Assembly (NCBI GenBank): GCA_964362195.1 | Contig: CAYICZ010000001.1 | Location: 3,486 to 67,485, forward strand | Length of the DNA: 64,000 nucleotides | Direction: 5' to 3' | DNA from: an uncultured Gammaproteobacteria bacterium | Lineage (GTDB): Bacteria > Patescibacteriota > Microgenomatia > Daviesbacterales > UBA10151 | Part shown: in pieces, positions 1 through 64,000 of the stretch | Numbering within the stretch: the stretch's first letter is position 1 | How the letters are laid out: the number at the start of each line of letters is the position of its first letter | Position numbers and translations under genes: made by a program | The notes under the pieces: generated by a model | The model's database searches: none | What the model saw: only the letters and a program-made list of their open reading frames with translations | What the model was told of the DNA's origin: nothing

Positions 1-1971
1 ACTCATTGGTCCAGGTCTGTATAGAGCAACCATTGCCTGAATATCAAAGATGTTGGTTGGTTTCAGTTCCATTAAATAACGCGTCATACCAGATCCCTCC
101 ATCTGAAAAACTCCTATTGTTTCACCTTTTGCCAGAAGATCAAAAGCTTTTTTGTCTTTAGGGGGAATTTTATTAAGGTCAACATCAATAGCTCTATTTT
201 CCTTTACAAATTCCACTGCTTTTCCCAAAATTGAAAGGTTTCTGATGCCCAATAGGTCCATTTTAACCAACCCCGCATCTTCCACTGCAAACATATCATA
301 TTGAGAAACTAACTTATCACCATCTGATTCAGGCTGAAGAGGAGTGAAGCGGGTAATATCATCCGGCGCTATCACAACTCCAGCCGCATGTATTGAGGCA
401 TGTCTGACTGTTCCCTCAATCTTAATTGCTAAATCGAGTATTTTTTTTACCTGAGGACTATTTTTATACATTTCAGACAAATCAGGTACCTCCCTTATAG
501 CATCGGAGAGCGGCTTATGAAATCCCTGATGAGGGGGAGGGATCAACTTGGCAATCTTATCTACCTCTCCATAAGTCGTACCTAAAACCCGGCCAATGTC
601 CCTTATTGCAGCCCTTCCCATCATTGTTCCAAAAGTCACAATATGAGCAACCCTATCTTCACCATATTTATCCATCACATATCTGATAACCTCATCCCGA
701 CGATCATCCGCAATATCACAATCTATATCAGGCAGAGTTGGCCGCTGGACAGTTAAAAACCGCTCAAATGGAAGCAAATAATCAAGCGGGTTTAAATTAG
801 TAACTCCTAAGCAATAAAGCACCATTGATCCGGCAGCAGAACCTCTGGTGTTTGTAATAATACCTCTCTGATGTGCCCATTCAATAAAATCAAACACCAC
901 CAAAAAATAATCCGCATATTTTTTCTGCTCAATAACAGACAACTCATACTCCAGTCTTTCTTTAATTTTACTTGTCATCTTAAACCGCAAATCTGCCCGA
1001 CCATAAGTTAACTCTCTTAAATATTCCATCGATGTTTTCCCTGAAGGGGTTTGGAATACCGGGAAACGGGCTACACCCAATGGTATTTCTATATCAACCA
1101 TGTCTGCAATTTTGGCTGTGTTTTCCAAAGCTTCAGGTATATCTTTAAAATTTTCCAGCATTTCATCAACGCTTTTTAAAAAGTAATCCGGGGTGTCAAT
1201 CATCCGTAGTCTTTTTGTTTCTGATAAAAATTTGCCGGTTTGAATACAAAGCAGTGCATCCTGAGCCTCTGCATCTTCTTGTTTAATATAGTGAAAATCA
1301 TTTGTGGCCACAATTTTTATGCCCATTTTGTATGATAATTCAATAACAGCTTTTTTTGTTTGATTTTGGATATCAAGAAGTCTTCGCACATCTCGCTTTA
1401 TTACCTCATCTTCTGCAAGGTCCAGCGATTCCTGATAAGGGTGATGCTGCAGTTCAAAATAAAAATCTTCTCCAAAAATTTCTCTATAACTTTCAGCTAC
1501 TTCCTCTGCTTTTTTTATATCTTTATCTGTAAGTGTTCTTATAAACTCACCGGAAGGACATCCAGACAGTGCTATTAAACCTTCGCAGTGTTGTTTGAGT
1601 AGCTTTTTATCCACTCTAGGTCGGTAATAATACCCTTCACAATGAGCAATTGTGGTTAATTTCATTAGGTTTAAATAACCCTGGTAATTCTTTGCTAAAA
1701 CAGTTAAATGAAATGGTTCTGCATCTAACTTTCCTTCTTTATCCAGATGAGAACGCTTGGCCACATACATCTCTACCCCGATAATTGGTTTTATTCCGGC
1801 TGCTTTGCATTCTTTGTAAAATTCAATTGCCCCATACATTACCCCATGATCTGTCATGGCGATTGCATCCATTCCTAACTCTTTAACTCTTTTTACAAGC
1901 TCCGGGATTTTTGATAATCCATCAAGAAGTGAGTACTCTGTGTGACAGTGAAGGTGAACAAATCTGCTCAT
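1..1971 (-). CDS. dnaE: DNA polymerase III alpha subunit DnaE, N-terminal part (PHP domain onward). The C-terminal part lies beyond the window start (5' partial).
   Basis: Minus-strand translation from ATG at 1969-1971 reads MSRFVHLHCHTEYSLLDGLSKIPELVKRVKELGMDAIAMTDHGVMYG... (a PHP-domain His/Asp signature) and stays open to position 1 (657 codons). It was missed by the ORF track because it runs off the edge. Confidence 0.8.
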   Translation of the reverse strand, partial: MSRFVHLHCHTEYSLLDGLSKIPELVKRVKELGMDAIAMTDHGVMYGAIEFYKECKAAGIKPIIGVEMYVAKRSHLDKEGKLDAEPFHLTVLAKNYQGYLNLMKLTTIAHCEGYYYRPRVDKKLLKQHCEGLIALSGCPSGEFIRTLTDKDIKKAEEVAESYREIFGEDFYFELQHHPYQESLDLAEDEVIKRDVRRLLDIQNQTKKAVIELSYKMGIKIVATNDFHYIKQEDAEAQDALLCIQTGKFLSETKRLRMIDTPDYFLKSVDEMLENFKDIPEALENTAKIADMVDIEIPLGVARFPVFQTPSGKTSMEYLRELTYGRADLRFKMTSKIKERLEYELSVIEQKKYADYFLVVFDFIEWAHQRGIITNTRGSAAGSMVLYCLGVTNLNPLDYLLPFERFLTVQRPTLPDIDCDIADDRRDEVIRYVMDKYGEDRVAHIVTFGTMMGRAAIRDIGRVLGTTYGEVDKIAKLIPPPHQGFHKPLSDAIREVPDLSEMYKNSPQVKKILDLAIKIEGTVRHASIHAAGVVIAPDDITRFTPLQPESDGDKLVSQYDMFAVEDAGLVKMDLLGIRNLSILGKAVEFVKENRAIDVDLNKIPPKDKKAFDLLAKGETIGVFQMEGSGMTRYLMELKPTNIFDIQAMVALYRPGPMS

Positions 1972-2032
1972 ATTTTTGTCCTACTACACCGGGCTGCAAA
2001 TGAGTCACCGGAATATATACGACTTACTTAAT

Positions 2033-3328
2033 TTAAAGGAGTTTTTTCAGTATTTCAAGTGCCAATCGGGCATCTGCCTTACCTTTTGATAATCTCATTA
2101 CCCCACCGATTAAAACTTGAAGTGCCGCTTCCTTACCGGCTTTATAATCCTCTGCAGATTTTTTATTCTCTTCTATTGCTTGTTTAGCCAAAGCTCTCAA
2201 TTCCTCTTCGCTATCTATAACTCCCACTTTTTTGCCCTTAATTTCTTTTATTATTTGTGTTGGAAGAACAGAATTTATGTCTGGTTTTTTATTAATAATA
2301 TAGTTAGCAACATCTTGTGCCGAAACACCAGGCTCTAAAACACTTTCAAAAAATTCTGCTAATTTTTTGTCCACAGAAAGGATTTGTGCATCTGCTTTTC
2401 TAATTCCTAACTCTTCCTCAAATCTCTTACTCTTTTCCCAAGGCAACTCTGGAATTTGAGATTTTAGAATTGTCAATTGTCCATTGTCAATTGTCAATTG
2501 AGGAAGATCCGGTTCGGGAAAGTAGCGGTAATCATGAGCTTCTTCTTTGCTCCTTTGTAAATATGTGCTCTTTTGCTCCTCATCCCATCCTCTTGTTTCC
2601 TGAGAAAGTTTCTCTTCTTTCTCTATTGCGGCAATTTGGCGTTTAATTTCAAACTCAACAGCTGCCACCATAAACCTAAAACTATTTATATTTTTAAGTT
2701 CTACCCTATAATTAGGTAAGCCACTTTCCCCTTCACGCTTTACGCTTATATTAGCCTCAAGTCTCATATCCCCACGTTCCATGTCTGCATTAGAAACCCC
2801 TAAATATCGAAAAAGTTGTTGCAACTTTTTGGCATAATCTCTTATCTGCTCTACATTATTAAAATCCGGCTCAGTTACTATTTCTACCAAAGGCACACCT
2901 GATCTATTAAAGTCTACTAGAGTAATTCCATCTTTGTGGGTTAACTTACCCGTATCTTCTTCCTGATGAGCCCTATTAATTCTTATTACTTGTCCATTGT
3001 CCAATGTCAATTCTCCATTAATACACAAAGGCCATCTGTATTGAGAAATCTGATAGCCTTTAGGTAAATCCGGGTAAAAATAGTTTTTTCGCTCAAACAG
3101 AGATTTCTTGGAAATCTCACAATTTAGCGCTAAACCTATTTTTATACAATCATCTATAGCTTGCTCGTTTATATAAGGAAGAGCTCCAGGAAGGCCTAGA
3201 CATACCGAGCATGTGTGGGTATTTGGCTCTTTGCCAAAATAATCAGCAGAACACCTGCAAAACATTTTGCTTTTTGTATTCAATTCTACATGAACTTCCA
3301 ATCCAATTACAGGTTCGTATTTGTTCAT
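2033..3328 (-). CDS. gatB: Asp-tRNA(Asn)/Glu-tRNA(Gln) amidotransferase subunit B
   Basis: [32 protein letters not shown]... is a typical GatB N-terminus. The preferred start is the internal Met at 3326-3328, where its ATG overlaps the gatA stop as ATGA. Confidence 0.9.
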
Positions 3329-4683
3329 ATTTTTGGCTTCTCCTTTTTCCAATTAGTTGCTTGTTCATATGCATAGCCCACTTTTAAAATTGTTTCCTCA
3401 TCAAAATGTTTTCCCAAAATTTGTAAGCCAACCGGCAATCCATCTGAAAATCCACAAGGCACAGATAACCCTGGAATACCCGCCAGATTTGCCGAGATCG
3501 TGTAGATATCCTGCAGATACATAGTCAGGGGATCATCAATTTTCTCTCCTAAATTCCACGCTGTGGTGGGGGAGACCGGACCAACTATCACATCCACTTT
3601 TTCAAAAGCTTTTTCAAAATCCCCCTTTACTAAAGTCCTTACTTTGGCAGCTTTGGCATAGTAATCATCCCAGTAACCAGCAGACAGGGCATAGGTTCCC
3701 AGCATGATCCTTCTTTTAACCTCTGCTCCTATATTTTCTCTTCCTTTTCCATATCTAATTCCGTCAAACCTTGCCATATTAGAAGAAACCTCAGATGGAA
3801 CAATTATGTAATAAGCTGCCAGCGCATATTCACTATGCGGAAGACTTACTTCTACAATTTGCGCTCCCAAGCTTTCCAGCTTTTTGATTGCAACTTGAAC
3901 AATTTTTTTTACTTTTGGATCCAAACCTTCTCCAAAATACTCCTTTGGCACACCTACCTTTAATCCTTTAATTCCAGCCTGCAACCTCGGGGGTTGCATC
4001 GTAAACTTTTTACTCTTGCAATTTGAATCATAGCCGTCTGATCCTGAAATCCATTCCAAAACTAAAACAGCATCCTCTACTGATTTAGTTACCGGACCAA
4101 TTGAATCTAAAGATGAAGCCATAGCAATAAGCCCATATCTGGAAACCCGTCCATAACTTGTTTTTAAACCCACTACTCCACAAAGGGACGCCGGTTGTCT
4201 AATAGAACCGCCTGTATCAGAACCCAGGGAAAAAGTACAAAGATCCGCTGCTATTGCTGCTGCAGAACCGGCAGAAGACCCCCCGGGGACTTTTGTCAAA
4301 TCCCAGGGATTTTTTGTGGGACCAAATGCTGAATTTTCTCCGGATCCTCCCATAGCAAACTCATCATGATTTGTTTTCCCGATAATCGATATACCATTTT
4401 CCAATAAACGATTTATTACTGTTGCATTGTATGAAGGAATATAATTTTCTAAAACCTTTGATGCAGCAGTTGTCTTAATCCCTCTGGTGGAAATAACATC
4501 CTTGATTGCAGTTGGAATACCCTTTTTGCTCTCTAATGTTTCCAAATAGGCATTTAATTTAGGGTTAATACTTTTTATTCTTTCCAAATATGCTTTATTT
4601 AATTCTAGCTCAGAAAATTCTTTTTTTTCTAAAGCCTTTATTGTTTGAGTAAGAGTTAGAGAGGTTAAATCAGCCATTATCAA
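3325..4683 (-). CDS. gatA: Glu-tRNA(Gln) amidotransferase subunit A (amidase signature family)
   Basis: Carries the amidase signature [15 protein letters not shown] plus [12 protein letters not shown]. It sits between gatC and gatB in the order gatCAB. Confidence 0.9.
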
Positions 4684-4963
4684 ACACTCCTTTTGTTACA
4701 AAAAATCCTCTTTCTTTTTTTGAAGCATTTTGCAAAACTTCTTCTTGCGGCAAAGAGGATTCTGTCTCATCTTTCCTCATCACATTTTCCTGCCCTGAAA
4801 CATTAAAAGTAGGCTCCACATCCTTTGTATCAACAGAATTAAGTTGATCCACATATTCTAAAATTTTAGAGAGTTGCTCAGAATAAAGTTCTTCTTCTTT
4901 ATCTGAAAGGGGCAAATTAGCCAGTTTAGCAACATGCTTTACTTGATCTTTAGTTAGTCTCAT
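4670..4963 (-). CDS. gatC: Glu-tRNA(Gln) amidotransferase subunit C
   Basis: 97 aa, [41 protein letters not shown], a GatC-like protein immediately upstream of gatA. Confidence 0.8.
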
Positions 4964-5030
4964 GATATTGACATTTTAAATCTAATCCTTTATTATTATA
5001 TGGCAGTCTGGTAACAGATTGTTATCAACC

Positions 5031-5056
5031 GCCCGTTGTAAAAGACGGGCTTTTTT
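5031..5056 (+). terminator. Intrinsic-terminator-like hairpin GCCCGTTGTAAAAGACGGGC followed by a TTTTTT tract (plus-strand sense only)
   Basis: A perfect 6-bp GC-rich stem with an 8-nt loop, then a T6 tract. On the minus strand an A-tract precedes the hairpin and no U-tract follows it. The hairpin overlaps the stop of the frame-corrected NYN ORF. Confidence 0.3.
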
Positions 5057-5173
5057 ATGGCTTCTTTTCACTTCTTTCGATTTTACTCCTAATTTTGCGT
5101 AAATCCAAATAAAAATCCGCACTCTCAACTAATTCCTTAGCAACATGAAACTTAAGCGAAGCAACTACTACAG

Positions 5174-5611
5174 TTAATGAAAATCGCTATCACCGGAAAA
5201 AAGAATACAATTATCAAATAAGTCTAATCTTTTTATCACATCTACGGCAATTTCTACATCAAAATTGGCTTTGCGTAAATGTCCCCCATCTTTCCTATTT
5301 CTTATGAGCTTAAGATGCTTGGTAATAAGTTTATATCCAGTTCTTTTAAGAAATGTCAGAAAACCATCATGCTCTTTTGTATCAAATCTGGCTGTATAGA
5401 AACCTAAAAAGACTACTTTTATCTGGGTGTTTAACCATTCGGAAAGTTTTCTATAATCCACCTTGAATCCTAAATCTTTAGCAGAAAGTTCAAGATTTGC
5501 AGCATCAATAAAAATCGCAGTTTTACCTTTTAAATTTAAGTGAAATTCCTTTTTTACCACATGTTTTACTTTGTCCCGCCCCAGGTGGACTTGATCTTTA
5601 GATAATTTCAT
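5174..5611 (-). CDS. NYN/LabA-like (PIN-like) domain protein; the reading frame is interrupted at an A4/T4 homopolymer (see findings)
   Basis: Motifs TAIFIDAANL ... FDVEIAVDV ... ILFSGDSDFH are characteristic of NYN/LabA. The ORF stops right after SGDSDF, whereas the domain normally continues; the continuation is readable in the -1 frame from 5055 to 5180. Confidence 0.6.
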   Translation of the reverse strand: MKLSKDQVHLGRDKVKHVVKKEFHLNLKGKTAIFIDAANLELSAKDLGFKVDYRKLSEWLNTQIKVVFLGFYTARFDTKEHDGFLTFLKRTGYKLITKHLKLIRNRKDGGHLRKANFDVEIAVDVIKRLDLFDNCILFSGDSDFH

Positions 5612-5625
5612 ATAGGAGGATTATA

Positions 5626-6552
5626 CTAAACCTTACCTTCCATTTCGCGCAAAGCTTTAACTCTGGCCTCAATTGGAGGATGGGTGTTAAAAAGGCCGGC
5701 CAGCCACTGCTTAGCCTCGTGGCCTTTTAGCGGATTAATAATATAAAGATGAGCTGTTCCTCTGTTTGCCACTTCCAACGGTTCTCTATCTGCAGAAATT
5801 TTTTGTAAAGCACTAGCTAAACCTTGAGGATAACGGGTTAGTAATACTCCTGATGCATCTGCTAAAAATTCCCTTCTTCTGGATACTGCCAGCTGGATTA
5901 GAGTTGCCACGATTGGAGCCAGGATGGCGGCAATAATTGCCACAACCATAATTAAGCCACTGTTTTTATTATCATTATCCCGGTTTCCACCAAACCAGAG
6001 CGATCTCATGAAAAAATCAGAAAGCAAAGCGATCGTTCCCACCAGAACTGAAACCACTGCCATCACTAAAGTATCCCTATTCCCCACATGGGAAAGTTCA
6101 TGGGCAGTCACTCCTTCCAGTTCCTGTTTATTAAGCTTTTCTAAAATTCCTTTAGTAAAAGCAATGGCAGCATGCTTTGGATCACGCCCGGTGGCAAAAG
6201 CATTAGTGGCAGTGTCATCAATAATATAGATCTTTGGAGTTGGCAAACCTGCAGCTATACATAAGTTCTCCACTATTCTATAAACTTGGGGGTTATCTTT
6301 TTGTTGGATTGGTTTGGCTCCGGAAATTCCCAAAACAATCTTATCTGACCAAAAATAGGAAACAAAGTTCATAACTCCTGCCATAATCAGAGCAAATCCC
6401 ACAATGCCTAACCCCCCTACCTCACCATATCCAAACCCCTGGGCTATTACATAAATTACAGCCACAGTGAAAAGGCTGAAAAAAAACATAATCAACCACG
6501 TCTTAAAAACATTTGATCCAACATGATCCCAAGCAGTATTAATAGTAGCCAT
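5626..6552 (-). CDS. htpX: M48-family zinc metalloprotease HtpX homolog
   Basis: An N-terminal TM pair and the HEXXH motif HELSHVGNRD. The overall layout is HtpX-like. Confidence 0.8.
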   Translation of the reverse strand: MATINTAWDHVGSNVFKTWLIMFFFSLFTVAVIYVIAQGFGYGEVGGLGIVGFALIMAGVMNFVSYFWSDKIVLGISGAKPIQQKDNPQVYRIVENLCIAAGLPTPKIYIIDDTATNAFATGRDPKHAAIAFTKGILEKLNKQELEGVTAHELSHVGNRDTLVMAVVSVLVGTIALLSDFFMRSLWFGGNRDNDNKNSGLIMVVAIIAAILAPIVATLIQLAVSRRREFLADASGVLLTRYPQGLASALQKISADREPLEVANRGTAHLYIINPLKGHEAKQWLAGLFNTHPPIEARVKALREMEGKV

Positions 6553-6573
6553 AATGTGGATATTTTACCACTT

Positions 6574-6972
6574 TCACTTTTCAAACCAAAGCGGGGTTTT
6601 TGGATTAGATGTACCTTTGTAATTACAATAGATTTCGCAGTCTTTTTTAATATTTTTTATAGCTGTAAATGTAATTGTTTTATCTTTCCTGTTTATATCA
6701 TATTTGCAATTTGGATCTTTTGAGTGATTATATAAAGACCCATATCCTAAGACCAAAGCTACAAAGTCATCCATCCAAAAATAATACTCAAATAATAAAT
6801 TCCATCTTGTTTCAACTAAATCCGTAAATTCCAAAACCAGAATTGGCGCAACTTCAATAACTTCACCTTTTTTAATGTTTTTAGATGCAAATACTCCTCT
6901 TCCGGAATTTAGAATATGGGAATTACTAACGTAAACCTTAGAAGCTAACTTTAACATCAGCCTTTTCATCAT
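6574..6972 (-). CDS. SET-domain protein (putative protein lysine methyltransferase)
   Basis: [18 protein letters not shown] (a GxG SET-N motif), the pseudoknot motif YNHSKDPNC (NHSxxPN), and a C-terminal EIYCNYKG (an ELxxxY-like post-SET Tyr). The start was chosen at the internal Met to limit overlap with lemA. Confidence 0.65.
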
Positions 6973-7486
6973 CAGTGGCTTTGAAGAATTCTTCTTTTGT
7001 AAATCCAGACATAGATCCAATAAAACTTGAAGGGACTGTTTCCAGAGAATTATTTAAATCCAAAACATTGGTGTTATAAAACTGACGTGAAGCGGCAACC
7101 TTTGTTTCCGTATCTGAAAGTTCATCCTGAAGCTTGATAAAATTTTCCGAAGCCTTAAGATTTGGGTAATTTTCCGCTACGGCAAACAGAGATTTTAAAG
7201 CACCTGTTAACATATTATCCGCCTCGGCTGCTTCATGGGGATTTTTTGCACCCATTAAGGCTGTCCTGGCCTTTGTCACTTCTGTTAACACACCTTTTTC
7301 ATGCTTAACATAGCCTTTAACTGCTTCAACCAAATTCGGGATTAAAGAAGACCGTCTTTTTAGCTGAACATCAATCTGACTCCAAGCTTCCCTGACACGA
7401 TTACGAAGCGTTACCAAACTATTATAAGTAGTAAATAGCCACAGAACTAAAACTATAACAACACCAATAACAATATATATTTCCAT
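6938..7486 (-). CDS. lemA: LemA family protein
   Basis: N-terminal TM helix followed by [47 protein letters not shown], a LemA signature. Its ATG shares one nt with the upstream stop (TAATG). Confidence 0.8.
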
Positions 7487-9201
7487 TACCCTTTAATGTT
7501 AAACCATTTGGCAAATTCTGTCCAGTCCCAAGTGTTTATTATATCTTTTGCCTCAGCCCAACCACGCCTAGCAACAGACACTCCAAATTTCATATTATCC
7601 ATTTGTCCGATCTCATGTGCATCGGTATTAATTATGAACTTAACCTCATACTTTTTAGCCATTCTCACCAGATCATCCCTTAAATCCAGCCTGTTCGGAT
7701 AAGCATTAATTTCCAAAATCTTGCTATTTTTAGCAGCCAGTTTAAAAACTTGGTCCCAATTGACATCTGATGAATCCCTTTCATTAAGTAACCGGTTAGT
7801 TGGATGGGAAATAATATCAACATGAGGAGAGCTTAGCGCAGCCATTAATCTTTTGGTAATTACATCTTTCTTACCCCTATGCCCTGAATGAATACCGGCT
7901 ATTACATAATCTAAACTTTTTAAAACCTCATCAGGTACGCTCAAACTACCGTCCCCGAGAATGTCTATTTCGAGTCCATTTAGTACTCGAATACTATTTG
8001 TACTCTGTTTTAAAGATTGAATAAATTTTGTCCTCTTTTCTAAAGTAGCCTTAATTTTCTCTTTACTAAGATTAAAACTTGGAGAATGATCTGAAATTCC
8101 CACATATTCATATCCCAGTTGCTGTGCCTTCTTGATTACTTCTTTAATGGAATCTACACCCGAGCCGTGAGATGGTTTTTCTATAGGAAAATTAGAATGA
8201 AGGTGTAAATCACCTTTAATATCCTGAATATCTACTAACTTAGGCAGATTATTCGTCAGGGCAGCTTCAATTTCCCCTGTATCTTCTCTTATCTCAGGCG
8301 CAGGAACGTCCATCTTTAATAATCCATAAAGTTCTTCTTCTGTTTTGGTTTTAGTTGTTTCAGATAAAGATAATCCTTTCTTTTGAGCTTGTGTCCTTAA
8401 ATGAATATTATGGCTCTTGCTGCCTGTAAAATGCTGCAAAAGCGCTCCATAGGCCTCTGGTTTACCCACAAGTAAATCAGCTTGAATACCGCTTTGCAGA
8501 ATAACCGTGGCTTTATTTTCACCCTGGTCTAAAATCCTTATTACTGAAGGCATTTTTGCAAAATAATCAATGATCGCTTTAGGCTCATTTGAACTGACTG
8601 AGAAATCCAAATCACCAATAGTTGCCACCATTCTTCGCAAGGATCCTAAAGGATGAACCTGCAGGACATTTTTACTCTTTTTTAAATAATTCAGGATTTT
8701 ATCTGCCTGAACATAAGCATAAGGTAAGAGCATTCTATTTCCTTTTTGCCTTAATTCATGTAACCCTGACATTATATTTTGAGCTAACTTTGCGGAAAAC
8801 CCAGCTTTAACAAGCTCTCCCGACTTTAGCTTCTTTTTCAAGTCATCTAAATCTTTCACACCTAAATCAGAAATTTTTTCTGCGGTTTTTGGTCCCACTC
8901 CGGAAATATCCAGTAAATCAAAAACAACAGGCTTAATACCCTTCTCAACAGCCTCAAAGTGTTTTACTTTACCTGTTTTAAAAAGTTCATCCAAATATCC
9001 CTGAATTGAAGGTCCTAAGGCTGGCAGTTGCCCTAATTTATCTTCTTCCCATAAATCTTTAATTTCAACAGTAGATTGATCAATCGAATCTGCCGCATTT
9101 TCATAAGCCCTGATTTGAAAAATATTGCCATTTTTTTTAATAGTTAGGGCCGCAGCTACATTACGGAGTATTTTAGCAATTTTAGCATTGGATATTTCCA
9201 T
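7486..9201 (-). CDS. polX: DNA polymerase X family protein with C-terminal PHP phosphoesterase domain (PolX)
   Basis: N-terminal 8-kDa/HhH region ([29 protein letters not shown]), a pol-beta-like core, and a PHP domain (DLHLHSNFP...DGSG...GISDHSPSF). The start was moved to the Met at 9199-9201 because the longer ORF would overlap tRNA-Asp. Confidence 0.8.
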
Positions 9202-9207
9202 CTCAAG

Positions 9208-9281
9208 CGGGACCAACCGGACTTGAACCGGCGACCTTCTGATTGACAATCAGACGCTCTAACCAACTGAGCTATGATCCC
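9208..9281 (-). tRNA. tRNA-Asp (anticodon GTC)
   Basis: Minus-strand GGGATCATAGCTCAGTTGGTTAGAGCGTCTGATTGTCAATCAGAAGGTCGCCGGTTCAAGTCCGGTTGGTCCCG folds as a cloverleaf with anticodon loop TTGTCAA. The 3' CCA is not encoded. Confidence 0.8.
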
Positions 9282-9325
9282 ATACGATCCCAGACTTGCA
9301 GTATTGTAACAAAACAAATACCCCC

Positions 9326-9355
9326 TTGACAATCAAGTTAATTTAGAATAAAAAT
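9326..9355 (+). promoter_or_regulatory. Putative sigma70-like promoter for the LysM gene: TTGACA, N17-18, TAAAAT
   Basis: TTGACA at 9326-9331 and TAAAAAT at 9349-9355, about 40 nt upstream of the ATG at 9396. A second TATAAT lies at about 9376. Confidence 0.3.
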
Positions 9356-9395
9356 GAAAAGTAATTTCTTGCCCCTATAATCCTGCTCAAGCGCT

Positions 9396-9998
9396 ATGGC
9401 TAGACCAAAAAAATCGATTGCAAAAACAACTGAAAATTATTTAGCTAGAGTTGAGGGTGAAATTCAATCTAACCAGTCCAAACTAAATATGGTCTTGGGG
9501 GCTTTAATTGTTTTGGTAGTGGGAATTTTAATTTTTAATTACTTTAACAAAAGTAGACCTGACTTAGGACCTGCACAAAGTACCACTTCAACAGATCAAC
9601 AGGATGTTGCTCCCGGTAACCTTCCCGGAAAATATACTGTTAAAGAAGGAGACACCTTATTTGATATAGCCAATACATATTATAATGATGGATATCAATA
9701 TAGTGAGATTGTCAAAACAAATAATTTAACAAATCCTGATACCATAGAAACCGGACAAGTCCTGGATATACCAAAACTGGAAAATGCCATTTTAACTCCA
9801 GTTATGCAAACTACTGATACGGAGTGGGGCCTAAAAATTACCGAAAATACATACACCGTGCAAGAGGGCGATTGGTTATCAACAATTGCGGGAAGAGCTT
9901 ACGGTGATATTTATGCTTATAGCAAAATTGCCCAAGCCAACAATATCCCTGATCCTGATAACATTGAAGTCGGTACAGTTCTCACTATCCCCAGATAA
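9396..9998 (+). CDS. LysM-domain protein (two LysM repeats), N-terminal membrane anchor
   Basis: YTVKEGDTLFDIANTYYNDGYQYSEIVKTNNLTNPDTIETGQVLDIP and YTVQEGDWLSTIAGRAYGDIYAYSKIAQANNIPDPDNIEVGTVLTIP are canonical LysM domains. The N-terminus has a TM helix. Confidence 0.8.
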   Translation: MARPKKSIAKTTENYLARVEGEIQSNQSKLNMVLGALIVLVVGILIFNYFNKSRPDLGPAQSTTSTDQQDVAPGNLPGKYTVKEGDTLFDIANTYYNDGYQYSEIVKTNNLTNPDTIETGQVLDIPKLENAILTPVMQTTDTEWGLKITENTYTVQEGDWLSTIAGRAYGDIYAYSKIAQANNIPDPDNIEVGTVLTIPR

Positions 9999-10031
9999 AC
10001 TGTTTTTGCTACAATATTCAAGTAGCAAAAC

Positions 10032-11648
10032 ATGAAATTAACTCACCATAAATTTAATCTTTTAATATTATCTGTTTTAGTCGTTTTTACCTATGCTTAT
10101 TTTCTAAATAATGCTTTTGTTTCAGATGATATAGCGGAAATTGCAAATAAACCTGAAATTGCCAACTTTTCCAGGATCTTACAATTCCCAACCGGTCCGA
10201 TCAGGCATATTATTTATTTTATTTCAGTACATATTGGGGGATTTAATCCATGGCCTTTTAGACTTTCTAATTTAATATTTCACCTTTTATCTACCTATTT
10301 AATCTATCTAATAATTTTAACCACTTATAAATCAAAAAAGGCTGCCTTTTTTGCATCTTCCTTATTTGCAGTCCATCCGGCTATTTCTGAAGCTGTTCTT
10401 TGGATCTCCGGCGGAATGTATACCCAATATACCTTCTTCTTTTTATTATCTTTTTATCTTTACATTAAGTCTGAGGGGAAAAGAGATTACTGGCTTTCTG
10501 TCTTGTTTTATCTTTTTTCTTTAATGTCCCACCCCCAAATGCCCATTACTCTTTTTGTAATTTATCCTTTATATGATTTTTGTTTCAGAAGGAATTTTAA
10601 GAAAAACTGGGTGCGGGCAATTCCATTTTTAATCCTGAGCTTAGTATATGTGTTCATAAGTTTAGGTGCGCTGCCGGCACGGGAAGCCACTCTGCAAACC
10701 GTTCATTATCAGGAAAAAGGAGTTGATAATATATTTACGCTAATCCCGGTTGCTATCTCATCTTATGCAGAGCTTTTGTTTTTCCCTAAAACTCTGACCT
10801 TGTATCACTCAGAGCTTAATTTTGGCACTATTTCTTTTGCAATAAGGGCAACTTTAACTTTAGTTTTTCTTGCCGGTTTCGTGCTGGCCTTTAAAAAGAG
10901 CCGGCCTGTTTTTTTCTGGCTGTCTTTTTCCTTAATTGCACTTTCATCTACCTTAACCCCTTTTAGATTAAACTGGATTGTTGCTGAGCGGTATATTTAC
11001 CTGCCCAGCATCGGCATCTTTACTCTGGTCGGATTAGGTTTGGATAAATTAATTTTAATTAAGAAAAAAAACAGCAATATAATTCTAGCTGCATTTGTAA
11101 TAATTATACTTTTATTATCTCTTAGGACCTTTATAAGAGGCATTGATTGGGAAAATGAGGATAATCTCTGGATAGCAACCGGTAAAACTTCTCCCTCTTC
11201 CCCAAATACGCATAACAATTTAGGGGATGTTTATGGGCGTCGGGGCGATAAACAAAGAGCTTTAAAAGAGTTTTCAAGGGCCATAGAGTTAAAACCTAAC
11301 TATGCCGATGCTTATCATAATTTGGGAAATACCTACAGGGAAATGGGTAATTTAGAAAAAGCTATGGAAAGCTACCTTATGGCAGCCAGGTTAAATCCTA
11401 ATCTTTGGCAGTCTTATCAAAATATAGCGGCCCTTTATTTCCAGTCAAAACAATACGATCTAGCTCTTCAATATATTCAAAAAGCCATCTCAGTAAATCC
11501 CAAAAATTTAAATCTTTATATTAATTTAGGGGTAGTATACTTGGCAGAGGGAAATAAAGAAAAAGCCAAAGAAGAATTTAGCAAAGTTTTATCAGCTGAC
11601 TCGACAAATCAAGTTGCCCAAGCAGGATATGCTGAGGCAAATAAGTGA
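10032..11648 (+). CDS. TMTC/PMT-like GT-C glycosyltransferase: N-terminal multi-TM domain plus C-terminal TPR repeats
   Basis: About 11 TM helices, with an FVSDD acidic motif in the first loop typical of GT-C enzymes. The C-terminus carries 5-6 TPRs (AIELKPNYADAYHNLGNTYREMGNLEKA ...). Confidence 0.6.
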   Translation: MKLTHHKFNLLILSVLVVFTYAYFLNNAFVSDDIAEIANKPEIANFSRILQFPTGPIRHIIYFISVHIGGFNPWPFRLSNLIFHLLSTYLIYLIILTTYKSKKAAFFASSLFAVHPAISEAVLWISGGMYTQYTFFFLLSFYLYIKSEGKRDYWLSVLFYLFSLMSHPQMPITLFVIYPLYDFCFRRNFKKNWVRAIPFLILSLVYVFISLGALPAREATLQTVHYQEKGVDNIFTLIPVAISSYAELLFFPKTLTLYHSELNFGTISFAIRATLTLVFLAGFVLAFKKSRPVFFWLSFSLIALSSTLTPFRLNWIVAERYIYLPSIGIFTLVGLGLDKLILIKKKNSNIILAAFVIIILLLSLRTFIRGIDWENEDNLWIATGKTSPSSPNTHNNLGDVYGRRGDKQRALKEFSRAIELKPNYADAYHNLGNTYREMGNLEKAMESYLMAARLNPNLWQSYQNIAALYFQSKQYDLALQYIQKAISVNPKNLNLYINLGVVYLAEGNKEKAKEEFSKVLSADSTNQVAQAGYAEANK

Positions 11649-11719
11649 GCCGACTACTGGAATCGAACCAGTGACCTGCTGTTTACGAAACAGCTACTCT
11701 ACCACTGAGCCAAGTCGGC
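11648..11719 (-). tRNA. tRNA-Thr (anticodon CGT)
   Basis: Minus-strand GCCGACTTGGCTCAGTGGTAGAGTAGCTGTTTCGTAAACAGCAGGTCACTGGTTCGATTCCAGTAGTCGGCT. The acceptor stem is perfect, the T-loop is TTCGATT, and the anticodon loop is TTCGTAA. No CCA is encoded. Confidence 0.75.
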
Positions 11720-11725
11720 CTCCTG

Positions 11726-11796
11726 AGCGGGGTACGAGAATTGGACTCGCTTCTCTACCTTGGGAAGGTAGCATACTACCGGTGTACTAACCCCGC
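11726..11796 (-). tRNA. tRNA-Gly (anticodon CCC), with a noncanonical T-loop
   Basis: Minus-strand GCGGGGTTAGTACACCGGTAGTATGCTACCTTCCCAAGGTAGAGAAGCGAGTCCAATTCTCGTACCCCGCT. It has a perfect 7-bp acceptor stem and anticodon stem CTACC/GGTAG with loop TTCCCAA. The T-loop is TCCAATT instead of TTCRANT. Confidence 0.65.
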
Positions 11797-11837
11797 AAGC
11801 TTATTCAATTGATTATTATACTCAAAAAACCTATACT

Positions 11838-12599
11838 GTGAATGATTACTATCGATTAGATAGGGTGTATTATATGTCCTCAAGATACAAATATAGAAGC
11901 GTTAAAAGATATCAAAGTAAAAGCAAACGTCGTTTCTTAGCCACTATTATAATAATAATTTTTTTGTTTTATGTTACTTTTACCTGGATTCTCCCTTTTT
12001 TAATCGGCGGATTAGGATTTATTAAGAATTTTACTAACCCTTCACACAAAGTAGTTACTCCACTTGATCAAACAACGCTGGCTCCTCCTGTACTTAATAT
12101 TCCATACGAGGCTACCAATACTGCTCAAATAGATATAGCTGGTTACGGCTCCCCTGGAGCTAAAGTAGAACTATTTTTAGATGATGATAAAAAACAAACG
12201 GTTGATGTAGAGGGTGATGGCATTTTTAAATTTAGTGATGTGTCCCTTTCCCTTGGTACAAATAATATTTATGGAAAATCCGTAGATGAAAAGAATCAGG
12301 AAAGTTTACCATCAAAAACATTAATAATAATTTTTGATAATGAAAAGCCAACCTTAAATATTTCAGAACCGGAAGATAATAAAGAAATAAACGGTGGGGA
12401 CAGAAAAGTAAAAATTTCAGGTAAAACAGAGGTCGGGGCATCAGTTTATATTAATGGTAATCAAGTTATAGTTGATAAAGATGGTACCTTTACAACTACT
12501 CAGGACTTAAATGAGGGAGATAATAATTTTGAAATTAAATCAATTGATGTAGCTAATAATTCAAATGAAGTTTCCAGAAAAGTGGTTTTTCATCCTTAA
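11838..12599 (+). CDS. Membrane-anchored protein with two predicted bacterial Ig-like beta-sandwich repeats (hypothetical)
   Basis: A basic cytoplasmic N-tail (RYKYRSVKRYQSKSKRRF) and a TM helix, followed by two similar modules rich in D/G/T/N (…VELFLDDDKKQTVDVEGDGIFKF… / …VYINGNQVIVDKDGTFTTTQDLNEGDNNFEIK…). Confidence 0.45.
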   Translation: MNDYYRLDRVYYMSSRYKYRSVKRYQSKSKRRFLATIIIIIFLFYVTFTWILPFLIGGLGFIKNFTNPSHKVVTPLDQTTLAPPVLNIPYEATNTAQIDIAGYGSPGAKVELFLDDDKKQTVDVEGDGIFKFSDVSLSLGTNNIYGKSVDEKNQESLPSKTLIIIFDNEKPTLNISEPEDNKEINGGDRKVKISGKTEVGASVYINGNQVIVDKDGTFTTTQDLNEGDNNFEIKSIDVANNSNEVSRKVVFHP

Positions 12600-13654
12600 C
12601 TTACCCAGTACCCGTTAATAAAAAGTATGGCATAAACCGATAACAACATTAAAGAAATAATCTGATAAAATAAACGTAAATATTGATTTTTATAAAAACT
12701 TAATGCAATAAAAATTGGAAAAATTGCCAGAATATATCTGGGGATAGCAACAATTGTCGGTGAAAACATTGGTAGTATTAATGAAACAACACTAAAAATG
12801 ACGTAGTCTAAACTTAATTTTTTCCAAACCTGCCAAACACCAAAAATTCCAAAGAGAACAAAGACTATATCTAATAAATTCCTGAAATTAGCTGCAATAG
12901 CTTCCATCGTCAAATGCCTGATAGCATATACTAAGGACGATCCGGGTAGAACCAATCCTTCATGCCAGAAAGCTGATTGGCCCTTAACAAAATAAAACAA
13001 GTCTCCTGTTTGAGTGTATAGATAAAAAGAGTATATGAGAAAACCCAAAGGAGAAAAAATTATCCACCAGTTTTTTTTATTAATACCTTCTGTTAAATAT
13101 ATGGGTAATACCAAACTTAAAACTGTAGCCAAACCCGCTAATCTTGTTGCAGAAGCCAAAGCGGCAAAGACGGCTGCCAAAAAATATTTTTTATTTCTGG
13201 CAAATATAAATGTAGCTACTGTCAGAAATAAAAATAAACTCTCGGTATAGACAGTTAGAAAATGAAAAGACAAAGGAAAAAATAGTAACGCCAATAATGC
13301 ACCACTGGCATATTGTTTTCCAAAATCTATCCTGATTAGGTGATACAATAAATTAACTGCCAGAAAAATTGAAACAAAACTAATTGTTAATCCAGCAGAT
13401 AAAAAATCTCCAGTTATCCTGGCCATTAAATTTATGAGGACAGGATAAAACGGGAAAAATACAAATTGGGTTGCAGTATAACCATTTTTGGCAATCGATA
13501 AATAATGTCCTCCGTCCCAATTTGCCAGATTTTTTAAAAAAACATGAGGAAATAAATCCGTGTGAGGTAAAAAAGAAAAACTAAAATAAAATATTATCAA
13601 AACTGCCACTGCCCAAATACTAATAACTACAGATGCGTTAGGGTATAATTTCAT
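12596..13654 (-). CDS. Polytopic membrane protein, PIG-V/GPI-mannosyltransferase-2-like (DUF2029-type) GT-C glycosyltransferase
   Basis: 10+ TM helices and an NWDGGHYLSIAKNGY motif typical of the PIG-V / GT76-like mannosyltransferase family. Confidence 0.5.
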   Translation of the reverse strand: MKLYPNASVVISIWAVAVLIIFYFSFSFLPHTDLFPHVFLKNLANWDGGHYLSIAKNGYTATQFVFFPFYPVLINLMARITGDFLSAGLTISFVSIFLAVNLLYHLIRIDFGKQYASGALLALLFFPLSFHFLTVYTESLFLFLTVATFIFARNKKYFLAAVFAALASATRLAGLATVLSLVLPIYLTEGINKKNWWIIFSPLGFLIYSFYLYTQTGDLFYFVKGQSAFWHEGLVLPGSSLVYAIRHLTMEAIAANFRNLLDIVFVLFGIFGVWQVWKKLSLDYVIFSVVSLILPMFSPTIVAIPRYILAIFPIFIALSFYKNQYLRLFYQIISLMLLSVYAILFINGYWVS

Positions 13655-13656
13655 TT

Positions 13657-14796
13657 ATGAATATAACATGGATATTAACACTGGCTTTCATCGCCGGTCA
13701 ATTAATTAAATTTCCACTTGGAGGTAGCGGCCCCACTTTGCTTGATCTGACAGTTTTAGTTTTATGTCTTTTGGAGATTATTAAGATAAAAATTAATCTG
13801 AAAGAACCTCCTTTATATATTAAGGCCGGCTTAGTTTTTATTTCAGTGGCATTACTTTCTCTGATTTTAACTCCACTTAAACTGACAATACCTGAATATT
13901 TAACAAGTTTTTTATATGTTGTCAGATTTTTTATTTTTATTTTTCTTGGATGGCTGCTTTATTCCGGTGCTTTTCCTAATTTAGCGAAAAACTCTCTCAA
14001 TATTTTATCTATCTCAGGAATAATCTTAGCAGTGCTGGGACTTATTCAACTTGTGATTTTACCGGATTTAAGATTCTTAAAACAATTTGGCTGGGATCCA
14101 CACTATTTCAGAACTGTTTCAACTTTTTTGGACCCCAATTTCCTGGGCGCATATCTTGTTTTAACTTTGATATTAATACACAAATCCAAAAAATGGTTTT
14201 TTGCAATAGTTTACCTAGCACTTTTAACAACTTTTTCAAGAGGCGCTTATCTCGCATTTTTAATAAGTTTTTTAACACTTGCCTTCTTAAATAGGTCCTT
14301 AAAACTGGCAATTATAACTATAATGCTTTTCCTTGGGTTGATGGTTGGATTTTTTTCATACCAGCATCAGGTTGCAGAACCAAGAGGTATTAATAGGGTA
14401 GAGTCTGCCCAGTTTAGGTTTAGCACCTGGCAGCAAGGCTGGCAGCTTTTTCAAAATCATATAGGCTTAGGGGTGGGTTTTAATACATATAGGTATGCCT
14501 TAAGGACATATCATTTGGCTGATATGACATTCCTTCAAACCCATGGTTCTTCAACTAATGACTCAAGCTTGTTATATGTGGCAGCCACTACTGGAATTAT
14601 TGGCCTGATAAGCTACCTGATTTTTTTAGGATCTATGTTTGCTTATGGAGTGAAAATAAACTTTTCCTTAGCTGCCGGGCTCTTAGGTCTAATAGCCCAA
14701 AGTTTTTTTGCCAATACTTTATTCTATCCTCCTATTCTTGCCTGGTTAATTCTTGTTGCAGCTATATCCCCTTCTTTAGCAAACCAAAAAAAGTAA
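13657..14796 (+). CDS. O-antigen ligase / Wzy_C-domain membrane protein
   Basis: Multi-TM protein with LLTTFSRGAYLAFLISFL (the SRG motif) and a large loop carrying R...W...GLGVGFNTYRYALRTYH, matching the Wzy_C family (WaaL/Wzy/PglL-type). Confidence 0.6.
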   Translation: MNITWILTLAFIAGQLIKFPLGGSGPTLLDLTVLVLCLLEIIKIKINLKEPPLYIKAGLVFISVALLSLILTPLKLTIPEYLTSFLYVVRFFIFIFLGWLLYSGAFPNLAKNSLNILSISGIILAVLGLIQLVILPDLRFLKQFGWDPHYFRTVSTFLDPNFLGAYLVLTLILIHKSKKWFFAIVYLALLTTFSRGAYLAFLISFLTLAFLNRSLKLAIITIMLFLGLMVGFFSYQHQVAEPRGINRVESAQFRFSTWQQGWQLFQNHIGLGVGFNTYRYALRTYHLADMTFLQTHGSSTNDSSLLYVAATTGIIGLISYLIFLGSMFAYGVKINFSLAAGLLGLIAQSFFANTLFYPPILAWLILVAAISPSLANQKK

Positions 14797-15748
14797 TTTT
14801 TTTAGGCCTGATATTTTGGATCATATAATCGTCAGAAACTATTTTTGATTTCTGAATTAAAAATCTTTTTTTTAATAAGCTTGGCAGATGAAATAAAATA
14901 TAAGCGTCCGCAGCTAAAGCTTGTTTCAAAAATCCTTTCTTTGCCATATAAATTATTGTATTTATATTAACAAGCAGTATCTTTAGCCAGTTTAAATCAA
15001 TAAGAAAAAGTTTTAGCGGGTAATCCTTAATAATATTTTGGGTCATATTTCTAAAATGCCAGTATTCAGAAAGAGAAACTATCCTGGAAGAAGTAGCTTT
15101 GCGCATATGATAAAGTATTGCCTTTGGTTCATACCAGCCCTTAAAACCTGCAATTTGCGCTCTCAAACATAAATCAACATCTTCCATATAAGTATGGTAA
15201 TCTTCATCAAAGTAACCTACTTTTTCAAAAATTTGCCTTTTAAAAAGACTGCTTCCTCCTGTTGCCAAAAAAATGTATTGAGGCTTATTAAACTCAATAC
15301 TATCTTTTTTACCCTGACCAACAGAATATGAGTGGCCTACAACCGAAACCGCATCCCATGCTGAGTCAATTATTTTCCTATTATAAAAATTAAGCATTTT
15401 TGCAGCAACAAATCCCACGTCCGGATGATTATCCGATGCCTTAACCAGATATTCCAGGTAACGACTATCCAGCTCGGTATCATTATTTAATAAAACCAGG
15501 TATTCTCCTTTTGCATTTTTTATTCCGGTATTTACAGCTTTTGTAAAACCATAGTTTTTATCCAGTGGAATTACTTTAACTTTGGGAAAATATTTTTTTA
15601 TGTACTCTACTGAGGTGTCAGAAGAACCATTATCAACTATTACTACTTCAAAGTTCTTCAGTGTCTGTCTTTCTAAAGATTCCAGACAAACCTTTAATAA
15701 ATGCCTACCATTCCAATTGGGAATTATAACCGACACTTTTGTTTTCAT
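14762..15748 (-). CDS. Glycosyltransferase family 2
   Basis: VSVIIPNWNGRHLLKVCLESLERQTLKNFEVVIVDNGSSD ... LNNDTELD, a GT2 GT-A fold with DxD. Confidence 0.8.
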   Translation of the reverse strand: MKTKVSVIIPNWNGRHLLKVCLESLERQTLKNFEVVIVDNGSSDTSVEYIKKYFPKVKVIPLDKNYGFTKAVNTGIKNAKGEYLVLLNNDTELDSRYLEYLVKASDNHPDVGFVAAKMLNFYNRKIIDSAWDAVSVVGHSYSVGQGKKDSIEFNKPQYIFLATGGSSLFKRQIFEKVGYFDEDYHTYMEDVDLCLRAQIAGFKGWYEPKAILYHMRKATSSRIVSLSEYWHFRNMTQNIIKDYPLKLFLIDLNWLKILLVNINTIIYMAKKGFLKQALAADAYILFHLPSLLKKRFLIQKSKIVSDDYMIQNIRPKKITFFGLLKKGI

Positions 15749-16461
15749 TTTTTAATAACCAAAATCACCCGGTAAAAGGGCGGCAAGGGTAGCGAAAATA
15801 AGAAAAATAAAATCCGATATAGCCTTTTTAAACTTTTACTGATAAGTTTTTCATGGTTAATTGTAAAGAGCCAATGTATTAAAAACCAGGCTAACAAATT
15901 GGCATTTCCAAAAACTTTTATACTTTTCTTTGTAATACCAAGCTCCTCAAGCTTAAGTAAGATATCATCTTTTTCCGGCAAACCATTTTTTTTATGCTCC
16001 CCAAGCCAGGGATGCTCTTTTTTGTATTTTTTAAAAAACAAATCATTTATCCGTTTTTCAAATTCGGCACTCTTATCACCGCTGGGAAAACTTAAAGTTA
16101 TAATTCCGCCTTTTTTTGTAACCCTAACAAGCTCGGAAATTGCCTTACCTCTTTTTTGGACATTTATATGCTCAAGCATATCAAGACAAACAACATTGTA
16201 GAAACTCTCATCTTTCAGGGGCAGTTTAAATACGCTTCCCTTAATATGCCTTATATTGGGATTTTTTTTAGTTCCTGTTTTTGAAAAATCAGTATCTATT
16301 CCAATTACTGAACCCTTAAAATAGTCGGATATTCCGCTTCCGCCGGAACCAACTTCCAACACAGGAAGCCCTGCGTATTTTGATTTCTCAATTAAATCAA
16401 CAACAATCTTATATCTTAGGGCGCTGTCAAAATTAAATTTTGCTCTTTGTGGAAAAGTCAT
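15745..16461 (-). CDS. Class I SAM-dependent methyltransferase
   Basis: VLEVGSGGSGISDYF (motif I) ... VVCLDMLEHI (motif post-II), methyltransferase type 11-like. Confidence 0.7.
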   Translation of the reverse strand: MTFPQRAKFNFDSALRYKIVVDLIEKSKYAGLPVLEVGSGGSGISDYFKGSVIGIDTDFSKTGTKKNPNIRHIKGSVFKLPLKDESFYNVVCLDMLEHINVQKRGKAISELVRVTKKGGIITLSFPSGDKSAEFEKRINDLFFKKYKKEHPWLGEHKKNGLPEKDDILLKLEELGITKKSIKVFGNANLLAWFLIHWLFTINHEKLISKSLKRLYRILFFLFSLPLPPFYRVILVIKK

Positions 16462-16463
16462 CT

Positions 16464-17687
16464 CTATTTGAGCAATTTTACCCTAATATAGAAAAAGAAT
16501 ACAACAAATCCCAATACATCTGAGACAAGTGTTGACCAGGCTGAACCGAAATAGCCAAATTTCGGAATTAAATAAAAATTCAATGATATATTTAAAATTA
16601 AATTGAAAATAGAAAATACAGTTAAAAATTTTAGAAACTTTTTATCTGAAAAAAGTATTATTCCCTGAGGTGAAATCATAAACATAAAAGGTATTGTCAG
16701 GGATAAAATTTTAACAACTTCTATCGCCTTAACATATTGCGGCAAAAGGTAAGTTATGATCATGGGAAGGAAAAAAAGATAAGCTCCAACAATTACAATT
16801 GATAATACAAATAAAAAGACTGTTGATTTGATATAAATCTGATAGACTCTTTTAGGATCTTTATTTATCAGACTGACAATATTGGGAAAAAGTGCAGTTG
16901 ACAGAGCAGAAGGAACAAAAATTAAACTTTCTAAAAATTTATACCCAGCACTATAAATTCCGGAATCATAATTTCCTTTCAAATAGTTTAAAATCAGGGT
17001 ATCTATTTTAAAATAAAGCAGTCCCAGTACACCTACGAATCCATACGGCAAAGATCCCCATATAATTTTCTTTAACAATTCTAAACTTACTTGCATATTA
17101 AGTCCTAATTTTTGCCATCTTAAAAAAATCCCAAGAATCAAAAAATAAATTATTTGGCCAAATATCAAAGCCAACACTACTCCCCTGATATTCAACCCGG
17201 ACAAAATAAAAATCACTCCAATAATGCTAGTAGAGATGCTTAAACCCACCATCGCAAGAGCCGAATACTCCAGTTTTTTAAAGGCAACAAAAATACTGTC
17301 AATTGTAAGAGCCAAAGCCTGTGGGAAAACAGCCAAAGTTGCAAGCAAAACCAAAGAAACTCTGATTTTTTCCGGATCCAGAAAATATAAGAGAGTTGCG
17401 AAGATGGCAAATAAAACTGAAACAATGGTTGTACGAAGTAGACTAACGCTAAAAAGTAATTGAGATACTTTTAGTTTATCCACTGCCAGCTCTGTAATTA
17501 AATACCTATTAAATCCAAATTCCGAAATAGAAGAAAAAAGGGAAAAATATGCTAAAACTGCAGAATATAATCCAAAATCAGAAACCCCCAGATTCCTTGC
17601 CAAAAAAATGGTGTAGATAAAACCAATCATCCGGGTCAAAACTTGAGCAATAAAAAGCCATGAAGCCTGACCTAAAATTTTACGCAT
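16464..17687 (-). CDS. Polysaccharide biosynthesis protein / Wzx-like flippase (MOP superfamily)
   Basis: 407 aa with about 12 predicted TM helices. The N-terminus MRKILGQASWLFIAQVLTRMIGFIYTIFLARNLGVSDFGLYS is typical of Wzx/RfbX flippases. Confidence 0.7.
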   Translation of the reverse strand: MRKILGQASWLFIAQVLTRMIGFIYTIFLARNLGVSDFGLYSAVLAYFSLFSSISEFGFNRYLITELAVDKLKVSQLLFSVSLLRTTIVSVLFAIFATLLYFLDPEKIRVSLVLLATLAVFPQALALTIDSIFVAFKKLEYSALAMVGLSISTSIIGVIFILSGLNIRGVVLALIFGQIIYFLILGIFLRWQKLGLNMQVSLELLKKIIWGSLPYGFVGVLGLLYFKIDTLILNYLKGNYDSGIYSAGYKFLESLIFVPSALSTALFPNIVSLINKDPKRVYQIYIKSTVFLFVLSIVIVGAYLFFLPMIITYLLPQYVKAIEVVKILSLTIPFMFMISPQGIILFSDKKFLKFLTVFSIFNLILNISLNFYLIPKFGYFGSAWSTLVSDVLGFVVFFFYIRVKLLK

Positions 17688-17704
17688 AATTAAATTGTAT
17701 CAGA

Positions 17705-18613
17705 TTACTTTTCAAAATATTCATAAACATTTTTTGATATTTGAGCTATTCGATCCTCTGCACCGGCAGGTATATCAGATTTTGATAGAACAACTATTAT
17801 ATAGTCTCCTTTTGTACTAAAAACTATTCCCCCGTCGTGAGAAAAATAACCTAGCTCACCGGTTTTATGAGCAATTATTACTCCCTGAGGTAAATTTTTT
17901 GGCAATTTATTATTAAGCTGTTGTTTTTTAAGCAGATCAATCATCTGGTTAGTATAATCCTGATTTCCTAATACTCCCTTATAAAGTTTTTCAAAAAATA
18001 AGGCTATATCCGATGCAGTTGTAGTAGGACTTTCACCATTAATTCCAACCGTTGACTCATTGAATCCATTTTTTCCTAAAAATAAATCTACCCTGGATAG
18101 TCTTATTTTCTTTGTCAGAAGAAGTGCTGCGTAATTATGCGATATTGAAATCATCTGGCTTAAAGAATCTGCAACAGAAAGAGTTATTGTCCCTTCCGTT
18201 AACTCTGCATCCTCACCTGGAATATTAAAGATATTATTTAAAGTAGATACATCCTCTGATAAAATTTCATCTTCTGATAAATCTCCTTTTTGAATCTGAT
18301 TAAAAATTTCTGTCATAATCCAAAGTTTATAAAGGCTTCCTGCATCAAAAACTTGGTGTTCATTAAGAAAATAACTTTCCCCGTTCTTTAAGTTTTTAAC
18401 AGCAACTGCGTAAGTACCATTACTTCCCTCAAGAGCAGACTTTACTGCATTCTCTAAACTATTAATTTTTTGAATCTTTACCTCCGGTGTTATCAAAAAA
18501 ATTTTATTTGGCTTAAGATAAAAGTAGTAAAATAGAAAATATATACAAATAATTGCCAAAAATATTAAAACTCCTGTTATTTTAAGATTATCTTTTGCAC
18601 GTCTGGTTATCAT
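17705..18613 (-). CDS. Class A beta-lactamase-related serine hydrolase (PBP-like), membrane anchored
   Basis: SxxK (FDAGSLYKLWI), an SDN-like SHN, and a KTG (HKTGELG) box. The start was moved to the Met at 18611-18613 because the longer ORF overlaps tRNA-Val. Confidence 0.6.
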   Translation of the reverse strand: MITRRAKDNLKITGVLIFLAIICIYFLFYYFYLKPNKIFLITPEVKIQKINSLENAVKSALEGSNGTYAVAVKNLKNGESYFLNEHQVFDAGSLYKLWIMTEIFNQIQKGDLSEDEILSEDVSTLNNIFNIPGEDAELTEGTITLSVADSLSQMISISHNYAALLLTKKIRLSRVDLFLGKNGFNESTVGINGESPTTTASDIALFFEKLYKGVLGNQDYTNQMIDLLKKQQLNNKLPKNLPQGVIIAHKTGELGYFSHDGGIVFSTKGDYIIVVLSKSDIPAGAEDRIAQISKNVYEYFEK

Positions 18614-18628
18614 TATCAAAATTAATAG

Positions 18629-18700
18629 TGGACGACGTTGGGATTGAACCAACGGCCTGTCGCATGTGAAGCGACCGCTCTACCACTGAGCTAGTCGTCC
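18629..18700 (-). tRNA. tRNA-Val (anticodon CAC)
   Basis: Minus-strand GGACGACTAGCTCAGTGGTAGAGCGGTCGCTTCACATGCGACAGGCCGTTGGTTCAATCCCAACGTCGTCCA. Anticodon stem GTCGC/GCGAC with loop TTCACAT. Confidence 0.8.
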
Positions 18701-18723
18701 TTTTCCCTCCAATAATTCTAGCA

Positions 18724-18744
18724 TTGGAGCTCTTGCACCACAAC
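18724..18744. repeat. Direct repeat copy A (TTGGAGCTCTTGCACCACAAC) flanking the TA cassette
   Basis: 20 of 21 nt identical to copy B at 19542-19562. It lies between the tRNA-Val 5' end and the PIN gene stop. Confidence 0.6.
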
Positions 18745-18773
18745 TGAATCCGAGTACTGCTTTTTTTTGACTG

Positions 18774-19208
18774 TTATTTAACTAATTCATCAGGGGTTAC
18801 CACTTTAACTGTAAAATGTAATTTAATTTCTTGCTTCTGATGCAATAGGTGCTTTCTATCAAAGCTAACTAAGTAATCTGCTTTAGCTAAAATAGCACCT
18901 GCCACAATCGGAGCATCTTTTAACTCAACAACTTTTGAAACCTTAGATACTAATGCTTTAGTAGGAATTACTATCTCTGGATTTAAAGCTTCCAGGAATA
19001 GTTGCAAAACGGAAAGTGCCTTCGGCGCCTTCTTTGCTAAATTCTTTTGGGTTTCTTCTATTACCAAATCACTTACAATTAATTCAAGTTCTCCAGAAAA
19101 AGATTTCATTATTAGATCTCTGGCGAAACCCCTGGGAGAAATAGCAGCAGCAATAAGGACACTGGAGTCTATGAAAACTCTAATTATCTTTTTTGGATTT
19201 GAGGCCAT
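18774..19208 (-). CDS. PIN-domain ribonuclease, putative type II toxin (VapC-like)
   Basis: 144 aa; acidic residues in PIN positions (FIDSSVLIAAA ... IEET ... SFDRKH). It overlaps the upstream antitoxin gene by 29 nt. Confidence 0.7.
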   Translation of the reverse strand: MASNPKKIIRVFIDSSVLIAAAISPRGFARDLIMKSFSGELELIVSDLVIEETQKNLAKKAPKALSVLQLFLEALNPEIVIPTKALVSKVSKVVELKDAPIVAGAILAKADYLVSFDRKHLLHQKQEIKLHFTVKVVTPDELVK

Positions 19209-19491
19209 ACTTTTTTTCTATTAAGCTACCACGCACGTTCCGACCGGATTCGATTAACTCCTCTAAAGAGAACCCCTTTCCCCTTAACACTTCACCAAGT
19301 TTATCAAGAGCTTTATTAGCGACTACTTGTTGAGGAGTAATCAATACACCTTCATTTGTTTGCTCCACAGCAACTAAGTCTCCCTTTTTAAGGCCTAGTT
19401 TCTCCCGCACTTCCATCGGAAGAGTTACTTGACCTTTTTCCTGGACACGCACTAATTTTCTCTCTGAATATGTAGTTTGTAGGAAAGTCAT
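19180..19491 (-). CDS. AbrB/MazE/SpoVT-family antitoxin (swapped-hairpin DNA-binding domain)
   Basis: GQVTLPMEVREKLGLKKGDLVAVEQTNEGVLITP is an AbrB/MazE-type motif. It is encoded immediately upstream of the PIN gene and overlaps it. Confidence 0.7.
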   Translation of the reverse strand: MTFLQTTYSERKLVRVQEKGQVTLPMEVREKLGLKKGDLVAVEQTNEGVLITPQQVVANKALDKLGEVLRGKGFSLEELIESGRNVRGSLIEKKYGLKSKKDN

Positions 19492-19500
19492 ACTTTCTGA

Positions 19501-19530
19501 ATTTTACCTTATTTCTACTCAACATGTCAA
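19501..19530 (-). promoter_or_regulatory. Putative promoter of the antitoxin-toxin operon (TTGACA, N18, TAAAAT), giving a very short leader
   Basis: Minus-strand TTGACA at 19530-19525 and TAAAAT at 19506-19501, 9 nt upstream of the ATG at 19491. Confidence 0.3.
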
Positions 19531-19541
19531 GGATAGGACAT

Positions 19542-19562
19542 TTGGAGCTCTTGCATCACAAC
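19542..19562. repeat. Direct repeat copy B (TTGGAGCTCTTGCATCACAAC) flanking the TA cassette
   Basis: Matches copy A at 18724-18744 with one mismatch. It lies upstream of the TA promoter and just upstream of the lepB start. Confidence 0.6.
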
Positions 19563-19578
19563 CAAAGCTTTTGAGATA

Positions 19579-20181
19579 ATGGGCTACATGGATCCAAATG
19601 TTGGCTATTATAGTGGTGATGTTCCCAAAAAGGGATTTTTTGGTAATTTGGGTTCTTTTTTTATTGAGTTTTTTGAAACTCTGGTTGTTTTCGGGGCAAT
19701 ATTTGCAATAATTTATCTTTTTATTGCCCAATTCCACAAAGTTTCCGGACTTTCCATGTATCCCACTATGTATAATGGAGATTATTTAATTACGGAAAAA
19801 GTAAGTTACAGATTTGGAGAACCGAAAAAAGGACAAATTGTAGTTTTAAAAAATCCCCGTGATGAATCCCAGGATTTTATAAAAAGAATTATTGCTACCC
19901 CCGGAGATACATTAAGAATAGAAAATGACGGAGTTTTTGTAAATGGTCAGAAGCTTAAAGAAACCTACTTACCTGCCGGAACTCTCACTCATGCAGGAGC
20001 TTTTATCACAGAAGGAACTGAATTGAAGGCTGGTTCTAATCAATATTTTGTATTCGGCGACAATAGAAATCACTCTTCAGATTCCAGAGAATGGGGATCT
20101 GTTACCAAAGAAGAATTCGTTGGCAGGGCTCTTTTTAGATACTGGCCGCCACAAGGAGTAGGGTCTTTAACTAATCTTTAA
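19579..20181 (+). CDS. lepB: Signal peptidase I (S26 family)
   Basis: SGLSMYPTM (catalytic Ser box), KRIIATPGDT, GDNRNHSSDSREWG. Single N-terminal TM helix. Confidence 0.85.
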   Translation: MGYMDPNVGYYSGDVPKKGFFGNLGSFFIEFFETLVVFGAIFAIIYLFIAQFHKVSGLSMYPTMYNGDYLITEKVSYRFGEPKKGQIVVLKNPRDESQDFIKRIIATPGDTLRIENDGVFVNGQKLKETYLPAGTLTHAGAFITEGTELKAGSNQYFVFGDNRNHSSDSREWGSVTKEEFVGRALFRYWPPQGVGSLTNL

Positions 20182-21019
20182 GATTAAAATATCCAACCAG
20201 TGCTTGACGGATATCTTCCATAATAGGAGTTGTTTTTTCAGGGATTCCGTCCAGTCTGAGTTCAATCTTGGCAGTTTTACTTGTTTGTACGCACCTTACA
20301 CTTGATTTTTCAATTTTCTGGGAAAAAACCGATGCCAGATCACTTTGTATTTTATCAATTTCATCTGACATAATGTGCATCAAACTAACATCTGCCATCT
20401 TTTTAGGGCCAATACCTTCCCTTGCTCTTAGTTTTCTTACTAATTCCTCTGTTCCCCTGACTGATAAATTTCTTTTTAAGACATCTTTGTAAGCTGAAAT
20501 TATTAAATGCGGATCCTCCAGTGCTGTCAGCGCTCTGGCATGACCCTCAGATGTTGCTCCGGACATTATTGCATCTTTTAGTGCATCCGGCAAAGTTAAA
20601 AGCCTGATGGTGTTTGAAATATAAGCAGGTGATTTGGAAACTCGCTCAGCAATTTCTTGATTTGCCAGTCCAAATTCATCCATTAACCTTTTATAGGCTT
20701 GTGCTCTTTCCAGCGGATTTAAATCAATCCTTTGTACATTTTCTACAATTGCCATTTCAAACATACCCTGAGGAGTAGTTTCACGGATAATAACAGGAAC
20801 CTTAGGAAGCCCTACCACCTTAGATGCTCTCCAACGTCGCTCCCCTGCAATAATTTGATAACCTGCCGGAGTTTTAGCCACCACTATTGGCTCCAAAACT
20901 CCATGAGTTCTGACTGATTCTGCCAACTCTGAGAGTGATTCCGGAGTAATTAGGCCTCTTGGTTGAAGCGGGTTAGGCTGCAAAAGATCAATTTCTAACT
21001 CAAATATCTGCTCTTCCAT
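20171..21019 (-). CDS. parB: ParB/Spo0J partition protein (no adjacent parA)
   Basis: GVLEPIVVAKTPAGYQIIAGERRWRASKVVGL is the ParB box with the GERRxRA motif. An HTH follows. Confidence 0.85.
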   Translation of the reverse strand: MEEQIFELEIDLLQPNPLQPRGLITPESLSELAESVRTHGVLEPIVVAKTPAGYQIIAGERRWRASKVVGLPKVPVIIRETTPQGMFEMAIVENVQRIDLNPLERAQAYKRLMDEFGLANQEIAERVSKSPAYISNTIRLLTLPDALKDAIMSGATSEGHARALTALEDPHLIISAYKDVLKRNLSVRGTEELVRKLRAREGIGPKKMADVSLMHIMSDEIDKIQSDLASVFSQKIEKSSVRCVQTSKTAKIELRLDGIPEKTTPIMEDIRQALVGYFNLKD

Positions 21020-21024
21020 TTATT

Positions 21025-21270
21025 TCATTTAACGTCTACTAAAGTTTTTGAAAGCTTCTTTCTAAATTCTACTTTTCCGGAAACCGTTGCAAAAAGAGTG
21101 TAATCATTTCCCTGCTCAACTCCAACTCCCGGATGGAATTTGTTCCCTTTTTGCCGGACTATAATATTACCGGATATAACGCTTTGACCATCGGATTTTT
21201 TAACGCCTAAACGTTTTGAAATTGAATCTCTATTTTTTCTGGTACTGCCGCCACCTGTTTTATGTGCCAT
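21025..21270 (-). CDS. rpmA: 50S ribosomal protein L27
   Basis: [25 protein letters not shown]... is a classic L27. Confidence 0.9.
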
Positions 21271-21273
21271 AGG

Positions 21274-21576
21274 TTACTTTTTAACAGATAAAACTACTTT
21301 AGTCAATTTTGATTTATGCCCGACTGTCTTCCTGTAGTTTGCCTTAGCATGAAATTTGGAAACTCTGATCTTTTCTCCTCTTATATTTTCCACTATATCT
21401 AAGCTTAATTTTTCCTTAAGATATGGATTCCCAACCTTAACTTTTCCCGCTTCCGACAAAAGTAAAACAGCTATATCTAATTTTTTTAAGTCTCCTAAGT
21501 AATCAACTACAAAAGGCTGATTAGGAATGATTTTATACTGCTTTCCCGCTACTTCACACACGACGTAATCTAACAT
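21274..21576 (-). CDS. rplU: 50S ribosomal protein L21
   Basis: MLDYVVCEVAGKQYKI... is an L21 N-terminus, located directly upstream of rpmA. Confidence 0.9.
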   Translation of the reverse strand: MLDYVVCEVAGKQYKIIPNQPFVVDYLGDLKKLDIAVLLLSEAGKVKVGNPYLKEKLSLDIVENIRGEKIRVSKFHAKANYRKTVGHKSKLTKVVLSVKK

Positions 21577-21593
21577 GTGCTAAATTCTAACCT

Positions 21594-22661
21594 TTATTCC
21601 CCTTCTGTGTCAATTCTGCGTTTAAATTTCTCAACTGATGAGATCATACCTAAGGAAAAAAGAGTGGCTATTAAAGAACTGCCACCGTATGAAATTAAAG
21701 GCAAAGTAATACCGGTTATAGGTAATAGCCCCAAATTCATTCCGGTGTTAACAAAGAATTGAAACAAAAGCATAGATAAAGTGCCAAAAATAATTAAAAA
21801 ATTAAATAAATCATTAACCGAAGTGGCAATTTTAATGCAGTAAATAAATAAAAATAAATACAAGGATAAAATAATCAAGGATCCCAAAAATCCCATTTCT
21901 TCGGCAATTGAAGCAAAAATAAAATCAGTTCTAAATTCCGGTAAGAATTGCAATCTTGACTGTGTACCTCTTCCCAATCCTCTTCCGAAAAACTCACCTG
22001 AACCTACAGCAATTGTTGATTGAATTAAGTTATAGCCGCGGCCCAGTGGATCACTGTCAGGGGATAAAAAAGAAGTAATTCTTTGTTTTTGATAATCGTG
22101 CAAAAAAAGCCAGCTTGTTGGAACAATAAATAAAATAATAAGTCCCAGGATTAAAATTTTCTTAAAAGAAACCCGAGCCCCAAACAACATTCCAAACCAG
22201 ATTGCCAAAAGAGATAAAGATGATCCTAAATCCGGTTGTTTAAATATTAAAATTACCAATGGTAAACTTATAAGGAAACTTTTAAAAATACTAATCCAGG
22301 AAGGAAAATTCTTAGACCAGAATTGTGCCAAAAATAATATTAAAACCGGTTTGGCAAATTCTGATGGTTGAATATTAAATATCCCCAGAGGTATCCACCT
22401 GACTGACCCGCGGGCTTCTATTCCTAAAAATAGGACTAAAATTAGTAATAAAACTATTATTATATATAATGGGAAAATTAAATTTTTTATGGATTTAACT
22501 TCGATCTGAGAAATAAAAAAATAAGTTAACAACCCGACAAATGTAAAGACTGTTTGTTGTATTGCAAGCTCTACTGATGAAGAATAAATAACCAAAATTC
22601 CAATAGAAATCAAAAGTAAGCTGCAAAGTAATATTGGAATATTAAATAGTTTAAGAAACAT
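21594..22661 (-). CDS. SEDS-family peptidoglycan glycosyltransferase (FtsW/RodA/SpoVE family; RodA-like second copy)
   Basis: 355 aa, about 10 TM helices, conserved SEDS loop motifs (…GSGEFFGRGLGRGTQSRLQFLPE…). Confidence 0.75.
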   Translation of the reverse strand: MFLKLFNIPILLCSLLLISIGILVIYSSSVELAIQQTVFTFVGLLTYFFISQIEVKSIKNLIFPLYIIIVLLLILVLFLGIEARGSVRWIPLGIFNIQPSEFAKPVLILFLAQFWSKNFPSWISIFKSFLISLPLVILIFKQPDLGSSLSLLAIWFGMLFGARVSFKKILILGLIILFIVPTSWLFLHDYQKQRITSFLSPDSDPLGRGYNLIQSTIAVGSGEFFGRGLGRGTQSRLQFLPEFRTDFIFASIAEEMGFLGSLIILSLYLFLFIYCIKIATSVNDLFNFLIIFGTLSMLLFQFFVNTGMNLGLLPITGITLPLISYGGSSLIATLFSLGMISSVEKFKRRIDTEGE

Positions 22662-25517
22662 CTACACTTTTTCAACTTTTAACTCATGTGCCTCACTAAT
22701 CGAGATAGATGCTGTCCCTTTTAAGATCATATCTTCAAAAGATTTTGGCCAAGAAGGCATAAATATTTTAGTTTTATCAGTTAATGTTAAATTTTGCATC
22801 TTTCTAAGCTGAGCAACTTGTCTCATTAGATCCCTGGCTTCTCCTTCTTCTTTAAGTTCTTTCGTTATTTTCGTGTCCAATTCTACACCCAAATCTTTTC
22901 CTGCTTTAAACTCCACTTTTTTAACATTTAATTCTTCTGCTAAAATCTGCTCTAATTCATTATCCAGTTTCTCAGTTCTAAGGTAAGTTATTTTTGCAAG
23001 AGGCTGTCTAAGTTTAATTCCCTCTTCTTTCCTTTTTGCATGAGCTTTCTCCGCTATCTCCCTAATTACCTCCATGTCTCTTATTAATTTTTCATCTAAT
23101 AACCCCTTATCCCCCTGGGGAAAATTCTGAAGATGCACAGATTCTTCCCCTGTTAAATTTTTAAATATTTCTTCTGCAATAAAGGGTAAAAACGGAGCAA
23201 GAAGTTTTGACACTGCTACTAAAACACCGTACATAACAGATAACGCAATATTCTGATCATTTTGATCAACATTAAGTCCCACTCTGCCTCTTGACCTACG
23301 AATATACCAGGTAGAAAAATCGTTCACTACAAAATCTTCTGTGTTTCTCGCAGCTGTTGCAGCATCAAATTCCTCCAAGTGCTTATTAACAAGCAAGGTG
23401 AGAGCTGTCAATTTTGATAGAATCCACTTGTCTAAAACCCCAATCTCCCCCATATCCCTAATTTCCCCTACTTCCCTTTTTGCCAAGCTGGCATAGTCAA
23501 TAAAAAATTTATAACTGTTCCAAAGAATCAAATAAAATCTTCTTTTAACCTCACCTGCATTGTTATAGCCAAAAAGTAAATTGCTTTCCGGATTTTGAGT
23601 TACATACATCCATCTCATCACATCAGCACCAATCTTATCTGCCGCTTCATTAAATTCAATAGCATTACCCTTAGATTTATGCATTGGCTCACCTTTTTCA
23701 TCCAAAAGTGAGGCAAATCCCAAAATGTTTTTAAACGGAGCCTTGTTTGACAGCGCAGTACTCATTGCAATTAAAGAATAAAACCAATTCTTAAACTGTC
23801 CGGGGAAGCTTTCGGTTATAAAGTCAGCCGGGAACCAGCCGTTTGGAAGAGTAGAAAATGGCACTATGCCTGCATCCAGCCAGGGATTTCCCACATCAGG
23901 AATTCTGGAAATTATCTCTTCACATTTTGAACACTTTATTTTTATTTGATCAACCCAAGGCCGGTGAGGAGATTTTCCCTCAAACTTATCCCAACCCTCT
24001 ATTGATTTTTCCTTAAGTTTTTCTTTATTCCCTATAACTTCAAAATTGCCACACTTATCACATTCCCAAACCGGTAAAGATAGCCCCCAATATCTTTTTT
24101 TGGAAATTAACCAATCATGCATATTTTTAAGCCAGTCAAGTTCACGCTCCAGTCCCCATTTTGGTATCCAGTTAATATTCTTAACAACATCAACCATCTG
24201 TTCTCTGAATGTTTTACCAGATTCATCATCACGATCCATTGATATATACCACTCATCAACCACTCTCCAAACTAATTCTGATTTACATCTCCAGCAACTT
24301 GGATATCTATGCTTTATTCTTTCGGTCTTAAATAAAAATCTTCCATTCTCTTTTTTTATCAGAAAATCTATTATGAATTCTGGATGTTTTTTGGCATTTT
24401 TACTACTAAACTCCTCCATCTTATCCAAATAATTTGCTTCCTCATCAATTAACTCAATAACCGGTAGGCTCAATAATTTAGCTAACTTAAAATCTTCAGA
24501 TCCGGCCCCGGGTGCTACGTGTACTAAACCAGTTCCCTCTTCTCCACTAATAGGCAAAATTAAATCATCAGTTGCAACTACTCTGTGAACATATTCATCT
24601 AAAGCTTCAGAAACTCTGGGCAAATGATCAAAAGGAGAATCATACTCTAAACCAACTAAATCCAATCCTTTAATTTTTTGTCCCTCATATCCTAAAACCT
24701 TTGCCCGCTCTTCCATCAGATAAATAAATTCTTTATCCAGTTTAATCTTTAGGTATGTCTTTTTTGGATCAACTGCCACTGCAATATTTGCAGGAATAGT
24801 CCAGGGAGTCGTAGTCCAAACAACTAAGTATTCATTACTTCTGTTTCTAATCGGCAATTTAAAATAAACTGATTCATGATCAATTTCTTTATAATCTTCT
24901 GTTAAAATCTCATGCTGGGAAATTGCTGTGCCGCATCTGGGACACCAAGGTACACTGTCATGTCCTTTATAAAGCCATCCTTTATCCGATACAACTTTCA
25001 AAAAATTCCAGATTGCGTAATTATTCTCATCAGAGGAAGTATGATAAGAATTATCCCAATCCATAAAATAACCCAATCTTTTTGATTGTTCTGTTTGAAT
25101 ACTGGAGTATTTTTTAACCCTTTCTTTACAAAGATTAATAAACTTTTCCAGACTTTTAAATTTGTCTCCGGAAATTAAATTTTCTATATCTTTTTTGCTG
25201 TGGAGTCCCAGTTCTTTTTCAACTTCAACTTCAACCCAAAGTCCTTGCTCGTCAAAACCATTTTGAAATCTCTGGGCGAATCCCTTCATATTAAAAAATC
25301 TCTGCCAGACATCCTTATACGTCCTGCCCCAGGCATGATGTACTCCCATTGGATTATTGGCAGTAATTGGCCCATCCAAAAAAGAGAATTTATTTTTAGA
25401 GTCATTATTTTTTTCTAAATATTTTTTAACAATACCTTTTTTGTACCAATAATCTAAAAGCTCTTTTTCAAGAGCTGGAAAATCGACTTGTGACGAAACG
25501 CTTTTAAATTTATGCAT
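22662..25517 (-). CDS. ileS: Isoleucyl-tRNA synthetase
   Basis: 951 aa class I aaRS with a HIGH-region variant (LDGPITANNPMGVHHAWGRTYKDVWQRF), a zinc-knuckle region WCPRCGTAISQHE aligned to IleRS, KRYWGLSLPVWECDKCG, and KMSKS-like MHKSKGN. Confidence 0.7.
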   Translation of the reverse strand: MHKFKSVSSQVDFPALEKELLDYWYKKGIVKKYLEKNNDSKNKFSFLDGPITANNPMGVHHAWGRTYKDVWQRFFNMKGFAQRFQNGFDEQGLWVEVEVEKELGLHSKKDIENLISGDKFKSLEKFINLCKERVKKYSSIQTEQSKRLGYFMDWDNSYHTSSDENNYAIWNFLKVVSDKGWLYKGHDSVPWCPRCGTAISQHEILTEDYKEIDHESVYFKLPIRNRSNEYLVVWTTTPWTIPANIAVAVDPKKTYLKIKLDKEFIYLMEERAKVLGYEGQKIKGLDLVGLEYDSPFDHLPRVSEALDEYVHRVVATDDLILPISGEEGTGLVHVAPGAGSEDFKLAKLLSLPVIELIDEEANYLDKMEEFSSKNAKKHPEFIIDFLIKKENGRFLFKTERIKHRYPSCWRCKSELVWRVVDEWYISMDRDDESGKTFREQMVDVVKNINWIPKWGLERELDWLKNMHDWLISKKRYWGLSLPVWECDKCGNFEVIGNKEKLKEKSIEGWDKFEGKSPHRPWVDQIKIKCSKCEEIISRIPDVGNPWLDAGIVPFSTLPNGWFPADFITESFPGQFKNWFYSLIAMSTALSNKAPFKNILGFASLLDEKGEPMHKSKGNAIEFNEAADKIGADVMRWMYVTQNPESNLLFGYNNAGEVKRRFYLILWNSYKFFIDYASLAKREVGEIRDMGEIGVLDKWILSKLTALTLLVNKHLEEFDAATAARNTEDFVVNDFSTWYIRRSRGRVGLNVDQNDQNIALSVMYGVLVAVSKLLAPFLPFIAEEIFKNLTGEESVHLQNFPQGDKGLLDEKLIRDMEVIREIAEKAHAKRKEEGIKLRQPLAKITYLRTEKLDNELEQILAEELNVKKVEFKAGKDLGVELDTKITKELKEEGEARDLMRQVAQLRKMQNLTLTDKTKIFMPSWPKSFEDMILKGTASISISEAHELKVEKV

Positions 25518-25549
25518 GGAGTAATTCTAACAAAAAAAACCGATTGCGG

Positions 25550-26698
25550 CTAGCGGTTGGAGCGGAGAAATGCGGGGATTTCTAAATCTTCTTCATCCTC
25601 ATCTCTTTGGATTTTTTCCTCTACTTCAGAGACTGTTTGAGGTTTTTGTTCTTCCTCCTCAGGCTCCTGCTCAAATGAGCTTTGCTGAGATTGAATTGGA
25701 GAAGTAGCAAATCCAGATCCAACATATTCCCTCAGTCTTCTTCTTGTTTCATCAAAACCTGTGGCTATAACTGAAATTTTAATCTGATCCAGTTGATCTT
25801 CCTTGATGGTTGCACCAAAGATAATATTAGCATCAGGATCTGCAGCCTGAGCAATAATTTGGGCAGCCTCATTAACCTCAGTCATAGACAAATCTGCCCC
25901 TCCAACTATGTTGAACAACACTCCCTTGGCACCTTCTATTGAAACCTCCAAAAGCGGGGAAGCAATAGCCATCCTGGCTGCAGCAGCAGCCCTATTCTCT
26001 CCACCTGCTACCCCGATTCCCATCAAAGCAGATCCGGCATTGCTCATAATGACTTTTACGTCCGCAAAATCAACATTAATAAGTCCCGGCACGGTAATCA
26101 GATCAGAAATACCCTGCACTCCCTGACCTAAAACGCTGTCAGCAAGTCTAAAGGCTTCCTGCAAAGAAATATTTTTATCAACTGTTTCCAGTAATCTTTG
26201 ATTTGGGATAACAATTAATGCATCAACTTTATCTTTTAACTTTTCAACTCCTTCCTCTGCTACTACCATTCTTCTTGTACCTTCAAATGAGAAAGGCTTG
26301 GTAACAACAGCCACAGTTAGAGCTCCCATAGATTTAGCAACTTGTGCCACAATCGGGATAGCTCCTGTACCGGTTCCTCCACCCATTCCGGCTGTTAAAA
26401 AAACCATGTCCGCGTCTGCCAATACATCCTCCAGCTTTTGCGTTGACTCCTCAGCTGCTTGTCTGCCTATTTCAGGATCTCCACCAGAACCCAGACCCTT
26501 GGTCAACATCTCACCAATTTGTACTTTAGTGGGAGATTGATTATTCATTAAAGCCTGAGCATCTGTATTTATGGCAATAAACTCCACACCACCAATTTGT
26601 TGCAGGGCAATCATGGAGTTAATAGAGTTTGATCCACCACCACCCAGTCCTAGGACCTTAATCTTGGCAAATCTTTGAACATCCGGTTTTATCAACAT
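25550..26698 (-). CDS. ftsZ: Cell division GTPase FtsZ
   Basis: [13 protein letters not shown] and the tubulin signature [17 protein letters not shown]. The C-terminal tail is acidic. Confidence 0.95.
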
Positions 26699-26737
26699 AG
26701 TTTATATCTTTGGGCAGAATATAACAGAAACTTCTAT

Positions 26738-28033
26738 CTAGGGCAAGAAGGATTTTACAAGACTTATTCCTTTTTGAATCATCCCTTTTAGAGGCAGATT
26801 TCCCGATAAAACAGGAATGTGGATATTCCTGTGACTTTCTTGCGTTGAACCATATAAAATCAAACCTGCAGCTGCGGCAAACGAAGGAGAGTCTATTTCA
26901 TCAATCATTCCTGACAAGCCTTCAATAACTGCTAATCGTGCCGGAAAACCTAACACATATTTTGCCTGATCCAGCACTCCCGCTGTCTGTGCTCCTCCTC
27001 CGCAAATAACCAAACCGGAAGGTATTTGTGTACCAAAGCCACTCTTTTTTAGCTCTTTTCCAACATATTTAAATATTTCCTGAAGTCTTGGTCTAATTAT
27101 TCCATCCACCACTGCTTTTTTAGAAATCTTTTGCACATCTTCAGCTAAACCAAGGGATTTGATATCCAAAAATTCTTCTTCTTTTTTCTTTGCTGACTTG
27201 ATAGATTCTTCTTCCAAACTTTGCGGGTTTACGGGTAATTTTTCGATTTTACCCAGAGAAATTTTAATTTTTTCTGCTGACTCAAGAGAAACCCGAAGTC
27301 CGACAGCCATATCCGATGTAATATGCCTGGCACCGATTGGTATAACTGATGAATAAGCAACTGAACCATCAATAAAAATAACTACATCCGTTGTTTCACC
27401 GCCAATATCTATGAGCACCACTCCCAATTCTTTTTCAGTATCTGTTAAAACCGCAATTGAGGAAGCAATTCCGGAAAAAACTAACTCGGTTACATCAATA
27501 CCAACCTCACTGACGCATTTAACTAAATTCCTCATTGAGGTAGAAGAACCGGTAATAATATGCGTCTCCGTCTCCAGTCTGACTCCGGTCATACCAATCG
27601 GATCCTTTATTCCTTCCTGTCCATCAACAGTAAAGGTTCTGGGAATAACATGTAATATCTCTCTTGATGATGGAAGAGGAATGGCTCTGGCTGCATCGTT
27701 TACTCTTTGAATGTCTGATGATCTTATTTCACCTTCCGGTTCGGAAACAGCCACTACCGCATGTTGATTAACGCTTTCAATTTGAGGTCCACCAAGAGCA
27801 ACGAATGCGGAAGATATAGAGTATCCGGCCATTCTTTCAGCTGCTTCTACTGACTCGGTAATAGCTAAGACAGCTTCATCAATATCAACAACCTGGTTTT
27901 TTCTTACTCCGTGAGAAATAGTACTTGATACACCAATAAGATTTATTTTACCGCTCTCATCAACTGAGGCAATCAGGGTAGCTATTTTGCTTGATCCAAC
28001 ATCAATTCCACAGATTACTTTGTCTTTGGCCAT
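26738..28033 (-). CDS. ftsA: Cell division protein FtsA (actin-like ATPase)
   Basis: MAKDKVICGIDVGSSKIATLIA... ; placed immediately upstream of ftsZ as in canonical dcw order. Confidence 0.9.
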   Translation of the reverse strand: MAKDKVICGIDVGSSKIATLIASVDESGKINLIGVSSTISHGVRKNQVVDIDEAVLAITESVEAAERMAGYSISSAFVALGGPQIESVNQHAVVAVSEPEGEIRSSDIQRVNDAARAIPLPSSREILHVIPRTFTVDGQEGIKDPIGMTGVRLETETHIITGSSTSMRNLVKCVSEVGIDVTELVFSGIASSIAVLTDTEKELGVVLIDIGGETTDVVIFIDGSVAYSSVIPIGARHITSDMAVGLRVSLESAEKIKISLGKIEKLPVNPQSLEEESIKSAKKKEEEFLDIKSLGLAEDVQKISKKAVVDGIIRPRLQEIFKYVGKELKKSGFGTQIPSGLVICGGGAQTAGVLDQAKYVLGFPARLAVIEGLSGMIDEIDSPSFAAAAGLILYGSTQESHRNIHIPVLSGNLPLKGMIQKGISLVKSFLP

Positions 28034-28036
28034 AAA

Positions 28037-28771
28037 CTATTTTTTCGGGGCATATTTAACTACGGGTTTATCAAATCTTAAATCGATAAACTCCAGTTTA
28101 CTACTCCCTATTTTAGCTTTCTGCACGATCAGTTGTAAAGATGCAATTTGAATATCTATATCTTCACTTAAATCAAACACTACTTTAGGATTCCCGGATG
28201 TGATGAAGAAATTATTAAAAATGAAAATATGAGAATTATTTAACCCCTGATCTTTTAAAGATTTTAATATACTCAGAGCTTTTGCTAAATAATTATTAAT
28301 AGGTTTATCTCCAAAAAAATAAATTTTTGGTAAAACTAAAGAGTCACCCTTTGAAAAAATTATCCCTTCATCATCAATCAGACTAGGTTCATCTGTCGAA
28401 TTGGCAGAAGGAGTTGCTAAATTTTCAATTAAAGACGAGGCACTTGCTTCCCAATTCTTGATTGAATAAAGTGCAGCTTCAGGAATTCTTCCAATAATAT
28501 CCAACTTAATTTTATCAGGTAAATTTTTGGAGAAATTAATTTTTTTAATACAAATAAAATCCGCTTTAAGAGCTTGTTCTACTCTTTTTTCATCAACAAG
28601 AAAAAAGTTTTGTCCAAAAAGATTAGATTTTTCTGTTAAGTTTTTCTCATCTGTACAATTTATTCTTTCACTTTTGATATCTATTTTTTTAATAGTAAAA
28701 AAATTTGACCTGAAAATTGCAATAAACAATAACAATAAAACAGCTAAAAACAGAACTGACTTTATTCTCAT
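28037..28771 (-). CDS. ftsQ: FtsQ/DivIB-like cell division protein (POTRA)
   Basis: 244 aa with an N-terminal TM helix; positioned between murG and ftsA. Sequence is divergent. Confidence 0.6.
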   Translation of the reverse strand: MRIKSVLFLAVLLLLFIAIFRSNFFTIKKIDIKSERINCTDEKNLTEKSNLFGQNFFLVDEKRVEQALKADFICIKKINFSKNLPDKIKLDIIGRIPEAALYSIKNWEASASSLIENLATPSANSTDEPSLIDDEGIIFSKGDSLVLPKIYFFGDKPINNYLAKALSILKSLKDQGLNNSHIFIFNNFFITSGNPKVVFDLSEDIDIQIASLQLIVQKAKIGSSKLEFIDLRFDKPVVKYAPKK

Positions 28772-29838
28772 ATTTCTTGCTTTACCAAAATAATTGTCTC
28801 CAAAGCTACCCTCTTGGCTGCATCAGGAATTATAATCTCTTTGGCCTTCCTGGCATTTTCTTTTAGTTTTTTAAGATTATCTAACATATTTTTTATATTT
28901 TCATATAGGGTTTTGGCGTTTAATTTTGACTGAGGTAAAATTTTTACCAAACCCAACTCTTCAAAAAATTTAGCATTTTTATTTTGTTCATCCTTATAAA
29001 GATAAGGTATTGGAATAACCAAAGCCGGTAAGCTCAAATAGGCAAGCTCACTTAGTGTATTTATCCCTGCTCTTGAAACTACCAAATCAGCTTGTTTAAG
29101 TCTTCGTCCCCAACCTTCTCCTATCCATTTTTTTACAATATACCTTTGATTTTGCAACTTTTCCAATCTTTCAAAATCACCAAATTTATTATCTCCTGTT
29201 ACATGAGTAATAGATGCTATCTTAGTTAATCTATCTAAAGATTTCTCAATTGCTAAATTAATAACATGTGATCCCTGATTACCTCCTGTCACTAAAATAT
29301 TCACACTTTTTCGGTGATACTGTTTTACGTTATTTATAATTTCTTTTCTAAGAGGGTTACCAGTCAAAATAGCTTTTGGGTTTTTGGTTGGAAAGGACAC
29401 GGCAATTTTATCTGCAAAAAGATTGGAGATTTTATTTGCCAGACCTAAAACTAAAGTCTGTTCATGAACTATAATTGGCACTGATAAAAACCAACCCATA
29501 ACAACTAAAGGAACTGCAATGTATCCTCCGAATGATAAAATCACATCTGGCTTTTGGGAAACAAGAATAAAAAAAGCCTGAATAAATCCTACTGGAATTT
29601 TTAAAAAAGAGATTATAGTATAAGGATCAAAATGTCTTCGCAATCTACCAGCTATGATAGGGATAAATTTTACTCCCATGGATGGTAAAACCTTTGATTC
29701 AACTGAAGATGAATTATCTCCTTCAAGCGTTGTTTTTCTTCCAACATAAATAATCTGGGCAAAGGGCTCCATTTTCAAAAGTTCCTCAATCACTGCAACA
29801 GCAGGAGTAAAATGTGCTCCTGTAATCAATATTTTCAT
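28768..29838 (-). CDS. murG: UDP-GlcNAc:undecaprenyl-PP-MurNAc-pentapeptide GlcNAc transferase MurG
   Basis: MKILITGAHFTPAVAV... (the G-rich N-loop) and TGGNQGSHVIN (the GT28 C-terminal motif). Confidence 0.85.
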   Translation of the reverse strand: MKILITGAHFTPAVAVIEELLKMEPFAQIIYVGRKTTLEGDNSSSVESKVLPSMGVKFIPIIAGRLRRHFDPYTIISFLKIPVGFIQAFFILVSQKPDVILSFGGYIAVPLVVMGWFLSVPIIVHEQTLVLGLANKISNLFADKIAVSFPTKNPKAILTGNPLRKEIINNVKQYHRKSVNILVTGGNQGSHVINLAIEKSLDRLTKIASITHVTGDNKFGDFERLEKLQNQRYIVKKWIGEGWGRRLKQADLVVSRAGINTLSELAYLSLPALVIPIPYLYKDEQNKNAKFFEELGLVKILPQSKLNAKTLYENIKNMLDNLKKLKENARKAKEIIIPDAAKRVALETIILVKQEI

Positions 29839-29854
29839 ACAGGTTTAATTATAC

Positions 29855-29874
29855 CTAAATCTAAGCTGATTGTC
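29855..29874. repeat. Direct repeat copy L (CCTAAATCTAAGCTGATTGT): a duplicated copy of the ftsW 3' terminus including its stop codon
   Basis: 19 of 20 nt identical to 30641-30660. On the minus strand it contains CAATCAGCTTAG, which encodes QSA-stop, the same as the ftsW C-terminus. Confidence 0.65.
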
Positions 29875-29928
29875 AGATAAATAAGGACCAGCCTTGCGAG
29901 GCCAAATCAATTAATCTATACTAAATTT

Positions 29929-30636
29929 ATGCCTGCCAGAAATAGAACAAAACAATATACAGAAAATGGTTATTACCACATCTACAACCGTGGTGTAGAA
30001 AAAAGATTGATATTTATAGACTTGCAGGATTATGCAGTTTTTCTTTCTTATCTTAACGATTATTTAACTCCAAAGAAAGAAAAAGAACTTCAAGATAAAT
30101 TTTCTGGCCCAAATACTTCTTATAAAGAAAAGGCTAGAATTTTAAAATTACTACGCCTAAAAAATTATTCTGACGAAATAACAGTGCTTGCATACTGTCT
30201 AATGCCTAATCACTTTCACTTCTTCCTAAAACAAAAAAACAAATATTCTATCAATCAATTCCTGCATTCAATATGTACAAGATACACTATGTATTTTAAT
30301 AGAAAACATAAAAGAATAGGTCCATTGTATCAGGACATCTATAAAGCAGTCTCAATTGATCATGAAGAACAATTCATTTACTTATCAAAATATATCCATA
30401 AACAGGCACTTTCTCACAAAAAATCTCCAAGCTCAAAAGAACCAGCCTTACGAGGCTACGAACAACAACCTTCCTCTTATCCTGAATACTTGGGAGAAAG
30501 AAAAACTGACTGGATCCATCCGGAAGATGTATTAAATTATTTTTCCAAAACGAATCCTAAACTTTCATATAAAGCATTTGTAGAGGAAATTGGCGATGAT
30601 TTTTCAATTATACAAAATGAGCTATTGGAGGATTAA
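29929..30636 (+). CDS. tnpA: IS200-like / REP-associated tyrosine transposase (Y1 HuH transposase, TnpA/RAYT-like) with a C-terminal extension
   Basis: YHIYNRGVEKRLIF (N-terminal motif), CLMPNHFHFFL (HuH motif) and GPLYQDIYKAV (catalytic Tyr region). At 235 aa it is longer than typical TnpA. Confidence 0.75.
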   Translation: MPARNRTKQYTENGYYHIYNRGVEKRLIFIDLQDYAVFLSYLNDYLTPKKEKELQDKFSGPNTSYKEKARILKLLRLKNYSDEITVLAYCLMPNHFHFFLKQKNKYSINQFLHSICTRYTMYFNRKHKRIGPLYQDIYKAVSIDHEEQFIYLSKYIHKQALSHKKSPSSKEPALRGYEQQPSSYPEYLGERKTDWIHPEDVLNYFSKTNPKLSYKAFVEEIGDDFSIIQNELLED

Positions 30637-30640
30637 GATT

Positions 30641-30660
30641 CCTAAAACTAAGCTGATTGT
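30641..30660. repeat. Direct repeat copy R (CCTAAAACTAAGCTGATTGT), overlapping the last codons and stop of ftsW
   Basis: Near-identical to copy L at 29855-29874. Confidence 0.65.
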
Positions 30661-31745
30661 TTGGAAATGTTAAGCAGGATTCCAACAGCGGCCAGATTGG
30701 CAACTAATGCTGAGCCACCATAGGAAATAAAGGGCAGAGGTACGCCTGTTAACGGAAGGAGTGCAGTCATAGCAGAGAGATTAATCACCACCTGAATCCC
30801 CAGCCAGCTAATTAATCCTAAGGCTAAAATTTTTCCAAAATTATCAGGACAATTTGTGGCAATTTTAAAACCCCGATGCATTAATATCCCAAAAAGAGTA
30901 ATTAAAAAAAGCCCTCCTAGCAAACCCAGCTCTTCTCCAATAATTCCAAATATAGAATCTGTGATAACCTCAGGAATATATTCAAATTTTTGTCTTGAAT
31001 GACCCAAACCTAATCCAAATAAACCTCCGGAACCTAAGGCGATCAGGACTTGGGATATATGGTAGGTAAATCCTTGCGGATCAGAAAAAGGATCTAAAAA
31101 AGCCGCAATTCTTTTGCTCCTATAACCTGAGGTAAATATCAATACCAATAATCCTCCAACCATAAATGGTATGGCTGCTAAAAAATGCCAAAGCGGACCA
31201 TAGCTGACAAAATATAAGACAGTTGATATAGCAACAAAAACAATAGCAGAACCCAAATCTTTTTGCAAAACAGCAGTAATAAAAGTAACTATTCCTACAA
31301 GGACAATAAAAGGCATAAGCCGTACTTTTTTCTCAAAAATACTCGCCAAAAAAATCACACTTGTTAGCTTGATAATCTCCGCAGGTTGCAATGTTAATGG
31401 TCCCAAGCGTAGCCACCTGTGAGCTCCCCCACCTGAAACTCCCAAACCAGGTATAAAAACAGCCAGCAATAGGATTAGGGAGAAACCTAACATCGGGAAA
31501 GCTAAACTTTTAAATTTTTTATAATCAAAGCTGGAAAAAAAAAACATGGAAAACAAACCAATTAAAACCCAGATTAATTGTTGCCTTATGTAATAAGTGC
31601 CATCCTTAAAATCTTTAAGCGCTTGAATAACAGAAGCGTCGTATACCATAATTAATCCGAAAATTACTAAAATGCCTACAACAATTAATAGAGGATAGTC
31701 AATATTTTTATTTTGTAACTTCAGACGATCTTTTGAAAACTCCAT
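30648..31745 (-). CDS. ftsW: Cell division SEDS protein FtsW
   Basis: Multi-TM SEDS protein sitting between mraY and murG. The start was chosen at MEFSKDRL to avoid overlap with mraY. Confidence 0.8.
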   Translation of the reverse strand: MEFSKDRLKLQNKNIDYPLLIVVGILVIFGLIMVYDASVIQALKDFKDGTYYIRQQLIWVLIGLFSMFFFSSFDYKKFKSLAFPMLGFSLILLLAVFIPGLGVSGGGAHRWLRLGPLTLQPAEIIKLTSVIFLASIFEKKVRLMPFIVLVGIVTFITAVLQKDLGSAIVFVAISTVLYFVSYGPLWHFLAAIPFMVGGLLVLIFTSGYRSKRIAAFLDPFSDPQGFTYHISQVLIALGSGGLFGLGLGHSRQKFEYIPEVITDSIFGIIGEELGLLGGLFLITLFGILMHRGFKIATNCPDNFGKILALGLISWLGIQVVINLSAMTALLPLTGVPLPFISYGGSALVANLAAVGILLNISKQSA

Positions 31746-31749
31746 AAAA

Positions 31750-32760
31750 TTATCTAGATAGTAGTGCAATCCAAAGGCCAAAGATTGCAAAAAGGCCCTG
31801 GGCCAACCAAAACCTGGCAACTATTTTTGGTTCTTCCCAACCAATATATTTAAAATACATATGGATAGGGGATACTGGAAATAATTTTTTCTTTATAATT
31901 TTTTTGGAAAGTATTTGCAACAGCGACGAACCAACTATTACAACAAACATACCGCCAATAATCGCCAGAGCTAAAATTTTTCCTGTTAAAAGTCCAACAA
32001 CTGCCAGAGTTGCACCAAAAGCAAACGCTCCGGCATCTCCCAAAAAAATCCTGGCAGGCCAAACATTAAAATAAAGGTAAGCAAAAAGCGCCCCAATCCA
32101 AATCCCAGCAAAAGAGGCTAAAGTTAAATCCAGAAACGTTGAAGTTAAAGCGAGAAAAGCAAATAAACAAATCAACAAAAGCCCTGCAGATAAACCATCT
32201 AATCCATCGGAAATATTATAGGCATTAGAAAAAGCAACTATGGTAAATGCTGCCAAAGGAATATACCAAATACCTATTATCAGATTTCCCAAGCCGGCAA
32301 TATACAAATTATTAAGCCCCCCTAAAAAATAAAGCATTGAAGCAATAGCCAGGGCAAAAATCGACTGAATTAATAGCATTCTTTTTCTGCCAAGTCCAAG
32401 AAATTTTCCTTTTCTTCTGGTAATAATCAGCTTAATATCATCAACCATTCCCAAAGATCCAAAAGAAATTAGGGTAATAAGTAAAATACTTAAGCTAATT
32501 TTATCTACATCAGGACTGAATAAAGAATATCCAATGCTAAGTAATATTAAAACCAAAATCAAAAGTATTCCTCCTCCAGATGGAGTATTCTCATCAGATT
32601 TCATAAGAGCATCATGAATTGGAGTATCTGATTGTTTTAAATCACTTTTATTTTGTTTCCCAAAGCGGCGCTTTAAATAGAAAAGGAAGTCAATAAAAGG
32701 CACCATAAAAATGCCGGTAATTACAAACGATAATATAACCAAACCTAAAAGACTTGTCAT
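31750..32760 (-). CDS. mraY: Phospho-N-acetylmuramoyl-pentapeptide transferase MraY
   Basis: 336 aa, 10 TM helices, motifs NAYNISDGLDGL and DDxxD-like VDDIKL. Confidence 0.9.
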   Translation of the reverse strand: MTSLLGLVILSFVITGIFMVPFIDFLFYLKRRFGKQNKSDLKQSDTPIHDALMKSDENTPSGGGILLILVLILLSIGYSLFSPDVDKISLSILLITLISFGSLGMVDDIKLIITRRKGKFLGLGRKRMLLIQSIFALAIASMLYFLGGLNNLYIAGLGNLIIGIWYIPLAAFTIVAFSNAYNISDGLDGLSAGLLLICLFAFLALTSTFLDLTLASFAGIWIGALFAYLYFNVWPARIFLGDAGAFAFGATLAVVGLLTGKILALAIIGGMFVVIVGSSLLQILSKKIIKKKLFPVSPIHMYFKYIGWEEPKIVARFWLAQGLFAIFGLWIALLSR

Positions 32761-33953
32761 TTTTTTGCAATTCTTTTTACTACTTCATCCAGTCTAACTG
32801 CACGGGATGCTTTTATCAAACAAACATCCCCTTTTCCCAGGCCTCTAAGCAATCTGCTGACAATCTGAGAATTTGCTAAATTAATTTCAAGTCTTTCTTC
32901 TAAAAAACCCAAGTCTTTTAGCTCTTCTGCTATAAACTTTGTATCTCCTTGACCCAGTAATACTAAATCCAGCTTTTCCTTATAAATTTTCTGGGCGATT
33001 TCTCTATGTAACATCTCCGAATACTTACCTAATTCCTTCATTTCACCCAGGACCAAAATTTTCCGCCTCGATGGAATTTGAAGGAGAGTATCAATGGCTG
33101 CATCCACCGCTGCTGGTGACGAGTTATAAGTATCATCTAAAATTACAGATCCATTCGGTCCGGCAACAGGCTGCATTCTATGCTCAGCGGGTTGAATAGA
33201 CTCTAAAGCCAATTTTATTTTAGTTAAAGGAATATCTACACTAACTCCTAAGGTTGCTGCCGCTAATGCAGAGTATACCTGGTGAGATCCTAAAAGTTGA
33301 AAATTTATCTTTACTCTTTCAACTCCTAAATTTAACTCAAAAGAGGTTTTAAAATTTTCTATTTTAATATTTCCTGCCCAAACAGTACAATTTTTGTTGT
33401 CAGTTCCAAAATATAAAATATTGGCCTTACATATTGCAGCTAGTTTTTTGCTGTTTGGATCATCAAAATTAAGAATTGCTACCCCGGAGTTTGGCAAGCT
33501 CTCAATTAGTTTACCTTTTTCTTCAGTTATTTCATCTAAATCGCCTAAATATTCATTATGAGCATAGGCTATTTTTGTAATAATGGCTGTCATTGGTTTA
33601 ATTAAAGATAAATAAAAATCCATCTCACCTTTGTACTCCACGCCCATTTCTAAAATTACTTTTTTGATAGTTGGATTAATTGCCAGTAAGGTTGAAGGAA
33701 TATTGAGAATAGGATCAAGATTAGACTTTGTAGCAATAGTTTTAAATTTTTGAGACAATACTGCCAAACAAGCCTGAGTGCAAGTAGTTTTACCTACAGA
33801 TCCGGTAATTCCAACAAACATATCTTTTGGATACATTTTTGCATACTGTTTAGCTAAATAAATTCGCAGTAAGTGTATCGGTTTTTTGTAGATCGGAATA
33901 CTTGTCCTGTAAGGTGTGATCTGAGACCAAATGGGATGAGTCTTAATATCCAT
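32757..33953 (-). CDS. murF: Mur ligase, MurF-like (UDP-MurNAc-tripeptide--D-Ala-D-Ala ligase); N-terminal domain reduced
   Basis: P-loop GITGSVGKTTCT, EMGVEYKGEMDF, and a C-terminal Mur ligase domain. Its position immediately upstream of mraY matches murF. Confidence 0.7.
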   Translation of the reverse strand: MDIKTHPIWSQITPYRTSIPIYKKPIHLLRIYLAKQYAKMYPKDMFVGITGSVGKTTCTQACLAVLSQKFKTIATKSNLDPILNIPSTLLAINPTIKKVILEMGVEYKGEMDFYLSLIKPMTAIITKIAYAHNEYLGDLDEITEEKGKLIESLPNSGVAILNFDDPNSKKLAAICKANILYFGTDNKNCTVWAGNIKIENFKTSFELNLGVERVKINFQLLGSHQVYSALAAATLGVSVDIPLTKIKLALESIQPAEHRMQPVAGPNGSVILDDTYNSSPAAVDAAIDTLLQIPSRRKILVLGEMKELGKYSEMLHREIAQKIYKEKLDLVLLGQGDTKFIAEELKDLGFLEERLEINLANSQIVSRLLRGLGKGDVCLIKASRAVRLDEVVKRIAKK

Positions 33954-33955
33954 AA

Positions 33956-35215
33956 CTAATCTGTAATTCTTTCAATATCAGCACCTAAACTTTTCAATTT
34001 TAGAACAACATCAGCGTATCCTCTTTCAATTAATTCGGATTGATTAATTACACTTTTACCCCGGGCTGCAAGTGCAGCCAAAACCAAAGCCATTCCAGCT
34101 CTAATATCCGGAGTTTCCAATATTCTTGCCTTTAGTTTTGTTGGACCATAAACAATGCTTCTGTGTGGATCTGCTAAGGTTATATTGGCACCCATTGAAA
34201 TTAACTTATCTACAAAAAACATCCTGGATTCATACATCCAGTCGTGACAGAGAATTACTCCCCTAGATTGAGTTGCCAGTACTATTGCCACACTCATTAA
34301 ATCTGTAGGAAATCCCGGCCAGATATTAGTTGTTAGTCTTTGAGGTGACTTTAACTTCTCAGATGAAAATACAATACTGTCATCTGTTTTTTTAATCCTA
34401 ATTCCAAATTCTATCAAGGGTGAAAGCACCGGATCCAGATCAGTATCATCTATTCCTTCAATTTCTATCCTACCACCTGTTATAGCAGCTGCCACGCCGT
34501 AAGTACCAACTTCAATATAGTCTATCCCAATCCTAAATTTGGTTCCAAAAAGTCTTTCTACCCCTGTTATTTTTATGGTTGAAGTCCTTACTCCTTCAAT
34601 TTTTGCTCCCATAGATATAAGCATTTTGCATAAATCAACTACATGAGGCTCTATTGCACAATTTCTTAAGATAACAGTTTTCCTACTTAAAACTGATGCC
34701 AATATTAAATTTTCGCTAGCTGTTACAGATGCTTCCTGTAAAAAAATATCAAAATTCCCTCCCTCATCCTTTCTTAAATCCAGTGAATACTTTAAATTAT
34801 CTTTTTTTACACTGGCACCTAAAGATTTAAAGCCCGTAAGGTGGGTTTCTATGCTTCTTCTTCCAATTATATCTCCACCCGGATGATAAAAAACCACCTT
34901 CCCAACCCTTGACAATACACTTCCCACAAGTACAATCGACCCCCGAAGTTTAGTCATTAACTCCTCAGACAAAGTAAAATGACGAATATTTTGTGCTTTT
35001 ATAGTTAAGATAGAGCCGGATTTTTCAGCAGAGACGCCTAATTTTTTAAGGATTTTAAGTAAAACTTCTGTATCTTTTAAATCAGAAATATTTTCTAAAA
35101 TAACTTCCTCCTGAGTCAGAAGTGCAGCTGCCACACAAGGGAAAACCGAGTTTTTGTTACCCGATACTTTAATCTTACCCTTTAAGATTTTTCCACCTGT
35201 TATTTGATATTTCAT
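33956..35215 (-). CDS. murA: UDP-N-acetylglucosamine 1-carboxyvinyltransferase MurA
   Basis: MKYQITGGKILKGKIKVSGNKNSVFPCVAAALL... is an EPT-fold N-terminus. Full length at 419 aa. Confidence 0.9.
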   Translation of the reverse strand: MKYQITGGKILKGKIKVSGNKNSVFPCVAAALLTQEEVILENISDLKDTEVLLKILKKLGVSAEKSGSILTIKAQNIRHFTLSEELMTKLRGSIVLVGSVLSRVGKVVFYHPGGDIIGRRSIETHLTGFKSLGASVKKDNLKYSLDLRKDEGGNFDIFLQEASVTASENLILASVLSRKTVILRNCAIEPHVVDLCKMLISMGAKIEGVRTSTIKITGVERLFGTKFRIGIDYIEVGTYGVAAAITGGRIEIEGIDDTDLDPVLSPLIEFGIRIKKTDDSIVFSSEKLKSPQRLTTNIWPGFPTDLMSVAIVLATQSRGVILCHDWMYESRMFFVDKLISMGANITLADPHRSIVYGPTKLKARILETPDIRAGMALVLAALAARGKSVINQSELIERGYADVVLKLKSLGADIERITD

Positions 35216-35219
35216 TTTT

Positions 35220-35804
35220 TTAATTTCTTGCTTTCACTTTAAATACTGCTGATAAAATTATATGCTTTTTTAAAGATAAACTATCAGCTGAAATTTCATC
35301 AATTTCCAAGCTAGAATCTATTACTTTAATACTTTTGGCGAGATTTTGCAAAAACCTGGACAAAAATAAATTACCACCAATTGTGCCGGGTAATCCCAAA
35401 AATCCCTCGTTTAATAAATTCTGTGATTCTAGAAACTGCGCAAACTTACTTATACTGACTCCTGAATCAACCTCAATTAAAGCTTCTTCCACACCTATTC
35501 CAAATTTTGTTACTTTACCCTTCAGCGAAATTGTTTTTATATTTTTTGTGCGGTTTTTAATTACTAAACCATCAAAACCAACATCTGAGATCATAATTTT
35601 ACTTCCTGAGCCAAATAAAAAATATGCTAATTTTAGCTCTCTGCACATAGTAATAATCTTTATCAAGTCTGAAGAAGTAAATGCGATAAAAAATAATTTC
35701 GCCGGGCCGCCTAAATTTAAGGCCGTATAATTTTTAAGCGGTTCATTAAACTTAAAACGGTCAGTTCCAAAAGAATCTATTATTAGCTTAAATTTATTAT
35801 CCAT
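35220..35804 (-). CDS. murB: MurB-like UDP-N-acetylenolpyruvoylglucosamine reductase, only about 194 aa (truncated or divergent)
   Basis: NLGGPAKLF and GLPGTIGGNLF resemble MurB FAD-binding motifs (GGxA ... GiPGtvGG), but the protein is about 100 aa shorter than canonical MurB. Confidence 0.45.
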   Translation of the reverse strand: MDNKFKLIIDSFGTDRFKFNEPLKNYTALNLGGPAKLFFIAFTSSDLIKIITMCRELKLAYFLFGSGSKIMISDVGFDGLVIKNRTKNIKTISLKGKVTKFGIGVEEALIEVDSGVSISKFAQFLESQNLLNEGFLGLPGTIGGNLFLSRFLQNLAKSIKVIDSSLEIDEISADSLSLKKHIILSAVFKVKARN

Positions 35805-36969
35805 TCAGTGCTTTATCTACAGCTTCAAAATCTGACCAAGGAATTTCCTCTTTACCATTATAATTCATTGCATTTTCATGACCTTTACCAAAAATCCCCA
35901 CAGTATCTCCTCTTCTGGCTAAAATATTTATGGCAAAATCAATAGCTTTTTGTCTATCATTTATTACAAAAAAATTTATATTATTTCTTGCCCCTGCTCT
36001 TTGTGCTCCTTCTGATATTTGTTTGTTAATAATATCCAGCTGTCCTCTTGGGTCAACTGATGTCACAATAACAATATTGGATATTCTTTGGGTTACTTCT
36101 CCCATTAAGCTTCGCTTGCCCACATCTCTAAAACCTTCAGCCCCGATTAAGGAAATTAGTCTATTTTGGGTTTGTTGTTTTAGTGTTGCCAAAACCTGCT
36201 CTAAACCATTAGGGGTATGCGCAAAATCAATTACAATTTTAATGCCTTTTCTATTTTTTATAAATTCCATTCTGCCCTTAATTCCTTCAAAATTTTCCAG
36301 ACTTTCAATGGCAATTTTTTTATCTATGTTTAAAGCAAATGCTACAGATAAAGCCGCAAGAGCATTTTCCAGATTATAATCTCCCGAGATTTTTAGTTTT
36401 AATTTCAAATCTTTTTGAGAGAAATCACCTTTATCTAAACCAAAAGTAATTAATTTACCTGATGTTTTCACTTTATCTTTAAGGTTTTGATTAATAACTG
36501 TAAATGTTACATTTTTAATTAATTTAAACTTTGCCAGAGAATAATTTTCAAAAGTTTTATGATAATCCAAATGCTCGTGAGTTATATTAGTAATAACTCC
36601 AATGTCAAAGTTTATTCCCCAGAATCTATATTGATCCAAAGCATGTGAAGTAACCTCCAAAACTAAATATTCATCTCCTTTTTTGACAGATTCTTTGGCT
36701 ATTTTTTGTATAGTAAATGGATCTGGAGAGGTTACGTGAAGTCCCGGGGAATTTATCGTTGAAACCATAGACACTTTTTTACCGGCATCTTTTAAAATTT
36801 GATAAACCATATTGGTAGTTGTAGTTTTCCCATCAGTGCCGGTTACCCCGATAACTGTTAATCCCCTGGCAGGGAAGCCATAAAAAATATTGGCCAAAAC
36901 TGCTTTGGGTAAATGATAAAAATTATTAATATTTTTTTGAGAAATAATTTTTTTAATTAATTGTTTCAT
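35797..36969 (-). CDS. murE: Mur ligase, MurE-like (UDP-MurNAc-L-Ala-D-Glu--diamino acid ligase), lacking the N-terminal domain
   Basis: VIGVTGTDGKTTTT P-loop, EVTSHALDQ, and GVITNITHEHLDYHKTFENY (a MurE-type motif). 390 aa. Confidence 0.65.
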   Translation of the reverse strand: MKQLIKKIISQKNINNFYHLPKAVLANIFYGFPARGLTVIGVTGTDGKTTTTNMVYQILKDAGKKVSMVSTINSPGLHVTSPDPFTIQKIAKESVKKGDEYLVLEVTSHALDQYRFWGINFDIGVITNITHEHLDYHKTFENYSLAKFKLIKNVTFTVINQNLKDKVKTSGKLITFGLDKGDFSQKDLKLKLKISGDYNLENALAALSVAFALNIDKKIAIESLENFEGIKGRMEFIKNRKGIKIVIDFAHTPNGLEQVLATLKQQTQNRLISLIGAEGFRDVGKRSLMGEVTQRISNIVIVTSVDPRGQLDIINKQISEGAQRAGARNNINFFVINDRQKAIDFAINILARRGDTVGIFGKGHENAMNYNGKEEIPWSDFEAVDKALNG

Positions 36970-36987
36970 CTGGATCAGATTATATCA

Positions 36988-38685
36988 TTACTCACTTGGA
37001 GCAATTTTGTAATATGAAAAAAGCTCTTTGGCAATTTCAAAAAAAGTGGGGGCAGCGGTTTCAGCTCCAAATATAGAAGCAGTAGGTTGATCGTATCGGA
37101 CAAGCATGACAAATTTTGGATCATCAACTGGTGCAAATCCCACAAATGAAGCAATTGTCTTAGTTGGATCATAATGCCCGGCAACCGGAATTTGAGCTGT
37201 ACCTGTTTTACCGGCTATTTTAAATCCCTTTATCCTAAAAAACTTTGCTTCACCTTCTTCCACTGCTGCAACCATCATCTCTTTCATAGTATCGCCAGCT
37301 GACTTATTTAAAACTTGTCTGATAATTTTTGGTTTTACCTCATATAAACCTCGTTCATCTTTTATTGCTTTTACGATATGTGGTTCCATTAAAAAACCTC
37401 CATTAGCAATTACTGATACAGCACTGACCATCTGTATCGGGGTCACTGCAATACCCTGTCCAAATGAGGCTGTTGCCAAATCTATTTCTCTCCAGTTGCT
37501 TTTAGGACGGATCTCAGGAGAGGATTCATCCTGCAGGTCAATATTTGTTGAATTTCCAAATCCAAAGTTTTGCAGATATGAATAAAACTTATCCAGGCCT
37601 AGTTTCTGTCCCACAAAAACCATTCCTGTATTATCTGAATGAATAATCACATCAGCCATTGTCAAATTAGGGCGATATTTATTATCCCAGGTTCTAATAT
37701 CAAATCCACCAATAGAAACCGGACCTGAACATATATCACATTTTGTATCTGGTTTAACTAAATCTTCATTTAAAGCTGCAGCCATAACCAAAACTTTAAA
37801 GGTCGATCCGGGTTCATACTGATCAGCCACTATTGAATTTTTGTAGTATTCCTTCGGAAAATTATAGTATTTTAAAGGATCATAATTTGGAAAGGATGCC
37901 AGCGCTAAAATAGCACCGGTTTTAGGATCCATTACCACTGCAGATGCTGCCTTGGCACCGTATTTTTCAATTCCAGTCTTTAAAGCATCCTCTACAATAA
38001 ATTGGACTGATCTATCAATATTTAAACTTAAATCCTTACCGTTTTTTGCATTAGTATTTAAAAAGTTTCCTATTAGAATAGGCAGGCCCAGCGCATCTTT
38101 TTCACTGCGAATGAAACCGGACACGCCTTTTAGTTCTCCATCATAGAGACCTTCTAATCCAAAATAGCCGCGAGTACCGCCTTTAGCATCTGAACCTACA
38201 AATCCCAGAAGATGAGCGGAAGAGGATCCCTCCGGATAAAAACGGCTGTTAGTTTGATCAAAACCAATTCCTGAAAGATTTAAATTATCTATCTCTTTTC
38301 TTTTTTCAAATGTAATATTTTTTTTCAAAGAAACCCAATAAAGATCCTGCGTGAGCTTATTTATGAAATCTTTAGCCAAATCATCTATTTTTTCATTATC
38401 CTCTGCCAGAACTTTTGCCAGTATATATGAAACAGTCATAATTTGATCTTTGGTTAATGTTTTGGGTAAACCAAAAAGCGAAAAAGTTGGGTTAGAGGAG
38501 GCAAGGATTGAATAATCTGAAAAATAAATATTCCCTCTTAGCGCTTCAACTTGACTCTCTGTAAAATGTTGATCCTCTGCAAGGGATTGCAGGAAAGGAG
38601 CTTTTATTATTTGCCAATAAATGAGGCGGATTAAAATTGCCACAAAAAATAACAGGAAGAAAATTTTAATCCAGAGTATTCGCAT
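36988..38685 (-). CDS. ftsI: Penicillin-binding protein transpeptidase FtsI (PBP2/3 class B)
   Basis: N-terminal TM helix and a dimerisation domain, then catalytic motifs STFK (EPGSTFKVLV), SDN (HSDNTG) and KTGT (AGKTGTAQ). Confidence 0.85.
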   Translation of the reverse strand: MRILWIKIFFLLFFVAILIRLIYWQIIKAPFLQSLAEDQHFTESQVEALRGNIYFSDYSILASSNPTFSLFGLPKTLTKDQIMTVSYILAKVLAEDNEKIDDLAKDFINKLTQDLYWVSLKKNITFEKRKEIDNLNLSGIGFDQTNSRFYPEGSSSAHLLGFVGSDAKGGTRGYFGLEGLYDGELKGVSGFIRSEKDALGLPILIGNFLNTNAKNGKDLSLNIDRSVQFIVEDALKTGIEKYGAKAASAVVMDPKTGAILALASFPNYDPLKYYNFPKEYYKNSIVADQYEPGSTFKVLVMAAALNEDLVKPDTKCDICSGPVSIGGFDIRTWDNKYRPNLTMADVIIHSDNTGMVFVGQKLGLDKFYSYLQNFGFGNSTNIDLQDESSPEIRPKSNWREIDLATASFGQGIAVTPIQMVSAVSVIANGGFLMEPHIVKAIKDERGLYEVKPKIIRQVLNKSAGDTMKEMMVAAVEEGEAKFFRIKGFKIAGKTGTAQIPVAGHYDPTKTIASFVGFAPVDDPKFVMLVRYDQPTASIFGAETAAPTFFEIAKELFSYYKIAPSE

Positions 38686-38982
38686 TTAACGAATATATTG
38701 TATACTTTCAGGCTTTGAAAAACCAAGTTGAGCTGATTTTGAAGCAACGCTTATAAGTGAAGCGTTTTTTGCAATTTCATTTTCTAAAATTTGATTTTCT
38801 ATTAACAAGCTTTTTGACAGTTTAGATAAATTCTCAAACCTTTCTCCATATGCAACCATAGTGTTACTAACCCAAATTTCTATAGTAACTAATATAAACA
38901 GAGTTAGAATAATCAAAGCACCGTATTTTTTAGGATATGCTGGCTTTTTTTCTTCCGGCTCAAATTTTTTGATTATAGTCAT
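38686..38982 (-). CDS. ftsL: FtsL-like cell division protein (small bitopic, coiled coil)
   Basis: 98 aa with a TM helix and leucine-rich coiled coil, located between rsmH and ftsI. Confidence 0.55.
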   Translation of the reverse strand: MTIIKKFEPEEKKPAYPKKYGALIILTLFILVTIEIWVSNTMVAYGERFENLSKLSKSLLIENQILENEIAKNASLISVASKSAQLGFSKPESIQYIR

Positions 38983-39866
38983 ATTTTTTTAAAAACTCTC
39001 ATCTTGGCAGATCTGGATCTTGGATTTTGAATTATTTCAGAATCAGCAGGTATGATTGGCTTTTTACTCATAACTTTACCCATTCCTTCCTCTTCCCACT
39101 CTTTAAAAGTAAATTTAACGATCCGATCCTCAAGTGAATGAAAAGAAGTGACAATAATGCGACCATTTTTTTCTATTAATTCAAAAACCTCTTTTAATCC
39201 TTCCTTAAGCGCTCCTAATTCATCGTTTACAAATATCCTTAAAGCCTGAAACACTTTAGTGGCTGGGTGGATCTTTCCTGATCTCCCAATTGCTTTCTCA
39301 ATAACCTGAGCAAGCTCTAAAGTTGTCTCAAATCTCTTTACTTGACGGGAGCTGACAATAAAGTCAACCACACGCTTAGAATATTTTTCCTCACCCAGAT
39401 TTTTAAATATTTCATCTAGCTCCTTTCCTGATAAATTATTGACCAGATCCAATGCTTTAATTGCCAAAGTTGGATCCATTCTCATATCTAGTGGGCCCTC
39501 CTTCATAAAAGAAAAACCCCTTTGCGGAGTTTCAAGTTGCAAACTGGAAACCCCCAGATCAAATATTGCCCCAGCAAATTTTAGATCCTTAATGTCCGTT
39601 TGTTGATTTAATAAGTTCTTAATATCCCTAAAATTCCCGACAATTAATTTCCACTTATTTCTATCTATTTCTTCTATTTCAAACCTTTTTCGCACTCGCC
39701 CCAGGGCCTGCGGGTCTACGTCGATTCCGACTACTTTCCCTCCCCGCTTTATAATCTCTATCGTGTGCCCTCCGTCGCCTAATGTACAATCCAAGTACCA
39801 GGCATCTCGGATATTGAGTGCACCCAAACTTTCCTTTAAAAGAACGCTACTGTGATACCCCTCCAT
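38979..39866 (-). CDS. rsmH: 16S rRNA (cytosine1402-N4)-methyltransferase RsmH (MraW)
   Basis: GYHSSVLLKESL...DCTLGDGGHT...GIDVD is the RsmH SAM-binding signature. Confidence 0.9.
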   Translation of the reverse strand: MEGYHSSVLLKESLGALNIRDAWYLDCTLGDGGHTIEIIKRGGKVVGIDVDPQALGRVRKRFEIEEIDRNKWKLIVGNFRDIKNLLNQQTDIKDLKFAGAIFDLGVSSLQLETPQRGFSFMKEGPLDMRMDPTLAIKALDLVNNLSGKELDEIFKNLGEEKYSKRVVDFIVSSRQVKRFETTLELAQVIEKAIGRSGKIHPATKVFQALRIFVNDELGALKEGLKEVFELIEKNGRIIVTSFHSLEDRIVKFTFKEWEEEGMGKVMSKKPIIPADSEIIQNPRSRSAKMRVFKKI

Positions 39867-40251
39867 AAAGTCTCTCCGATTGCTTAATCCATTGATTTAA
39901 ATCCCAAACCTCAAAATGATCACCAGCACCTATAATCAGCACCTCTTTTTTTAAATTTAAACTTTCCATAAATTCCTGAGGCAAAATAAATCTTCCTTGG
40001 CCATCCAAAGTGCATTCCTCAGCTTTAGGAAAGAGTCTTAATCTCTTAAGCCTACCTTCTTCGCTGGAAATAGGGAATTCTAAAACACTATTTGTTAATT
40101 TAAGCCAATTTTTCGGATCAAATCCCCAAAATTCCCCATTTTCCCCCAAAAGTATATAAAACTTATCTTCAGTTAACTCTCTCCTGAATCTCTTCGGTAA
40201 AATTAGTCTATTCTTGCCACTGAAATAAGTTTTATAGCTACCCAAAAACAT
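39847..40251 (-). CDS. mraZ: Transcriptional regulator MraZ
   Basis: 134 aa beginning MFLGSYKTYFSGKNRLILPKRFRREL, with the duplicated MraZ fold. Confidence 0.85.
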   Translation of the reverse strand: MFLGSYKTYFSGKNRLILPKRFRRELTEDKFYILLGENGEFWGFDPKNWLKLTNSVLEFPISSEEGRLKRLRLFPKAEECTLDGQGRFILPQEFMESLNLKKEVLIIGAGDHFEVWDLNQWIKQSERLYGGVSQ

Positions 40252-40338
40252 ATATTTTGGGCAGAATCACCATCTATTACTATTTTCCGCCATTTTAATA
40301 TATTTTGTCAAGAGGGAAAATTAAGTGTGACGAGCAAT

Positions 40339-41232
40339 CTACTTCTTAGAAGTTAAAACTGCAAAGATGCCGGCACCGGAGGCTTTGGAGGTTAATTTGG
40401 ATCCTTCTATTTTTGTATCCAGCTCTTCCCAACTGCTTTCTGATTCATTATATCTATAAAGCTTGGCATCAGCAGGAGGATTTTCAGCCAGTTCCAGATT
40501 TACTGCCCCACCCTTCATATCCTTGGCAATAGGCACATTTAAAGCATAAACTTTACCCAAAACTTGCTTACCATTTGGCAATTTTGGCACTCCTGTTAAA
40601 TCATTAATAATAGAATATCCAATATTGGTTAATCCGGTCCTGTCAGCATCAACTTTGTAGATTAAATGGTTATCACCTGAGGTAAGCACTCCCAAGGCTA
40701 CATCCGGTCTTTGTAGATGCCATTGTGTACTCATCCTGTAGGCAGTATTACCTTTTTTGATATGCAGGGTAAGTGTGCCATTTTCTACTCCTTTATCATA
40801 TTTACAGACATTTTTAGAACAAGTCCCGAATAAAATTTCCTGTTCATACTCCCCCTTTTTCTCTTTTGTCTCAAGGCTTCCCACAACTCCTCTGTCTATT
40901 GCTCCTCCGGTTCCTCCTTCTTCATCAGTGACTTTACCTCCGTTTGTAACTGTTTGATCAGGGGTAGAAGTATATGCCAGTTCATAGGAAATTGCATCAT
41001 AAGATGAAGTTCTTTTTAAATTTAAAACCATGGCATTACCGTCGCGTCTGGGAAAAGTCAACGCGTAAGGTCCTTCTGCGTCAAAGGATAAATCAATTTC
41101 TAGAATTGGATTACTTGGCTTTGAAGAGATTTTTTGAAAAGCTAAGCTGATACCAGCTATAATTAAAACAATAATCACTGCTAAAATAGCAGTGACCTTA
41201 TGAACAGATAACCAACTTTTTAATTTTTCCAC
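40339..41232 (-). CDS. Hypothetical secreted or membrane-anchored protein (N-terminal TM/signal anchor, no recognisable domain)
   Basis: 297 aa with an N-terminal hydrophobic segment (VTAILAVIIVLIIAGISLAF), then a Gly/Thr-rich region (TNGGKVTDEEGGTGGAIDRG) and a Cys pair (CSKNVC). Confidence 0.45.
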   Translation of the reverse strand: MEKLKSWLSVHKVTAILAVIIVLIIAGISLAFQKISSKPSNPILEIDLSFDAEGPYALTFPRRDGNAMVLNLKRTSSYDAISYELAYTSTPDQTVTNGGKVTDEEGGTGGAIDRGVVGSLETKEKKGEYEQEILFGTCSKNVCKYDKGVENGTLTLHIKKGNTAYRMSTQWHLQRPDVALGVLTSGDNHLIYKVDADRTGLTNIGYSIINDLTGVPKLPNGKQVLGKVYALNVPIAKDMKGGAVNLELAENPPADAKLYRYNESESSWEELDTKIEGSKLTSKASGAGIFAVLTSKK

Positions 41233-42534
41233 TTACTTAATCATATCAGATAAATAAGTATTCAAGTCAACTATTTTAACTCTTTCCTGCTTAGCACTGT
41301 CTCTATCCCTGACAGTAACCATTTCATCATCTAGTGAATCAAAATCCACTGTTATACAAAAAGGAGTCCCAATCTCATCGGCAGAAGCGTATCTTTTACC
41401 AATATTCCCCCTATCATCCCAGGCCACCATAAATATAAGCTTTAAATCATCATAAATTTGCTTGGCTTTTTTAATTAACTCAGGCTTATTAGCAAGTAAA
41501 GGAAAAACAGCTGCTTTATATGGAGCTAGCTTAGGAGAAAGCTTTAAATAAACTCTTCCATTATCTTCAGTGTATGCATCTATTAATATAAATAAGGCAG
41601 ACCTATCCACTCCTGCTGAGGTTTCTATATCCCATGGTAAATATTGCTCTCCGGTTTCCGGATCTCTATAACTTAAGTCCTGGCCGGAGTATTTTTGATG
41701 GCGGGACAAGTCCCAATCACCCCTGTTATGTATACCCATAAACTCAGACCAACCAAATGGGGCATTATACTCTATATCTGTTGCAACTTTAGCATAATGA
41801 GCCCGTTCTTTCTCCTCATGATCCCTGAATCTTAAGTTCTCTTTTTTCATCCCCAGGTATAAATAAAAGTCCATCCTGTTCTGTTTCCAATATTCAAACC
41901 ACTTTTCCCCTTCTTTTTCATCATTCTTTATATAAAACTGAACTTCCATTTGTTCAAATTCTCTGGATCTGAAGGTAAAGTTCCCCGGAGTTATCTCATT
42001 TCGAAAAGCTTTTCCAATTTGAGCAATACCAAAAGGAATTCTGACTCTGGTTGAATCCAAAACGTTTTTAAAATTCACATGCACTCCATTGGTAATTTCT
42101 CCTCTAAGATAAATTTTTTGCTTAGGTTCAGTTACTCCTAAAAACGCTTCTACTAAAAGATTAAACTGTTTTTGCTCTGTCCATTCAACTTTATCCCCAT
42201 GAATCTTTGCATGTTCTTTAATTTGATCTTGATGATCTGCTCTGAATCTTTGATGACAGAGCTTACATTCAACCAGTGGATCAGAAAAAGCTTCCACATG
42301 ACCAGAGGCTTCCCAGGCCTTGGGATTCATCATGATTGCAGCATCAACCCCTACAATGTCTTCTCTCAGCTGCACCATGTCCTTCCACCAAAGATCTTTT
42401 AAATTCTTTTTTAGTAAAGCTCCGGCCGGACCATAATCCCAAGTTCCACTAAGTCCTCCATATATTTCAGATCCGGGATATATAAATCCCCGGCGTTTAC
42501 AAAGAGCCGTAATTTTTTGCATTAAATCATCCAT
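41233..42534 (-). CDS. glyQS: Glycyl-tRNA synthetase, dimeric alpha2 (GlyQS/archaeal-eukaryal) type
   Basis: MDDLMQKITALCKRRGFIYPGSEIYGGLSGTWDYGPAGALLKKNLKDLWW is the class II GlyRS alpha2 N-terminus. Confidence 0.85.
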   Translation of the reverse strand: MDDLMQKITALCKRRGFIYPGSEIYGGLSGTWDYGPAGALLKKNLKDLWWKDMVQLREDIVGVDAAIMMNPKAWEASGHVEAFSDPLVECKLCHQRFRADHQDQIKEHAKIHGDKVEWTEQKQFNLLVEAFLGVTEPKQKIYLRGEITNGVHVNFKNVLDSTRVRIPFGIAQIGKAFRNEITPGNFTFRSREFEQMEVQFYIKNDEKEGEKWFEYWKQNRMDFYLYLGMKKENLRFRDHEEKERAHYAKVATDIEYNAPFGWSEFMGIHNRGDWDLSRHQKYSGQDLSYRDPETGEQYLPWDIETSAGVDRSALFILIDAYTEDNGRVYLKLSPKLAPYKAAVFPLLANKPELIKKAKQIYDDLKLIFMVAWDDRGNIGKRYASADEIGTPFCITVDFDSLDDEMVTVRDRDSAKQERVKIVDLNTYLSDMIK

Positions 42535-43183
42535 GAATTTTTTTTAAAACCTGCCTTGATTTAAGTGATCCCTCTATCACTCTTTCTAAATGATATCTTA
42601 AAACATTCTCCAGTTCCATAGCCTGATTCTCATTAATATCCATTTTCTCAACCTCATCCCAAGACGTAATTATTAAATACCCTAGTAATTTCCCAGTTTG
42701 TGCTGACACCCCAAGGGTGGAGATATAGGTTTTGGAGCTAAAATCTATAAAACCTAAGACCGATAATATTTTAACTTCAAATGCTCTGATCAGAATTTGT
42801 CTGGGTTTTCGCTCCAGTCTTCTTAAAACCTCAACCAAATGTTCGTATAAATTTCTATTTTCCTGATTTTCAGCAGTGAGTTTATCAATTAGCTCAATTA
42901 TGTGATATGCATAAGTTGAAAGAGTCAAATCTGATTTTATTTTTTGAAAAGTATTTAAAGAGCTGGCCTCTGTTAAGATTAAAAAAGTCTTTGCAGGGTG
43001 GAGGTACATCGAAACCCGATTAAGCAACTCTACATTCCCAGACCTTCTGGAAGTAATTCTCCTGACTCCTTTTGCCAAAACAGAAATCTTGCCTTTTTGG
43101 AGGGAAAATACAGTTAAAATCCGATCCGCCTCCCCCAAATTCCTCCTCTTTAAAATAATCCCTTCTGTTTTAAATCCATGCAT
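42527..43183 (-). CDS. recO: DNA repair protein RecO
   Basis: MHGFKTEGIILKRRNLGEADRILTVFSLQKGKISVLAKGVRR is the RecO OB-fold N-terminus. 218 aa. Confidence 0.8.
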   Translation of the reverse strand: MHGFKTEGIILKRRNLGEADRILTVFSLQKGKISVLAKGVRRITSRRSGNVELLNRVSMYLHPAKTFLILTEASSLNTFQKIKSDLTLSTYAYHIIELIDKLTAENQENRNLYEHLVEVLRRLERKPRQILIRAFEVKILSVLGFIDFSSKTYISTLGVSAQTGKLLGYLIITSWDEVEKMDINENQAMELENVLRYHLERVIEGSLKSRQVLKKIHG

Positions 43184-45057
43184 TAGATCTTAAATTCAAA
43201 TTCTCTATCAGTATCCAGTTTAAAATCCATCTTTTGGGAGCCTTGAAGTTTAATTTTATACTCAAAATCTTTAGCTCCGGGCTGTTTTTGAATAAGCAGC
43301 TTGTACTCCCCTTTTGGCTGATAGGGGATTGTATATTCTATTTCCAGTTTTCTAGTGTTTTGCGGCCGCACTTGAACAAATGCTTCAAACACGGTTTTCC
43401 CCAAATCATCTTCTATTGTTGTCACAGCAACTTCTGAGCCTTTGGATGAGATTAATTTAGATCCAGCTGGCACATAAAACCTGACATAATCCCTGTTTAT
43501 CCCGTTTAACCAGACCCCAAATGGCTGGTCATTTTTATATTCGATAGTTATTTTTTTGCGGGTCTCAGTGTTTTTAATATTAATTTCCTGGGTTACAGTT
43601 TGTGTTACATACAAATTAGATTTTCCGCCGGCAAAATTAGAATCATTAATGTGCAGGAAGTCTCCGTTATAATTTTTGATTTCTCCCGTCCAATTTAAAG
43701 AAGCAAGTGCTTCTTGCAACTTTGGATCATGCATATAAAACATCACATGTTTATTATTTGCCAAAAGGGCAATTGTTTCAATTAACTGAGGAAGCTTTTC
43801 TACATCAGCCCCAACAGATTTTGCCAAAATCTGCTGCATTAATACACCTAGAACTGCTTTTCTATCTTTCTCTCCTTTAGCAGCAATCTCTGCATAATTT
43901 TCCAGCTCATATATCACATTCGGACAGCTACATCTTTTATCCATCTCTGCAGAGTATTTTGTTCCATATACATCTATTGGCCCCGTTACCTCAATTAGAT
44001 TTTCAACAACCTGGGTATCAATAAAAATTATTCCATCAAAAGGCAAACCTTCATCTAAAAGTTCATACATTTTTTCAAATTGCTTGGCAGAAGTAGGCAC
44101 ATCCGGTGATAGATTAGAATCCCTCATACTCCAGGCAGACCTGGCCTTACCAGACATTTCAGGCAAATACTTAACAATTGGTGCAGGAGGAGTTAAGGGA
44201 CAGACTTTTGTTAAACAAACATTAAGCAGTTTCTCGTCCAGTCTATAAATATCATCAGAGGTAGTGGCTGAAACCTGTCCATTATTTATAGTAAGAGTTG
44301 CATAAGCTGTCATAAAACCACCTGTTGCCCTGATCTCTTTATCGTTTTGAAATAAAAGTAAATAATTCTTAGGGGTAGGTATGCCTAAAGCTTGTGGCGC
44401 AACCATTAGAGCATTTCTACCGGAAGTCACGGCAATTGATGATCCTATTATAAAATTCTTAGCAACTTCTAAATTTTTCCTGATTGTTTTGCCTTGAAAA
44501 GTTTCAGGATATTTATTAACATCTATATTTTTAACATCATCTGCGGCTTTTTCAAAATTACTTTGCACTTTATCAAGATATGGCAAGCTTTTGTCTAAAA
44601 GCTTCACTACCTGAGTTACTCTATCAGGCCCGGTCTTTGGATGCCCGTCAAATCCCAGCTCTGCTTTACTACCTGATAAATTATTTAATATCCAGTCAAG
44701 AGCAATTAATTCCTCAACCCCAGCACCAGTGAATCCTTTTACATCTGAATAATAACCACCTGCTATTGGAATAACTTTAAGCCAGAATAGAAAATTAAGA
44801 GCCAAATTTGCTTTCTGCAAACCCATCTTTGTTGCACTTAATTCTTTTGTTAACTGATCAAAGTTTTGCTCCTTGTATGCATTAATTAGTGATTTTGCGT
44901 GAGATGAAGTTTCTTTAAGACCAAGATATATAAAAATTGAAGGAAGTACTAAAGCAACCGTCAAAATCAGCAAAATTACACTTATTCTTTTGAAACCCTT
45001 ATTAGATCTTTTTGATAATCTGAAAGTATTTATTCTATTTAAATTAGTAAGAGGCAT
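43183..45057 (-). CDS. DUF4012-domain membrane-anchored protein (family associated with cell-wall polysaccharide loci)
   Basis: N-terminal TM helix and the signature LLLFQNDKEIRATGGFMTAYA (the DUF4012 ExRxxGG motif). 624 aa. Confidence 0.7.
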   Translation of the reverse strand: MPLTNLNRINTFRLSKRSNKGFKRISVILLILTVALVLPSIFIYLGLKETSSHAKSLINAYKEQNFDQLTKELSATKMGLQKANLALNFLFWLKVIPIAGGYYSDVKGFTGAGVEELIALDWILNNLSGSKAELGFDGHPKTGPDRVTQVVKLLDKSLPYLDKVQSNFEKAADDVKNIDVNKYPETFQGKTIRKNLEVAKNFIIGSSIAVTSGRNALMVAPQALGIPTPKNYLLLFQNDKEIRATGGFMTAYATLTINNGQVSATTSDDIYRLDEKLLNVCLTKVCPLTPPAPIVKYLPEMSGKARSAWSMRDSNLSPDVPTSAKQFEKMYELLDEGLPFDGIIFIDTQVVENLIEVTGPIDVYGTKYSAEMDKRCSCPNVIYELENYAEIAAKGEKDRKAVLGVLMQQILAKSVGADVEKLPQLIETIALLANNKHVMFYMHDPKLQEALASLNWTGEIKNYNGDFLHINDSNFAGGKSNLYVTQTVTQEINIKNTETRKKITIEYKNDQPFGVWLNGINRDYVRFYVPAGSKLISSKGSEVAVTTIEDDLGKTVFEAFVQVRPQNTRKLEIEYTIPYQPKGEYKLLIQKQPGAKDFEYKIKLQGSQKMDFKLDTDREFEFKI

Positions 45058-45058
45058 A

Positions 45059-45688
45059 TTAAATGGCTCCTCTTCCGGATAAAATAGCAGGCACGGTCTT
45101 AAATATTATCCAAATATCATAAATGAGTGATCGTTTTTTCACATATTTTGCATCCATCTTCACTCTTTTATCAAAATTAATTTCAGATCTTCCTGAAACC
45201 TGCCAAAGGCCTGTTACTCCCGGCTTACCGGATAAAATAATCTTAACAAATTTTCTGGAAGTTGGATACTTTTTTTGCTGCTCTTCCAGCTCATAAGGAT
45301 AATAAGCCCTGGGTCCTACCAGGCTCATTTCTCCCTTTAATATATTAAAAAATTGAGGGAATTCGTCTATGGAAAATCTCCTGATAAACTTTCCTACTCT
45401 GGTTACTCTTGGATCATTGAATATTTTGTAGCTATTTTTCTTATACTCTTCTAAAAGTTTAGGATTATTTTCCAAAATCTCATGGGCATTTTGTACCATT
45501 GATCTAAATTTATAGATTTTAAATAAACTCCCCTTTCTCCCTGCTCTCATAGGCGTATCTGCTAAAACCGGTCCGGGAGAATCTAACTTAATGGCGAGCG
45601 CAACCAAAAAAAGTAAGGGAGAGAGAATAATTATTCCAATAATTGATCCAATTATATCAACCAGCCTTTTTAGAAAATCGTAGATCAT
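45059..45688 (-). CDS. Small monotopic phosphoglycosyl transferase (bacterial sugar transferase, PglC/WbaP-C-terminal-like)
   Basis: LKRLVDIIGSIIGIIILSPLLFLVALAIKLDSPGPVL ... FKIYKFRSM ... DEFPQFFNILKGEMSLVGPR are conserved PGT motifs. Confidence 0.8.
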   Translation of the reverse strand: MIYDFLKRLVDIIGSIIGIIILSPLLFLVALAIKLDSPGPVLADTPMRAGRKGSLFKIYKFRSMVQNAHEILENNPKLLEEYKKNSYKIFNDPRVTRVGKFIRRFSIDEFPQFFNILKGEMSLVGPRAYYPYELEEQQKKYPTSRKFVKIILSGKPGVTGLWQVSGRSEINFDKRVKMDAKYVKKRSLIYDIWIIFKTVPAILSGRGAI

Positions 45689-45690
45689 AA

Positions 45691-46701
45691 TTAATTAGTG
45701 TACAACATTGAAGCAACTGTTTGCTTGAAATTGTGGGCAAAAATTTGTTTGGAAAACTTAAGCGCATTTTCTTTGCAAGCATTCTCTTTAATTTGATTAA
45801 GTTTACCCAAAGTCTTAACTAAACTCTCTACAGTAGGATAGTCAAAGAAAAGGCCGGTTTTTCCTTCTATAATCGTTTCCAGTGCTCCCCCACCCCTAAA
45901 AGCCACCACTCCCTTACCTATTGCCTGAGCCTCCAGCGATACCAAGCCAAAGTCCTCCAGCCCTGGAATAATTAATGCTTTGCATCCTGAAAGTATTCTA
46001 ACAACCATTTCATCATCCAATCCCCCGCTTATAATCTTAAGTTCTACTCCTATTTTCATGCAAGCTTCCTTTGCAAGGTCAATTCTTTTATAGGAATTAT
46101 CCCTGGCAACTGTTAAAAAATATCCCCCATCAAAGCTTTCTATATCCTTAAATCTCTCTAGATCCACAAAGGGATAAACAACTTTTGAATCCTTTCTGTA
46201 AATTTTCTTTATTCTCCTCTTAGCATTTTCAGAACCTGCTAAAAAGTAGTCTACTCTATTTGCCGATATTTGATCATATAATCTTAATTTGGTCATTAAA
46301 ATCTCAGCAAATCCCAGATTTCCATATCCGGAAAAGTGCCATAAAAATCTGGGCGGAGTGTGACAGAAACATATATGCTTTGTTTCCGGTTTTGTAATAA
46401 TACTTTTGGCAAATCTGGTGGTATGAGAAATCACCAAATCAAAGTTGTCAAAGCTAAATTGCTCAAAAGCGATTGGGTAAAGCGGAAGGAGCGCTTTATA
46501 TAAAGATTTCCATCCGGGAATTTTTTCCAAAAAAGAAGTGATTATTTTTTTCTTGCCAAATCTTTTTACTAATTCTTTGTTATTTCTGTCAAAAACAGAT
46601 GTATAAATAGGCGCATCAGGATAAATCTGACAAATTCCTTCCAAAACTCTTTCCGCTCCCCCCCACTGGACTAAATCATCATGAACTATTGCGACACGCA
46701 T
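45691..46701 (-). CDS. Glycosyltransferase family 4
   Basis: GT-B fold with a C-terminal EDFGLVSLEAQAIGKGVVA (E-x7-E-like) motif. Confidence 0.75.
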   Translation of the reverse strand: MRVAIVHDDLVQWGGAERVLEGICQIYPDAPIYTSVFDRNNKELVKRFGKKKIITSFLEKIPGWKSLYKALLPLYPIAFEQFSFDNFDLVISHTTRFAKSIITKPETKHICFCHTPPRFLWHFSGYGNLGFAEILMTKLRLYDQISANRVDYFLAGSENAKRRIKKIYRKDSKVVYPFVDLERFKDIESFDGGYFLTVARDNSYKRIDLAKEACMKIGVELKIISGGLDDEMVVRILSGCKALIIPGLEDFGLVSLEAQAIGKGVVAFRGGGALETIIEGKTGLFFDYPTVESLVKTLGKLNQIKENACKENALKFSKQIFAHNFKQTVASMLYTN

Positions 46702-47795
46702 TTTTGATATACCTCCATTGTGCTCTGAGCTAATTTTTCCCAGCTAAATTGTTTCACCCTTTTTTGACCTTTTTCTATCAAATCTTTTCTTAATCCTTCA
46801 TCATTTAATACCTTATCTATCTTATTAACCATATCTTCCTTATCCCCCGGATCAAAATACAAACAAGCATCTCCTCCCACTTCTTTTAAAGACCCGGCAT
46901 TTGATGAAACAACCGAGCAATCACAACTCATTGCTTCCAGTAATGGAATACCAAACCCCTCTTCAAATGAAGGCATTACAAAACATCTGGCATTTCTATA
47001 TAAAGTCACTAACTCTTCATCAGATATAGCACCCGTATAAATAATATTTTTCTGCTGAAATTCTTTTTTGATCCTTTGCCAAAAATAATGATCAGATCCT
47101 GATAAAATTAAAGTTAAATCCTGATATTTTTTTTGCAAGACCAAAAAGGCCTTAATTAATCCTTCCACATTTTTATGCGGATGTGCATTTCCAACATAAA
47201 ATATGTAGGGGGATTTTATTTTTGAAACCTTTGGAAGAATTGCTAATAATTTATCATCCACTGCTTCCGGTGTAACAACTATTTTTTCTTCTACTACTCT
47301 CCATTCCTTAATCAATAAATCTTTTACATAGTTGGATGGCACCAAAATTTTTAAAGATTTATTTATTGCGTTTCTAAAAATAGCACCATAAGCAAGCTGT
47401 TTAATTTTATAAGTAATTGGATTAAGGGTTGTTGATCTTCTCATCTGAAAATGTTGATGAATTAAATCATGAATTGTTACAATAAATTTTCCCTGATAAG
47501 CAAAGCTTGCGGGCATTCGCCCTAAAAAAATCGGCACATTAAAATGTGGAAAATGCACCAAATCAACTTTTAGGGAGTTAAGCAGCTTAGGTAACTTAAT
47601 TTGTTCTGTAACTCCATACCAGCTGAAATCTGCTAAAATCTTTTTAAAATTTTTATTAAATGTTAAATTGTGAAAGTCGTTTTTGGAAAGAAGGATAAAA
47701 TATTCATTTTTGCCGTCAAGCTTATTAATTAAATTTCTAATATATCTGCCAATTCCTGATTCTTGATACATTCTGGCATCAATTGCAATTTTCAT
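46686..47795 (-). CDS. Glycosyltransferase family 4
   Basis: EEGFGIPLLEAMSCDCSVV is the GT4 EX7E motif. Confidence 0.8.
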   Translation of the reverse strand: MKIAIDARMYQESGIGRYIRNLINKLDGKNEYFILLSKNDFHNLTFNKNFKKILADFSWYGVTEQIKLPKLLNSLKVDLVHFPHFNVPIFLGRMPASFAYQGKFIVTIHDLIHQHFQMRRSTTLNPITYKIKQLAYGAIFRNAINKSLKILVPSNYVKDLLIKEWRVVEEKIVVTPEAVDDKLLAILPKVSKIKSPYIFYVGNAHPHKNVEGLIKAFLVLQKKYQDLTLILSGSDHYFWQRIKKEFQQKNIIYTGAISDEELVTLYRNARCFVMPSFEEGFGIPLLEAMSCDCSVVSSNAGSLKEVGGDACLYFDPGDKEDMVNKIDKVLNDEGLRKDLIEKGQKRVKQFSWEKLAQSTMEVYQKCVSQ

Positions 47796-48979
47796 ACTTT
47801 TCCTAAATCCTCATAAATATCAGACAATTTTTTAGCAATCGGATCCCAATCATATTTAGCCTTAACCATTTTTCTGGCATTTGCTGCTATTTTTTGATAA
47901 AGATTTTTATTATTGAGCAGCTCAATTGCTGCAGATGCAATATCATCCGGTTTGTTGCGAATAACAACTTCAACTCCATCTCTTGCATCAGTTCCTCCAA
48001 TACCAATACTGGTTGTTACAACAGGTAATCCGGAGGCAAATGCCTCAAAGTTTTTATATCTGGTTCCACCTCCACCATAAATAGGTGCAACTAAAACAGA
48101 TGCTTCTTGATACACTTCCCTAATGTCTTCAACTTCCTCAACCTTAATATCATCAATTGCTAAATTTGGGAAAAATTTTTGAGCTTCTTTTCCGATAATC
48201 CAGAGTTTAGCCAAAGGCAAGGCTTTTTTTATTCTGGGCCAAATCCCCCTCACCAATATATCTACTGCTTCCCTATTTTGTAACCATGTAAAGTTACCCA
48301 CATATAGTATAATTTGTTCCTTTACCCGGGCAGAAACGGACTTATTGAAATATATGCTATCCACTCCGTTTGGTACAATATCTACATCCAATTTAGGTAC
48401 TTCAGAAATCATTATTCTTCTGTCTTCCTCTGACATCGCTACAACTTTCGAAGCTATCTTCCAATATCGAAGTTCCCAATATTTCATCTTTGAAACGTCG
48501 AAATAAAACAACGGCTTCAACGCTAGATTACGCGACTCTTTTGCAAAATGCCTATAAACTAAATATTCTATTGTTTGTTCAACTAAAAGGATGGGAATAT
48601 TAGTCTTTGGAATATGCGGCATTACATAAAAAGTCTCTGCATGTATTAAATCAAACTTCTCCGAATTTAGTTTTTTTTCTATGGCTGATCTTTCTCCCTT
48701 AGCCCAATTTCTGATAACCAGGAATGGATAAAAAGAAAAACCAGTTTGTAAAATATTACTAAGCGTCCAGGGTTTTTCAGACCTGCTAAAAACCGAAACT
48801 TCCTCGCAAAATTTTTTAAGTTCCCCAACATATGCTCTTTCTTTCTCATTTTTAATTAGAGAGAATAAGGTAATCTTGTGCCCCAAGGAGGACAATCTTT
48901 TAATCAAATTATACGATCTTGTCTGTCCTCCGGTAAGTAAAGGATACGGTAAATATGGAGTAAGCATTAGGATTCTCAT
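47792..48979 (-). CDS. Glycosyltransferase family 4
   Basis: GT-B fold; C-terminal GGGGTRYKNFEAFASGLPVVTT. Confidence 0.75.
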   Translation of the reverse strand: MRILMLTPYLPYPLLTGGQTRSYNLIKRLSSLGHKITLFSLIKNEKERAYVGELKKFCEEVSVFSRSEKPWTLSNILQTGFSFYPFLVIRNWAKGERSAIEKKLNSEKFDLIHAETFYVMPHIPKTNIPILLVEQTIEYLVYRHFAKESRNLALKPLFYFDVSKMKYWELRYWKIASKVVAMSEEDRRIMISEVPKLDVDIVPNGVDSIYFNKSVSARVKEQIILYVGNFTWLQNREAVDILVRGIWPRIKKALPLAKLWIIGKEAQKFFPNLAIDDIKVEEVEDIREVYQEASVLVAPIYGGGGTRYKNFEAFASGLPVVTTSIGIGGTDARDGVEVVIRNKPDDIASAAIELLNNKNLYQKIAANARKMVKAKYDWDPIAKKLSDIYEDLGKV

Positions 48980-48986
48980 AAAAATT

Positions 48987-50453
48987 TTATCTTTCCGGGT
49001 CTAACTTAAAATCCAATTTTGATGTTAGGGTAGTTAAATCTATTATTATAAAATTTGGCTTTTGCTCTAAAACTTTAAAGTGTTTGCTGATCCAAACTGT
49101 TTTTGCGTCCATTGTTGTTGACACATAAGCGCTTACTCCATAATCTGCAATCATATCTGTAATAGGTAAAATTACAAAAGCAAAGCCTGATCTGTTTGTT
49201 TGATACAAAAAAGCAGTGTCCCCATTATACGGAGCAACAACAATTGTATCCTTGGGTAGTATTTTATCCGCCAACTTTCCTGCTTCCACAATGGATGGAT
49301 TATTTATTTGATAAAGACCTATTATTTGCTTCCCTCCAAAATAAAAGGTAAGAATAAAAAGCAATAATCCTATGGGAATAGTCCAAATTCTTGCCAGGAA
49401 AAGATTGTTACCTTTTAACAGTTGCATAAAACCCAAAGATAAAAAGATCGAAGCTACTGGTATAAATAAAATCTGATAATAATTATGTCTCACATTTCCT
49501 GTGGCAAATATAGCGATAAATAAAAACGAACAGAAAGCCCATATATGTAGAAAATAGTTACCATTTTTAGGTCTTGTAATAAGTCCTAGTAAGAAAAGTC
49601 CCATTCCGGCAGCTGTTAAAATTTCTGTTCCTAATCTATTAGAAATAATCCACCAGAAAAATGCAGGTCTAAATCTAATTCCATCTCCATTCATCAGCCA
49701 GTTGGAAGCAGGTATACCTTCAGGTTGCTGCAGCATCCAAAGCCTCCAGAATAAAAAGGGAATTAGAGCTAAAAAAGTAAAAAGTAAAAAGTAAAAAGTA
49801 AAACGCTTACTCTTTTTCTTTAGTAAATATAAAAGCGGTAAAAAGAAAAATACAGCCCAGGGTTTTATAAGAAACGCAACTGCTGTAAATAAAAATCCTA
49901 AACTCAAATCTATTCTTTTTTCTTTTTCTATCCAATTACCTAAAAACAAAATCATCCCCAAGGCAAAAAATAGAAAAAATGGATCCGGTAAAGTTGTTCT
50001 TGAGAAAAATATATTAAAAGGCAAGAGAGCAAAGATAAAAGAGGTAAAAAAGGCAATTAGTTTATCTGTATATTTTCTGACAATAAAGTATAAAAGCACA
50101 CAGCTGCCAATAGATGCTAAAATCGTCACCAGGCGATGAAACCTTACGTCAACACCAAAGATTAAATAAAAAGGATAAACGAAGATATTATAAAGAGGAA
50201 ATTCAACAAATCTAAATCTGTTGGGATTGGCGATAGGATTTTCTGCCACTCCTGAGGCATCATCATACTTTGGTAAAAATGGATTAAGCCCTTCTTTAAT
50301 AAAATTCCTGGTGACTGCTGCCGTATCCACCTGTCTCCATGAATGCCAATCGGCAATTGGAGAGTCAAATTTATAAAGTCTGACTAAAAAACCCAAAATC
50401 AAAATTAATCCCAGCCAAAAATACTGATTTTTTAAAAGAGATACTAACTTCAT
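48987..50453 (-). CDS. GT39/ArnT-like (PMT_2) GT-C polyprenyl-phosphate-sugar-dependent glycosyltransferase
   Basis: Multi-TM protein (488 aa) with an N-terminal-loop motif DSPIADWHSWRQVDTAAVTRNF characteristic of GT39/GT83-like enzymes. It contains a 7-nt x4 tandem repeat (see findings). Confidence 0.6.
   Translation of the reverse strand: MKLVSLLKNQYFWLGLILILGFLVRLYKFDSPIADWHSWRQVDTAAVTRNFIKEGLNPFLPKYDDASGVAENPIANPNRFRFVEFPLYNIFVYPFYLIFGVDVRFHRLVTILASIGSCVLLYFIVRKYTDKLIAFFTSFIFALLPFNIFFSRTTLPDPFFLFFALGMILFLGNWIEKEKRIDLSLGFLFTAVAFLIKPWAVFFFLPLLYLLKKKSKRFTFYFLLFTFLALIPFLFWRLWMLQQPEGIPASNWLMNGDGIRFRPAFFWWIISNRLGTEILTAAGMGLFLLGLITRPKNGNYFLHIWAFCSFLFIAIFATGNVRHNYYQILFIPVASIFLSLGFMQLLKGNNLFLARIWTIPIGLLLFILTFYFGGKQIIGLYQINNPSIVEAGKLADKILPKDTIVVAPYNGDTAFLYQTNRSGFAFVILPITDMIADYGVSAYVSTTMDAKTVWISKHFKVLEQKPNFIIIDLTTLTSKLDFKLDPER
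49772..49799. repeat. Heptanucleotide tandem repeat (AAAAAGT)x4, minus-strand ACTTTTT, inside the GT39-like CDS
   Basis: Four perfect 7-nt units encoding FTFYFLLFTF. A change of one unit would shift the frame. Confidence 0.7.
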
Positions 50454-51869
50454 TTATTTAAAGTCCTTTACTGCTAAGCTAAGCCCCAAAATCATCCAAA
50501 AAAGCGCAGCCACTTTAGAGGCCTCAAAAACATCAATAAACATTCCGTTAATCAAAAAGGCAATCAACATTGATAAAACCCCTGCACTAAAATATCTATA
50601 AAATTTATTCTCCTGTTTTAATACAGAATAAATCCTTTTTACGATTTCTACCAGGACTAACGCAAAAGCCAGGGTTCCTAAAATACCCACTTCGCCCAGT
50701 GATCTTAGAAAATCATTATCGGTTGCAATTTCAATTGATGAATATCCGGTTCCCAAAATTGGATTTTTCAAAAATGCTGTTATTGCTCTTGGCCACTCTA
50801 TTTGTAACCTGATCTGAAAAGATCTATAAACTCCAAGCTGAGTGGTATCAACCGGTTCTCCCGGCGTTATATCTGTAGCAATTTTACCTGAATTTGAAGC
50901 AAAGATAGAAGTTTGTGCCGAGGTACTGGAAGTTTGAATAGCAAGTGTTGGTATATTTAATTTCGCTCTTTTTTGTTGATCCTCGGTTTGACCCACATAT
51001 CTCTGACCTAAATTAAGAACATTTATAGTAAATGTAGAGATAAATCTATCCCGCAGCTGTGAAGGGTAAATTAAAATAGCTGATGTAAGAATTAGAAATA
51101 CAAGTATATATTTTTTCTTCCTGGAAAAAATTAAGACAAGGATTATGCCAATAAGGGCTGCTACAAAAGATTGCCTTGCTGCAGTCATTATTAAAACAAC
51201 TAAAGACAAACCTCCCAAAAGTAAAATAGGTAACCTAAATCTTAATTTAGCTGCAAAGAATAATCCTGATAAAATAGTAATTACCATTGCTAAAAATACT
51301 GCTAAATCATAATGACCTGCAAAAGTTGAATTAACCCTAGCTCCAGGACTTAAACTCAAAATTAAGCCTTTTGAAAATTCAGAATTAGTAGTTGAAATTA
51401 CCGGCCAGTCAAAATATTGTTGTCCAAGCGCATAAAAGTTTACTGACAATATTGTTAATGCCAAAACAATCAATATCCCGATAAATCTTTTCTTGGTCGT
51501 TACAATAGTCGCAACAACAGGAAGAAGAACCATAAATTCTATACGCCTTAAAAAATGAAGTACACTTAAATGAGGTGTCACAGAGTGAGTTAGAAAGCTG
51601 GCAGAAAAAGTAGATACACATCCGATGAAAAAAAATAAAAGTATTGCCTGATTGAGTTTATCTTTTAAAATATTTCTAACTTGTGCGGTGCATATTATAT
51701 AAAATCCCCAAAGTCCAACTGTCAGCGCAATTAAAAAATCCTCCGCTCTTATTGCTACAAATGTCCCTTTTATATTAATCAAAGGAAATTTTGGATAAAG
51801 GGGTATAAATGCAAATAAAAATAATATTAAAAAAAATGTGGACAAATTCAAAATCTTAATTAATTTCAT
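50454..51869 (-). CDS. O-antigen ligase/polymerase-like (Wzy_C-domain) membrane protein
   Basis: 471 aa, 10+ TM helices. TAARQSFVAALIG and a loop WPRAITAFLKNPILGTGYSS match Wzy_C family features. Confidence 0.5.
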   Translation of the reverse strand: MKLIKILNLSTFFLILFLFAFIPLYPKFPLINIKGTFVAIRAEDFLIALTVGLWGFYIICTAQVRNILKDKLNQAILLFFFIGCVSTFSASFLTHSVTPHLSVLHFLRRIEFMVLLPVVATIVTTKKRFIGILIVLALTILSVNFYALGQQYFDWPVISTTNSEFSKGLILSLSPGARVNSTFAGHYDLAVFLAMVITILSGLFFAAKLRFRLPILLLGGLSLVVLIMTAARQSFVAALIGIILVLIFSRKKKYILVFLILTSAILIYPSQLRDRFISTFTINVLNLGQRYVGQTEDQQKRAKLNIPTLAIQTSSTSAQTSIFASNSGKIATDITPGEPVDTTQLGVYRSFQIRLQIEWPRAITAFLKNPILGTGYSSIEIATDNDFLRSLGEVGILGTLAFALVLVEIVKRIYSVLKQENKFYRYFSAGVLSMLIAFLINGMFIDVFEASKVAALFWMILGLSLAVKDFK

Positions 51870-51870
51870 T

Positions 51871-52419
51871 TTAAAAAATTATTCTTTTCCCTAATCTGTA
51901 TAACATTAATATAGAAAAAGAAATACCTGACCAAACAAGAAGTCTTACTGCTAAATTTGATGGATAAAACCTTAAGGTTGTTTTAGTAAACCAGGAATTC
52001 CCGTTTTCGCCAAATTGTGAAGCTCCCCAATATTTTGGTGTTTTGTCCTCGTAAAATGGCTCAAAACCATTAATATATATTGAATCTCTAAGTGGATAAA
52101 CAAATTCTTCTAAATAAGTACTGTCGGTATTCACTTTAATAACTTTCCATGAATACTCGGGTGGATGGTTTAACCTTAAAGGTGGAAAGAAAAGCCAGGT
52201 TTTATCCTGATAATTTTTTAAATAATAATCAGCCACAAATTTTCTATAGTTATTGGAAAAATATCCGGCAACATTGGAAACTTGAGCTATATTATCACCC
52301 GCAAGTGAAGATTTATCTGATTTGGGTAAGGCTTTAAAATCAGAGATTTTTGAAGGACCAGGCATAATCATATAGATCAGCAAAAAAACACAAAATCCTA
52401 TATACAATTTTTTCATCAT
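51871..52419 (-). CDS. Hypothetical membrane-anchored protein
   Basis: 182 aa with N- and C-terminal hydrophobic segments; aromatic-rich, no recognisable domain. Confidence 0.4.
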   Translation of the reverse strand: MMKKLYIGFCVFLLIYMIMPGPSKISDFKALPKSDKSSLAGDNIAQVSNVAGYFSNNYRKFVADYYLKNYQDKTWLFFPPLRLNHPPEYSWKVIKVNTDSTYLEEFVYPLRDSIYINGFEPFYEDKTPKYWGASQFGENGNSWFTKTTLRFYPSNLAVRLLVWSGISFSILMLYRLGKRIIF

Positions 52420-53022
52420 TTATTGAAATAACCTGGCTCTTCCCAATTTATAATGCAGGTTTTTAACTTTTCTCTCGCCAATTATTTGAGCCGGCACTCC
52501 TCCCACTATATTAAAATCTAATACATCTTTTGTAACAACAGCTCCTGCTGCCACAACTGCATTTTTTCCAATCTTTACTCCAGGTAAAATTATTACTCTT
52601 GGTCCGATGAAACAAAAATCTCCTATCTCAACCGGCTCAGATATTGCATGAAAATCTTCTGAGTTTACATCATGTTCTGAATTGAGAATCATCACCGATG
52701 AAGCAATATCCACATGGTTGCCGATAATCAATTTTGCTCTCCCGTCTAAAAAAGCATTATCCCCGATAATCGATCCCTCTCCAATTGTGATATTTTCAGG
52801 GTAAAAAAAGCGGGCGCCAATGTGTATTCTGGATCCTTTGCCAATCTTTATTCCTCCGGCTTTATAAATAAGAAGGCGTAATGCATGAAACGGTATTAAA
52901 CCGGTCCAGGTTAATATAAGCAACTCAAGGTCCAAAATCCAATTATAAAATCGATTAACAATTTTCTTAGAGGCTTCCTTTGAACTTAACTCCCTTCCCA
53001 TCCGGTCGCGGAAAATAGACAT
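52420..53022 (-). CDS. Hexapeptide-repeat (LbH) acetyltransferase, WcaF/NeuD-like sugar O-acetyltransferase
   Basis: Tandem [LIV]-G-x-x-x-x hexapeptides (IGKGSRIHIGARFF..IGEGSIIGDNAFL..IGNHVDIASSVMI..IGDFCFIGPRVIILPGVKIGKNAVVAAGAVV). Confidence 0.8.
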   Translation of the reverse strand: MSIFRDRMGRELSSKEASKKIVNRFYNWILDLELLILTWTGLIPFHALRLLIYKAGGIKIGKGSRIHIGARFFYPENITIGEGSIIGDNAFLDGRAKLIIGNHVDIASSVMILNSEHDVNSEDFHAISEPVEIGDFCFIGPRVIILPGVKIGKNAVVAAGAVVTKDVLDFNIVGGVPAQIIGERKVKNLHYKLGRARLFQ

Positions 53023-53084
53023 ATATTAATTATACACAAGGCTTAAGACACAATCAAAGCACTACACGCACTACGCACCGAAAC

Positions 53085-53099
53085 ACACACCGGGTGTGT
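53085..53099. promoter_or_regulatory. Perfect 15-bp palindrome ACACACC-G-GGTGTGT in a locally GC-rich intergenic spacer (candidate operator)
   Basis: Lies in the 104-nt spacer upstream of the acetyltransferase start. The surrounding ~50 nt are much more GC-rich than the genome. Confidence 0.3.
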
Positions 53100-53125
53100 C
53101 GTATGTAGACACCTCGGAATTTTAT

Positions 53126-54214
53126 TCATTTAAAGGCAACCCTTTCAAATATTTTAAGCAAAGTTCTTACCATTTTGTCATATGAGAAGCCTTTACTTCG
53201 CTCAAGAGCGGCTTTTGCATATTTTGCTCTCAGTTTTTTATCTGTAGTAATAGTTCTTATTGCCTGCTCTATCTGATCTATGGAATAAGGATCAAATGTA
53301 AGACCTGCTTTACCTACAACTTCAGGTAAGGAAGAGACATCAGATACCAAAACCGGAACTGCACAAGCCATCGCCTCCACTACAGGGATACCAAATCCCT
53401 CATATAAAGATGGCTGGATGAGAGCCTGCGCCCCTCTAATTAAACCAGCTAAATCCTCAGTGGGGACAAATCCCAAAAACTTAACCCGATCCTCAATTCC
53501 CAACCTTTTTGGTGTAGCCAGCGTTTCTTCATACATCCATCCTTCTTTCCCTTCTCCTTTAGTTTTTCCAACAATCACTAAATTAAGATTGGGAACTCTT
53601 GCCATCGCCTCCATAAGTCTCACTAAATTTTTTCTTGGTTGTAGTGTGCCTATAAATATTATATAGTTATCCGGTTTTTTCCCTGAAGGCTTGAAATTTT
53701 CTCTATCATATCCAGGGTAGGCGACTGTTATTTTTTCTTTATTTACTCCGTATTGTTTTATTATGTCTTGTTTGGAAAAATTGGAAATTGTAATTATATG
53801 ATCGGCATTCAAAGCAGAAAACTTTGTCCAATTTTTTAACTGCCATAAATCTACCCTCCTAAACATCTCCGGAAAATGCAAGAAAGATAGATCAAATATC
53901 GTGACTATTCTTTTTACAGGTGAGAATCTGGGAATATAATGGGTGGGGGAGAAGAAAATATCCGGTTTTTGCTTTGCTGTATATAGAGCAAGAGGAAGAG
54001 CAATTCTTGTCCAAAGTTTTTTAGGTTTCAGAATCTTATACCTGAATCCTTCCCTTTCTCTTGGCAAATCCCCCAGTGGGGAAGAGGGCAAAAGTATTGT
54101 GTAATCATTTTCATGATCGATTTTTTCAAAATGTCTTATTAACTCATAAACGACTTGAGATGAACCTAATCTTTGCAAGGTATTTGCTTCATATCCATCG
54201 ATCCAAATTTTCAC
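53126..54214 (-). CDS. Glycosyltransferase family 4
   Basis: EGFGIPVVEAMACAVPVLVSDVSSLPEVVG is the GT4 EX7E motif. Confidence 0.8.
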   Translation of the reverse strand: MKIWIDGYEANTLQRLGSSQVVYELIRHFEKIDHENDYTILLPSSPLGDLPREREGFRYKILKPKKLWTRIALPLALYTAKQKPDIFFSPTHYIPRFSPVKRIVTIFDLSFLHFPEMFRRVDLWQLKNWTKFSALNADHIITISNFSKQDIIKQYGVNKEKITVAYPGYDRENFKPSGKKPDNYIIFIGTLQPRKNLVRLMEAMARVPNLNLVIVGKTKGEGKEGWMYEETLATPKRLGIEDRVKFLGFVPTEDLAGLIRGAQALIQPSLYEGFGIPVVEAMACAVPVLVSDVSSLPEVVGKAGLTFDPYSIDQIEQAIRTITTDKKLRAKYAKAALERSKGFSYDKMVRTLLKIFERVAFK

Positions 54215-55236
54215 CTCATTAACCTCCGGTAAATTTCTACTGTCTGTTGAGTAGTCTTTTCCCAGGAGAATTTTTTAACTTGTTCAAATCCATTTCTGAT
54301 CAATTCCCCTCGCAAATCCTTATCTTGTAAAACTTCTCTTAATTTTTTCCTGATATCATCAACATCAAGCGGGTTAACATACAAAACAGCATTCCCCCCA
54401 ACCTCAGGCATTGACGAAACATTTGATGTAATAACCGGGACTCCTACTGAAAGAGAGTCTAATATAGGCAACCCAAACCCCTCATACAAAGAACAATAAA
54501 GTAAAACATCAGCTGAAGCATACAAAAGTTCCAGTTCCAGAGTATCAAGCCAGGGAATAGTCTGACCTGCAATTACCAGATTGTAATCTTTGGAAGCCTC
54601 TTTGATCCTTTGTAAATTCCTTCTCTCCCCAACTCCTCCGATTGCTAAGACAAATTTTTGAGGCAAGTTATATTTTTTCTTAAACTCTAAAGTCTTCTCT
54701 TTAGGTTGTGGTTTAAAATTTCCGGTTGCCGCTTCATAAATTACAACTATTTTATCTTCCGGAATTGACGAAACTTCCATCAAATCCGCTTTTGTGGCCT
54801 CAGATACGGCAATAACCATGTCAATCTCTTTTTCAATAATTTTTAGTCTTCTTTTATGTACTGCAATTATTTTTGGATGCGACCAGGCCGGATATTTCAA
54901 AGGCACAACATCATGATAGGTAGTAACTTTTTTTGCCTTACTTGGAGGTTGGGTCCAGTCAGACGAGTGAAAGATATCCAACGGACCAAGGAATTTTTCT
55001 ATAGAAACATTTCTCCATCTGTTAAAAAGCATTTCAAAAAGCGTCGGCGGCAGTTTATATTTTTTGACGTTTTTTAAATGGCCATGATAAGGTTTTCTAA
55101 AGGATGAATAAAAAAAGGCCATTTCTAACTCCTTAATTTTTGATAATTGCTCAGCTAAATTTTTGGTATAAGTTGTGACCCCACCTCTGTGAGCAATTTG
55201 TGATATATCCATTCCAACAAGAAGTTTTGTACTCAT
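54211..55236 (-). CDS. Glycosyltransferase family 4
   Basis: EGFGLPILDSLSVGVPVITSNVSSMPEVGG. Confidence 0.75.
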   Translation of the reverse strand: MSTKLLVGMDISQIAHRGGVTTYTKNLAEQLSKIKELEMAFFYSSFRKPYHGHLKNVKKYKLPPTLFEMLFNRWRNVSIEKFLGPLDIFHSSDWTQPPSKAKKVTTYHDVVPLKYPAWSHPKIIAVHKRRLKIIEKEIDMVIAVSEATKADLMEVSSIPEDKIVVIYEAATGNFKPQPKEKTLEFKKKYNLPQKFVLAIGGVGERRNLQRIKEASKDYNLVIAGQTIPWLDTLELELLYASADVLLYCSLYEGFGLPILDSLSVGVPVITSNVSSMPEVGGNAVLYVNPLDVDDIRKKLREVLQDKDLRGELIRNGFEQVKKFSWEKTTQQTVEIYRRLMR

Positions 55237-56582
55237 TTTTTTCTTAAAATTTCTGTATCTCCTACATTATCTATTTTCTCATAATTTTCCATCAAATATG
55301 TATAAATATTACTGCCAAATTCAGTTATAGCTCTATCTTCAATCTTAACCGTTTTATCAACAACAACAATATTAGGCCTATCCTGTTTTATTCCTGCTAA
55401 AATCCGATCTTGCGCAACCTGGAAAAACCAGGGGAATTGGAAAACAAAAATATCTCCTGCAGGTAAAGTTTGAGTCATCTGGTAAAGATGCGGAACTGCC
55501 CCAAAAACAAAAATCTTATCTTTGGGTTTTGTATATTGCATAATCTTTCCTGTTATTTTATACGTTTGTTCATCAAAAAAGAAAACTTTATTTCCAATAT
55601 GACCTTTATAAAAAATATTCTGCCACCATAAAGCTATAAGTATATAAACGCCAATTAATATTGGGCCTACTTTCTTTTTATTTAGAGAATAGATACCCAA
55701 AGTAGTAAGAATTACTGCAAAAGGCAATGCAGGTTGAAAATGCACAAAGTCAAATCTTGTACTAAGTCCTATTAAACTTCCAATAAAAAAAATCAAAAGA
55801 ATTTGAACTGACCGTTCCTTTATTTTTCTGATTGCTAAAAAAGCAGTTCCGAAAACTAAAATAACTCTTGATAAATGAGCAAGATCCGCTCCCACCCCTC
55901 TACCATATTTTGCAAAAATTGTTAAATTAAAAATTACCGTCCAATAAAGAAAATCATTAAATACTCCTATGCTTATTAAATAAATAATCATTAAAGAGAT
56001 AGGAATTATTAAACTAATTAAAAAAACTCTCAGCTTTTTAAACTCTCTGCTCTCCCACCAGATATAAAATGAAAATATAAGGGCAAGAGGAATCATTATT
56101 TGCTTAAAAACAACAGCCAAACCAATTAATATTCCGCTAACAAAAAGTCTCTTTTTTAAAATAAAATAGAGAGCTGGTAATAAAATAAGCGGTAAGAAAT
56201 TATCTATCCACAAAACCCATCCTTCAAAAAAAGGCTGCCAAATTAAATAAAGAATATTAACCAAAAGTGCTTTTTTTGAACTTTTTAAAATTTCTTTAGA
56301 GATTACAAAAATCAATACTTGCGTAATTACTACTGTAACTATCAACCATATTCTTGCTGTATCAGGATTAGTCATTCCCAAATTATCAAAATTTATTGGC
56401 AAAAACATAAGTCCGGGAAAATGCTGATCAAGAATCTGGCTATATGGTTTGAGCCCATGATTAGTTAAATAAGGATAAATGAAAAGTTCAGGATAGGGGA
56501 AAAAAATTAGTTTGGTTAATAAAAAAGAATGAAAAATAATAATTATTAACAAAAAAAACTTTGCCATATTACTGCTTAACAT
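55233..56582 (-). CDS. Polytopic membrane protein, probable GT-C-type glycosyltransferase or polymerase (uncharacterised)
   Basis: 449 aa with 10+ TM helices and no confident family assignment. Confidence 0.4.
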   Translation of the reverse strand: MLSSNMAKFFLLIIIIFHSFLLTKLIFFPYPELFIYPYLTNHGLKPYSQILDQHFPGLMFLPINFDNLGMTNPDTARIWLIVTVVITQVLIFVISKEILKSSKKALLVNILYLIWQPFFEGWVLWIDNFLPLILLPALYFILKKRLFVSGILIGLAVVFKQIMIPLALIFSFYIWWESREFKKLRVFLISLIIPISLMIIYLISIGVFNDFLYWTVIFNLTIFAKYGRGVGADLAHLSRVILVFGTAFLAIRKIKERSVQILLIFFIGSLIGLSTRFDFVHFQPALPFAVILTTLGIYSLNKKKVGPILIGVYILIALWWQNIFYKGHIGNKVFFFDEQTYKITGKIMQYTKPKDKIFVFGAVPHLYQMTQTLPAGDIFVFQFPWFFQVAQDRILAGIKQDRPNIVVVDKTVKIEDRAITEFGSNIYTYLMENYEKIDNVGDTEILRKK

Positions 56583-57975
56583 AATGGTATATAAATCCTA
56601 CTCCTGAAAAGTTTTTGATATCTGTTTGCTTATATCTCAAATTCTCTAATTTTTTAGCTACTAATCTTTCAGGATCGCTAATCTGCACTAAATAATCAAC
56701 CAAATAAATATTTGTTCCTGTAAAATCTGCCACATCTCTGTCGTTCCTTGCCGGAAAATCTTTCAAAGCGCCTTTTGCATTTAATTCACCTTTTGCATAA
56801 TAATTAAAAGGAGGTAGTGTACCTGAACTCTCAAACAAAATCAGGGAATTTTTCATAGATTTTAAGTAATTCACAACTCCTCTCCAATCTTCTCTTTGAT
56901 ATAAAGGATTCAATAAATAAACAAAAGTGCAAAACAGTTCTATTAATATTACTAAACCTAAGGAAATATATCTTAATCTATTTTTAAATGACAAAATCCC
57001 CGCAGACACCAAAATAATAAAACCCGGGATAACAAATAAAACTCTAAAGTAGCTATAAACCGGCACTACAAGTGAAATAGCTGTTGCTATGAACAAAGGA
57101 ATAATAATCAAAATAATTAACAGTTTCTTAGAAAAATTATTAATAGATTTAACTCCACTATATAAAAGAAAGGCAAATAAACTGCAAACAGGCAATAAAA
57201 CTGCGCCGTATAAAAATTTATCTGTCAAACTAATTCTCCCGATAATAAATTTTACAAATGTCAAAGGTAATGTTTTAAAATCAAAAGCTCCATTAATTAA
57301 CTTCCATGCCGGCAAATTGGCAGACGCAACAGATCCAACATCCAGTTGAGCAATAAATGTTGGTATCCACCAAATACCAACTAAAACTGCAGCAATTAGT
57401 GCAATAAACCATTTTTTTAGTAATTCCCTTTTCCTAATTAATAATAGAAAAACAAATTGAGCTGGAAAAAGAAAATAGGCTATGTAATCAGAGGCCAACA
57501 CTCCGATGTCGCTTAAAACAAGAAGAAATAAGTTTAGTTTTTCTTTTTTTAATACTTTAATCATCAAAAAAATGTTAATTGAAACAGCTAAAGTTGCCAA
57601 AGAATACATTCTGGCCTCCTGACTGTAATAGATATGCAAAGGATTAATGGATAAAAGTAATGCAGCTATTATTCCTAATTCTCTGGATTTTAATTTCTTA
57701 CCAATTAAGTAAACTATCCAGATAGTTAATACTCCGAAAATTACAGAAGGCATTCTGACTGCAATTTCAGAATAGCCAAAAACCTTTCCCCAAAACCAAA
57801 GCAAGATAAACCAGCCAGGCGGGTGAAAATCTGCAACAGCATAATGGGTCACCAAGTCTACTAAAGAATAACTTTTAACAGCTAGGGTATTAATCGCCTC
57901 ATCAAGCCATAGGCTTTGGTTTAAACTTATAATTCTTAAAATTAAAGAAAGAACCAGGATAAAAAAAATAATCAT
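56569..57975 (-). CDS. GT39/ArnT-like (PMT_2) GT-C glycosyltransferase
   Basis: NQSLWLDEAINTLAV in the first loop (a DE motif) followed by about 11 TM helices. Confidence 0.65.
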   Translation of the reverse strand: MIIFFILVLSLILRIISLNQSLWLDEAINTLAVKSYSLVDLVTHYAVADFHPPGWFILLWFWGKVFGYSEIAVRMPSVIFGVLTIWIVYLIGKKLKSRELGIIAALLLSINPLHIYYSQEARMYSLATLAVSINIFLMIKVLKKEKLNLFLLVLSDIGVLASDYIAYFLFPAQFVFLLLIRKRELLKKWFIALIAAVLVGIWWIPTFIAQLDVGSVASANLPAWKLINGAFDFKTLPLTFVKFIIGRISLTDKFLYGAVLLPVCSLFAFLLYSGVKSINNFSKKLLIILIIIPLFIATAISLVVPVYSYFRVLFVIPGFIILVSAGILSFKNRLRYISLGLVILIELFCTFVYLLNPLYQREDWRGVVNYLKSMKNSLILFESSGTLPPFNYYAKGELNAKGALKDFPARNDRDVADFTGTNIYLVDYLVQISDPERLVAKKLENLRYKQTDIKNFSGVGFIYHYVKQ

Positions 57976-58716
57976 TTATTTTAAATTTTGAAACCCATAT
58001 AATTTTATCCATACAGTAATTTTATAAATGGCCATAAGATAACTTAAAATAAATCCTCGCAGTCCATCTAAAAAACCCAATTTATAAACGAATCTAGTAA
58101 AAAATTCCAATAAAGGATCCCAAATTAATCTAAACAGGGAAAATCTAACTCCTCTTTTAAATAAACTTTTAGCAAGTAAATCAGAATAAGCCTCATTACC
58201 CTGTAAAAACTCAGCGACAGAGTCTGTTTGAAAATGTATTTTTGCGTTTTTTAATTCTCCTACTTTACCTAATACTCCAACCTCTTCATGCACTTCACCT
58301 ATCCATTTGCCTTTATCCTTTTTCCAGAGCCAGATATGCTTATCCGGACTCCACCAAGTGTGTTTTATTTCTTTACCTAAAATAAAATTTCTTCTTGGGA
58401 TTAAATAAGCGCTATATTCTTTATTTTCAACAGCATTTTTTATTTCCATAGTTAAACCGGAAGGAATTTCCTCGTCTGCATCCAGGGATAATATCCAATC
58501 ACCTGAGGCTTTCGAAACTGCAAAGTTTTTTTGATCTGCAAAATTATCAAACTTTCTAAAAAAAACTTTTGCCCCTAATTTATTTGCAATCTCAACTGTT
58601 TTATCTTCACTTCCGGAATCAATAACAATTATCTCATCAGATAGATTCTTTATAGATTTTATAGCCTTCTCTATTTTTTCCTCTTCGTTTAAAGTAATTA
58701 TTGTAGTACTTATCAT
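57976..58716 (-). CDS. Glycosyltransferase family 2
   Basis: ISTTIITLNEEEKIEKAIKSI ... IIVIDSGSEDKT ... LSLDADEEI is the GT2 DxD. Confidence 0.75.
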   Translation of the reverse strand: MISTTIITLNEEEKIEKAIKSIKNLSDEIIVIDSGSEDKTVEIANKLGAKVFFRKFDNFADQKNFAVSKASGDWILSLDADEEIPSGLTMEIKNAVENKEYSAYLIPRRNFILGKEIKHTWWSPDKHIWLWKKDKGKWIGEVHEEVGVLGKVGELKNAKIHFQTDSVAEFLQGNEAYSDLLAKSLFKRGVRFSLFRLIWDPLLEFFTRFVYKLGFLDGLRGFILSYLMAIYKITVWIKLYGFQNLK

Positions 58717-59654
58717 TTGATTAAATTATTCAAAACTATTCTGTATTCATTTGCGATTTTCTCCCATGAAAATTTTTCTGCCTGTAATCTTGCTTTTTTC
58801 TTCCAATCTAACTTTAAGGCTTGATCTAGCGTCTGAGAATATAATGCTATGTTTTCAACATCCACTAATAATCCCCCATCACCTATAATTTCTCTTCGTG
58901 AAGCATCATCCGGAGCAACAACTCCCAAACCTGATGCCATAGCTTCCAAATATACAATTCCAAAAGCCTCCCTATCCCAGGAAGGTAAAGTGAATAAATC
59001 ACAACTCCTGTAAACCTTGGGCATTTCTTCATTTTTAAAGCTGACAATCATAAATCTCTTACCGAGTTTTTCTTCTCCTGTTTTTTTCAAATCTTCTTTC
59101 AAAGGGCCTTCTCCTACGATTAATACAGATGCAGTTCCTATTTTTGAAACAGCATCAATAACCCTCTCATGATGTTTATACCAAACTAAAGCTCCAACAG
59201 AGAGAATAATTGGTCTTTGCAGTTCTATTTTCATTTTTTCACCATTTGGCGAGAATTTATCTAAATCAATTCCGTTGGGGATTTTTACTATCTTTGATCC
59301 CCAGGCATATTTTTTTGCCCAGCGGGCAGCAGAATCAGAAAGGGCAACAAACACATCAGGTTTAATAACAATGTTCCAGATATCATCTATTCCCACTCCA
59401 CTATGTCCAGTTATTAGCAACTTGTACTTTCCGATTATTCTGCCCAGCGAAAATTTTAAACTTTGTAATCTACCGTTAATTGGAATTACTACATCATAGT
59501 GTCCTGCCAAAACATCTTTTAAAGAATATGCCCTTTCTCCTGTAAATACGTCGACACTATGATTTTTAGACAGCCTTGAGGATAATTCCTTTACAAAAAC
59601 TTCCGCTCCTCTCTCAGTTGTATTTTGATGTCTGTTTAAAAATACTATCCTCAT
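58713..59654 (-). CDS. Glycosyltransferase family 4
   Basis: EAFGIVYLEAMASGLGVVAPD is the EX7E motif. Confidence 0.75.
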   Translation of the reverse strand: MRIVFLNRHQNTTERGAEVFVKELSSRLSKNHSVDVFTGERAYSLKDVLAGHYDVVIPINGRLQSLKFSLGRIIGKYKLLITGHSGVGIDDIWNIVIKPDVFVALSDSAARWAKKYAWGSKIVKIPNGIDLDKFSPNGEKMKIELQRPIILSVGALVWYKHHERVIDAVSKIGTASVLIVGEGPLKEDLKKTGEEKLGKRFMIVSFKNEEMPKVYRSCDLFTLPSWDREAFGIVYLEAMASGLGVVAPDDASRREIIGDGGLLVDVENIALYSQTLDQALKLDWKKKARLQAEKFSWEKIANEYRIVLNNLIK

Positions 59655-59657
59655 ATT

Positions 59658-60362
59658 TTAGTCCGTGAATCTATATTTAATTAATGTCCAAATAGCAGAT
59701 ATTCCATCTTTCCAACTAATTTTTTTACCTTCTTTATATGTACGCGGTTTAGTAACAATTGGAACCTCAACTATTTTAATTCCCATTTTCAATATTTTAG
59801 CTGTAATTTCAGCTTCAAAATCAAATCTCTTAGACTGTATGTTAATCCTTTGTAGGATATCTTTTCTAAAAATCTTATAACCTGTCTCCATATCTGTTAA
59901 ATTTCCTGCAAATAGAATATTCGTAAGAAGAGTCAGAAATCTATTTGCAATAAGGTGAATCGGTAAAATAGTTTTATCTTTTCCCCAAATCTTCAGTGGA
60001 TAATTTATTAATCTTGTGCCAAATACAACCATCGTAGTTTTTTTCTCAAAAGGTTTTATTAGTTCGTTGTAGTATTTTGGATCATATTCTAAATCAGCAT
60101 CTTGAATTATAACCAAGTCACCGGATGAATTTTTTATTCCATCTCTTACGCTTGCACCTTTGCCCATATTATTGTTATGTCTTAAAATCTTTACTCGTTT
60201 TGTCCATTTTTTTAAAATACTCGGAGTTTTATCTGTTGAGGCATCATCCACTACTATTATTTCTTTTTTGTAATCCGGCAAATCAACACTTACCACATTT
60301 CGTAAAACCCGATCTATAGTATTTTGCTCATTAAATACCGGGATTATAATTGATAGTTTCAT
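59658..60362 (-). CDS. Polyprenyl-phosphate sugar synthase, DPM1/GtrB/ArnC-like GT2
   Basis: LSIIIPVFNEQNTIDRVL ... IIVVDDASTDKT ... HNNNMGKGASVRDGI ... IIQDADLEYDP. These are hallmark motifs of dolichol-P-mannose synthase-like enzymes. Confidence 0.8.
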   Translation of the reverse strand: MKLSIIIPVFNEQNTIDRVLRNVVSVDLPDYKKEIIVVDDASTDKTPSILKKWTKRVKILRHNNNMGKGASVRDGIKNSSGDLVIIQDADLEYDPKYYNELIKPFEKKTTMVVFGTRLINYPLKIWGKDKTILPIHLIANRFLTLLTNILFAGNLTDMETGYKIFRKDILQRINIQSKRFDFEAEITAKILKMGIKIVEVPIVTKPRTYKEGKKISWKDGISAIWTLIKYRFTD

Positions 60363-61048
60363 TATTTTTTTGCAATGATAAGAAAGGAGGTACCGAATGA
60401 AGGATTTATTAAATCTTCTAATCTTAAAAAAATTGGTGCAATTAAATTAAATAGTTTAATTTTGGATTGATCAACAATTTTATTTTTTAATACTCTTCCG
60501 GAGATGAACCAACCCAGCGCACCTAACAAATTTAAAGACCTGAATTTCAAAATAACAAACCCACTCATCTGCAGTTTTGTTATTATTTCCTTTTTAGAAT
60601 ACCTTCGAAAATGACCGATTGATTTATCTATTTCACCGTATAAAAAAGGATGGGCGGGAACAAGTAAAATTAATGTCCCCTCTTCTTTAAAAATTTTGTG
60701 CATATTATCAATTGCCCGACTATCTTCTTTTATATGCTCCAGGATGTTTATACAAACAACAGTGTCAAACTTTTCGTCCTTAAAAAAATATTTATCCTTT
60801 TCTATATCCCCAAATCCTATCTTTGCGTCAGTAACTTCCTTTTTTGTTTGTTTGATAAAATTTTCATCAATATCAATTGCCCAAATTTTACCAAATTTTG
60901 TAAGTGTTTTCGTAAAATTTCCTATCCCACACCCCACTTCCAGAATTTTCCCGCTTAAATAATCCTTAAACTTATCCAAAGTCCACTGGTTATACCACTC
61001 TGCCTGATTCATACTCTCTAATGTTTGTTCTCCAAAATTATTTTCCAT
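60362..61048 (-). CDS. Class I SAM-dependent methyltransferase
   Basis: ILEVGCGIGNFTKTL (motif I) and VVCINILEHI. Confidence 0.75.
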   Translation of the reverse strand: MENNFGEQTLESMNQAEWYNQWTLDKFKDYLSGKILEVGCGIGNFTKTLTKFGKIWAIDIDENFIKQTKKEVTDAKIGFGDIEKDKYFFKDEKFDTVVCINILEHIKEDSRAIDNMHKIFKEEGTLILLVPAHPFLYGEIDKSIGHFRRYSKKEIITKLQMSGFVILKFRSLNLLGALGWFISGRVLKNKIVDQSKIKLFNLIAPIFLRLEDLINPSFGTSFLIIAKK

Positions 61049-61846
61049 TTATACTTTCTGAGCTATTACAACTAGGTGTGGACCCCACATTAAAAAAGGG
61101 TATAACCCTAACTCTCCTAAAAAGCGAAATACTTTTTGATGAGTTTTAGCTATCTTTAATTCTTCCGACCAACAAGAATTGAATTCTCTAATTTTCATGT
61201 TTTTTTTCTTTAGAAAGATTAATAAGGAGCCTATATAAGGCTCTATAGTTGTGTCCCAGTCTATATTATAGTTTTTCTCATCACCAATAGGTTTTACCTG
61301 AGTCCAATCTAAAGTTTGATGAAGATTAAATAAGGAAAATAAATCCTTCAACAAACCGATAATAAATTTTATTAATCTTGATCCTTTAAAAGGAGGCGAA
61401 CATCTATTTGGAGCTCCGTAGTTAGGTGCAATAAGAACTAAATACCCATCTCTAGCTGTAAGTCTTATCGCCTCAGATAAAATTTTAGTAGGATTATTCA
61501 AATGCTCCAATACGTAAGCCGAATAAACCAAATCAAAACTATTGTCTCTAAACTGGGTTCTTTCTAAGTCTCCTTGAAAAAAAGTTAGTTTCGGAAAGTT
61601 TTTTTTAGCCAATCTAATGGCCGTTGAACTAATATCTATTCCTGTACCCTTATATTTACTGCCAGTTACTAGATTTAACCTTGAGCCTTCTCCACAACCT
61701 AAATCCAGAATATTAGTTGCTCCTTCTCTTAAATTAAACAGTGCTCTCATGCCTGGATGGTTTGTATCTAAACTACCCTTCTTAGCCATTTGATAATAAA
61801 CATCACTCCTCCATATCCCTCTTATTAATTCTTTTTTTATTTCCAT
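61049..61846 (-). CDS. Class I SAM-dependent methyltransferase
   Basis: ILDLGCGEGSRLN (motif I) and LVYSAYVLEHL. The start was moved to the internal Met to remove an 85-nt overlap. Confidence 0.7.
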   Translation of the reverse strand: MEIKKELIRGIWRSDVYYQMAKKGSLDTNHPGMRALFNLREGATNILDLGCGEGSRLNLVTGSKYKGTGIDISSTAIRLAKKNFPKLTFFQGDLERTQFRDNSFDLVYSAYVLEHLNNPTKILSEAIRLTARDGYLVLIAPNYGAPNRCSPPFKGSRLIKFIIGLLKDLFSLFNLHQTLDWTQVKPIGDEKNYNIDWDTTIEPYIGSLLIFLKKKNMKIREFNSCWSEELKIAKTHQKVFRFLGELGLYPFLMWGPHLVVIAQKV

Positions 61847-61848
61847 TA

Positions 61849-62658
61849 TTAATTTAAAACTCCTCTCCTTATCTTCTTTAAAGGGGTTAATATTTGAGAT
61901 TTTATTAAATTGATTGTGGAAATTTTTTGCCAAGGCGAGGGAACGATTTCTGGAGCTAATTCTGATAAAACTTCCGGGAATTTAAAATCTTTTCCTACCT
62001 TTTTACCTAACTCATATTTATATTTATCATTTTTTTTACTTGAGCGTTTCAGGTGAGTAGCGTGAAAATAAGGCGTATTTAGAAAAATACAATCTTTTCT
62101 TCTTTGAATAGGCAAGTTATTTTTGTCAAAATATCCCTCCATTCCATAAGGTAAGTCTACATGCAAACCGGGAATTTTTTTACTGATGGCTTTTAAACTA
62201 AAATTTCCTACTTTCCCCTGTATATTGTATCTTCCTGCGAATTTATCCTGTAGGTGGTAGATATCTCCCACAGGTACAATGAAAGGAACAAAGATGCTTC
62301 CCTGTTTAATATTTTTAATCTTTTTAATCAAACTTTTAATTGATTCTTCCCACCAAATCTCATCTCCGTCAACTATTAAAATCCAATCACAATCTGAGTA
62401 ATCCAGCATCTCCTGTCTGGCTTTGGTGAATTGATACTTGTCAACTTCCCCTATTTCCCTAAATTCTATTTTTTTACCTTTAATTTTTTGAATTTCACGA
62501 ATTATTTCAACAGTTTTATCTGTTGAGCCGGTATCATAAATTAAAACTTTATCCACAAAATCCACCACACTCATAATGGCAAACCAGATAAAGTTTTCTT
62601 CGTTATGCACAATAGTATTTGCCCAAATTTTCATTTTTTTAGTTTGAATAACAGCCAA
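61849..62658 (-). CDS. Glycosyltransferase family 2
   Basis: IWANTIVHNEENFIWFAIMSVVDFVDKVLIYDTGSTDKT ... IVDGDEIWWE. Confidence 0.7.
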   Translation of the reverse strand: MAVIQTKKMKIWANTIVHNEENFIWFAIMSVVDFVDKVLIYDTGSTDKTVEIIREIQKIKGKKIEFREIGEVDKYQFTKARQEMLDYSDCDWILIVDGDEIWWEESIKSLIKKIKNIKQGSIFVPFIVPVGDIYHLQDKFAGRYNIQGKVGNFSLKAISKKIPGLHVDLPYGMEGYFDKNNLPIQRRKDCIFLNTPYFHATHLKRSSKKNDKYKYELGKKVGKDFKFPEVLSELAPEIVPSPWQKISTINLIKSQILTPLKKIRRGVLN

Positions 62659-63899
62659 ATTAAAGGATAAACAAAATTAAAAGTCGTACCTATAAGTACT
62701 GTTATAGATGCCCCAATTATTCCGTAATTTGAAATTAAAAAATAACCCAGTATTCCGATTATTAATAAGTGTCCTATGGCTACCGGAATAAACACAGCAG
62801 GTTTTCCAAAATAAAAAATAATTGCATTATGAACGGGAACTGAAAATAGAAAAACTAGCATTGCTAAAAATATAAATATAAAGGGCATGACAGCTTCCTG
62901 ATATGAAGATCCATAAATAATGGGGATTAAATAAATCGCCAGGGGGATTGATAAAATTCCCAGTATACAAATTCCTGTTACCAACAATTGTAATTTTTTA
63001 AAATAAGTCAGCATCTGTTCTCTACTTTGAAAACCGGCAAATTTTGGCGCAGCAACTAAACCGATTGCAGAAACTAGTTGAGGCATTACTTGAGCCAATT
63101 GATTAGCAGCTCCGTAAATTCCCACCTCTCTAACACTTAACAAAGAAGCACTAAGATATGTATCCAGTCTTGAAGAAAATGCTGCAATTATAGAAAAAAT
63201 TGCAACCGGGATGTTATATGCAAAAAGTTCTTTTGAAAGACTAAATTCTTTCCTTGCAGAAAATATTTTCCTTGTTGGTAAAATTAACATAGAAATAAAA
63301 AATCCAAAAAAGGGTAAGATTATATAAATAAGTAAGCTATTTTCTAGATTAAGTTTTAAAGAATACCCTAAAAAAATTATCAGAATGAGTCTTAATAAAT
63401 TAGTGATAATGTTAATTCCACTCCAAAGAAAATATTTTTGAAAAGCCTGCAAAGCTGAGGTGGCAAATGAGAAAAGCAATGCACCCCCTACTCCGAAAGA
63501 AACCAATCTTAAAGCTAGAGTTAACTCTTTTTTATGAAAAATTTCAGTTGCTAAAAAAGGAGACAAAGTAAAAACTAATAAAAAAGTTAACAACCAAACT
63601 ATTAATTTTATCTCTAAACTTAGGTGTAAAAATCTCATAGCCTTATCTTTATTGTTAACTAAATTAGCTGAGACAAAACGGACAAGTCCCGTGTTAGTCC
63701 CGATATCTGCAATATCAGAAATCAAAGTTAAGGTAACTATGGAGATTGTAAGCAAACCAAACTCAACCGGTCCTAGAATTCTTGCAACCAAAATATAGAA
63801 TAAAGCACCAAGAAAACCATTTAGCATGGTTCCCACAATAGTTATACTGGATTGTTTAAATGTAGCTGTACTTATCATATCAAACAGAAATTTCTTCAT
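62631..63899 (-). CDS. Wzx-like oligosaccharide flippase (MOP superfamily polysaccharide biosynthesis protein)
   Basis: 422 aa, about 12 TM helices, with a Wzx-like N-terminal region (SSITIVGTMLNGFLGALFYILVARILGPVEFGL). A TATAAT lies 9 nt upstream of its ATG. Confidence 0.7.
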   Translation of the reverse strand: MKKFLFDMISTATFKQSSITIVGTMLNGFLGALFYILVARILGPVEFGLLTISIVTLTLISDIADIGTNTGLVRFVSANLVNNKDKAMRFLHLSLEIKLIVWLLTFLLVFTLSPFLATEIFHKKELTLALRLVSFGVGGALLFSFATSALQAFQKYFLWSGINIITNLLRLILIIFLGYSLKLNLENSLLIYIILPFFGFFISMLILPTRKIFSARKEFSLSKELFAYNIPVAIFSIIAAFSSRLDTYLSASLLSVREVGIYGAANQLAQVMPQLVSAIGLVAAPKFAGFQSREQMLTYFKKLQLLVTGICILGILSIPLAIYLIPIIYGSSYQEAVMPFIFIFLAMLVFLFSVPVHNAIIFYFGKPAVFIPVAIGHLLIIGILGYFLISNYGIIGASITVLIGTTFNFVYPLIWLLFKLKK

Positions 63900-64000
63900 T
63901 ACTTAATTATACAAGAAGTTATACCAGAAGAAGAAGCAGAGAAGCGAATAAAGTTAGTGCAGAAATTACAAGTCCAGGCAGAATATATTTTTGCGGCTCA

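Follow-up and report, generated by a model that had tools for sequence, protein, structure and literature searches.

A TMTC-like glycosyltransferase and a Wzy_C protein in two putative, separable envelope-glycosylation modules of Candidatus Daviesbacteria

Results

Gene content and organization of the region

Between positions 9396 and 17687, the window (the whole stretch of DNA analysed, 64,000 nucleotides) codes for a LysM protein, a TMTC-like glycosyltransferase, an Ig-like protein, a PIG-V-like glycosyltransferase, a Wzy_C protein, a GT2 glycosyltransferase, a methyltransferase and a Wzx flippase. Translation and Pfam searches recovered all eight open reading frames at the coordinates given below, with their domains and motifs, and all parts belong to known enzyme families. 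The TMTC-like protein carries NAFVSDDIAEI at residues 27-37, and the PIG-V-like protein carries NWDGGHYLSIAKNGY; orthologues preserve both motifs with little or no variation. The region, here from a groundwater genome, is part of the core genome of Candidatus Daviesbacteria (Microgenomates, CPR), in which the flanking order DnaE-GatCAB-M48-LemA-PolX ... S26-ParB-L27-L21-FtsW-IleRS is kept. Because gene order is generally conserved across Daviesbacteria, adjacency inside this clade is weak evidence of function.

A sequence-only reading had taken the genes from 10032 to 17687 as one glycosylation block and had proposed comparative genomics across CPR. Conservation was indeed seen across CPR genomes. 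However, the comparison of about 140 loci split the block in two. Module A (9396-11648) consists of the LysM gene followed by the TMTC-like gene. Module B (11874-17687) consists of the Ig-like and Wzy_C genes, an optional PIG-V-like gene, a variable cassette and the Wzx gene. In sister genomes, variable inserts (type IV pilus genes, glyoxalase, beta-lactamase-like and toxin-antitoxin genes) lie between or after the two modules. Therefore, the eight genes are not one unit. Within the modules, spacing is tight (gaps of 2-79 nt, or overlaps) and the genes remain together despite the inserts.

The TMTC-like protein

The gene at 10032-11648 (plus strand) codes for 538 amino acids. An 11-TM GT-C(A) domain (residues 1 to ~385, nucleotides 10032 to ~11186) is predicted to be followed by 4-5 extracytoplasmic TPRs (residues ~390-535), over which Pfam recognized four TPR_1 stretches (E 5.6e-32). 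The membrane domain (residues 1-388) gave no Pfam match, even at an E-value of 10, and the protein did not match the Pfam family DUF1736. An AF2 model was obtained with a pLDDT of 80.6 and a pTM of 0.87. Its best 20 PDB matches with Foldseek were 19 GT-C enzymes and, at rank 13, the GPI transamidase subunit PIG-U. GT-C fold matches were STT3, AglB, PglB, ArnT, Pmt1/2, Pmt4, DPY19, Emb and AftA, in line with the fold suspected from sequence for the TM domain.

Using hhalign, this domain aligned with the N-domains of animal TMTC1-4 over 363-366 columns at 25% identity, with probabilities of 99.6-99.9% and E-values of 6e-24 to 2e-32. Other GT-Cs of the same window, used as controls, reached 85% or less, far lower than the TMTC-like protein. 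A TMTC HMM gave the protein 77.5 bits, HMM scores being 40-78 bits in both directions. Overall, profiles and model indicate that the TM-TPR protein is a true TMTC homologue with a GT-C fold, as its architecture had suggested. The family is very large, with 34,485 clusters retrieved by the N-domain profile at E<=1e-10.

As in animal TMTC1-4, the 11-TM GT-C domain is accompanied by C-terminal TPRs predicted on the non-cytoplasmic side. The animal motifs FVxDD (loop 1), the Arg of SHKSYRP (M2), GlnP..(F/Y)(H/R)LxN, LFAVHP..(T/S)EAV, DNP and AERxxY(L)PSxG are kept. Residues invariant in orthologues include D32 and D33, R58, H115-P116, E120 and A318-E319-R320-Y321-x-Y323. In contrast, of the seven ligand motifs of TMTCs, three are not kept: SGGxY stands in for M3 (RxD), SHPxMP for M4 (KE(T/Q)xxT) and YHSE for M5 (DW). 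In TMTCs, RxD, KE and DW are used in binding of metal, phosphate and mannose, and their substitution suggests that the donor chemistry may differ. The window protein is also distinguished from its animal counterparts by being bacterial, by having only 4-5 TPRs and by its LysM gene partner. The loops that bear the motifs are interleaved with short K/R-rich ones (KSEGKRD, RRNFKK, KKSR, KKKN), which argues for an N-in/TPR-out topology, as in TMTC. The catalytic DD loop, the AERxxY loop and the C-terminal TPRs would then all face outwards.

TMTCs belong to the GT-C enzymes and have their TPRs in the lumen; full-length homologues exist in prokaryotes (PMC7801869). Eisenhaber et al. 2021 gave one deltaproteobacterial homologue as an example, without gene context or function (PMC7801869). 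The protein described here shares with these homologues a GT-C domain and TPRs in a single chain, and differs from them in that it belongs to an orthologous group of CPR in which the LysM neighbour is constant.

The LysM partner and the sugar donor of module A

The LysM protein (9396-9998, plus strand) carries an N-terminal TM helix, by which it would be membrane-anchored, and two peptidoglycan-binding LysM domains (Pfam E 1.6e-24). A gap of 33 nt separates its gene from the TMTC-like gene downstream, and the two form an operon-like pair. Among TMTC-like orthologous loci, a same-strand LysM gene lies less than 400 nt upstream in 33/36, with gaps of 2-79 nt, and less than 1.4 kb upstream in 36/36. 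Ser/Thr-rich linkers had been proposed as a feature to look for in exported neighbours, and the linker between the two LysM domains is of this kind: among orthologues, its S+T content is 23% and its S+T+P content 34%, as compared to 9% and 14% for the LysM domains themselves. By homology, the TMTC-like enzyme would use a polyprenyl-phosphate sugar as donor and transfer one sugar residue to Ser/Thr of an exported protein selected by the TPRs. The best candidate acceptor would be the linker of the LysM protein, rich in Ser/Thr/Pro. TMTC-like relatives in other CPR lineages have a LysM neighbour in 0/18 cases. They sit in glycan-assembly loci with many GT2s and a Wzx, and distant relatives in glycan loci with Wzx, an epimerase, GT2/GT4 enzymes and methyltransferases, a setting that a glycan acceptor fits as well as a protein acceptor.

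Mannose, which the sequence-only reading had named as the sugar, is unsupported, because no nucleotide-sugar gene occurs anywhere in the window and three of the donor/metal motifs of TMTCs are substituted. A remote candidate for donor supply is a GT2 at 59658-60362 (minus strand) that resembles polyprenyl-phosphate sugar synthases. Its NCBIfam matches, all below curated cut-offs, are AglJ (7.9e-31), PgfS (7.7e-18), PpgS (1.9e-17), ArnC (2.7e-14) and dolichyl-P hexose transferase (3.3e-13). This enzyme could supply lipid-P-sugar donor to the GT-C enzymes.

The Ig-like and PIG-V-like proteins

The Ig-like protein (11874-12599, plus strand) is predicted to be a type-II membrane protein; its tail in the cytoplasm is basic, and it has a single TM helix and Ig-like domains (Glucodextran_B 7.9e-15, Big_6 1.5e-6, Cadherin-like 3.3e-4; Pfam). 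The mechanical open reading frame begins at GTG 11838, the start first given for this gene. The N-termini of orthologues (MAYRYxSRRS...) and an independent gene prediction (241 amino acids) show that the start is most likely ATG 11874. The Ig-like gene lies directly upstream of, and co-oriented with, the Wzy_C gene in 42/43 loci. In the most distant locus, L147, the Wzy_C, PIG-V-like and Ig-like genes are still together despite rearrangement.

The PIG-V-like gene (12596-13654, minus strand) is antisense between these two genes, a position that it occupies in 26/43 loci and from which it is absent in 17/43. Its polytopic GT-C product of 352 amino acids had been assigned to the PIG-V type from a motif. 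This holds, with 25.0 bits for PF04188 (GT76-type) against a cut-off of 22.4, and matches for 11/12 orthologues (best E 2.8e-13). W46, D47, G48, H50 and F66, F67, P68 are invariant in the orthologues. The protein has no sequence relative in the PDB. With the GPI mannosyltransferase II PIG-V/Gpi18 it shares a PF04188 score above gathering and the WDxxH(Y/F)LxIAxxGY...FFP motif. However, the match spans only profile positions 54-206 of 443, the gene is dispensable, and no GPI pathway is known in bacteria.

The Wzy_C protein

The gene at 13657-14796 (plus strand) codes for a membrane protein of 379 amino acids with a Wzy_C domain (Pfam E 2.2e-13), a size like that of WaaL or Wzy. Its AF2 model (pLDDT 89, pTM 0.89) had one significant Foldseek match in the PDB, WaaL (7tpg_B, E 9.8e-6, TM 0.52/0.50). 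Likewise, a profile search of PDB sequences found only 7tpg (E 3e-4), and hhalign against the single E. coli WaaL sequence gave only 38.5%. R215, R288 and H338 of E. coli WaaL align with R195, R254 and D302, all three invariant in 28 orthologues. Thus, both pyrophosphate-binding arginines are retained, and the enzyme should act on an undecaprenyl-pyrophosphate-linked glycan, whereas the catalytic His of WaaL and PglL is replaced by an invariant Asp. The length is close to that of the WaaL proteins of C. metallidurans (7TPG) and E. coli K-12 (403-419 amino acids). Firm clustering with WaaL-type ligases tied to LPS core genes was not found; the window contains no LPS core genes, and the host phylum is regarded as devoid of LPS.

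The variable cassette and Wzx

The remaining genes of module B, all on the minus strand, were assigned by Pfam to the classes first proposed for them. The GT2 at 14762-15748 (Glycos_transf_2, E 2.9e-34) is soluble or peripheral. Its best solved relatives are chondroitin synthase K4CP, GalT1, TarP and TarS, with weaker matches to DPMS and ArnC, and it resembles TuaG, EpsD and PgaC-type enzymes (TuaG-like, E 2.3e-14). A SAM-dependent methyltransferase (15745-16461; Methyltransf_11, E 1.2e-12) follows, present in some sister loci and missing from others. At the GT2 position sister genomes have a GT4 enzyme, so that GT2 or GT4, with or without methyltransferase, is swapped between strains. A GT2 and a methyltransferase in one locus recall S-layer glycan loci. 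The MOP flippase at 16464-17687 (Polysacc_synt, E 1.4e-30) is of the Wzx type (NCBIfam Wzx_EPS 4.4e-11, SpoVB 8.5e-9, MurJ only 4.8e-4). It lies downstream of Wzy_C in 17/18 Wzy_C-bearing genome loci and in 46/80 metagenome loci, many of these ending before its position.

Module B contains neither a priming enzyme of its own nor a Wzz-like chain-length regulator. As a remote candidate partner, the window contains a single priming phosphoglycosyl transferase, of the WbaP type (45059-45688, minus strand; Pfam Bac_transf 1.6e-61, NCBIfam EPS_sugtrans 1.8e-75). Elsewhere, the window also contains a full Wzx/Wzy locus that includes a Wzy_C and a primer of its own.

Discussion

A first alternative is a classical Wzx/Wzy-dependent cell-wall polysaccharide pathway, with Wzy_C polymerising the repeat units, a role proposed for TuaE or WpaA/B of Firmicutes. 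Outside the membrane, the two GT-C enzymes would act on the polymer, either decorating or attaching it, with the TPRs as a scaffold for its handling. The LysM and Ig-like proteins would anchor this machinery in the wall, without glycosylation of any protein. Wzx, Wzy_C and the strain-variable cassette are arranged as in an O-antigen or capsule locus, and Wzy_C proteins beside Wzx in monoderm bacteria are usually taken as polymerases. A MOP flippase, a Wzy_C-domain protein, a GT2 and strain-varying glycosyltransferases also occur in monoderm Wzx/Wzy loci, such as tuaABCDEFGH of B. subtilis for teichuronic acid. The kinship of the GT2 with TuaG, the Wzx-containing, LysM-free surroundings of distant TMTC-like relatives, the lack of PglL motifs in Wzy_C and the many bacterial GT-C(A) enzymes acting on glycans or lipids (ArnT, Emb and Aft among the fold matches) point the same way. 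However, the missing primer and chain-length regulator, the extra GT-C and the invariant Ig-like partner set module B apart from tua-type loci, and a full Wzx/Wzy locus is already present elsewhere in the window. Moreover, inserts split the two modules, the closest characterised TMTC-like relatives are protein O-glycosyltransferases, and the invariant pairing with a LysM protein bearing an S/T/P-rich linker is left unexplained. We regard this pathway as possible, though doubtful.

In the sequence-only reading, Wzy_C could be a PglL/PilO-like O-OTase. It would transfer the flipped glycan en bloc to the Ig-like protein, perhaps also to others, while the TMTC-like and PIG-V-like enzymes would be protein or glycolipid mannosyltransferases. 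The lack of LPS makes a lipid A acceptor of the WaaL type unlikely, and the short cassette implies a short glycan. PglL, PilO and PglS, like WsaB/WsfB of S-layer glycosylation in Firmicutes, share with the window protein a Wzy_C core and Und-PP-linked glycans. The Ig-like gene beside Wzy_C, a pair that survives rearranged order, favours this part of the proposal, since the target gene adjoins the PglL-type O-OTase gene in 21/31 cases (PMC3643930). On the other hand, the PglL-specific families PglL_A (PF15864) and Wzy_C_2 (PF11846) were unmatched, WaaL is the sole solved relative, and Asp takes the place of the His on which WaaL depends and which PglL/PglS conserve. The protein also lacks a large C-terminal domain in the periplasm and falls short of known O-OTases in size (548 amino acids for PglS). 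Finally, the Ig-like linker is only about 15% S+T and not low-complexity, and nothing points to mannose. Taken as a whole, this second explanation appears unlikely.

That eight unrelated envelope genes merely share a conserved chromosomal order between PolX and signal peptidase-ParB agrees with the conserved housekeeping flanks and the variable inserts but is very improbable given the tight packing, the trio that outlasts rearrangement in L147 and the biochemically coherent set formed by Wzx, glycosyltransferase, methyltransferase and Wzy_C.

Wzy_C may be a ligase, an O-OTase or a polymerase. We lean slightly towards a non-LPS ligase, with the adjacent Ig-like protein, a candidate acceptor or accessory subunit, as its acceptor or obligate partner, rather than a repeat-unit polymerase. 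In module B, the GT2 would extend, presumably on the cytoplasmic face, a primer produced outside the module; the product would then be methylated, presumably by O-methylation of a sugar, and flipped by Wzx. Outside the membrane, the WaaL-fold Wzy_C would pass the glycan on, and the PIG-V-like GT-C, where present, would attach another sugar, drawn from a polyprenyl-phosphate donor.

Overall, two neighbouring, separable envelope-glycosylation modules offer the best explanation of the region, one that we hold with slightly better than even confidence. The likeliest functions would be protein O-glycosylation from a polyprenyl-phosphate sugar for module A and a Wzx-dependent lipid-linked glycan pathway for module B.

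Gene content and layout of the 9396-17687 block

All genes named in the sequence-only reading were reproduced in the ORF list, and their domains were confirmed with Pfam and NCBIfam. The block opens with a LysM protein carrying two LysM domains (9396-9998, Pfam/NCBIfam), followed by a 538-aa protein (10032-11648) in which four to five TPRs stand behind a multi-helix region. The third ORF (11838-12599) encodes an Ig-like protein (Glucodextran_B/Big_6); its start was revised from 11838 to 11874 according to orthologue N-termini and an independent gene call. Hainich groundwater metagenomes (0.1 µm) contain contigs encoding an identical protein. The names of homologues assign the organism to Candidatus Daviesbacteria (Microgenomates, CPR). 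The remaining genes encode a PIG-V-like protein (PF04188; 12596-13654, minus strand; 25.0 bits, with the cut-off at 22.4), a Wzy_C protein (13657-14796, plus strand; Wzy_C E = 2.2e-13), a GT2 glycosyltransferase (14762-15748, minus strand; Pfam), a SAM methyltransferase (15745-16461; Pfam) and a Polysacc_synt/Wzx flippase (16464-17687; Polysacc_synt 1.4e-30, Wzx_EPS 4.4e-11). Both peptide motifs quoted earlier were found in the translations and are conserved among orthologues. Overall, the earlier family assignments were correct, including the TMTC call; the interpretation as a mannosylation block is partly supported, and mannosylation as a stated specificity has no evidence behind it.

Between 11874 and 15748, the strands interleave with hardly any spacing between genes. 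The Ig-like (+) and PIG-V-like (-) genes overlap tail to tail by 4 nt, the PIG-V-like (-) and Wzy_C (+) genes are head to head with starts 2 nt apart, and the Wzy_C (+) and GT2 (-) genes overlap tail to tail by 35 nt. This layout was found in 26 of 43 sister loci. The Ig-like and Wzy_C genes are adjacent and co-oriented where the PIG-V-like gene is absent; if they are co-transcribed, their transcript would run antisense through the PIG-V-like gene. A Wzx-methyltransferase-GT2 transcript would likewise be antisense through Wzy_C. Scanning for promoters and terminators gave 40 promoter-like sites (38 expected) and 13 terminator-like sites (7.1 expected).

Between the Wzx and signal peptidase genes, region 17705-19491 holds a beta-lactamase-like gene, whose product is membrane-anchored and of class A (Beta-lactamase2, E = 4e-39), and a PIN / MazE-AbrB toxin-antitoxin pair. 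These genes look like insertions, since Wzx directly precedes signal peptidase-ParB in most sister genomes.

The 10032-11648 protein is a divergent TMTC homologue

The isolated membrane domain of the TMTC-like protein had no Pfam match, and a 13-sequence profile of the N-domains of its family had no sequence match in the PDB. PMT_2 was matched, weakly, by only two of the 13 orthologues. An AlphaFold2 model of residues 1-388 was obtained (pLDDT 80.6, pTM 0.87) and compared to the PDB with Foldseek. The best 20 matches were 19 GT-C enzymes, including STT3, AglB, PglB, ArnT, Pmt1/2, Pmt4, DPY19, Emb and AftA, together with PIG-U, a GPI transamidase subunit. Probabilities were 0.98-1.00 for 18 of the 20 and 0.93-0.95 for two DPY19 matches, with TM scores normalised to the query of at most 0.56. 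The protein thus has the polytopic membrane domain with GT-C fold of class A (STT3/PglB/ArnT/PMT). The acidic motif of the first extracytoplasmic loop is also present, as D32 and D33 just after TM1, and is invariant in 13 divergent orthologues.

Our TMTC reference was the N-domain alignment of animal TMTC1-4 that Eisenhaber et al. published in 2021 (PMC7801869, supplement). With hhalign, the Daviesbacteria profile matched this alignment at 99.6% in local mode (E = 6e-24) and 99.9% in global mode (E = 2e-32). The alignments span 363-366 columns with 25% identity and show that the 11-TM domain is homologous over its full length. The HMMs of the two families recognised each other's members with 40-78 bits in either direction. 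Control proteins from the same window reached 85% and 10% (two PMT_2 GT-Cs), 9% (PIG-V-like) and 0.4% (Wzy_C). The TMTC homology first proposed from the sequence is therefore borne out, at 99.6-99.9% against at most 85% for the controls. Four TPR_1 stretches cover residues 390-535 (E = 5.6e-32). The model has eleven helices; short loops rich in K/R lie on one face of the membrane domain, and the loops carrying the motifs on the opposite face. From this odd helix number and the positive-inside pattern, the TPRs are predicted to face outside, as in the TMTC topology.

We then compared the seven TMTC ligand motifs (M1 to M7; PMC7801869). M1 (DD, loop 1) and M7 (AERxxY, loop 5) are invariant in the TMTC-like family. 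Of M2 (SHKSYRP) the Arg alone is kept; the LFAVHP..(T/S)EAV helix is preserved, and PxxP of M6 has become PxxxP. M3 (RxD), M4 (KE(T/Q)xxT) and M5 (DW) are replaced by SGGxY, SHPxMP and YHSE, respectively, all three invariant. DUF1736 (PF08409) corresponds to the TM7-TM8 loop and is matched at E < 1e-30 by every human TMTC except the canonical TMTC1 entry Q8IUR5, in which sequence errors are suspected and the match is 3e-19 (PMC7801869). The window protein has no DUF1736 match even with E values up to 10 allowed; 13 orthologue N-domains have none either, and the domain is missing from the Pfam annotation precomputed for 120 homologues. The equivalent loop can nevertheless be aligned, with DNP retained and DW lost. 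Compared to the TMTC family, the altered ligand motifs mark a departure of the window enzyme from family-defining features. Direct catalytic activity of TMTC proteins was itself undemonstrated as of the 2021 sequence analysis (PMC7801869).

The TMTC-like family comprises 34,485 fifty-percent clusters at E ≤ 1e-10. The best 150 matches listed are all close relatives and give no bridge to annotated families. Given this size, and as full-length prokaryotic TMTC homologues were already noted in 2021 (PMC7801869), the enzyme is a divergent member of a known family and not a new one. About one third of the orthologues (~600 aa; homologues P0003, P0006-P0008, P0018, P0028 and others) carry an extra N-terminal cytoplasmic segment of ~65-75 aa (for example ...HSQKNYIKKNLRFLSVEEIAQNLTVPKEDILDYLRKRWGKEKL...) that resembles a small domain of the helix-turn-helix type; this segment is absent from the window copy.

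The TMTC-like gene is paired with a LysM gene

Sixty genome loci were retrieved with the TMTC-like profile and fell into two score classes, of at least 636 bits and at most 484 bits. In the orthologous, Daviesbacteria-type class, 33 of 36 loci have a LysM gene on the same strand no more than 400 nt upstream, with gaps of 2-79 nt between the two genes; extending the limit to 1.4 kb takes in all 36. This pairing was previously unremarked. The far class, made of Roizman-, Morani-, Levyi-, Woyke- and Gottesmanbacteria, had no LysM neighbour (0/18), and homologues of the GT2 at 14762-15748 were nearby in 12 of 21 cases.

One far-class locus (L041, Roizmanbacteria CP066689.1, 1500-17800) has its TMTC-like gene amid an NDP-sugar epimerase, a GT4, five GT2s, a Wzx, a sugar C-methyltransferase (Methyltransf_13/14) and a B12-binding radical SAM enzyme. 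Such a gene set suggests a heavily modified glycan, and the TMTC-like family may provide the terminal transferase of loci of this kind.

TMTC-like genes were also found in many public MAG records (TPA_asm, binchicken/SRP co-assemblies) that bear the title 'uncultured Gammaproteobacteria bacterium', and in one titled 'Planctomycetia' (loci L007-L010, L016, L018, L024-L028, L033, L034, L036, L044, L053, L057 and L058). Most are Daviesbacteria-type in gene order and sequence (53-74% identity); the more distantly related L053, L057 and L058 (38-40% identity) lack this gene order. The titles of these records look wrong.

The LysM protein is membrane-anchored. Its orthologues have an inter-domain linker of 40 aa on average, with 23% S+T and 34% S+T+P, whereas the LysM domains themselves contain 9% and 14%, respectively. 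The linker of the window copy is shorter and Thr-rich. Low-complexity linkers of this type are targets of bacterial O-glycosylation systems, as in Neisseria. The Ig-like protein has a linker with ~15% S+T and no notable S/T richness. Ser/Thr-rich linkers in neighbouring exported proteins, a feature expected of the substrates proposed earlier, were therefore found for the LysM protein but not for the Ig-like protein. The LysM protein is our prime candidate acceptor of the TMTC-like enzyme.

Most LysM orthologues also share a conserved GTGGG(D/N)(T/M)TIWGPKIEG motif just ahead of the second LysM domain, and in several of them it contains an N-x-T sequon.

The Wzy_C protein has a WaaL fold and its gene is linked to the Ig-like gene

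A single-sequence search of the PDB with the Wzy_C protein (13657-14796) returned nothing useful. With a 28-sequence profile, the WaaL structure 7TPG was the sole match (E = 3e-4). The AF2 model (pLDDT 89) gave the same answer with Foldseek: 7tpg_B was the only match at E ≤ 0.001 (E = 9.8e-6, TM 0.52/0.50), there being no PglL or Wzy structure to compete with it.

Eighty metagenome loci were retrieved with the Wzy_C profile. The Ig-like gene, whose adjacency would be that of a PglL-type target, is directly 5' of Wzy_C in 42 of 43 loci, and the PIG-V-like gene stands between the two in 26 of 43. Wzx is located downstream of Wzy_C, from which it is separated by a 0.6-2.9 kb cassette containing a GT2 or a GT4, with or without a methyltransferase. 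Even in the farthest locus (35% identity), the Wzy_C, PIG-V-like and Ig-like genes are clustered, in another order. The invariant pairing with the Ig-like gene, the short cassette, the lack of a detectable Wzz-like protein in the block and the second full Wzx/Wzy locus in the window make us lean slightly towards a ligase-type role, in which the Ig-like protein would be the acceptor or a partner. A role as polymerase of the glycan that the Wzx flippase (16464-17687; the Wzx/MOP component of a Wzx/Wzy pathway) would export is nearly as likely.

E. coli K-12 WaaL was aligned to the Wzy_C protein with MAFFT and with HMMER; hhalign of the Wzy_C profile against the single E. coli WaaL sequence reached 38.5%, with a gap at the His region that makes this region unreliable. 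R215, R288 and H338 are the functionally important residues of E. coli WaaL; PglL conserves all three, and for WaaL and PglS the His has been proposed as catalytic base. In both alignments, R215 and R288 correspond to the invariant R195 and R254 of the Wzy_C protein, and H338 to an invariant Asp, D302. This His-to-Asp change is a departure from a defining feature of its family. The second Wzy_C of the window (50454-51869) apparently has Asp at this place too, judging from motif spacing, the stretch being gapped in the alignment. The apparent presence of Asp in both paralogues hints at a different catalytic solution in LPS-free bacteria.

PF04932 was the only domain matched at E ≤ 0.01, PglL_A (PF15864) and PglL_B / Wzy_C_2 being unmatched, and all 120 homologues list PF04932 alone. 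Thus, of the WaaL and PglL options raised earlier, the WaaL fold was recovered, and on defining residues or motifs the protein falls into neither family. A true LPS O-antigen ligase is rejected, given the missing His and the absence of an LPS context (no LPS core gene lies within the 64-kb window); membership of the PglL family is rejected on its absent motifs. Our literature search found nothing specific on CPR Wzy_C proteins or envelope glycosylation.

PIG-V-like protein, GT2 and donor supply

PF04188 was matched by 11 of 12 PIG-V-like orthologues (best E = 2.8e-13), the window protein scoring above the gathering threshold; sequence-profile searches gave no PDB match for this family. To our knowledge, no GPI pathway is expected in bacteria.

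The GT2 at 14762-15748 is a generic Leloir GT2 whose closest solved relatives are chondroitin synthase, GalT1, TarP and TarS. A function as polyprenyl-P-sugar synthase was rejected, because these polymer and oligosaccharide GT2s are better relatives than ArnC and DPMS. This enzyme more likely extends a lipid-linked glycan. A better candidate polyprenyl-P-sugar synthase would be the AglJ/PpgS/ArnC-like GT2 at 59658-60362 (234 aa). MurJ is an unlikely identity for the Polysacc_synt protein (MurJ score E = 4.8e-4 only). No priming phosphoglycosyl transferase was found in 9396-17687; the sole Bac_transf gene of the window (45059-45688) is part of the large Wzx/Wzy locus (positions 43-64 kb), and MraY sits in the dcw cluster. 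Nucleotide-sugar and mannose-pathway genes are absent from the whole window, so that mannose as the transferred sugar is unsupported.

The large, separate glycan locus (43183-63899) encodes a WbaP-type primer, a DUF4012 protein, Wzx, the 471-aa second Wzy_C, with a ~90-aa Ser/Thr-rich insertion in an external loop, five GT4s, three GT2s, two PMT_2 GT-Cs, two methyltransferases and a hexapeptide acyltransferase. Two of its ORFs (51871-52419 and 55233-56582) had no Pfam match. In the division/cell-wall cluster, an IS200-like (Y1_Tnp) transposase gene (29929-30636) lies on the opposite strand between MurG and FtsW; a second Daviesbacteria genome (L004) has a similar gene close to that for IleRS. 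The window has two FtsW/RodA (SEDS) paralogues (21594-22661 and 30648-31820), and a single class-B PBP was seen (36988-38685).

Two proposed modules and their significance

The best-supported reading divides the block into two modules, based on homology, fold, conserved residues and gene linkage. In the first, the TMTC-type GT-C would use a polyprenyl-phosphate sugar to glycosylate an exported protein. The second would be a lipid-linked glycan pathway that depends on Wzx and has a glycosyltransferase/methyltransferase cassette varying between strains, ending at the WaaL-fold enzyme and optionally elaborated by the PIG-V-like GT-C. We infer the donor, the acceptor, the identity of the sugar and the choice of ligase over polymerase. 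A single co-inherited eight-gene operon is rejected, since in sister genomes the modules are set apart by unrelated insertions, for example of type IV pilus genes or a glyoxalase. The flanking housekeeping order is conserved (PolX upstream; signal peptidase-ParB-L27-L21-FtsW-IleRS downstream), so that inside this clade the adjacency of genes argues for function only moderately.

In its most novel form, the two-module reading would have a TPR-guided GT-C O-glycosylating the linker of its LysM partner, as a minimal ancestor-type TMTC pathway, and an Asp-based WaaL-fold enzyme attaching a short methylated glycan to the Ig-like protein. We consider this full version unlikely. If true, it would provide a compact bacterial model for TMTC enzymology, and the Wzy_C ligases would gain a new catalytic subclass from LPS-free bacteria. 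Each component is a divergent member of a known family; as no part is a new kind of system, the value of the block lies in handles for experiments.

CPR bacteria are tiny, mostly uncultured and dependent on surface contacts, and their envelope chemistry is almost unknown. The LysM linker with the TMTC-like protein, and the Ig-like protein with the WaaL-fold enzyme, are testable enzyme-substrate candidates conserved in dozens of genomes. The TMTC enzyme family is linked to human disease, and a 538-aa bacterial homologue with an adjoining candidate substrate gene could be a tractable model for eukaryotic glycobiology.

Follow-up and report, generated by a model that had tools for sequence, protein, structure and literature searches.

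A VapBC-like toxin–antitoxin cassette in the bidirectional tRNA-Val/lepB promoter of a Daviesbacteria lineage, with a 21-bp direct repeat as its probable target duplication

The DNA analysed here, a stretch of 64 kb that we call the window, comes from a Candidatus Daviesbacteria (CPR) bacterium of Hainich groundwater. The features of the studied locus are listed in Table 1. A two-gene toxin–antitoxin (TA) cassette lies between a tRNA-Val(CAC) gene and the divergent lepB; it is located upstream of the tRNA gene and has the same orientation. The two open reading frames are co-oriented, with the antitoxin first and an overlap of 29 nt, and the same architecture is found in the homologues. An earlier note on this DNA had called the pair an AbrB/MazE antitoxin and a PIN toxin, and the analysis confirmed both the coordinates and the domains. 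The toxin scores 33.4 bits against TIGR00305 (cut-off 29.15) and also exceeds the cut-offs of PF13470 and PF01850. An alignment of 28 homologues shows three invariant acidic positions, D14, E52 and D117, and a nearly invariant fourth, D98; the window toxin has all four. At the N-terminus of the antitoxin, residues 11–50 match AbrB-family PDB chains. Among the sequence relatives of the PIN_3/TIGR00305 subfamily we found neither a solved structure nor a characterised member. Judging from its genes, the cassette is a solitary VapBC-like type II TA module, and both domains are intact.

The cassette carries its own predicted promoter, which is the sole strict sigma-70 match between positions 18500 and 19750 (11 of 12 positions), and the segment from its −35 box to the ATG is kept in homologous cassettes at other loci. 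Downstream of the toxin stop codon there is a short tail, in which a scan of the minus strand detected no terminator. No similarity was found between the tail and other cassettes; the homologues diverge right after the PIN stop. The public gene calls place the lepB start at 19588, and the ATG at 19579 is an unlikely start because it overlaps the −10 element.

Table 1. Positions in the window of the genes, repeats and promoter elements of the tRNA-Val/lepB locus
Feature	Position	Strand	Remarks
tRNA-Val(CAC)	18628..18700	-	ARAGORN; Rfam RF00005, 67.8 bits
Putative extended -10, tRNA-Val promoter	18715..18723	-	TGCTAGAAT on minus strand; outside repeat
Left 21-bp repeat	18724..18744	+	TTGGAGCTCTTGCACCACAAC; adjoins tRNA-Val side
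Putative tRNA-Val -35 box TTGTGG	18738-18743	-	In left repeat, which also supplies promoter spacer
Insert, whole, 797 bp	18745..19541	-	MazE/AbrB antitoxin, PIN toxin and own promoter
Insert 3' tail, 29 nt	18745..18773	-	Between PIN stop and left repeat
PIN-domain toxin gene, 144 aa	18774..19208	-	PF13470 E=2.9e-7; PF01850; TIGR00305
MazE/AbrB/SpoVT-type antitoxin gene, 103 aa	19180..19491	-	PF04014 E=1.7e-11; TIGR01439 46.7 bits
Predicted cassette promoter TTGACA-18 nt-TAAAAT	19501..19530	-	Inside insert; 9 nt upstream of MazE ATG
Right 21-bp repeat	19542..19562	+	TTGGAGCTCTTGCATCACAAC; adjoins lepB side
Putative lepB -35 box TTGCAT	19551-19556	+	In right repeat
Putative extended -10, lepB	19572..19580	+	TGAGATAAT; 7 nt before ATG 19588
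lepB (signal peptidase I), divergent neighbour	19588..20181	+	PF10502 (Peptidase_S26) E=2.4e-45; public-contig gene calls

The cassette is flanked by two copies of the 21-mer TTGGAGCTCTTGCA[C/T]CACAAC, which lie on the same strand, are identical at 20 of 21 positions and are separated by 818 bp from start to start, as the earlier note had described. Just these two copies are found in the 64-kb window when up to three mismatches are allowed, against 0.00 in shuffled sequences, and of the 181 loci fetched, the source contigs and locus L088 are the only ones to contain the 21-mer. A dispersed repeat, against which that note had proposed a search for copies, was rejected on these counts from the window and the fetched loci. 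As a control, a 797-bp segment was slid along the window and the 200 nt on either side of it were scored for repeats with a threshold of at least 15; none of the 1257 control positions reached it, and the real pair scores 17. The left copy occupies the region 24–44 nt upstream of the 5' end of tRNA-Val, within the promoter and not overlapping the tRNA gene. Apart from GAGCTC, no dyad symmetry is seen in the 21-mer, and concerning known RNA elements in or near it, Rfam finds tRNAs only.

The insert between the repeats contains no open reading frames other than the two TA genes, and no recombinase, transposase or integrase gene is found in its 797 bp. Terminal inverted repeats are likewise missing (no terminal inverted match exceeds 5 nt), and no second copy or paralogue was found in the 64-kb window. 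Its composition shows no useful anomaly (GC 0.35–0.40 vs 0.28–0.39 in the neighbours). A transposon, an insertion sequence or a MITE was ruled out by the absence of terminal inverted repeats and of extra copies, and by the variable length of the flanking repeats within the cassette family.

To judge from its conservation, the 21-mer is the core of a bidirectional promoter, in which two abutting −35 boxes, TTGCAY for lepB (plus strand) and TTGTGR for tRNA-Val (minus strand), are accompanied by nine lineage-specific bases that would belong to the spacer of the tRNA promoter. The matching −10 elements lie outside the repeat, where ATT[CT]TA.CA on the tRNA side is invariant and T.TG.GATAAT on the lepB side is invariant or nearly so in 20 aligned spacers. 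A similar element, TGnTAnAAT, precedes tRNA-Asp in the window. The lepB −10 element is located just 7 nt from the ATG, which implies a leaderless or near-leaderless mRNA. The left repeat also holds a lepB-type −35 box (TTGCAC, 18733–18738) that is not followed by a −10 element. A strict sigma-70 scan calls neither the tRNA-Val nor the lepB promoter; both appear to be of the extended −10 type with weak −35 boxes, and we infer their roles from conservation for this reason.

The organisation of the locus in other genomes shows what the site looks like when it is not occupied. The tRNA-Val(cac) gene (minus strand) stands directly beside lepB (plus strand) in most of the 80 relatives whose genomes were fetched. 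In about 50 of the relatives the back-to-back genes are separated by a conserved spacer, typically of 64–70 bp, a range that holds for the 13 loci measured from the tRNA to the start of lepB. None of these 80 species-level relatives, fetched across Microgenomates, has TA genes between tRNA-Val and lepB. When the insert and one repeat copy are removed from the window, i.e. when 18701–18744 and 19563–19587 are joined, a spacer of 69 bp results, which aligns almost without gaps to 19 other spacers and has every invariant block in common with them. Comparing the tRNA-Val/lepB junction in relatives was a check proposed in the earlier note. In two of the closest relatives, L088 and L183 (LepB 87% identical), the site is empty: it has no TA genes, and the 21-mer is present once. 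Their order is tRNA-Val, 23 nt, the 21-mer (CTGGAGCTCTTGCATCACAAC or CTGAAGCTCTTGCATCACAAC), 25–27 nt and the ATG of lepB. In a three-way alignment, the switch from the left to the right junction of the window falls exactly at the repeat. No relative was seen that had the TA genes with a single repeat copy or none. Also, the spacers of other genomes hold different cargo in a few cases, namely GIY-YIG open reading frames (L027 and L029) and a DUF3800 gene (L082).

The cassette is thus an insertion, and the repeated sequence derives from the target, as one of the two readings in the earlier note had it (an inserted cassette of about 0.8 kb with duplicated flanks, against relatives in which tRNA-Val stands directly beside lepB). 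The first nine bases of the repeat (TTGGAGCTC) vary between species and are nevertheless identical in both window copies; shared bases that are not otherwise conserved point to a recent duplication and not to convergent promoter motifs. Our main reading, to which we give a probability of roughly 80%, is that the VapBC-like cassette was inserted into the bidirectional tRNA-Val/lepB promoter in one Daviesbacteria lineage and that the 21-bp repeat is the target duplication.

The other reading in the earlier note made the repeats a pair of operators for the AbrB-type antitoxin. Such operators could act, for example, by looping of the TA locus or by co-regulation of tRNA-Val and lepB. This reading would draw on the DNA binding of AbrB/MazE domains and on the position of one 21-mer copy, 21 nt upstream of the cassette −35 box. 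We consider it extremely improbable, given that the conserved half of the 21-mer is found as a single copy in about 20 aligned relatives without TA genes, where it forms the core of the tRNA-Val/lepB promoter, that the cassette has a separate promoter, that the second copy lies downstream of the operon, and that homologous cassettes elsewhere lack the 21-mer and keep only their own −35-to-ATG region.

Filled sites are found beside the empty ones in the closest relatives. In L182 (LepB 87% identical), a fragment of the TA promoter, with 29 of 32 bases identical, meets the repeat on the lepB side exactly where it does in the window. Among the four closest lineages, in which lepB is mosaic, sites with and without the cassette are interleaved, and the empty sites occur in lineages as close to the window as L182 or closer. 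In a more distant host, L125, a related cassette with a frameshifted PIN gene adjoins tRNA-Val(cac); its junction on the tRNA side differs from that of the window, in that the PIN stop is succeeded by a complete copy of the promoter. As a candidate for the tRNA-side partner of L182, L125 is unlikely, since its tRNA differs from those of the window and of L183, and its junction differs as well.

In the light of L125, the original duplication may have been longer than 21 bp, which is faintly suggested, or several events may have taken place. The 29-nt tail of the window insert could be filler or the decayed remnant of such a duplication. A weak similarity of the tail to the lepB −10 region, which would speak for a longer duplication, was set aside as too short and too A/T-rich.

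The interleaving of the alleles and the presence of the related L125 cassette, in its remoter host, next to tRNA-Val(cac) could also be accommodated if the cassette were ancestral at this site and had been lost from nearly all relatives, with a repeat that is older than its arrival or unrelated to it. Precise deletion can take place between short direct repeats. To leave the 80 species-level Microgenomates relatives without TA genes at the site, the cassette would have to be lost precisely and independently dozens of times, and the two window copies would still have to be identical at nine positions that differ between species; an ancestral cassette is therefore very improbable.

The position of the junctions bears on a further explanation, in which the 21-mer is an attachment site, its copies are attL and attR cores, and a circular form of the cassette is moved by a site-specific recombinase encoded elsewhere. 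The lepB-side junction is common to the window and L182, while the sites in L088 and L183, which are just as close, are precisely empty. The spacer has taken other cargo as described above, and 6 of the 31 distinct cassettes of the family have a tRNA gene no more than 360 nt away. We judge this explanation unlikely all the same: the insert lacks a recombinase, the repeat belongs to a promoter and not to the tRNA gene, the L125 junction differs, the 21-mer is almost without dyad symmetry, and the family repeats have no common core and range from 15 to about 83 bp. The shared junction is also explicable by descent and recombination, since lepB is mosaic in these lineages. Considering only the shared junction and the close empty sites, site-specific integration or excision fits as well as one insertion event with later loss or recombination.

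Cassettes with 44–78% PIN identity to that of the window sit in unrelated contexts. Flanking direct repeats that score at least 15 are found in 5 of the 18 family cassettes with adequate flanks, compared with 3 of 1334 control positions in the same loci. These repeats all differ in sequence, and the comparison with empty sites concerns the window cassette only. In L115, the repeat of 48 bp is the 3' end of the neighbouring lytic-transglycosylase-like gene and is therefore target-derived. No convincing common core was found among the family repeats, which share only the 7–8-mers TGCAAGA or GATGCAAG, and the orientation of these relative to the cassette is inconsistent. Pairs on Thermus megaplasmids are 34–38% identical and annotated as VapC family. 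Based on these comparisons, the MazE–PIN family appears to have a patchy, mobile distribution.

Under target duplication, the events at the window locus would be as follows. A 797-bp cassette, consisting of its own promoter, the MazE/AbrB gene and the PIN gene, would land inside the compact tRNA-Val/lepB promoter, and the duplication would arise in the course of this event, for instance when a staggered break is filled in. The duplicated −35 core would thereby leave a complete tRNA promoter on the tRNA side and a complete lepB promoter on the lepB side. The TA genes would be transcribed from their own promoter, in the direction of tRNA-Val and with no terminator between them and the tRNA gene, and the repeats could later mediate precise loss of the cassette. 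The spacer of L091–L093, at just 37 nt, is without the central core. This suggests that the −35 core may be dispensable, which weakens the case for a selection that requires the duplication.

A broader proposal, which we advance tentatively and hold to be rather doubtful, concerns the MazE–PIN cassettes in general, which are common in CPR and groundwater bacteria. They would be minimal mobile units with no linked recombinase, entering either with a target duplication of variable length or through short repeats at which they integrate and excise, with a preference for sites beside tRNA genes and promoters. The repeats would then be what a general entry route of TA modules leaves behind, and would also serve as its substrate for excision.

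The locus is a clean and fairly ordinary example of a selfish cassette settling in a genome, and no new kind of system. It offers a clean comparison set: close relatives have the site both occupied and empty, the junctions are exact, and the duplicated target has a content that can be read in functional terms. The setting is a reduced CPR genome, and the insert has no mobility gene of its own. The locus also indicates how an insertion can be tolerated in a bidirectional promoter that is essential and very compact. Its value is that of a well-resolved example and of a starting point for a survey.

Among known systems, the module itself resembles VapBC type II TA systems (TIGR00305, ‘putative toxin-antitoxin system toxin component, PIN family’) in its overlapping genes with the antitoxin first, the PIN acidic residues, the AbrB-type N-terminus, its own promoter and a patchy distribution; as a member of this class, the window toxin would be predicted to arrest growth, and the antitoxin to neutralise it and to autoregulate the cassette promoter. 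With transposons, MITEs and integron cassettes it shares small size, mobility and flanking direct repeats, but the window insert has no terminal inverted repeats, multiple copies or attC-like site, its duplication is longer, and the flanking repeats vary in length in the family. The target duplications of classical transposons that we know of are all shorter than 21 bp. Integrative elements that target tRNA genes reportedly carry a copy of the target end, and their integration restores the gene. The window cassette is similar to them in its position next to a tRNA gene, in the intact state of the interrupted function (here two promoters and not a tRNA 3' end) and in its precise empty sites; it differs in having no integrase, in the lack of a common core in the family and in the location of the repeat, 23 nt upstream of the tRNA 5' end and not in the region from the anticodon or T-loop to the 3' end. 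Such elements are also mentioned in PMC2853133.

Concerning chromosomal TA systems, ccdO157 of E. coli is an example of insertion into an intergenic region, that of folA and apaH (Mine et al. 2009, as presented in PMC7167474 and PMC3184786). Like the window cassette, it is a solitary intergenic TA pair whose site is empty or otherwise occupied in close relatives, with decay in some lineages (here L125), whereas the window locus has a clean target duplication with a readable content of two −35 boxes. A 2020 review states that the mechanisms of chromosomal integration of TA systems ‘remain unelucidated’ (PMC7167474), and our literature search for TA modules flanked by direct repeats gave nothing on point.

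[quoted passage not shown] It is termed ‘insertion with long target duplication’ (Nobusato et al. 2000, as cited by Furuta et al. 2010, PMC2853133), and Furuta et al. 2010 used an operational threshold of >30 bp for the duplication (PMC2853133). The window locus differs in its TA cargo, in its CPR host and in the length of its repeat, which at 21 bp is below this threshold. The likenesses are an addiction-type unit without transposase, integrase or inverted repeats, a repeat that is otherwise unique and is matched by just one copy where a relative lacks the insert, flanking repeats that would vary in length between events if those of the other family members are duplications too, and a position beside tRNA genes or over gene 3' ends in some cases. 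Together with the enrichment of repeats around homologous cassettes, the window locus suggests by analogy that this route of restriction–modification genes may extend to TA modules.

The tRNA-Val(cac) gene and lepB of the window are separated by a toxin–antitoxin (TA) cassette, consisting of its own promoter, a MazE/AbrB antitoxin gene and a PIN toxin gene, and bracketed by two 21-bp direct repeats (21-mers). The earlier note had described these repeats as near-identical, which holds: they match at 20 of 21 bases, and no further copy occurs in the 64-kb window at up to three mismatches (shuffles also give none). As a control, 200-nt flanks were compared for every 797-bp segment of the window (1257 positions); the real pair scores 17 against a control maximum of 14, and none of the 1257 control positions reaches 15. 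The two TA genes overlap by 29 nt, and the PIN protein contains all the invariant acidic residues of its family (D14, E52 and D117) as well as the nearly invariant D98. From the PIN stop codon to tRNA-Val the scan detects no terminator, and the segment between the repeats is without terminal inverted repeats, a second copy or a recombinase.

Features of the tRNA-Val/lepB locus in the window
Feature	Position	Strand	Details
tRNA-Val(cac)	18628-18700	-	
Left 21-mer	18724-18744	+	TTGGAGCTCTTGCACCACAAC
PIN protein, 144 aa	18774-19208	-	PF13470, PF01850; TIGR00305 above cut-off
MazE/AbrB protein, 103 aa	19180-19491	-	PF04014, TIGR01439
Cassette's own promoter	19530-19501	-	TTGACA-18-TAAAAT; sole detection of the strict consensus scan
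Right 21-mer	19542-19562	+	TTGGAGCTCTTGCATCACAAC
lepB, signal peptidase I	from 19588	divergent	

The identical sequence is found in contigs from Hainich groundwater (well H43, 0.1-um filtered), and Candidatus Daviesbacteria (CPR/Microgenomates) are the source of the closest named LepB homologues. In one replicate assembly (L003 and L006, Hainich H43 replicate 3) the contig breaks off within the TA promoter (near window 19520-19523) and not at the repeat, which is probably due to low coverage (~4x) and not to allele heterogeneity.

For comparison, 80 loci from species-level genomes were retrieved by LepB homologue alignment (L numbers designate these and the other loci compared). In most of these, tRNA-Val(cac) on the minus strand directly adjoins lepB on the plus strand, with a spacer of 64–70 bp between the tRNA and the lepB start (13 loci measured), and no PIN or MazE gene is found at this position in the 80 loci. 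The window's 18701-18744 and 19563-19587, when joined, give a 69-bp spacer which aligns almost without gaps to 19 other spacers and keeps every invariant block. Exact empty sites are found in two of the closest relatives, L088 and L183 (LepB 87% identical): the order in L088 is the tRNA-Val 5' part, GTTTTCCTCCAATAATTCTAGCA, CTGGAGCTCTTGCATCACAAC, CCAAGGTTTTGAGATAATGGATCACAC and ATG, and L183 has the same layout with CTGAAGCTCTTGCATCACAAC as its single repeat copy. In the three-way alignment, L088 tracks the window's left junction to the repeat end and its right junction from the repeat start. These empty sites, the junction alignment and the TA-less spacers show the 797 bp at 18745-19541 to be an insert and the 21-mer its duplicated target. 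The junction comparison suggested in the earlier note thus upholds one of its two readings, that of an inserted cassette with duplicated flanks. The other, paired operator sites for the AbrB-type antitoxin, is rejected on comparative grounds as an explanation of where the repeat came from, because the conserved part of the 21-mer occurs in TA-less relatives and is missing from homologous cassettes at other loci, in which conservation is limited to the cassette's own segment from -35 to ATG (CTTGACAT...TAAAATTCAGAAAGT-ATG).

Four blocks make up the conserved tRNA-Val/lepB spacer in the aligned sequences. ATT[CT]TA.CA, on the minus strand TGnTAxAAT, is an extended -10 element for the tRNA, whose 5' end follows after 14 nt; CAA gives the TTG of a minus-strand -35 box (TTGTGR or TTGAGA) that is separated from the tRNA -10 by 17 nt; TTGC opens the -35 box TTGCAY, which precedes the lepB -10 element by 18 nt; and T.TG.GATAAT is an extended -10 element 7–8 nt before the lepB start codon. 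Extended -10 elements of a similar kind are found upstream of the window's other tRNA genes. Conservation points to these as the tRNA-Val and lepB promoters, for neither of which the strict consensus scan has a match. The 21-mer corresponds to positions 24–44 of the 69-nt spacer and contains the two abutting -35 hexamers along with 9 nt of the tRNA promoter spacer. In the filled locus, the left copy with 18715-18723 would form a complete tRNA-Val promoter, and the right copy with 19572-19580 a complete lepB promoter; the surplus halves (TTGCAC toward the PIN 3' end, TTGTGA toward the cassette) have no -10 partner. Since the repeat's initial 9 nt (TTGGAGCTC) differ from species to species and are identical in both window copies, the copies are best regarded as recent paralogues and not as convergent promoter motifs.

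The -35 core may be dispensable, as the spacer of L091–L093 is just 37 nt long and lacks the central core. There (L091 3769-3805, the same in L092 and L093) the tRNA extended -10 (reverse complement TGATAAAAT) almost touches the lepB extended -10 (TTTGAGATAAT), and TTGCCA in the tRNA leader is a possible lepB -35 box. In the close relative L087 (3925-4000; LepB 84% identical) tRNA-Val is missing; 76 bp separate lepB from the beta-lactamase-like gene, and of the promoter just the lepB half is left. The TA and lepB -10 elements of the window are only 7–9 nt before the start codons (stretches 19501-19491 and 19575-19588), which would imply leaderless or near-leaderless mRNAs; the short lepB arrangement is conserved across 20 aligned spacers.

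A filled site is present in L182 (LepB 87% identical; an 823-bp groundwater contig), where a TA promoter fragment, with 29 of 32 bases as in 19511-19541, is joined to TGAAACTCTTGCATCACAAC at the window's position. By nucleotide identity L182 is nearest to the empty L088, both in lepB (88.5%) and at the parB end (95.4%), and the window is 83–84% identical to all three relatives. Sliding windows and informative sites reveal mosaic relationships among these lineages; together with the affinity of L182 to L088, this indicates that filled and empty alleles are interleaved among recombining lineages. The pattern may reflect a single insertion with precise repeat-mediated losses later on, homologous recombination that transferred the filled allele, or repeated site-specific integration. 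A mosaic relative of the window's cassette also lies directly upstream of tRNA-Val(cac) in L125 (1-2574), a more distant host whose tRNA anticodon stem has compensatory differences. Its MazE 5' end and PIN 3' end are ~92% nucleotide-identical to the window's, with a diverged stretch between them and a frameshift in the PIN gene. At the junction it is unlike the window, having a complete promoter copy, lepB-type -10 element included, after the stop codon of PIN. The contig covers the tRNA side of the cassette, the opposite side being beyond it; an IS30-like transposase gene (HTH_38, weak rve match) is located 0.7 kb downstream.

The tRNA-Val/lepB spacer looks like a hot spot for insertions. Two other Daviesbacteria (L029 4485-4935, L027 4552-4935) contain an 87–88-aa GIY-YIG ORF (PF01541, E ~1e-15) between an intact tRNA-Val(cac) and a tRNA-Val 5'-half remnant still joined to the lepB-side promoter; here the cargo at this position is not TA, and the flanks are duplicated tRNA sequence. 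In another Microgenomates lineage (L082 4046-5001, Hainich H51) a DUF3800 gene (208 aa, PF12686) lies between tRNA-Val and lepB, also with a tRNA 5'-half remnant. The intact tRNA-Val of L089 (~3380-3610, the same in L090) is surrounded by tRNA fragments; within the D-loop region of the 5'-half remnant there is a ~41-nt hairpin (TTACCCGTTCAAGTTTTGCTTCGCAAAATTTGAACGGGTAA), and a similar hairpin is found at L029 4873-4915. Extra tRNA-like pieces are also seen in the spacers of L007, L011 and L071.

CPR and other bacteria of groundwater or soil have many PIN homologues with 44–78% identity, always with a MazE partner gene of ~103 aa and in unrelated contexts. The flank-repeat test was applied to the 18 of 30 distinct cassettes with at least 200 nt on each side. 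Flanking direct repeats scoring at least 15 are found in five of the 18, against 3 of 1334 control positions at those loci and none of the window's 1257. Their sequences differ, as do their lengths (window: 21 bp; L099: 15 bp; L114/L115: 25 bp (L114) or 48 bp (L115), perfect; L108: 55 to ~83 bp; L141: 40 to ~100 bp). The L115 repeat is target-derived, as it spans the 3' end of a neighbouring lytic-transglycosylase-like gene (its final 11 codons and stop codon) plus the next 12 nt. The enrichment of flanking repeats across the family would justify a survey. A tRNA gene lies within 360 nt of 6 of 31 distinct cassettes. The cassettes of L094 and L099 are beside tRNA-Gly(gcc) and bracketed (L094 3680-3717 and 4500-4560; L099 565-600 and 1425-1470) by a ~22-nt motif, GGGG(TT/CG)C.AAATAAYTTGCATC, whose downstream copy is followed by CCCGCTC(C), resembling the tRNA-Gly 3' end; in L094 a second PIN pair follows the first cassette. 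These may represent a tRNA-Gly-associated array of TA cassettes.

Judged by sequence, the window's gene pair has the traits of a VapBC-like type II TA module; none of the solved structures is a sequence relative of its PIN subfamily. Integrative elements which target tRNA genes restore their target, and the window's cassette parallels them in this respect; in contrast to them, it has no integrase, and its repeat lies in the promoter and not in the tRNA gene. The insertion may have occurred by break repair with fill-in or by site-specific recombination; according to a review, TA insertion sites are non-random and the integration mechanisms unelucidated (PMC7167474). Restriction-modification complexes, addiction units without mobility genes, show 'insertion with long target duplication', in which the flanking direct repeats are unique sequence, single-copy in a related genome and of different length between events (PMC2853133). 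The window's mode of insertion matches this, with a 21-bp repeat that is below the 30-bp threshold of that study, and the locus is a well-resolved example of an already known type of event.

Follow-up and report, generated by a model that had tools for sequence, protein, structure and literature searches.

A resident RAYT-like Y1 gene between ftsW and murG and the probable origin of the repeat that flanks it

How did a gene for a Y1/HUH transposase-family protein come to lie between ftsW and murG, on the opposite strand and between two short direct repeats, and can it still move? In the window, by which we mean the whole 64-kb stretch of DNA (64,000 nucleotides) that was analysed, the dcw genes murA, a Mur ligase gene, mraY, ftsW, murG, ftsQ, ftsA and ftsZ lie on the minus strand, and 29929-30636 is the sole plus-strand ORF with a domain match at this cluster in a Pfam profile search. 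An earlier note had taken this ORF for an IS200/IS605-like insertion accompanied by a 20-bp duplication of the ftsW 3' end, and had suggested either a different insertion mechanism or a RAYT-like domesticated element. The features of the junction are as follows.

28768-29838, minus strand: murG, 356 aa (Pfam Glyco_transf_28 and Glyco_tran_28_C), the first gene downstream of the insertion.
29848-29876, minus strand: promoter-like site facing murG, with -35 CTGACA (29876-29871), a 17-nt spacer and -10 TATAAT (29853-29848).
29851-29873: direct repeat, left copy, an apparent relic of the ancestral ftsW 3' end plus junction.
29874-30637, plus strand: inserted segment, 764 bp, containing a hairpin remnant, the putative Y1 promoter and the Y1 ORF; bounds taken from the repeat and from the empty sites L170 and L171.
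29929-30636, plus strand: Y1/HUH ORF, 235 aa, Pfam Y1_Tnp (PF01797).
30638-30660: direct repeat, right copy, the native ftsW 3' end (codons KQSA, TAG and 10 nt of the old junction).
30648-31745, minus strand: ftsW (SEDS family; Pfam FTSW_RODA_SPOVE, 333 bits), called as a 365-aa gene in L001.

The ftsW gene has an alternative start, a TTG at 31820, and runs convergently with the Y1 ORF, the two stop codons being 11 nt apart. The arrangement is 100% identical in three separate assemblies, which rules out an assembly artefact. Judging by the names that homologues carry, the host, a tiny groundwater bacterium, is probably a member of Candidatus Daviesbacteria. An Rfam scan of the whole window returned four tRNAs only, with no match at the ftsW-murG locus.

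The same slot between murG and ftsW is filled by the Y1 gene, in the same orientation, in about 20 related loci whose MurG identity goes down to 56%, so that the insertion is not recent in this lineage. Comparison with related genomes, which had been proposed as a way of locating the empty site, did provide it: in L170 and L171 the Y1 gene is missing and ftsW and murG adjoin, with gaps of 1 and 15 nt, respectively. Together with the Y1_Tnp match, these empty sites bear out the presence of an inserted HUH/Y1 transposase-family gene between ftsW and murG.

The two copies of the repeat (29851-29873 and 30638-30660) are 23 nt long and match at 21/23 positions. The repeat and the 19/20 match described earlier were recovered as a 20-nt core (29854-29873 versus 30641-30660); the left coordinates had been off by one, and the true length is 23 nt. 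The right copy is the true end of ftsW, as had been stated, comprising the last four codons (KQSA) and the TAG, and has orthologous ftsW ends in L088, L170 and L171. The reading of the flanking repeat as a duplication of the ftsW 3' end also holds. In a local alignment the murG-Y1 spacer and the ftsW end scored 22, whereas the best of 500 shuffles scored 16. Further copies, for which a search had been advised, were not found: a pattern search with up to 3 mismatches located the repeat at these two sites only in the 64 kb, and 0/100 shuffles gave two matches. A chance origin of the repeat is ruled out by these shuffle controls. In the left copy the TAG survives as a relic, 22 nt ahead of the murG ATG; this copy and the TATAATTAAACCTGT-ATG behind it can be aligned with two junctions, that of the empty site in L171 and that at the end of ftsW in L088. 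By these sequence comparisons the 23-bp repeat was not left by Y1 transposition; it stems from the ancestral ftsW-murG junction, part of which was duplicated. A search for target duplications beside hairpin-bounded relatives of the gene yielded chance-level words only, bar a few extra hairpin copies, so that the formation of target-site duplications is not a property of the family. The earlier note was right in calling a flanking duplication atypical for this enzyme class. Nearly all hairpin-bounded relatives lack a significant flanking repeat, and the repeat is no sign of how the family inserts.

The Y1 gene of the window is itself shown to be mosaic by its uneven divergence. Over codons 1-160 the synonymous divergence of the window is 0.275 to L084 and 0.731 to L088; over codons 178-235 it is 0.537 to L084 and 0.478 to L088, the signal in this C-terminal third resting on ~33 synonymous sites and the exact breakpoint not being sharp. 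The nucleotide identities of the two parts follow the same pattern. The mismatch density steps at ~29830 and ~30410, the divergence from L084 rising at the latter, and the apparent breakpoint falls at a degraded hairpin copy inside the ORF. Against L084 and L085 the Y1 gene shows less synonymous divergence than its flanks do, and against L088 it shows more. A recombination breakpoint inside murG was considered and rejected, as the identity of 60-column blocks has no clear switch there; beyond column ~120 the nearest sequences to the window MurG are those of L168, L169 and L088. This mosaic structure of the Y1 gene suggests that the repeat was produced by recombination and not by transposition.

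Hybrid promoters made by the insertion of mobile DNA are a general phenomenon, and the left junction may offer an example. The earlier note had predicted an internal promoter for murG-ftsQAZ, and one is present as a consensus match, CTGACA-17-TATAAT, which agrees with 11/12 consensus positions and ends 9 nt before the ATG (all promoter calls made here are consensus matches only). The -35 element straddles the repeat boundary, ACA belonging to the repeat and CTG coming from the inserted side, and the left repeat copy forms the spacer of this candidate promoter. Like a hybrid promoter, the site joins CTG of the insert to ACA of the target and pairs them with a TATAAT box that pre-existed in the target, here by consensus match alone. 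The TATAAT box is found in the empty site L171, and a promoter scan of that empty junction called no promoter using it. The murG-facing site is a probable insertion-made promoter of murG-ftsQAZ, which these genes may well use.

We propose that the 764-bp segment 29874-30637 is a resident RAYT-like (TnpA_Y1 class 2-like) gene cassette, next to which the junction was duplicated most likely via recombination. This may have taken place by a crossover between two alleles with insertion junctions offset by 23 bp or, as a second route, through capture of the cassette by illegitimate recombination. Both repeat copies would have been retained since each has a job, the right one ending ftsW and the left one serving the murG promoter; fused to the insert, the left copy would have produced a near-consensus promoter replacing the lost co-transcription of murG-ftsQAZ with ftsW. 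As a whole, a resident RAYT-like cassette with a junction repeat made by recombination and a left copy working as murG promoter is the best explanation of the locus, and we consider it fairly likely.

A different origin of the repeat, which we regard as unlikely although it accounts for several observations, is a one-step target duplication by host repair, where the cassette was captured at a staggered break, or by one-sided homology and illegitimate joining, a 23-nt overhang was filled in, and a later exchange between lineages produced the mosaic. The repeat copies do directly adjoin the inserted segment on either side, and the left copy, junction and murG together make up an intact empty-site junction. 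Furthermore, the type-B relatives L084, L172, L174, L085 and L086 all have a relic resembling an ftsW end at this position; the codon-level reading of those in L085, L086, L172 and L174 is suggestive and covers too few sites to build on. However, when the murG-side relic was compared with the own ftsW end of other loci the similarity was not significant (L085, L086), being significant in the window only, which leaves the age of the duplication uncertain. Moreover, the cassette of the window combines a left and a right part of different history, and thus the two repeat copies need not share one event or one genome. The copies of the window differ at 2/23 positions, fewer than the 4/23 at which its left relic differs from that of L172, which suggests that conversion or a later event has reset them.

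Whether the cassette can still move depends on its protein and on its ends, for which the following features are relevant.

29883-29902, plus strand: upstream hairpin remnant AAGG-ACCAG-CCTTGCGAGGC, with the inner stem, loop and right arm kept and the outer left arm decayed.
29894-29922, plus strand: promoter-like site for the Y1 gene, with -35 TTGCGA, 17 nt and -10 TATACT (9/12 positions).
30211-30219, plus strand: HUH motif H95-F-H97.
30391-30393, plus strand: catalytic Y155 (YIHKQ), placed by alignment to ISDra2 TnpA.
30403-30405, plus strand: Q159 of the Y1 ORF.
30437-30456, plus strand: in-frame hairpin copy (loop and right arm) coding for K-E-P-A-L-R-G, 18/20 identical to 29883-29902.

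The Pfam model PF01797 (Y1_Tnp) matches residues 68-159 of the Y1 ORF with 44.7 bits against a cut-off of 23 (E = 1.8e-11). In the alignment of 20 homologues H95-F-H97 and Y155 are unchanged, and in that with ISDra2 TnpA the HUH motif pairs with HVH and Y155 with the Tyr of YIESQ; a sequence search of the PDB with the family profile gave a marginal ISDra2 match (E = 0.64), which serves for the motif register only. On proper alignment HUH and Tyr motifs are therefore present and in register with ISDra2 TnpA; the catalytic Tyr is Y155 in YIHKQ and not in the GPLYQDIY stretch listed in the earlier note. The top ten Foldseek matches of a structural model of medium quality (pLDDT 68.9) were nine chains of IS200/IS605-type Y1 transposases and the E. 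coli RAYT, with E-values of ~0.01-0.03, and among these ten the E. coli RAYT (4er8) had the best probability (0.98) and the best TM-score. The NCBIfam RAYT model NF047646 was likewise the best NCBIfam match, yet its 36.7 bits stay below the cut-off of 80. No HTH was detected in the protein by Pfam. The Tyr motif is YIHKQ(A/T) in the clade of the window, that is, Y---Q as in class 1, and YIHRNP or YIHLNP in distant family members, and the C-terminal tail carries an 'SS' motif (PSSY). By these sequence features, the Y1 gene is a member of a large CPR-wide family resembling the class-2 TnpA_Y1 (RAYT) proteins.

The typical order in this family is a cognate palindromic hairpin, a promoter, an ORF of ~230 aa encoding the HUH/Y1 protein and the same hairpin at the stop codon, often with an extra copy in frame inside the ORF, in a flexible linker of the protein. 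Matching hairpins upstream and at the stop codon were found in most of 83 genome loci, and 87 loci with flanks of adequate length have a word of 12 nt or more, in most cases the hairpin, common to the regions upstream and downstream. Words of 12 nt or more common to a flank hairpin and the ORF of the same element were found in 88/153 elements versus 8/153 cross-element controls, the counts for 16 nt or more being 66 versus 1. Upstream, internal and downstream copies co-vary in their loop sequence. The main internal site follows the catalytic Tyr, at codons ~160-175, and some subfamilies have a second one at codons ~50-64. In relatives the full hairpin reads TAGCCTCGCAAGG-N5-CCTTGCGAGGCTA, with a base-paired foot, and GTAG occurs only occasionally.

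The window retains remnants of this unit. The folding energy of the upstream remnant is -3.3 kcal/mol (z about -1) and that of the internal copy, which is also degraded, -4.2 kcal/mol, compared with -11 to -22 kcal/mol for intact hairpins; on the 3' side of the Y1 ORF the window has no downstream hairpin. The internal copy is located in a low-confidence linker of the structural model (residues 165-179). The 15-nt motif CCAGCCTTRCGAGGC, whose copies the earlier note had proposed to trace, has exactly two occurrences in the window (29888-29902 and 30442-30456; 0.03 expected) and, compared with the relatives, is identified as a remnant comprising the loop and right arm of the cognate hairpin of the family. 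The putative -35 element of the Y1 gene lies within the right arm of the upstream hairpin and the ATG follows the -10 element by 6 nt, a layout also found in L169 and, by eye, in most relatives. Weak minus-strand 'terminator-like' calls were obtained at both hairpin remnants; they are rich in G-T pairs and no terminator function is claimed for them.

In the dcw-resident copies the upstream and internal hairpins still co-vary lineage by lineage. This would be explained, for copies that are immobile, if the in-frame hairpin were a working Y1 recombination site at which the segment from the upstream to the internal hairpin, with promoter and catalytic domain, is swapped between lineages as a module by hairpin-guided strand transfer, the enzyme also turning the slot at the 3' end of the gene into a single-gene capture site. 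The chimeric state of the window gene at its internal hairpin would then also be accounted for, and the locus would represent a small domesticated gene-exchange locus inside a CPR cell-division operon, offering HUH enzymes a way to shuffle their own catalytic modules. We consider this idea speculative and rather improbable.

The proposal that an active IS200/IS605-type IS moved into the ftsW-murG spacer and left, by an unusual mechanism, a target-site duplication of 20-23 bp finds some backing in the homology of the ORF to Y1/HUH transposases, in the significant direct repeat that brackets the insert and in relatives with empty sites. Nevertheless, the right-end hairpin is absent and the left-end hairpin half decayed, no tnpB accompanies the Y1 gene in the window, and the NCBIfam IS200 model NF033573 gives 14 bits, below its cut-off of 55, all of which contradict the assignment to IS200/IS605 made in the earlier note. 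Nearly all hairpin-bounded relatives lack a significant flanking repeat, and the same slot is filled in loci with MurG only 56-80% identical. There is one Y1 copy in the 64-kb window, and paralogues within other genomes are 37-69% identical, giving no sign of recent transposition bursts. An active IS is in our opinion very improbable, and the alternative of a RAYT-like domesticated element, which had also been put forward, fits better. The cassette of the window probably can no longer move itself, as it has lost or half lost the two end hairpins which hairpin-guided single-strand 'peel and paste' requires.

The Y1 ORF is under strong purifying selection: it is intact in ~20 diverged loci, and dN/dS is 0.06-0.11 where synonymous divergence is estimable (synonymous distances from ~0.4 to near saturation). 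Between the window and L086 the Y1 protein is 82% identical, versus 66-71% for MurG, FtsW, the Mur ligase and MurA, and 78% for MraY. Synteny in ~20 loci and purifying selection amount to the behaviour of a host gene, although its history has in part run separately from that of its flanks. A dead element surviving as a functionless ORF that has yet to decay, with incidental motif pairs and promoter match, would agree with the decayed end hairpins and with the lack of cognate hairpins elsewhere in the 64-kb window, and is hardly credible in view of an ORF kept intact at such dN/dS values, of invariant catalytic residues, of a Y1 protein more conserved than four of its neighbours and of hairpins that still co-vary. 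The intact ORF, the retained HUH and Tyr motifs and the purifying selection lead us to infer that the protein is still in use. Within the resident RAYT-like cassette that we favour, it would most likely act in trans as a hairpin-specific single-strand DNA nuclease/ligase, and possibly also as a regulator of its own promoter. In 7/37 long related loci there are solo hairpins over 250 nt away from the gene; with no cognate hairpin elsewhere in the 64 kb, the window itself provides no evidence of a trans substrate.

The CPR family may be compared with the RAYT, or TnpA_REP, proteins of class 2 (PMC6006769), with which it shares a core of HUH and a single catalytic Tyr, the C-terminal 'SS' tail, REPtron-like cognate palindromic hairpins flanking the gene (in the window as remnants only), and long-term persistence, under purifying selection, at a single place in the chromosome. 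The copy number is low, within-genome paralogues are divergent, as described for TnpA_REP paralogues within one genome (PMC6006769, Quentin et al. 2018), and the E. coli RAYT 4er8 is the closest structural match by probability and TM-score. On the other hand, the protein scores below the NCBIfam RAYT cut-off (36.7 versus 80 bits), and the clade of the window has YIHKQ in place of the class-2 Y---NP, to which the YIHRNP/YIHLNP of distant members comes nearer. The hairpins differ from RAYT REPs in lacking the unpaired 5' GT[AG]G foot, TAGCC...GGCTA being a base-paired foot; no abundant dispersed REP population is seen (0 in 64 kb; solo copies in 7/37 related loci), and CPR hosts are not mentioned in the RAYT literature as far as surveyed.

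Subclass 2.1 (Bertels group 1; 'TIRYT') is characterised by ~238 aa, NH[YF]H, an FQ-type motif, Y[IV]HLNP and an SS tail (Table 1 in PMC6006769). The family resembles it in its ~230-240 aa, NHFH, LYQ/LFQ for WQ, Y[IV]HLNP in distant members and SS tail, a likeness judged by the published motifs. Subclass 2.1 is reported without REP-like hairpins and with HTH or DnaA-like C-terminal domains in some members (PMC6006769), whereas the CPR family has clear cognate hairpins and no HTH by Pfam. In-frame REP insertions in tnpA_REP have been described for subclass 2.4 (Bertels group 4), whose hosts are mainly Cyanobacteria and Bacteroidetes and whose REPs have GT[AG]G feet (PMC6006769). A cognate hairpin copy within the transposase gene, in a surface or linker region and with the frame unbroken, is common to both, although in the CPR family the main site comes after the catalytic Tyr (codons ~160-175, with some second sites at ~50-64), and the internal copy of the window coincides with an apparent recombination breakpoint.

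As to the IS200/IS605 TnpA proteins (IS608, ISDra2, IS200), the Y1 HUH fold and aligned HUH and Y...Q motifs are shared, and family members resemble these elements in having subterminal hairpins on both sides and no target duplication. In contrast, the copy of the window is bracketed by a 23-bp repeat and misses one end and half of the other, its protein is ~80 aa longer owing to a C-terminal extension, tnpB is absent, and near-identical multicopy elements are not found (paralogues of other genomes are 37-69% identical).

RAYT-type Y1 genes are textbook 'domesticated' transposases, and their benefit to the host is still unknown. The CPR-wide RAYT-like family described here lies outside the coverage of published surveys, as far as surveyed, and one of its members has become a fixed part of the essential dcw operon in organisms whose genomes are ~1 Mb and should be cleared of DNA that has no use. 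The presumed recognition sites of the enzyme are two mapped half-sites, one in its own promoter and one in its own coding sequence, and the locus further comes with natural empty sites as well as a mosaic breakpoint that has been mapped. For annotation, calls of 'IS200-like transposase' in CPR genomes mostly mark this RAYT-like family and not insertion sequences.

Cargo genes as hairpin-bounded cassettes were considered and rejected, hairpin relics around them bounding none. Seven such genes, unrelated to one another, occupy the slot next to the Y1 3' end in relatives, and a hairpin remnant right after the Y1 stop is left in L094 and L012 only.

The minus-strand dcw cluster contains murA, a Mur ligase gene, mraY, ftsW, murG, ftsQ, ftsA and ftsZ, each clearly matched in Pfam, and amid them lies a sole plus-strand gene, as had been recognised earlier, encoding a Y1 transposase-family protein of 235 aa (Pfam Y1_Tnp, 44.7 bits, cut-off 23). 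The ftsW-Y1-murG arrangement is identical in three separate assemblies, which together with the ORF and a 23-nt direct repeat confirms overall what the earlier note had observed; the names of homologues point to Candidatus Daviesbacteria (Microgenomates group, CPR). The ftsW stop codon and the murG ATG are separated by 809 nt.

Features in and around the ftsW-murG interval (window coordinates)
28768-29838, minus strand: murG (Pfam)
29876-29871 and 29853-29848, minus strand: promoter-like site of murG, CTGACA, 17 nt, TATAAT (11/12 consensus matches)
29851-29873 and 30638-30660: direct repeat, 23 nt with 21 matches (repeat search)
29883-29902: upstream hairpin remnant, 5' of the Y1 ORF
6 nt 5' of the Y1 ATG, plus strand: Y1 promoter-like site, TTGCGA, 17 nt, TATACT, with the upstream hairpin's right arm supplying the -35
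29929-30636, plus strand: Y1 ORF
30437-30456: internal hairpin remnant, in-frame in the Y1 ORF
30648-31745, minus strand: ftsW (Pfam)

The longest ftsW ORF starts from a TTG at 31820 and would overlap mraY by 71 nt (31750-31820); public assemblies use the ATG at 31745, 4 nt past the mraY stop codon, and this shorter form is the more plausible one.

The HUH and tyrosine motifs of the Y1 protein hold up on alignment, H95-F-H97 and Y155-I-H-K-Q159 being invariant in 20 homologues. A profile search against PDB sequences aligns them, with an E-value of only 0.64, to the HUH motif and the YIESQ tyrosine of ISDra2 TnpA, and thus the catalytic tyrosine is Y155 and not part of GPLYQDIY, which the earlier note had listed. 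The AlphaFold model (mean pLDDT 68.9) is confident for the core (residues 10-165) but not for the tail or residues 165-179. The ten best Foldseek matches of this predicted structure in the PDB are all Y1 transposases, with the E. coli RAYT 4er8 first in both probability (0.98) and TM-score. The protein passes neither the NCBIfam RAYT model (36.7 bits, cut-off 80) nor the IS200 model (14 bits, cut-off 55).

About 6,900 homologues are detectable, and we explored the family in 160 loci, half of them taken from species-representative genomes and half from metagenomes (80 each). In most of them one palindrome occurs twice around the ORF, ~35 nt 5' of the ATG and starting at the stop codon (for instance TAGCCTCGCAAGG-TCGAA-CCTTGCAAGGCTA in locus L006); its sequence varies between elements and matches within each element, and intact hairpins reach -11 to -22 kcal/mol (z -5.7 to -11). 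A further copy commonly lies in-frame within the ORF, in a variable linker past the catalytic tyrosine, where it encodes the consensus 'QGxTLQGW'. Flank hairpin and own ORF have a common word of at least 12 nt in 88/153 elements versus 8/153 when, as a control, flanks were matched with the ORF of another element, and of at least 16 nt in 66 versus 1 (n=153). In some subfamilies the internal copy is found in a second variable linker at codons ~50-64, in place of or besides the site past the tyrosine; it was seen there in L044, L045, L047, L051, L053, L033 and L057, and L041 and L034 carry copies at both linker sites, i.e. two per protein.

Within-genome paralogues share just 37-69% identity, and nearly all elements show no significant repeats outside the hairpins. 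Hairpins, divergent paralogues and near-absent flanking repeats agree with the published traits of TnpA_Y1 class 2 (TnpA_REP/RAYT; PMC6006769). The nearest group by protein motifs is subclass 2.1, but this subclass was reported without REPs (PMC6006769) whereas the present family has hairpins; in-frame REP insertions were reported for subclass 2.4 only (Quentin et al. 2018, PMC6006769). A literature search found no published description of this CPR clade. The family is a CPR-wide RAYT-like variant with flanking and in-frame cognate hairpins, of which one lineage is fixed inside the dcw operon. Solo cognate hairpins occur in only 7/37 long related loci and none was found elsewhere in the 64-kb window, thus a role in spreading REPs is not demonstrated. 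What most resembles a dispersed REP/REPIN population in the loci surveyed are several solo or paired hairpins kilobases from the Y1 gene in L081 (~3200, 3260, 7190, 7260) and L048 (~130, 730). In L022 the downstream hairpin (~6705-6790, past the Y1 stop) is broken by a nested GC-rich palindrome of ~40 nt (GCCCGCCTGCTATCGC...GCGATGGCGGGC), resembling a small inserted element.

The 15-nt motif CCAGCCTTRCGAGGC occurs twice in the window, 5' of the Y1 ORF and within it, and the family architecture identifies it as loop plus right arm of the cognate hairpin (AAGG-ACCAG-CCTTGCGAGGC). The upstream hairpin, now without its outer left arm, is no more stable than shuffled sequence (-3.3 kcal/mol, z ~ -1), the internal one reaches -4.2 kcal/mol and the downstream one is absent; in L085, with the same junction type, a 9-bp stem is still present (-10.9 kcal/mol). 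Thus the window holds a cassette without the two ends needed for a hairpin-guided reaction. The right arm may have survived because of its -35 role in the Y1 promoter-like site. On the minus strand the remnants are followed by T-rich runs (29888-29905, 30443-30458), called as weak terminator-like signals, which could damp ftsW read-through across the antisense Y1 gene.

The same slot is occupied by a family member, divergent from murG in every case, in ~20 loci (L012, L084-L088, L090, L091, L093-L095, L098, L099, L104, L125, L168, L169 and L172-L174) with MurG 56-80% identical to that of the window. All of them retain the upstream and internal hairpin copies, which co-vary by lineage (ACCAG, GGCCTGGCC, GGTCGGACC, GGAGACTCC and others), and all lack a matching downstream hairpin, L012 and L094 keeping a partial remnant directly past the stop codon. 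Where synonymous divergence was estimable, dN/dS among the slot-resident Y1 copies came to 0.06-0.11, demonstrating purifying selection on the ORF. Between window and L086 the Y1 protein is 82% identical, MraY 78%, and MurG, FtsW, Mur ligase and MurA 66-71%. Between the Y1 3' end and ftsW a single gene is found whose identity varies among loci, the remaining dcw cluster being conserved: a GNAT acetyltransferase, NAD-epimerase-like, HAD-like hydrolase, PRT-like, LysE-like membrane protein, cupin or unknown 257-aa ORF (L084 1238-1795; L172 1012-1578; L088 1912-2683; L169 683-1456; L173 3706-4056; also L125, L094 and the Y1-ftsW gap of L093 and L012). Such cargo is absent from the window, L085, L086 and L091. 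In two Woesebacteria loci (L047 6001-6678, L050 6001-6654) more distant family members occupy the operon strand between murG and ftsA, and in L133 (116-796) one lies next to ftsZ, which hints at a recurrent association with the dcw cluster.

The comparison with relatives proposed in the earlier note located two empty sites, with ftsW-murG gaps of 1 nt (TAA-G-ATG, L170) and 15 nt (TATATAATTTAACCT, L171). Both window junctions were aligned with these and with the junction at the ftsW end in L088. The right repeat copy is the native ftsW end, comprising the final four codons (KQSA) with their TAG stop, followed by 10 nt that run into the ancestral junction; the left copy and the TATAATTAAACCTGT-ATG that comes after it represent the ancestral ftsW-end/murG junction. 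Thus the 23 bp represent a duplicated piece of the target, and the left copy is a duplicated ftsW terminus as had been supposed. The 20-bp repeat first described is real (29854-29873 versus 30641-30660, 19/20), its left copy lying one base away from the position then assigned; the 64 kb hold no further copy, and shuffled sequences never yield two.

The left copy falls exactly within the promoter-like site facing murG, whose -35 is built at the joint, the insert contributing CTG and the repeat ACA. An internal promoter, as predicted, is present at the sequence level, and the left copy would drive murG-ftsQAZ. The empty site L171 has a TATAAT box, yet no promoter-like site using it was called. 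Most other loci (type A) carry TTGAAC-17-TAGAAT or TATGAT 5' of murG; in type B, made up of the window with L084-L086, L172 and L174, an ftsW-end relic takes that place.

The flanks and parts of the Y1 gene have conflicting histories. The window MurG is nearest to type A genomes (L168, L169, L088; 77-80%) and its Y1 to type B genomes (82-90%). The synonymous p-distance to L084 is 0.33 (Y1), 0.66 (murG) and 0.47 (ftsW); to L085 it is 0.53 in Y1 versus 0.70-0.72 in the flanks, and to L088 0.645 versus 0.51-0.55. Y1 codons 1-160 lie at 0.275 from L084 and 0.731 from L088, codons 178-235 at 0.537 and 0.478 (~33 synonymous sites); nucleotide identity to L084, L088 and L169 is 92.9, 75.6 and 73.5% in the N-terminal part and 83.6, 86.0 and 86.5% in the C-terminal part. 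Mismatch density against L084 drops sharply near the murG start codon (~29830) and climbs again at ~30410, beside the internal hairpin copy, the breakpoint within Y1 not being sharp at single-base level. Thus the window Y1 gene is a chimera, as these comparisons demonstrate: the murG-side junction and catalytic module have an ancestry common to type B loci, and the C-terminal module and ftsW side track the host, the C-terminal signal coming from ~33 synonymous sites.

The duplication could have arisen by a crossover within Y1 between alleles with offset target junctions, duplicating the interval between them. One-step capture of the cassette at a staggered break could account for it as well. 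Transposition by Y1 is an unlikely source, since the family lacks target site duplications and the cassette lacks its ends; with the IS200 model also failed, the earlier reading of an IS200/IS605 insertion with such a duplication is not upheld, its alternative of a RAYT-like element, here a resident gene, being the part that stands.

Judging from its analogues IS608 TnpA and E. coli TnpA_REP, the Y1 protein would still be an active hairpin-specific single-strand DNA nuclease/ligase, working either in trans or at the two half-sites of its own cassette, and by binding the upstream one it could control the Y1 promoter. We consider it quite improbable that the in-frame hairpin serves as a site of recombination through which catalytic modules, and perhaps adjacent cargo genes too, are exchanged at this locus.

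Elsewhere in the window, a second FtsW/RodA-family paralogue (21627-22409, minus strand; 36% identity to the dcw ftsW by tblastn) is located a few kb past ftsZ, and four minus-strand tRNA genes were found (9208-9281, 11648-11719, 11726-11796 and 18629-18700), two of them just 6 nt apart. In L168, whose MurG is the second most similar to that of the window (79%), a phage-integrase-family gene (4893-5903) lies immediately 3' of ftsZ.
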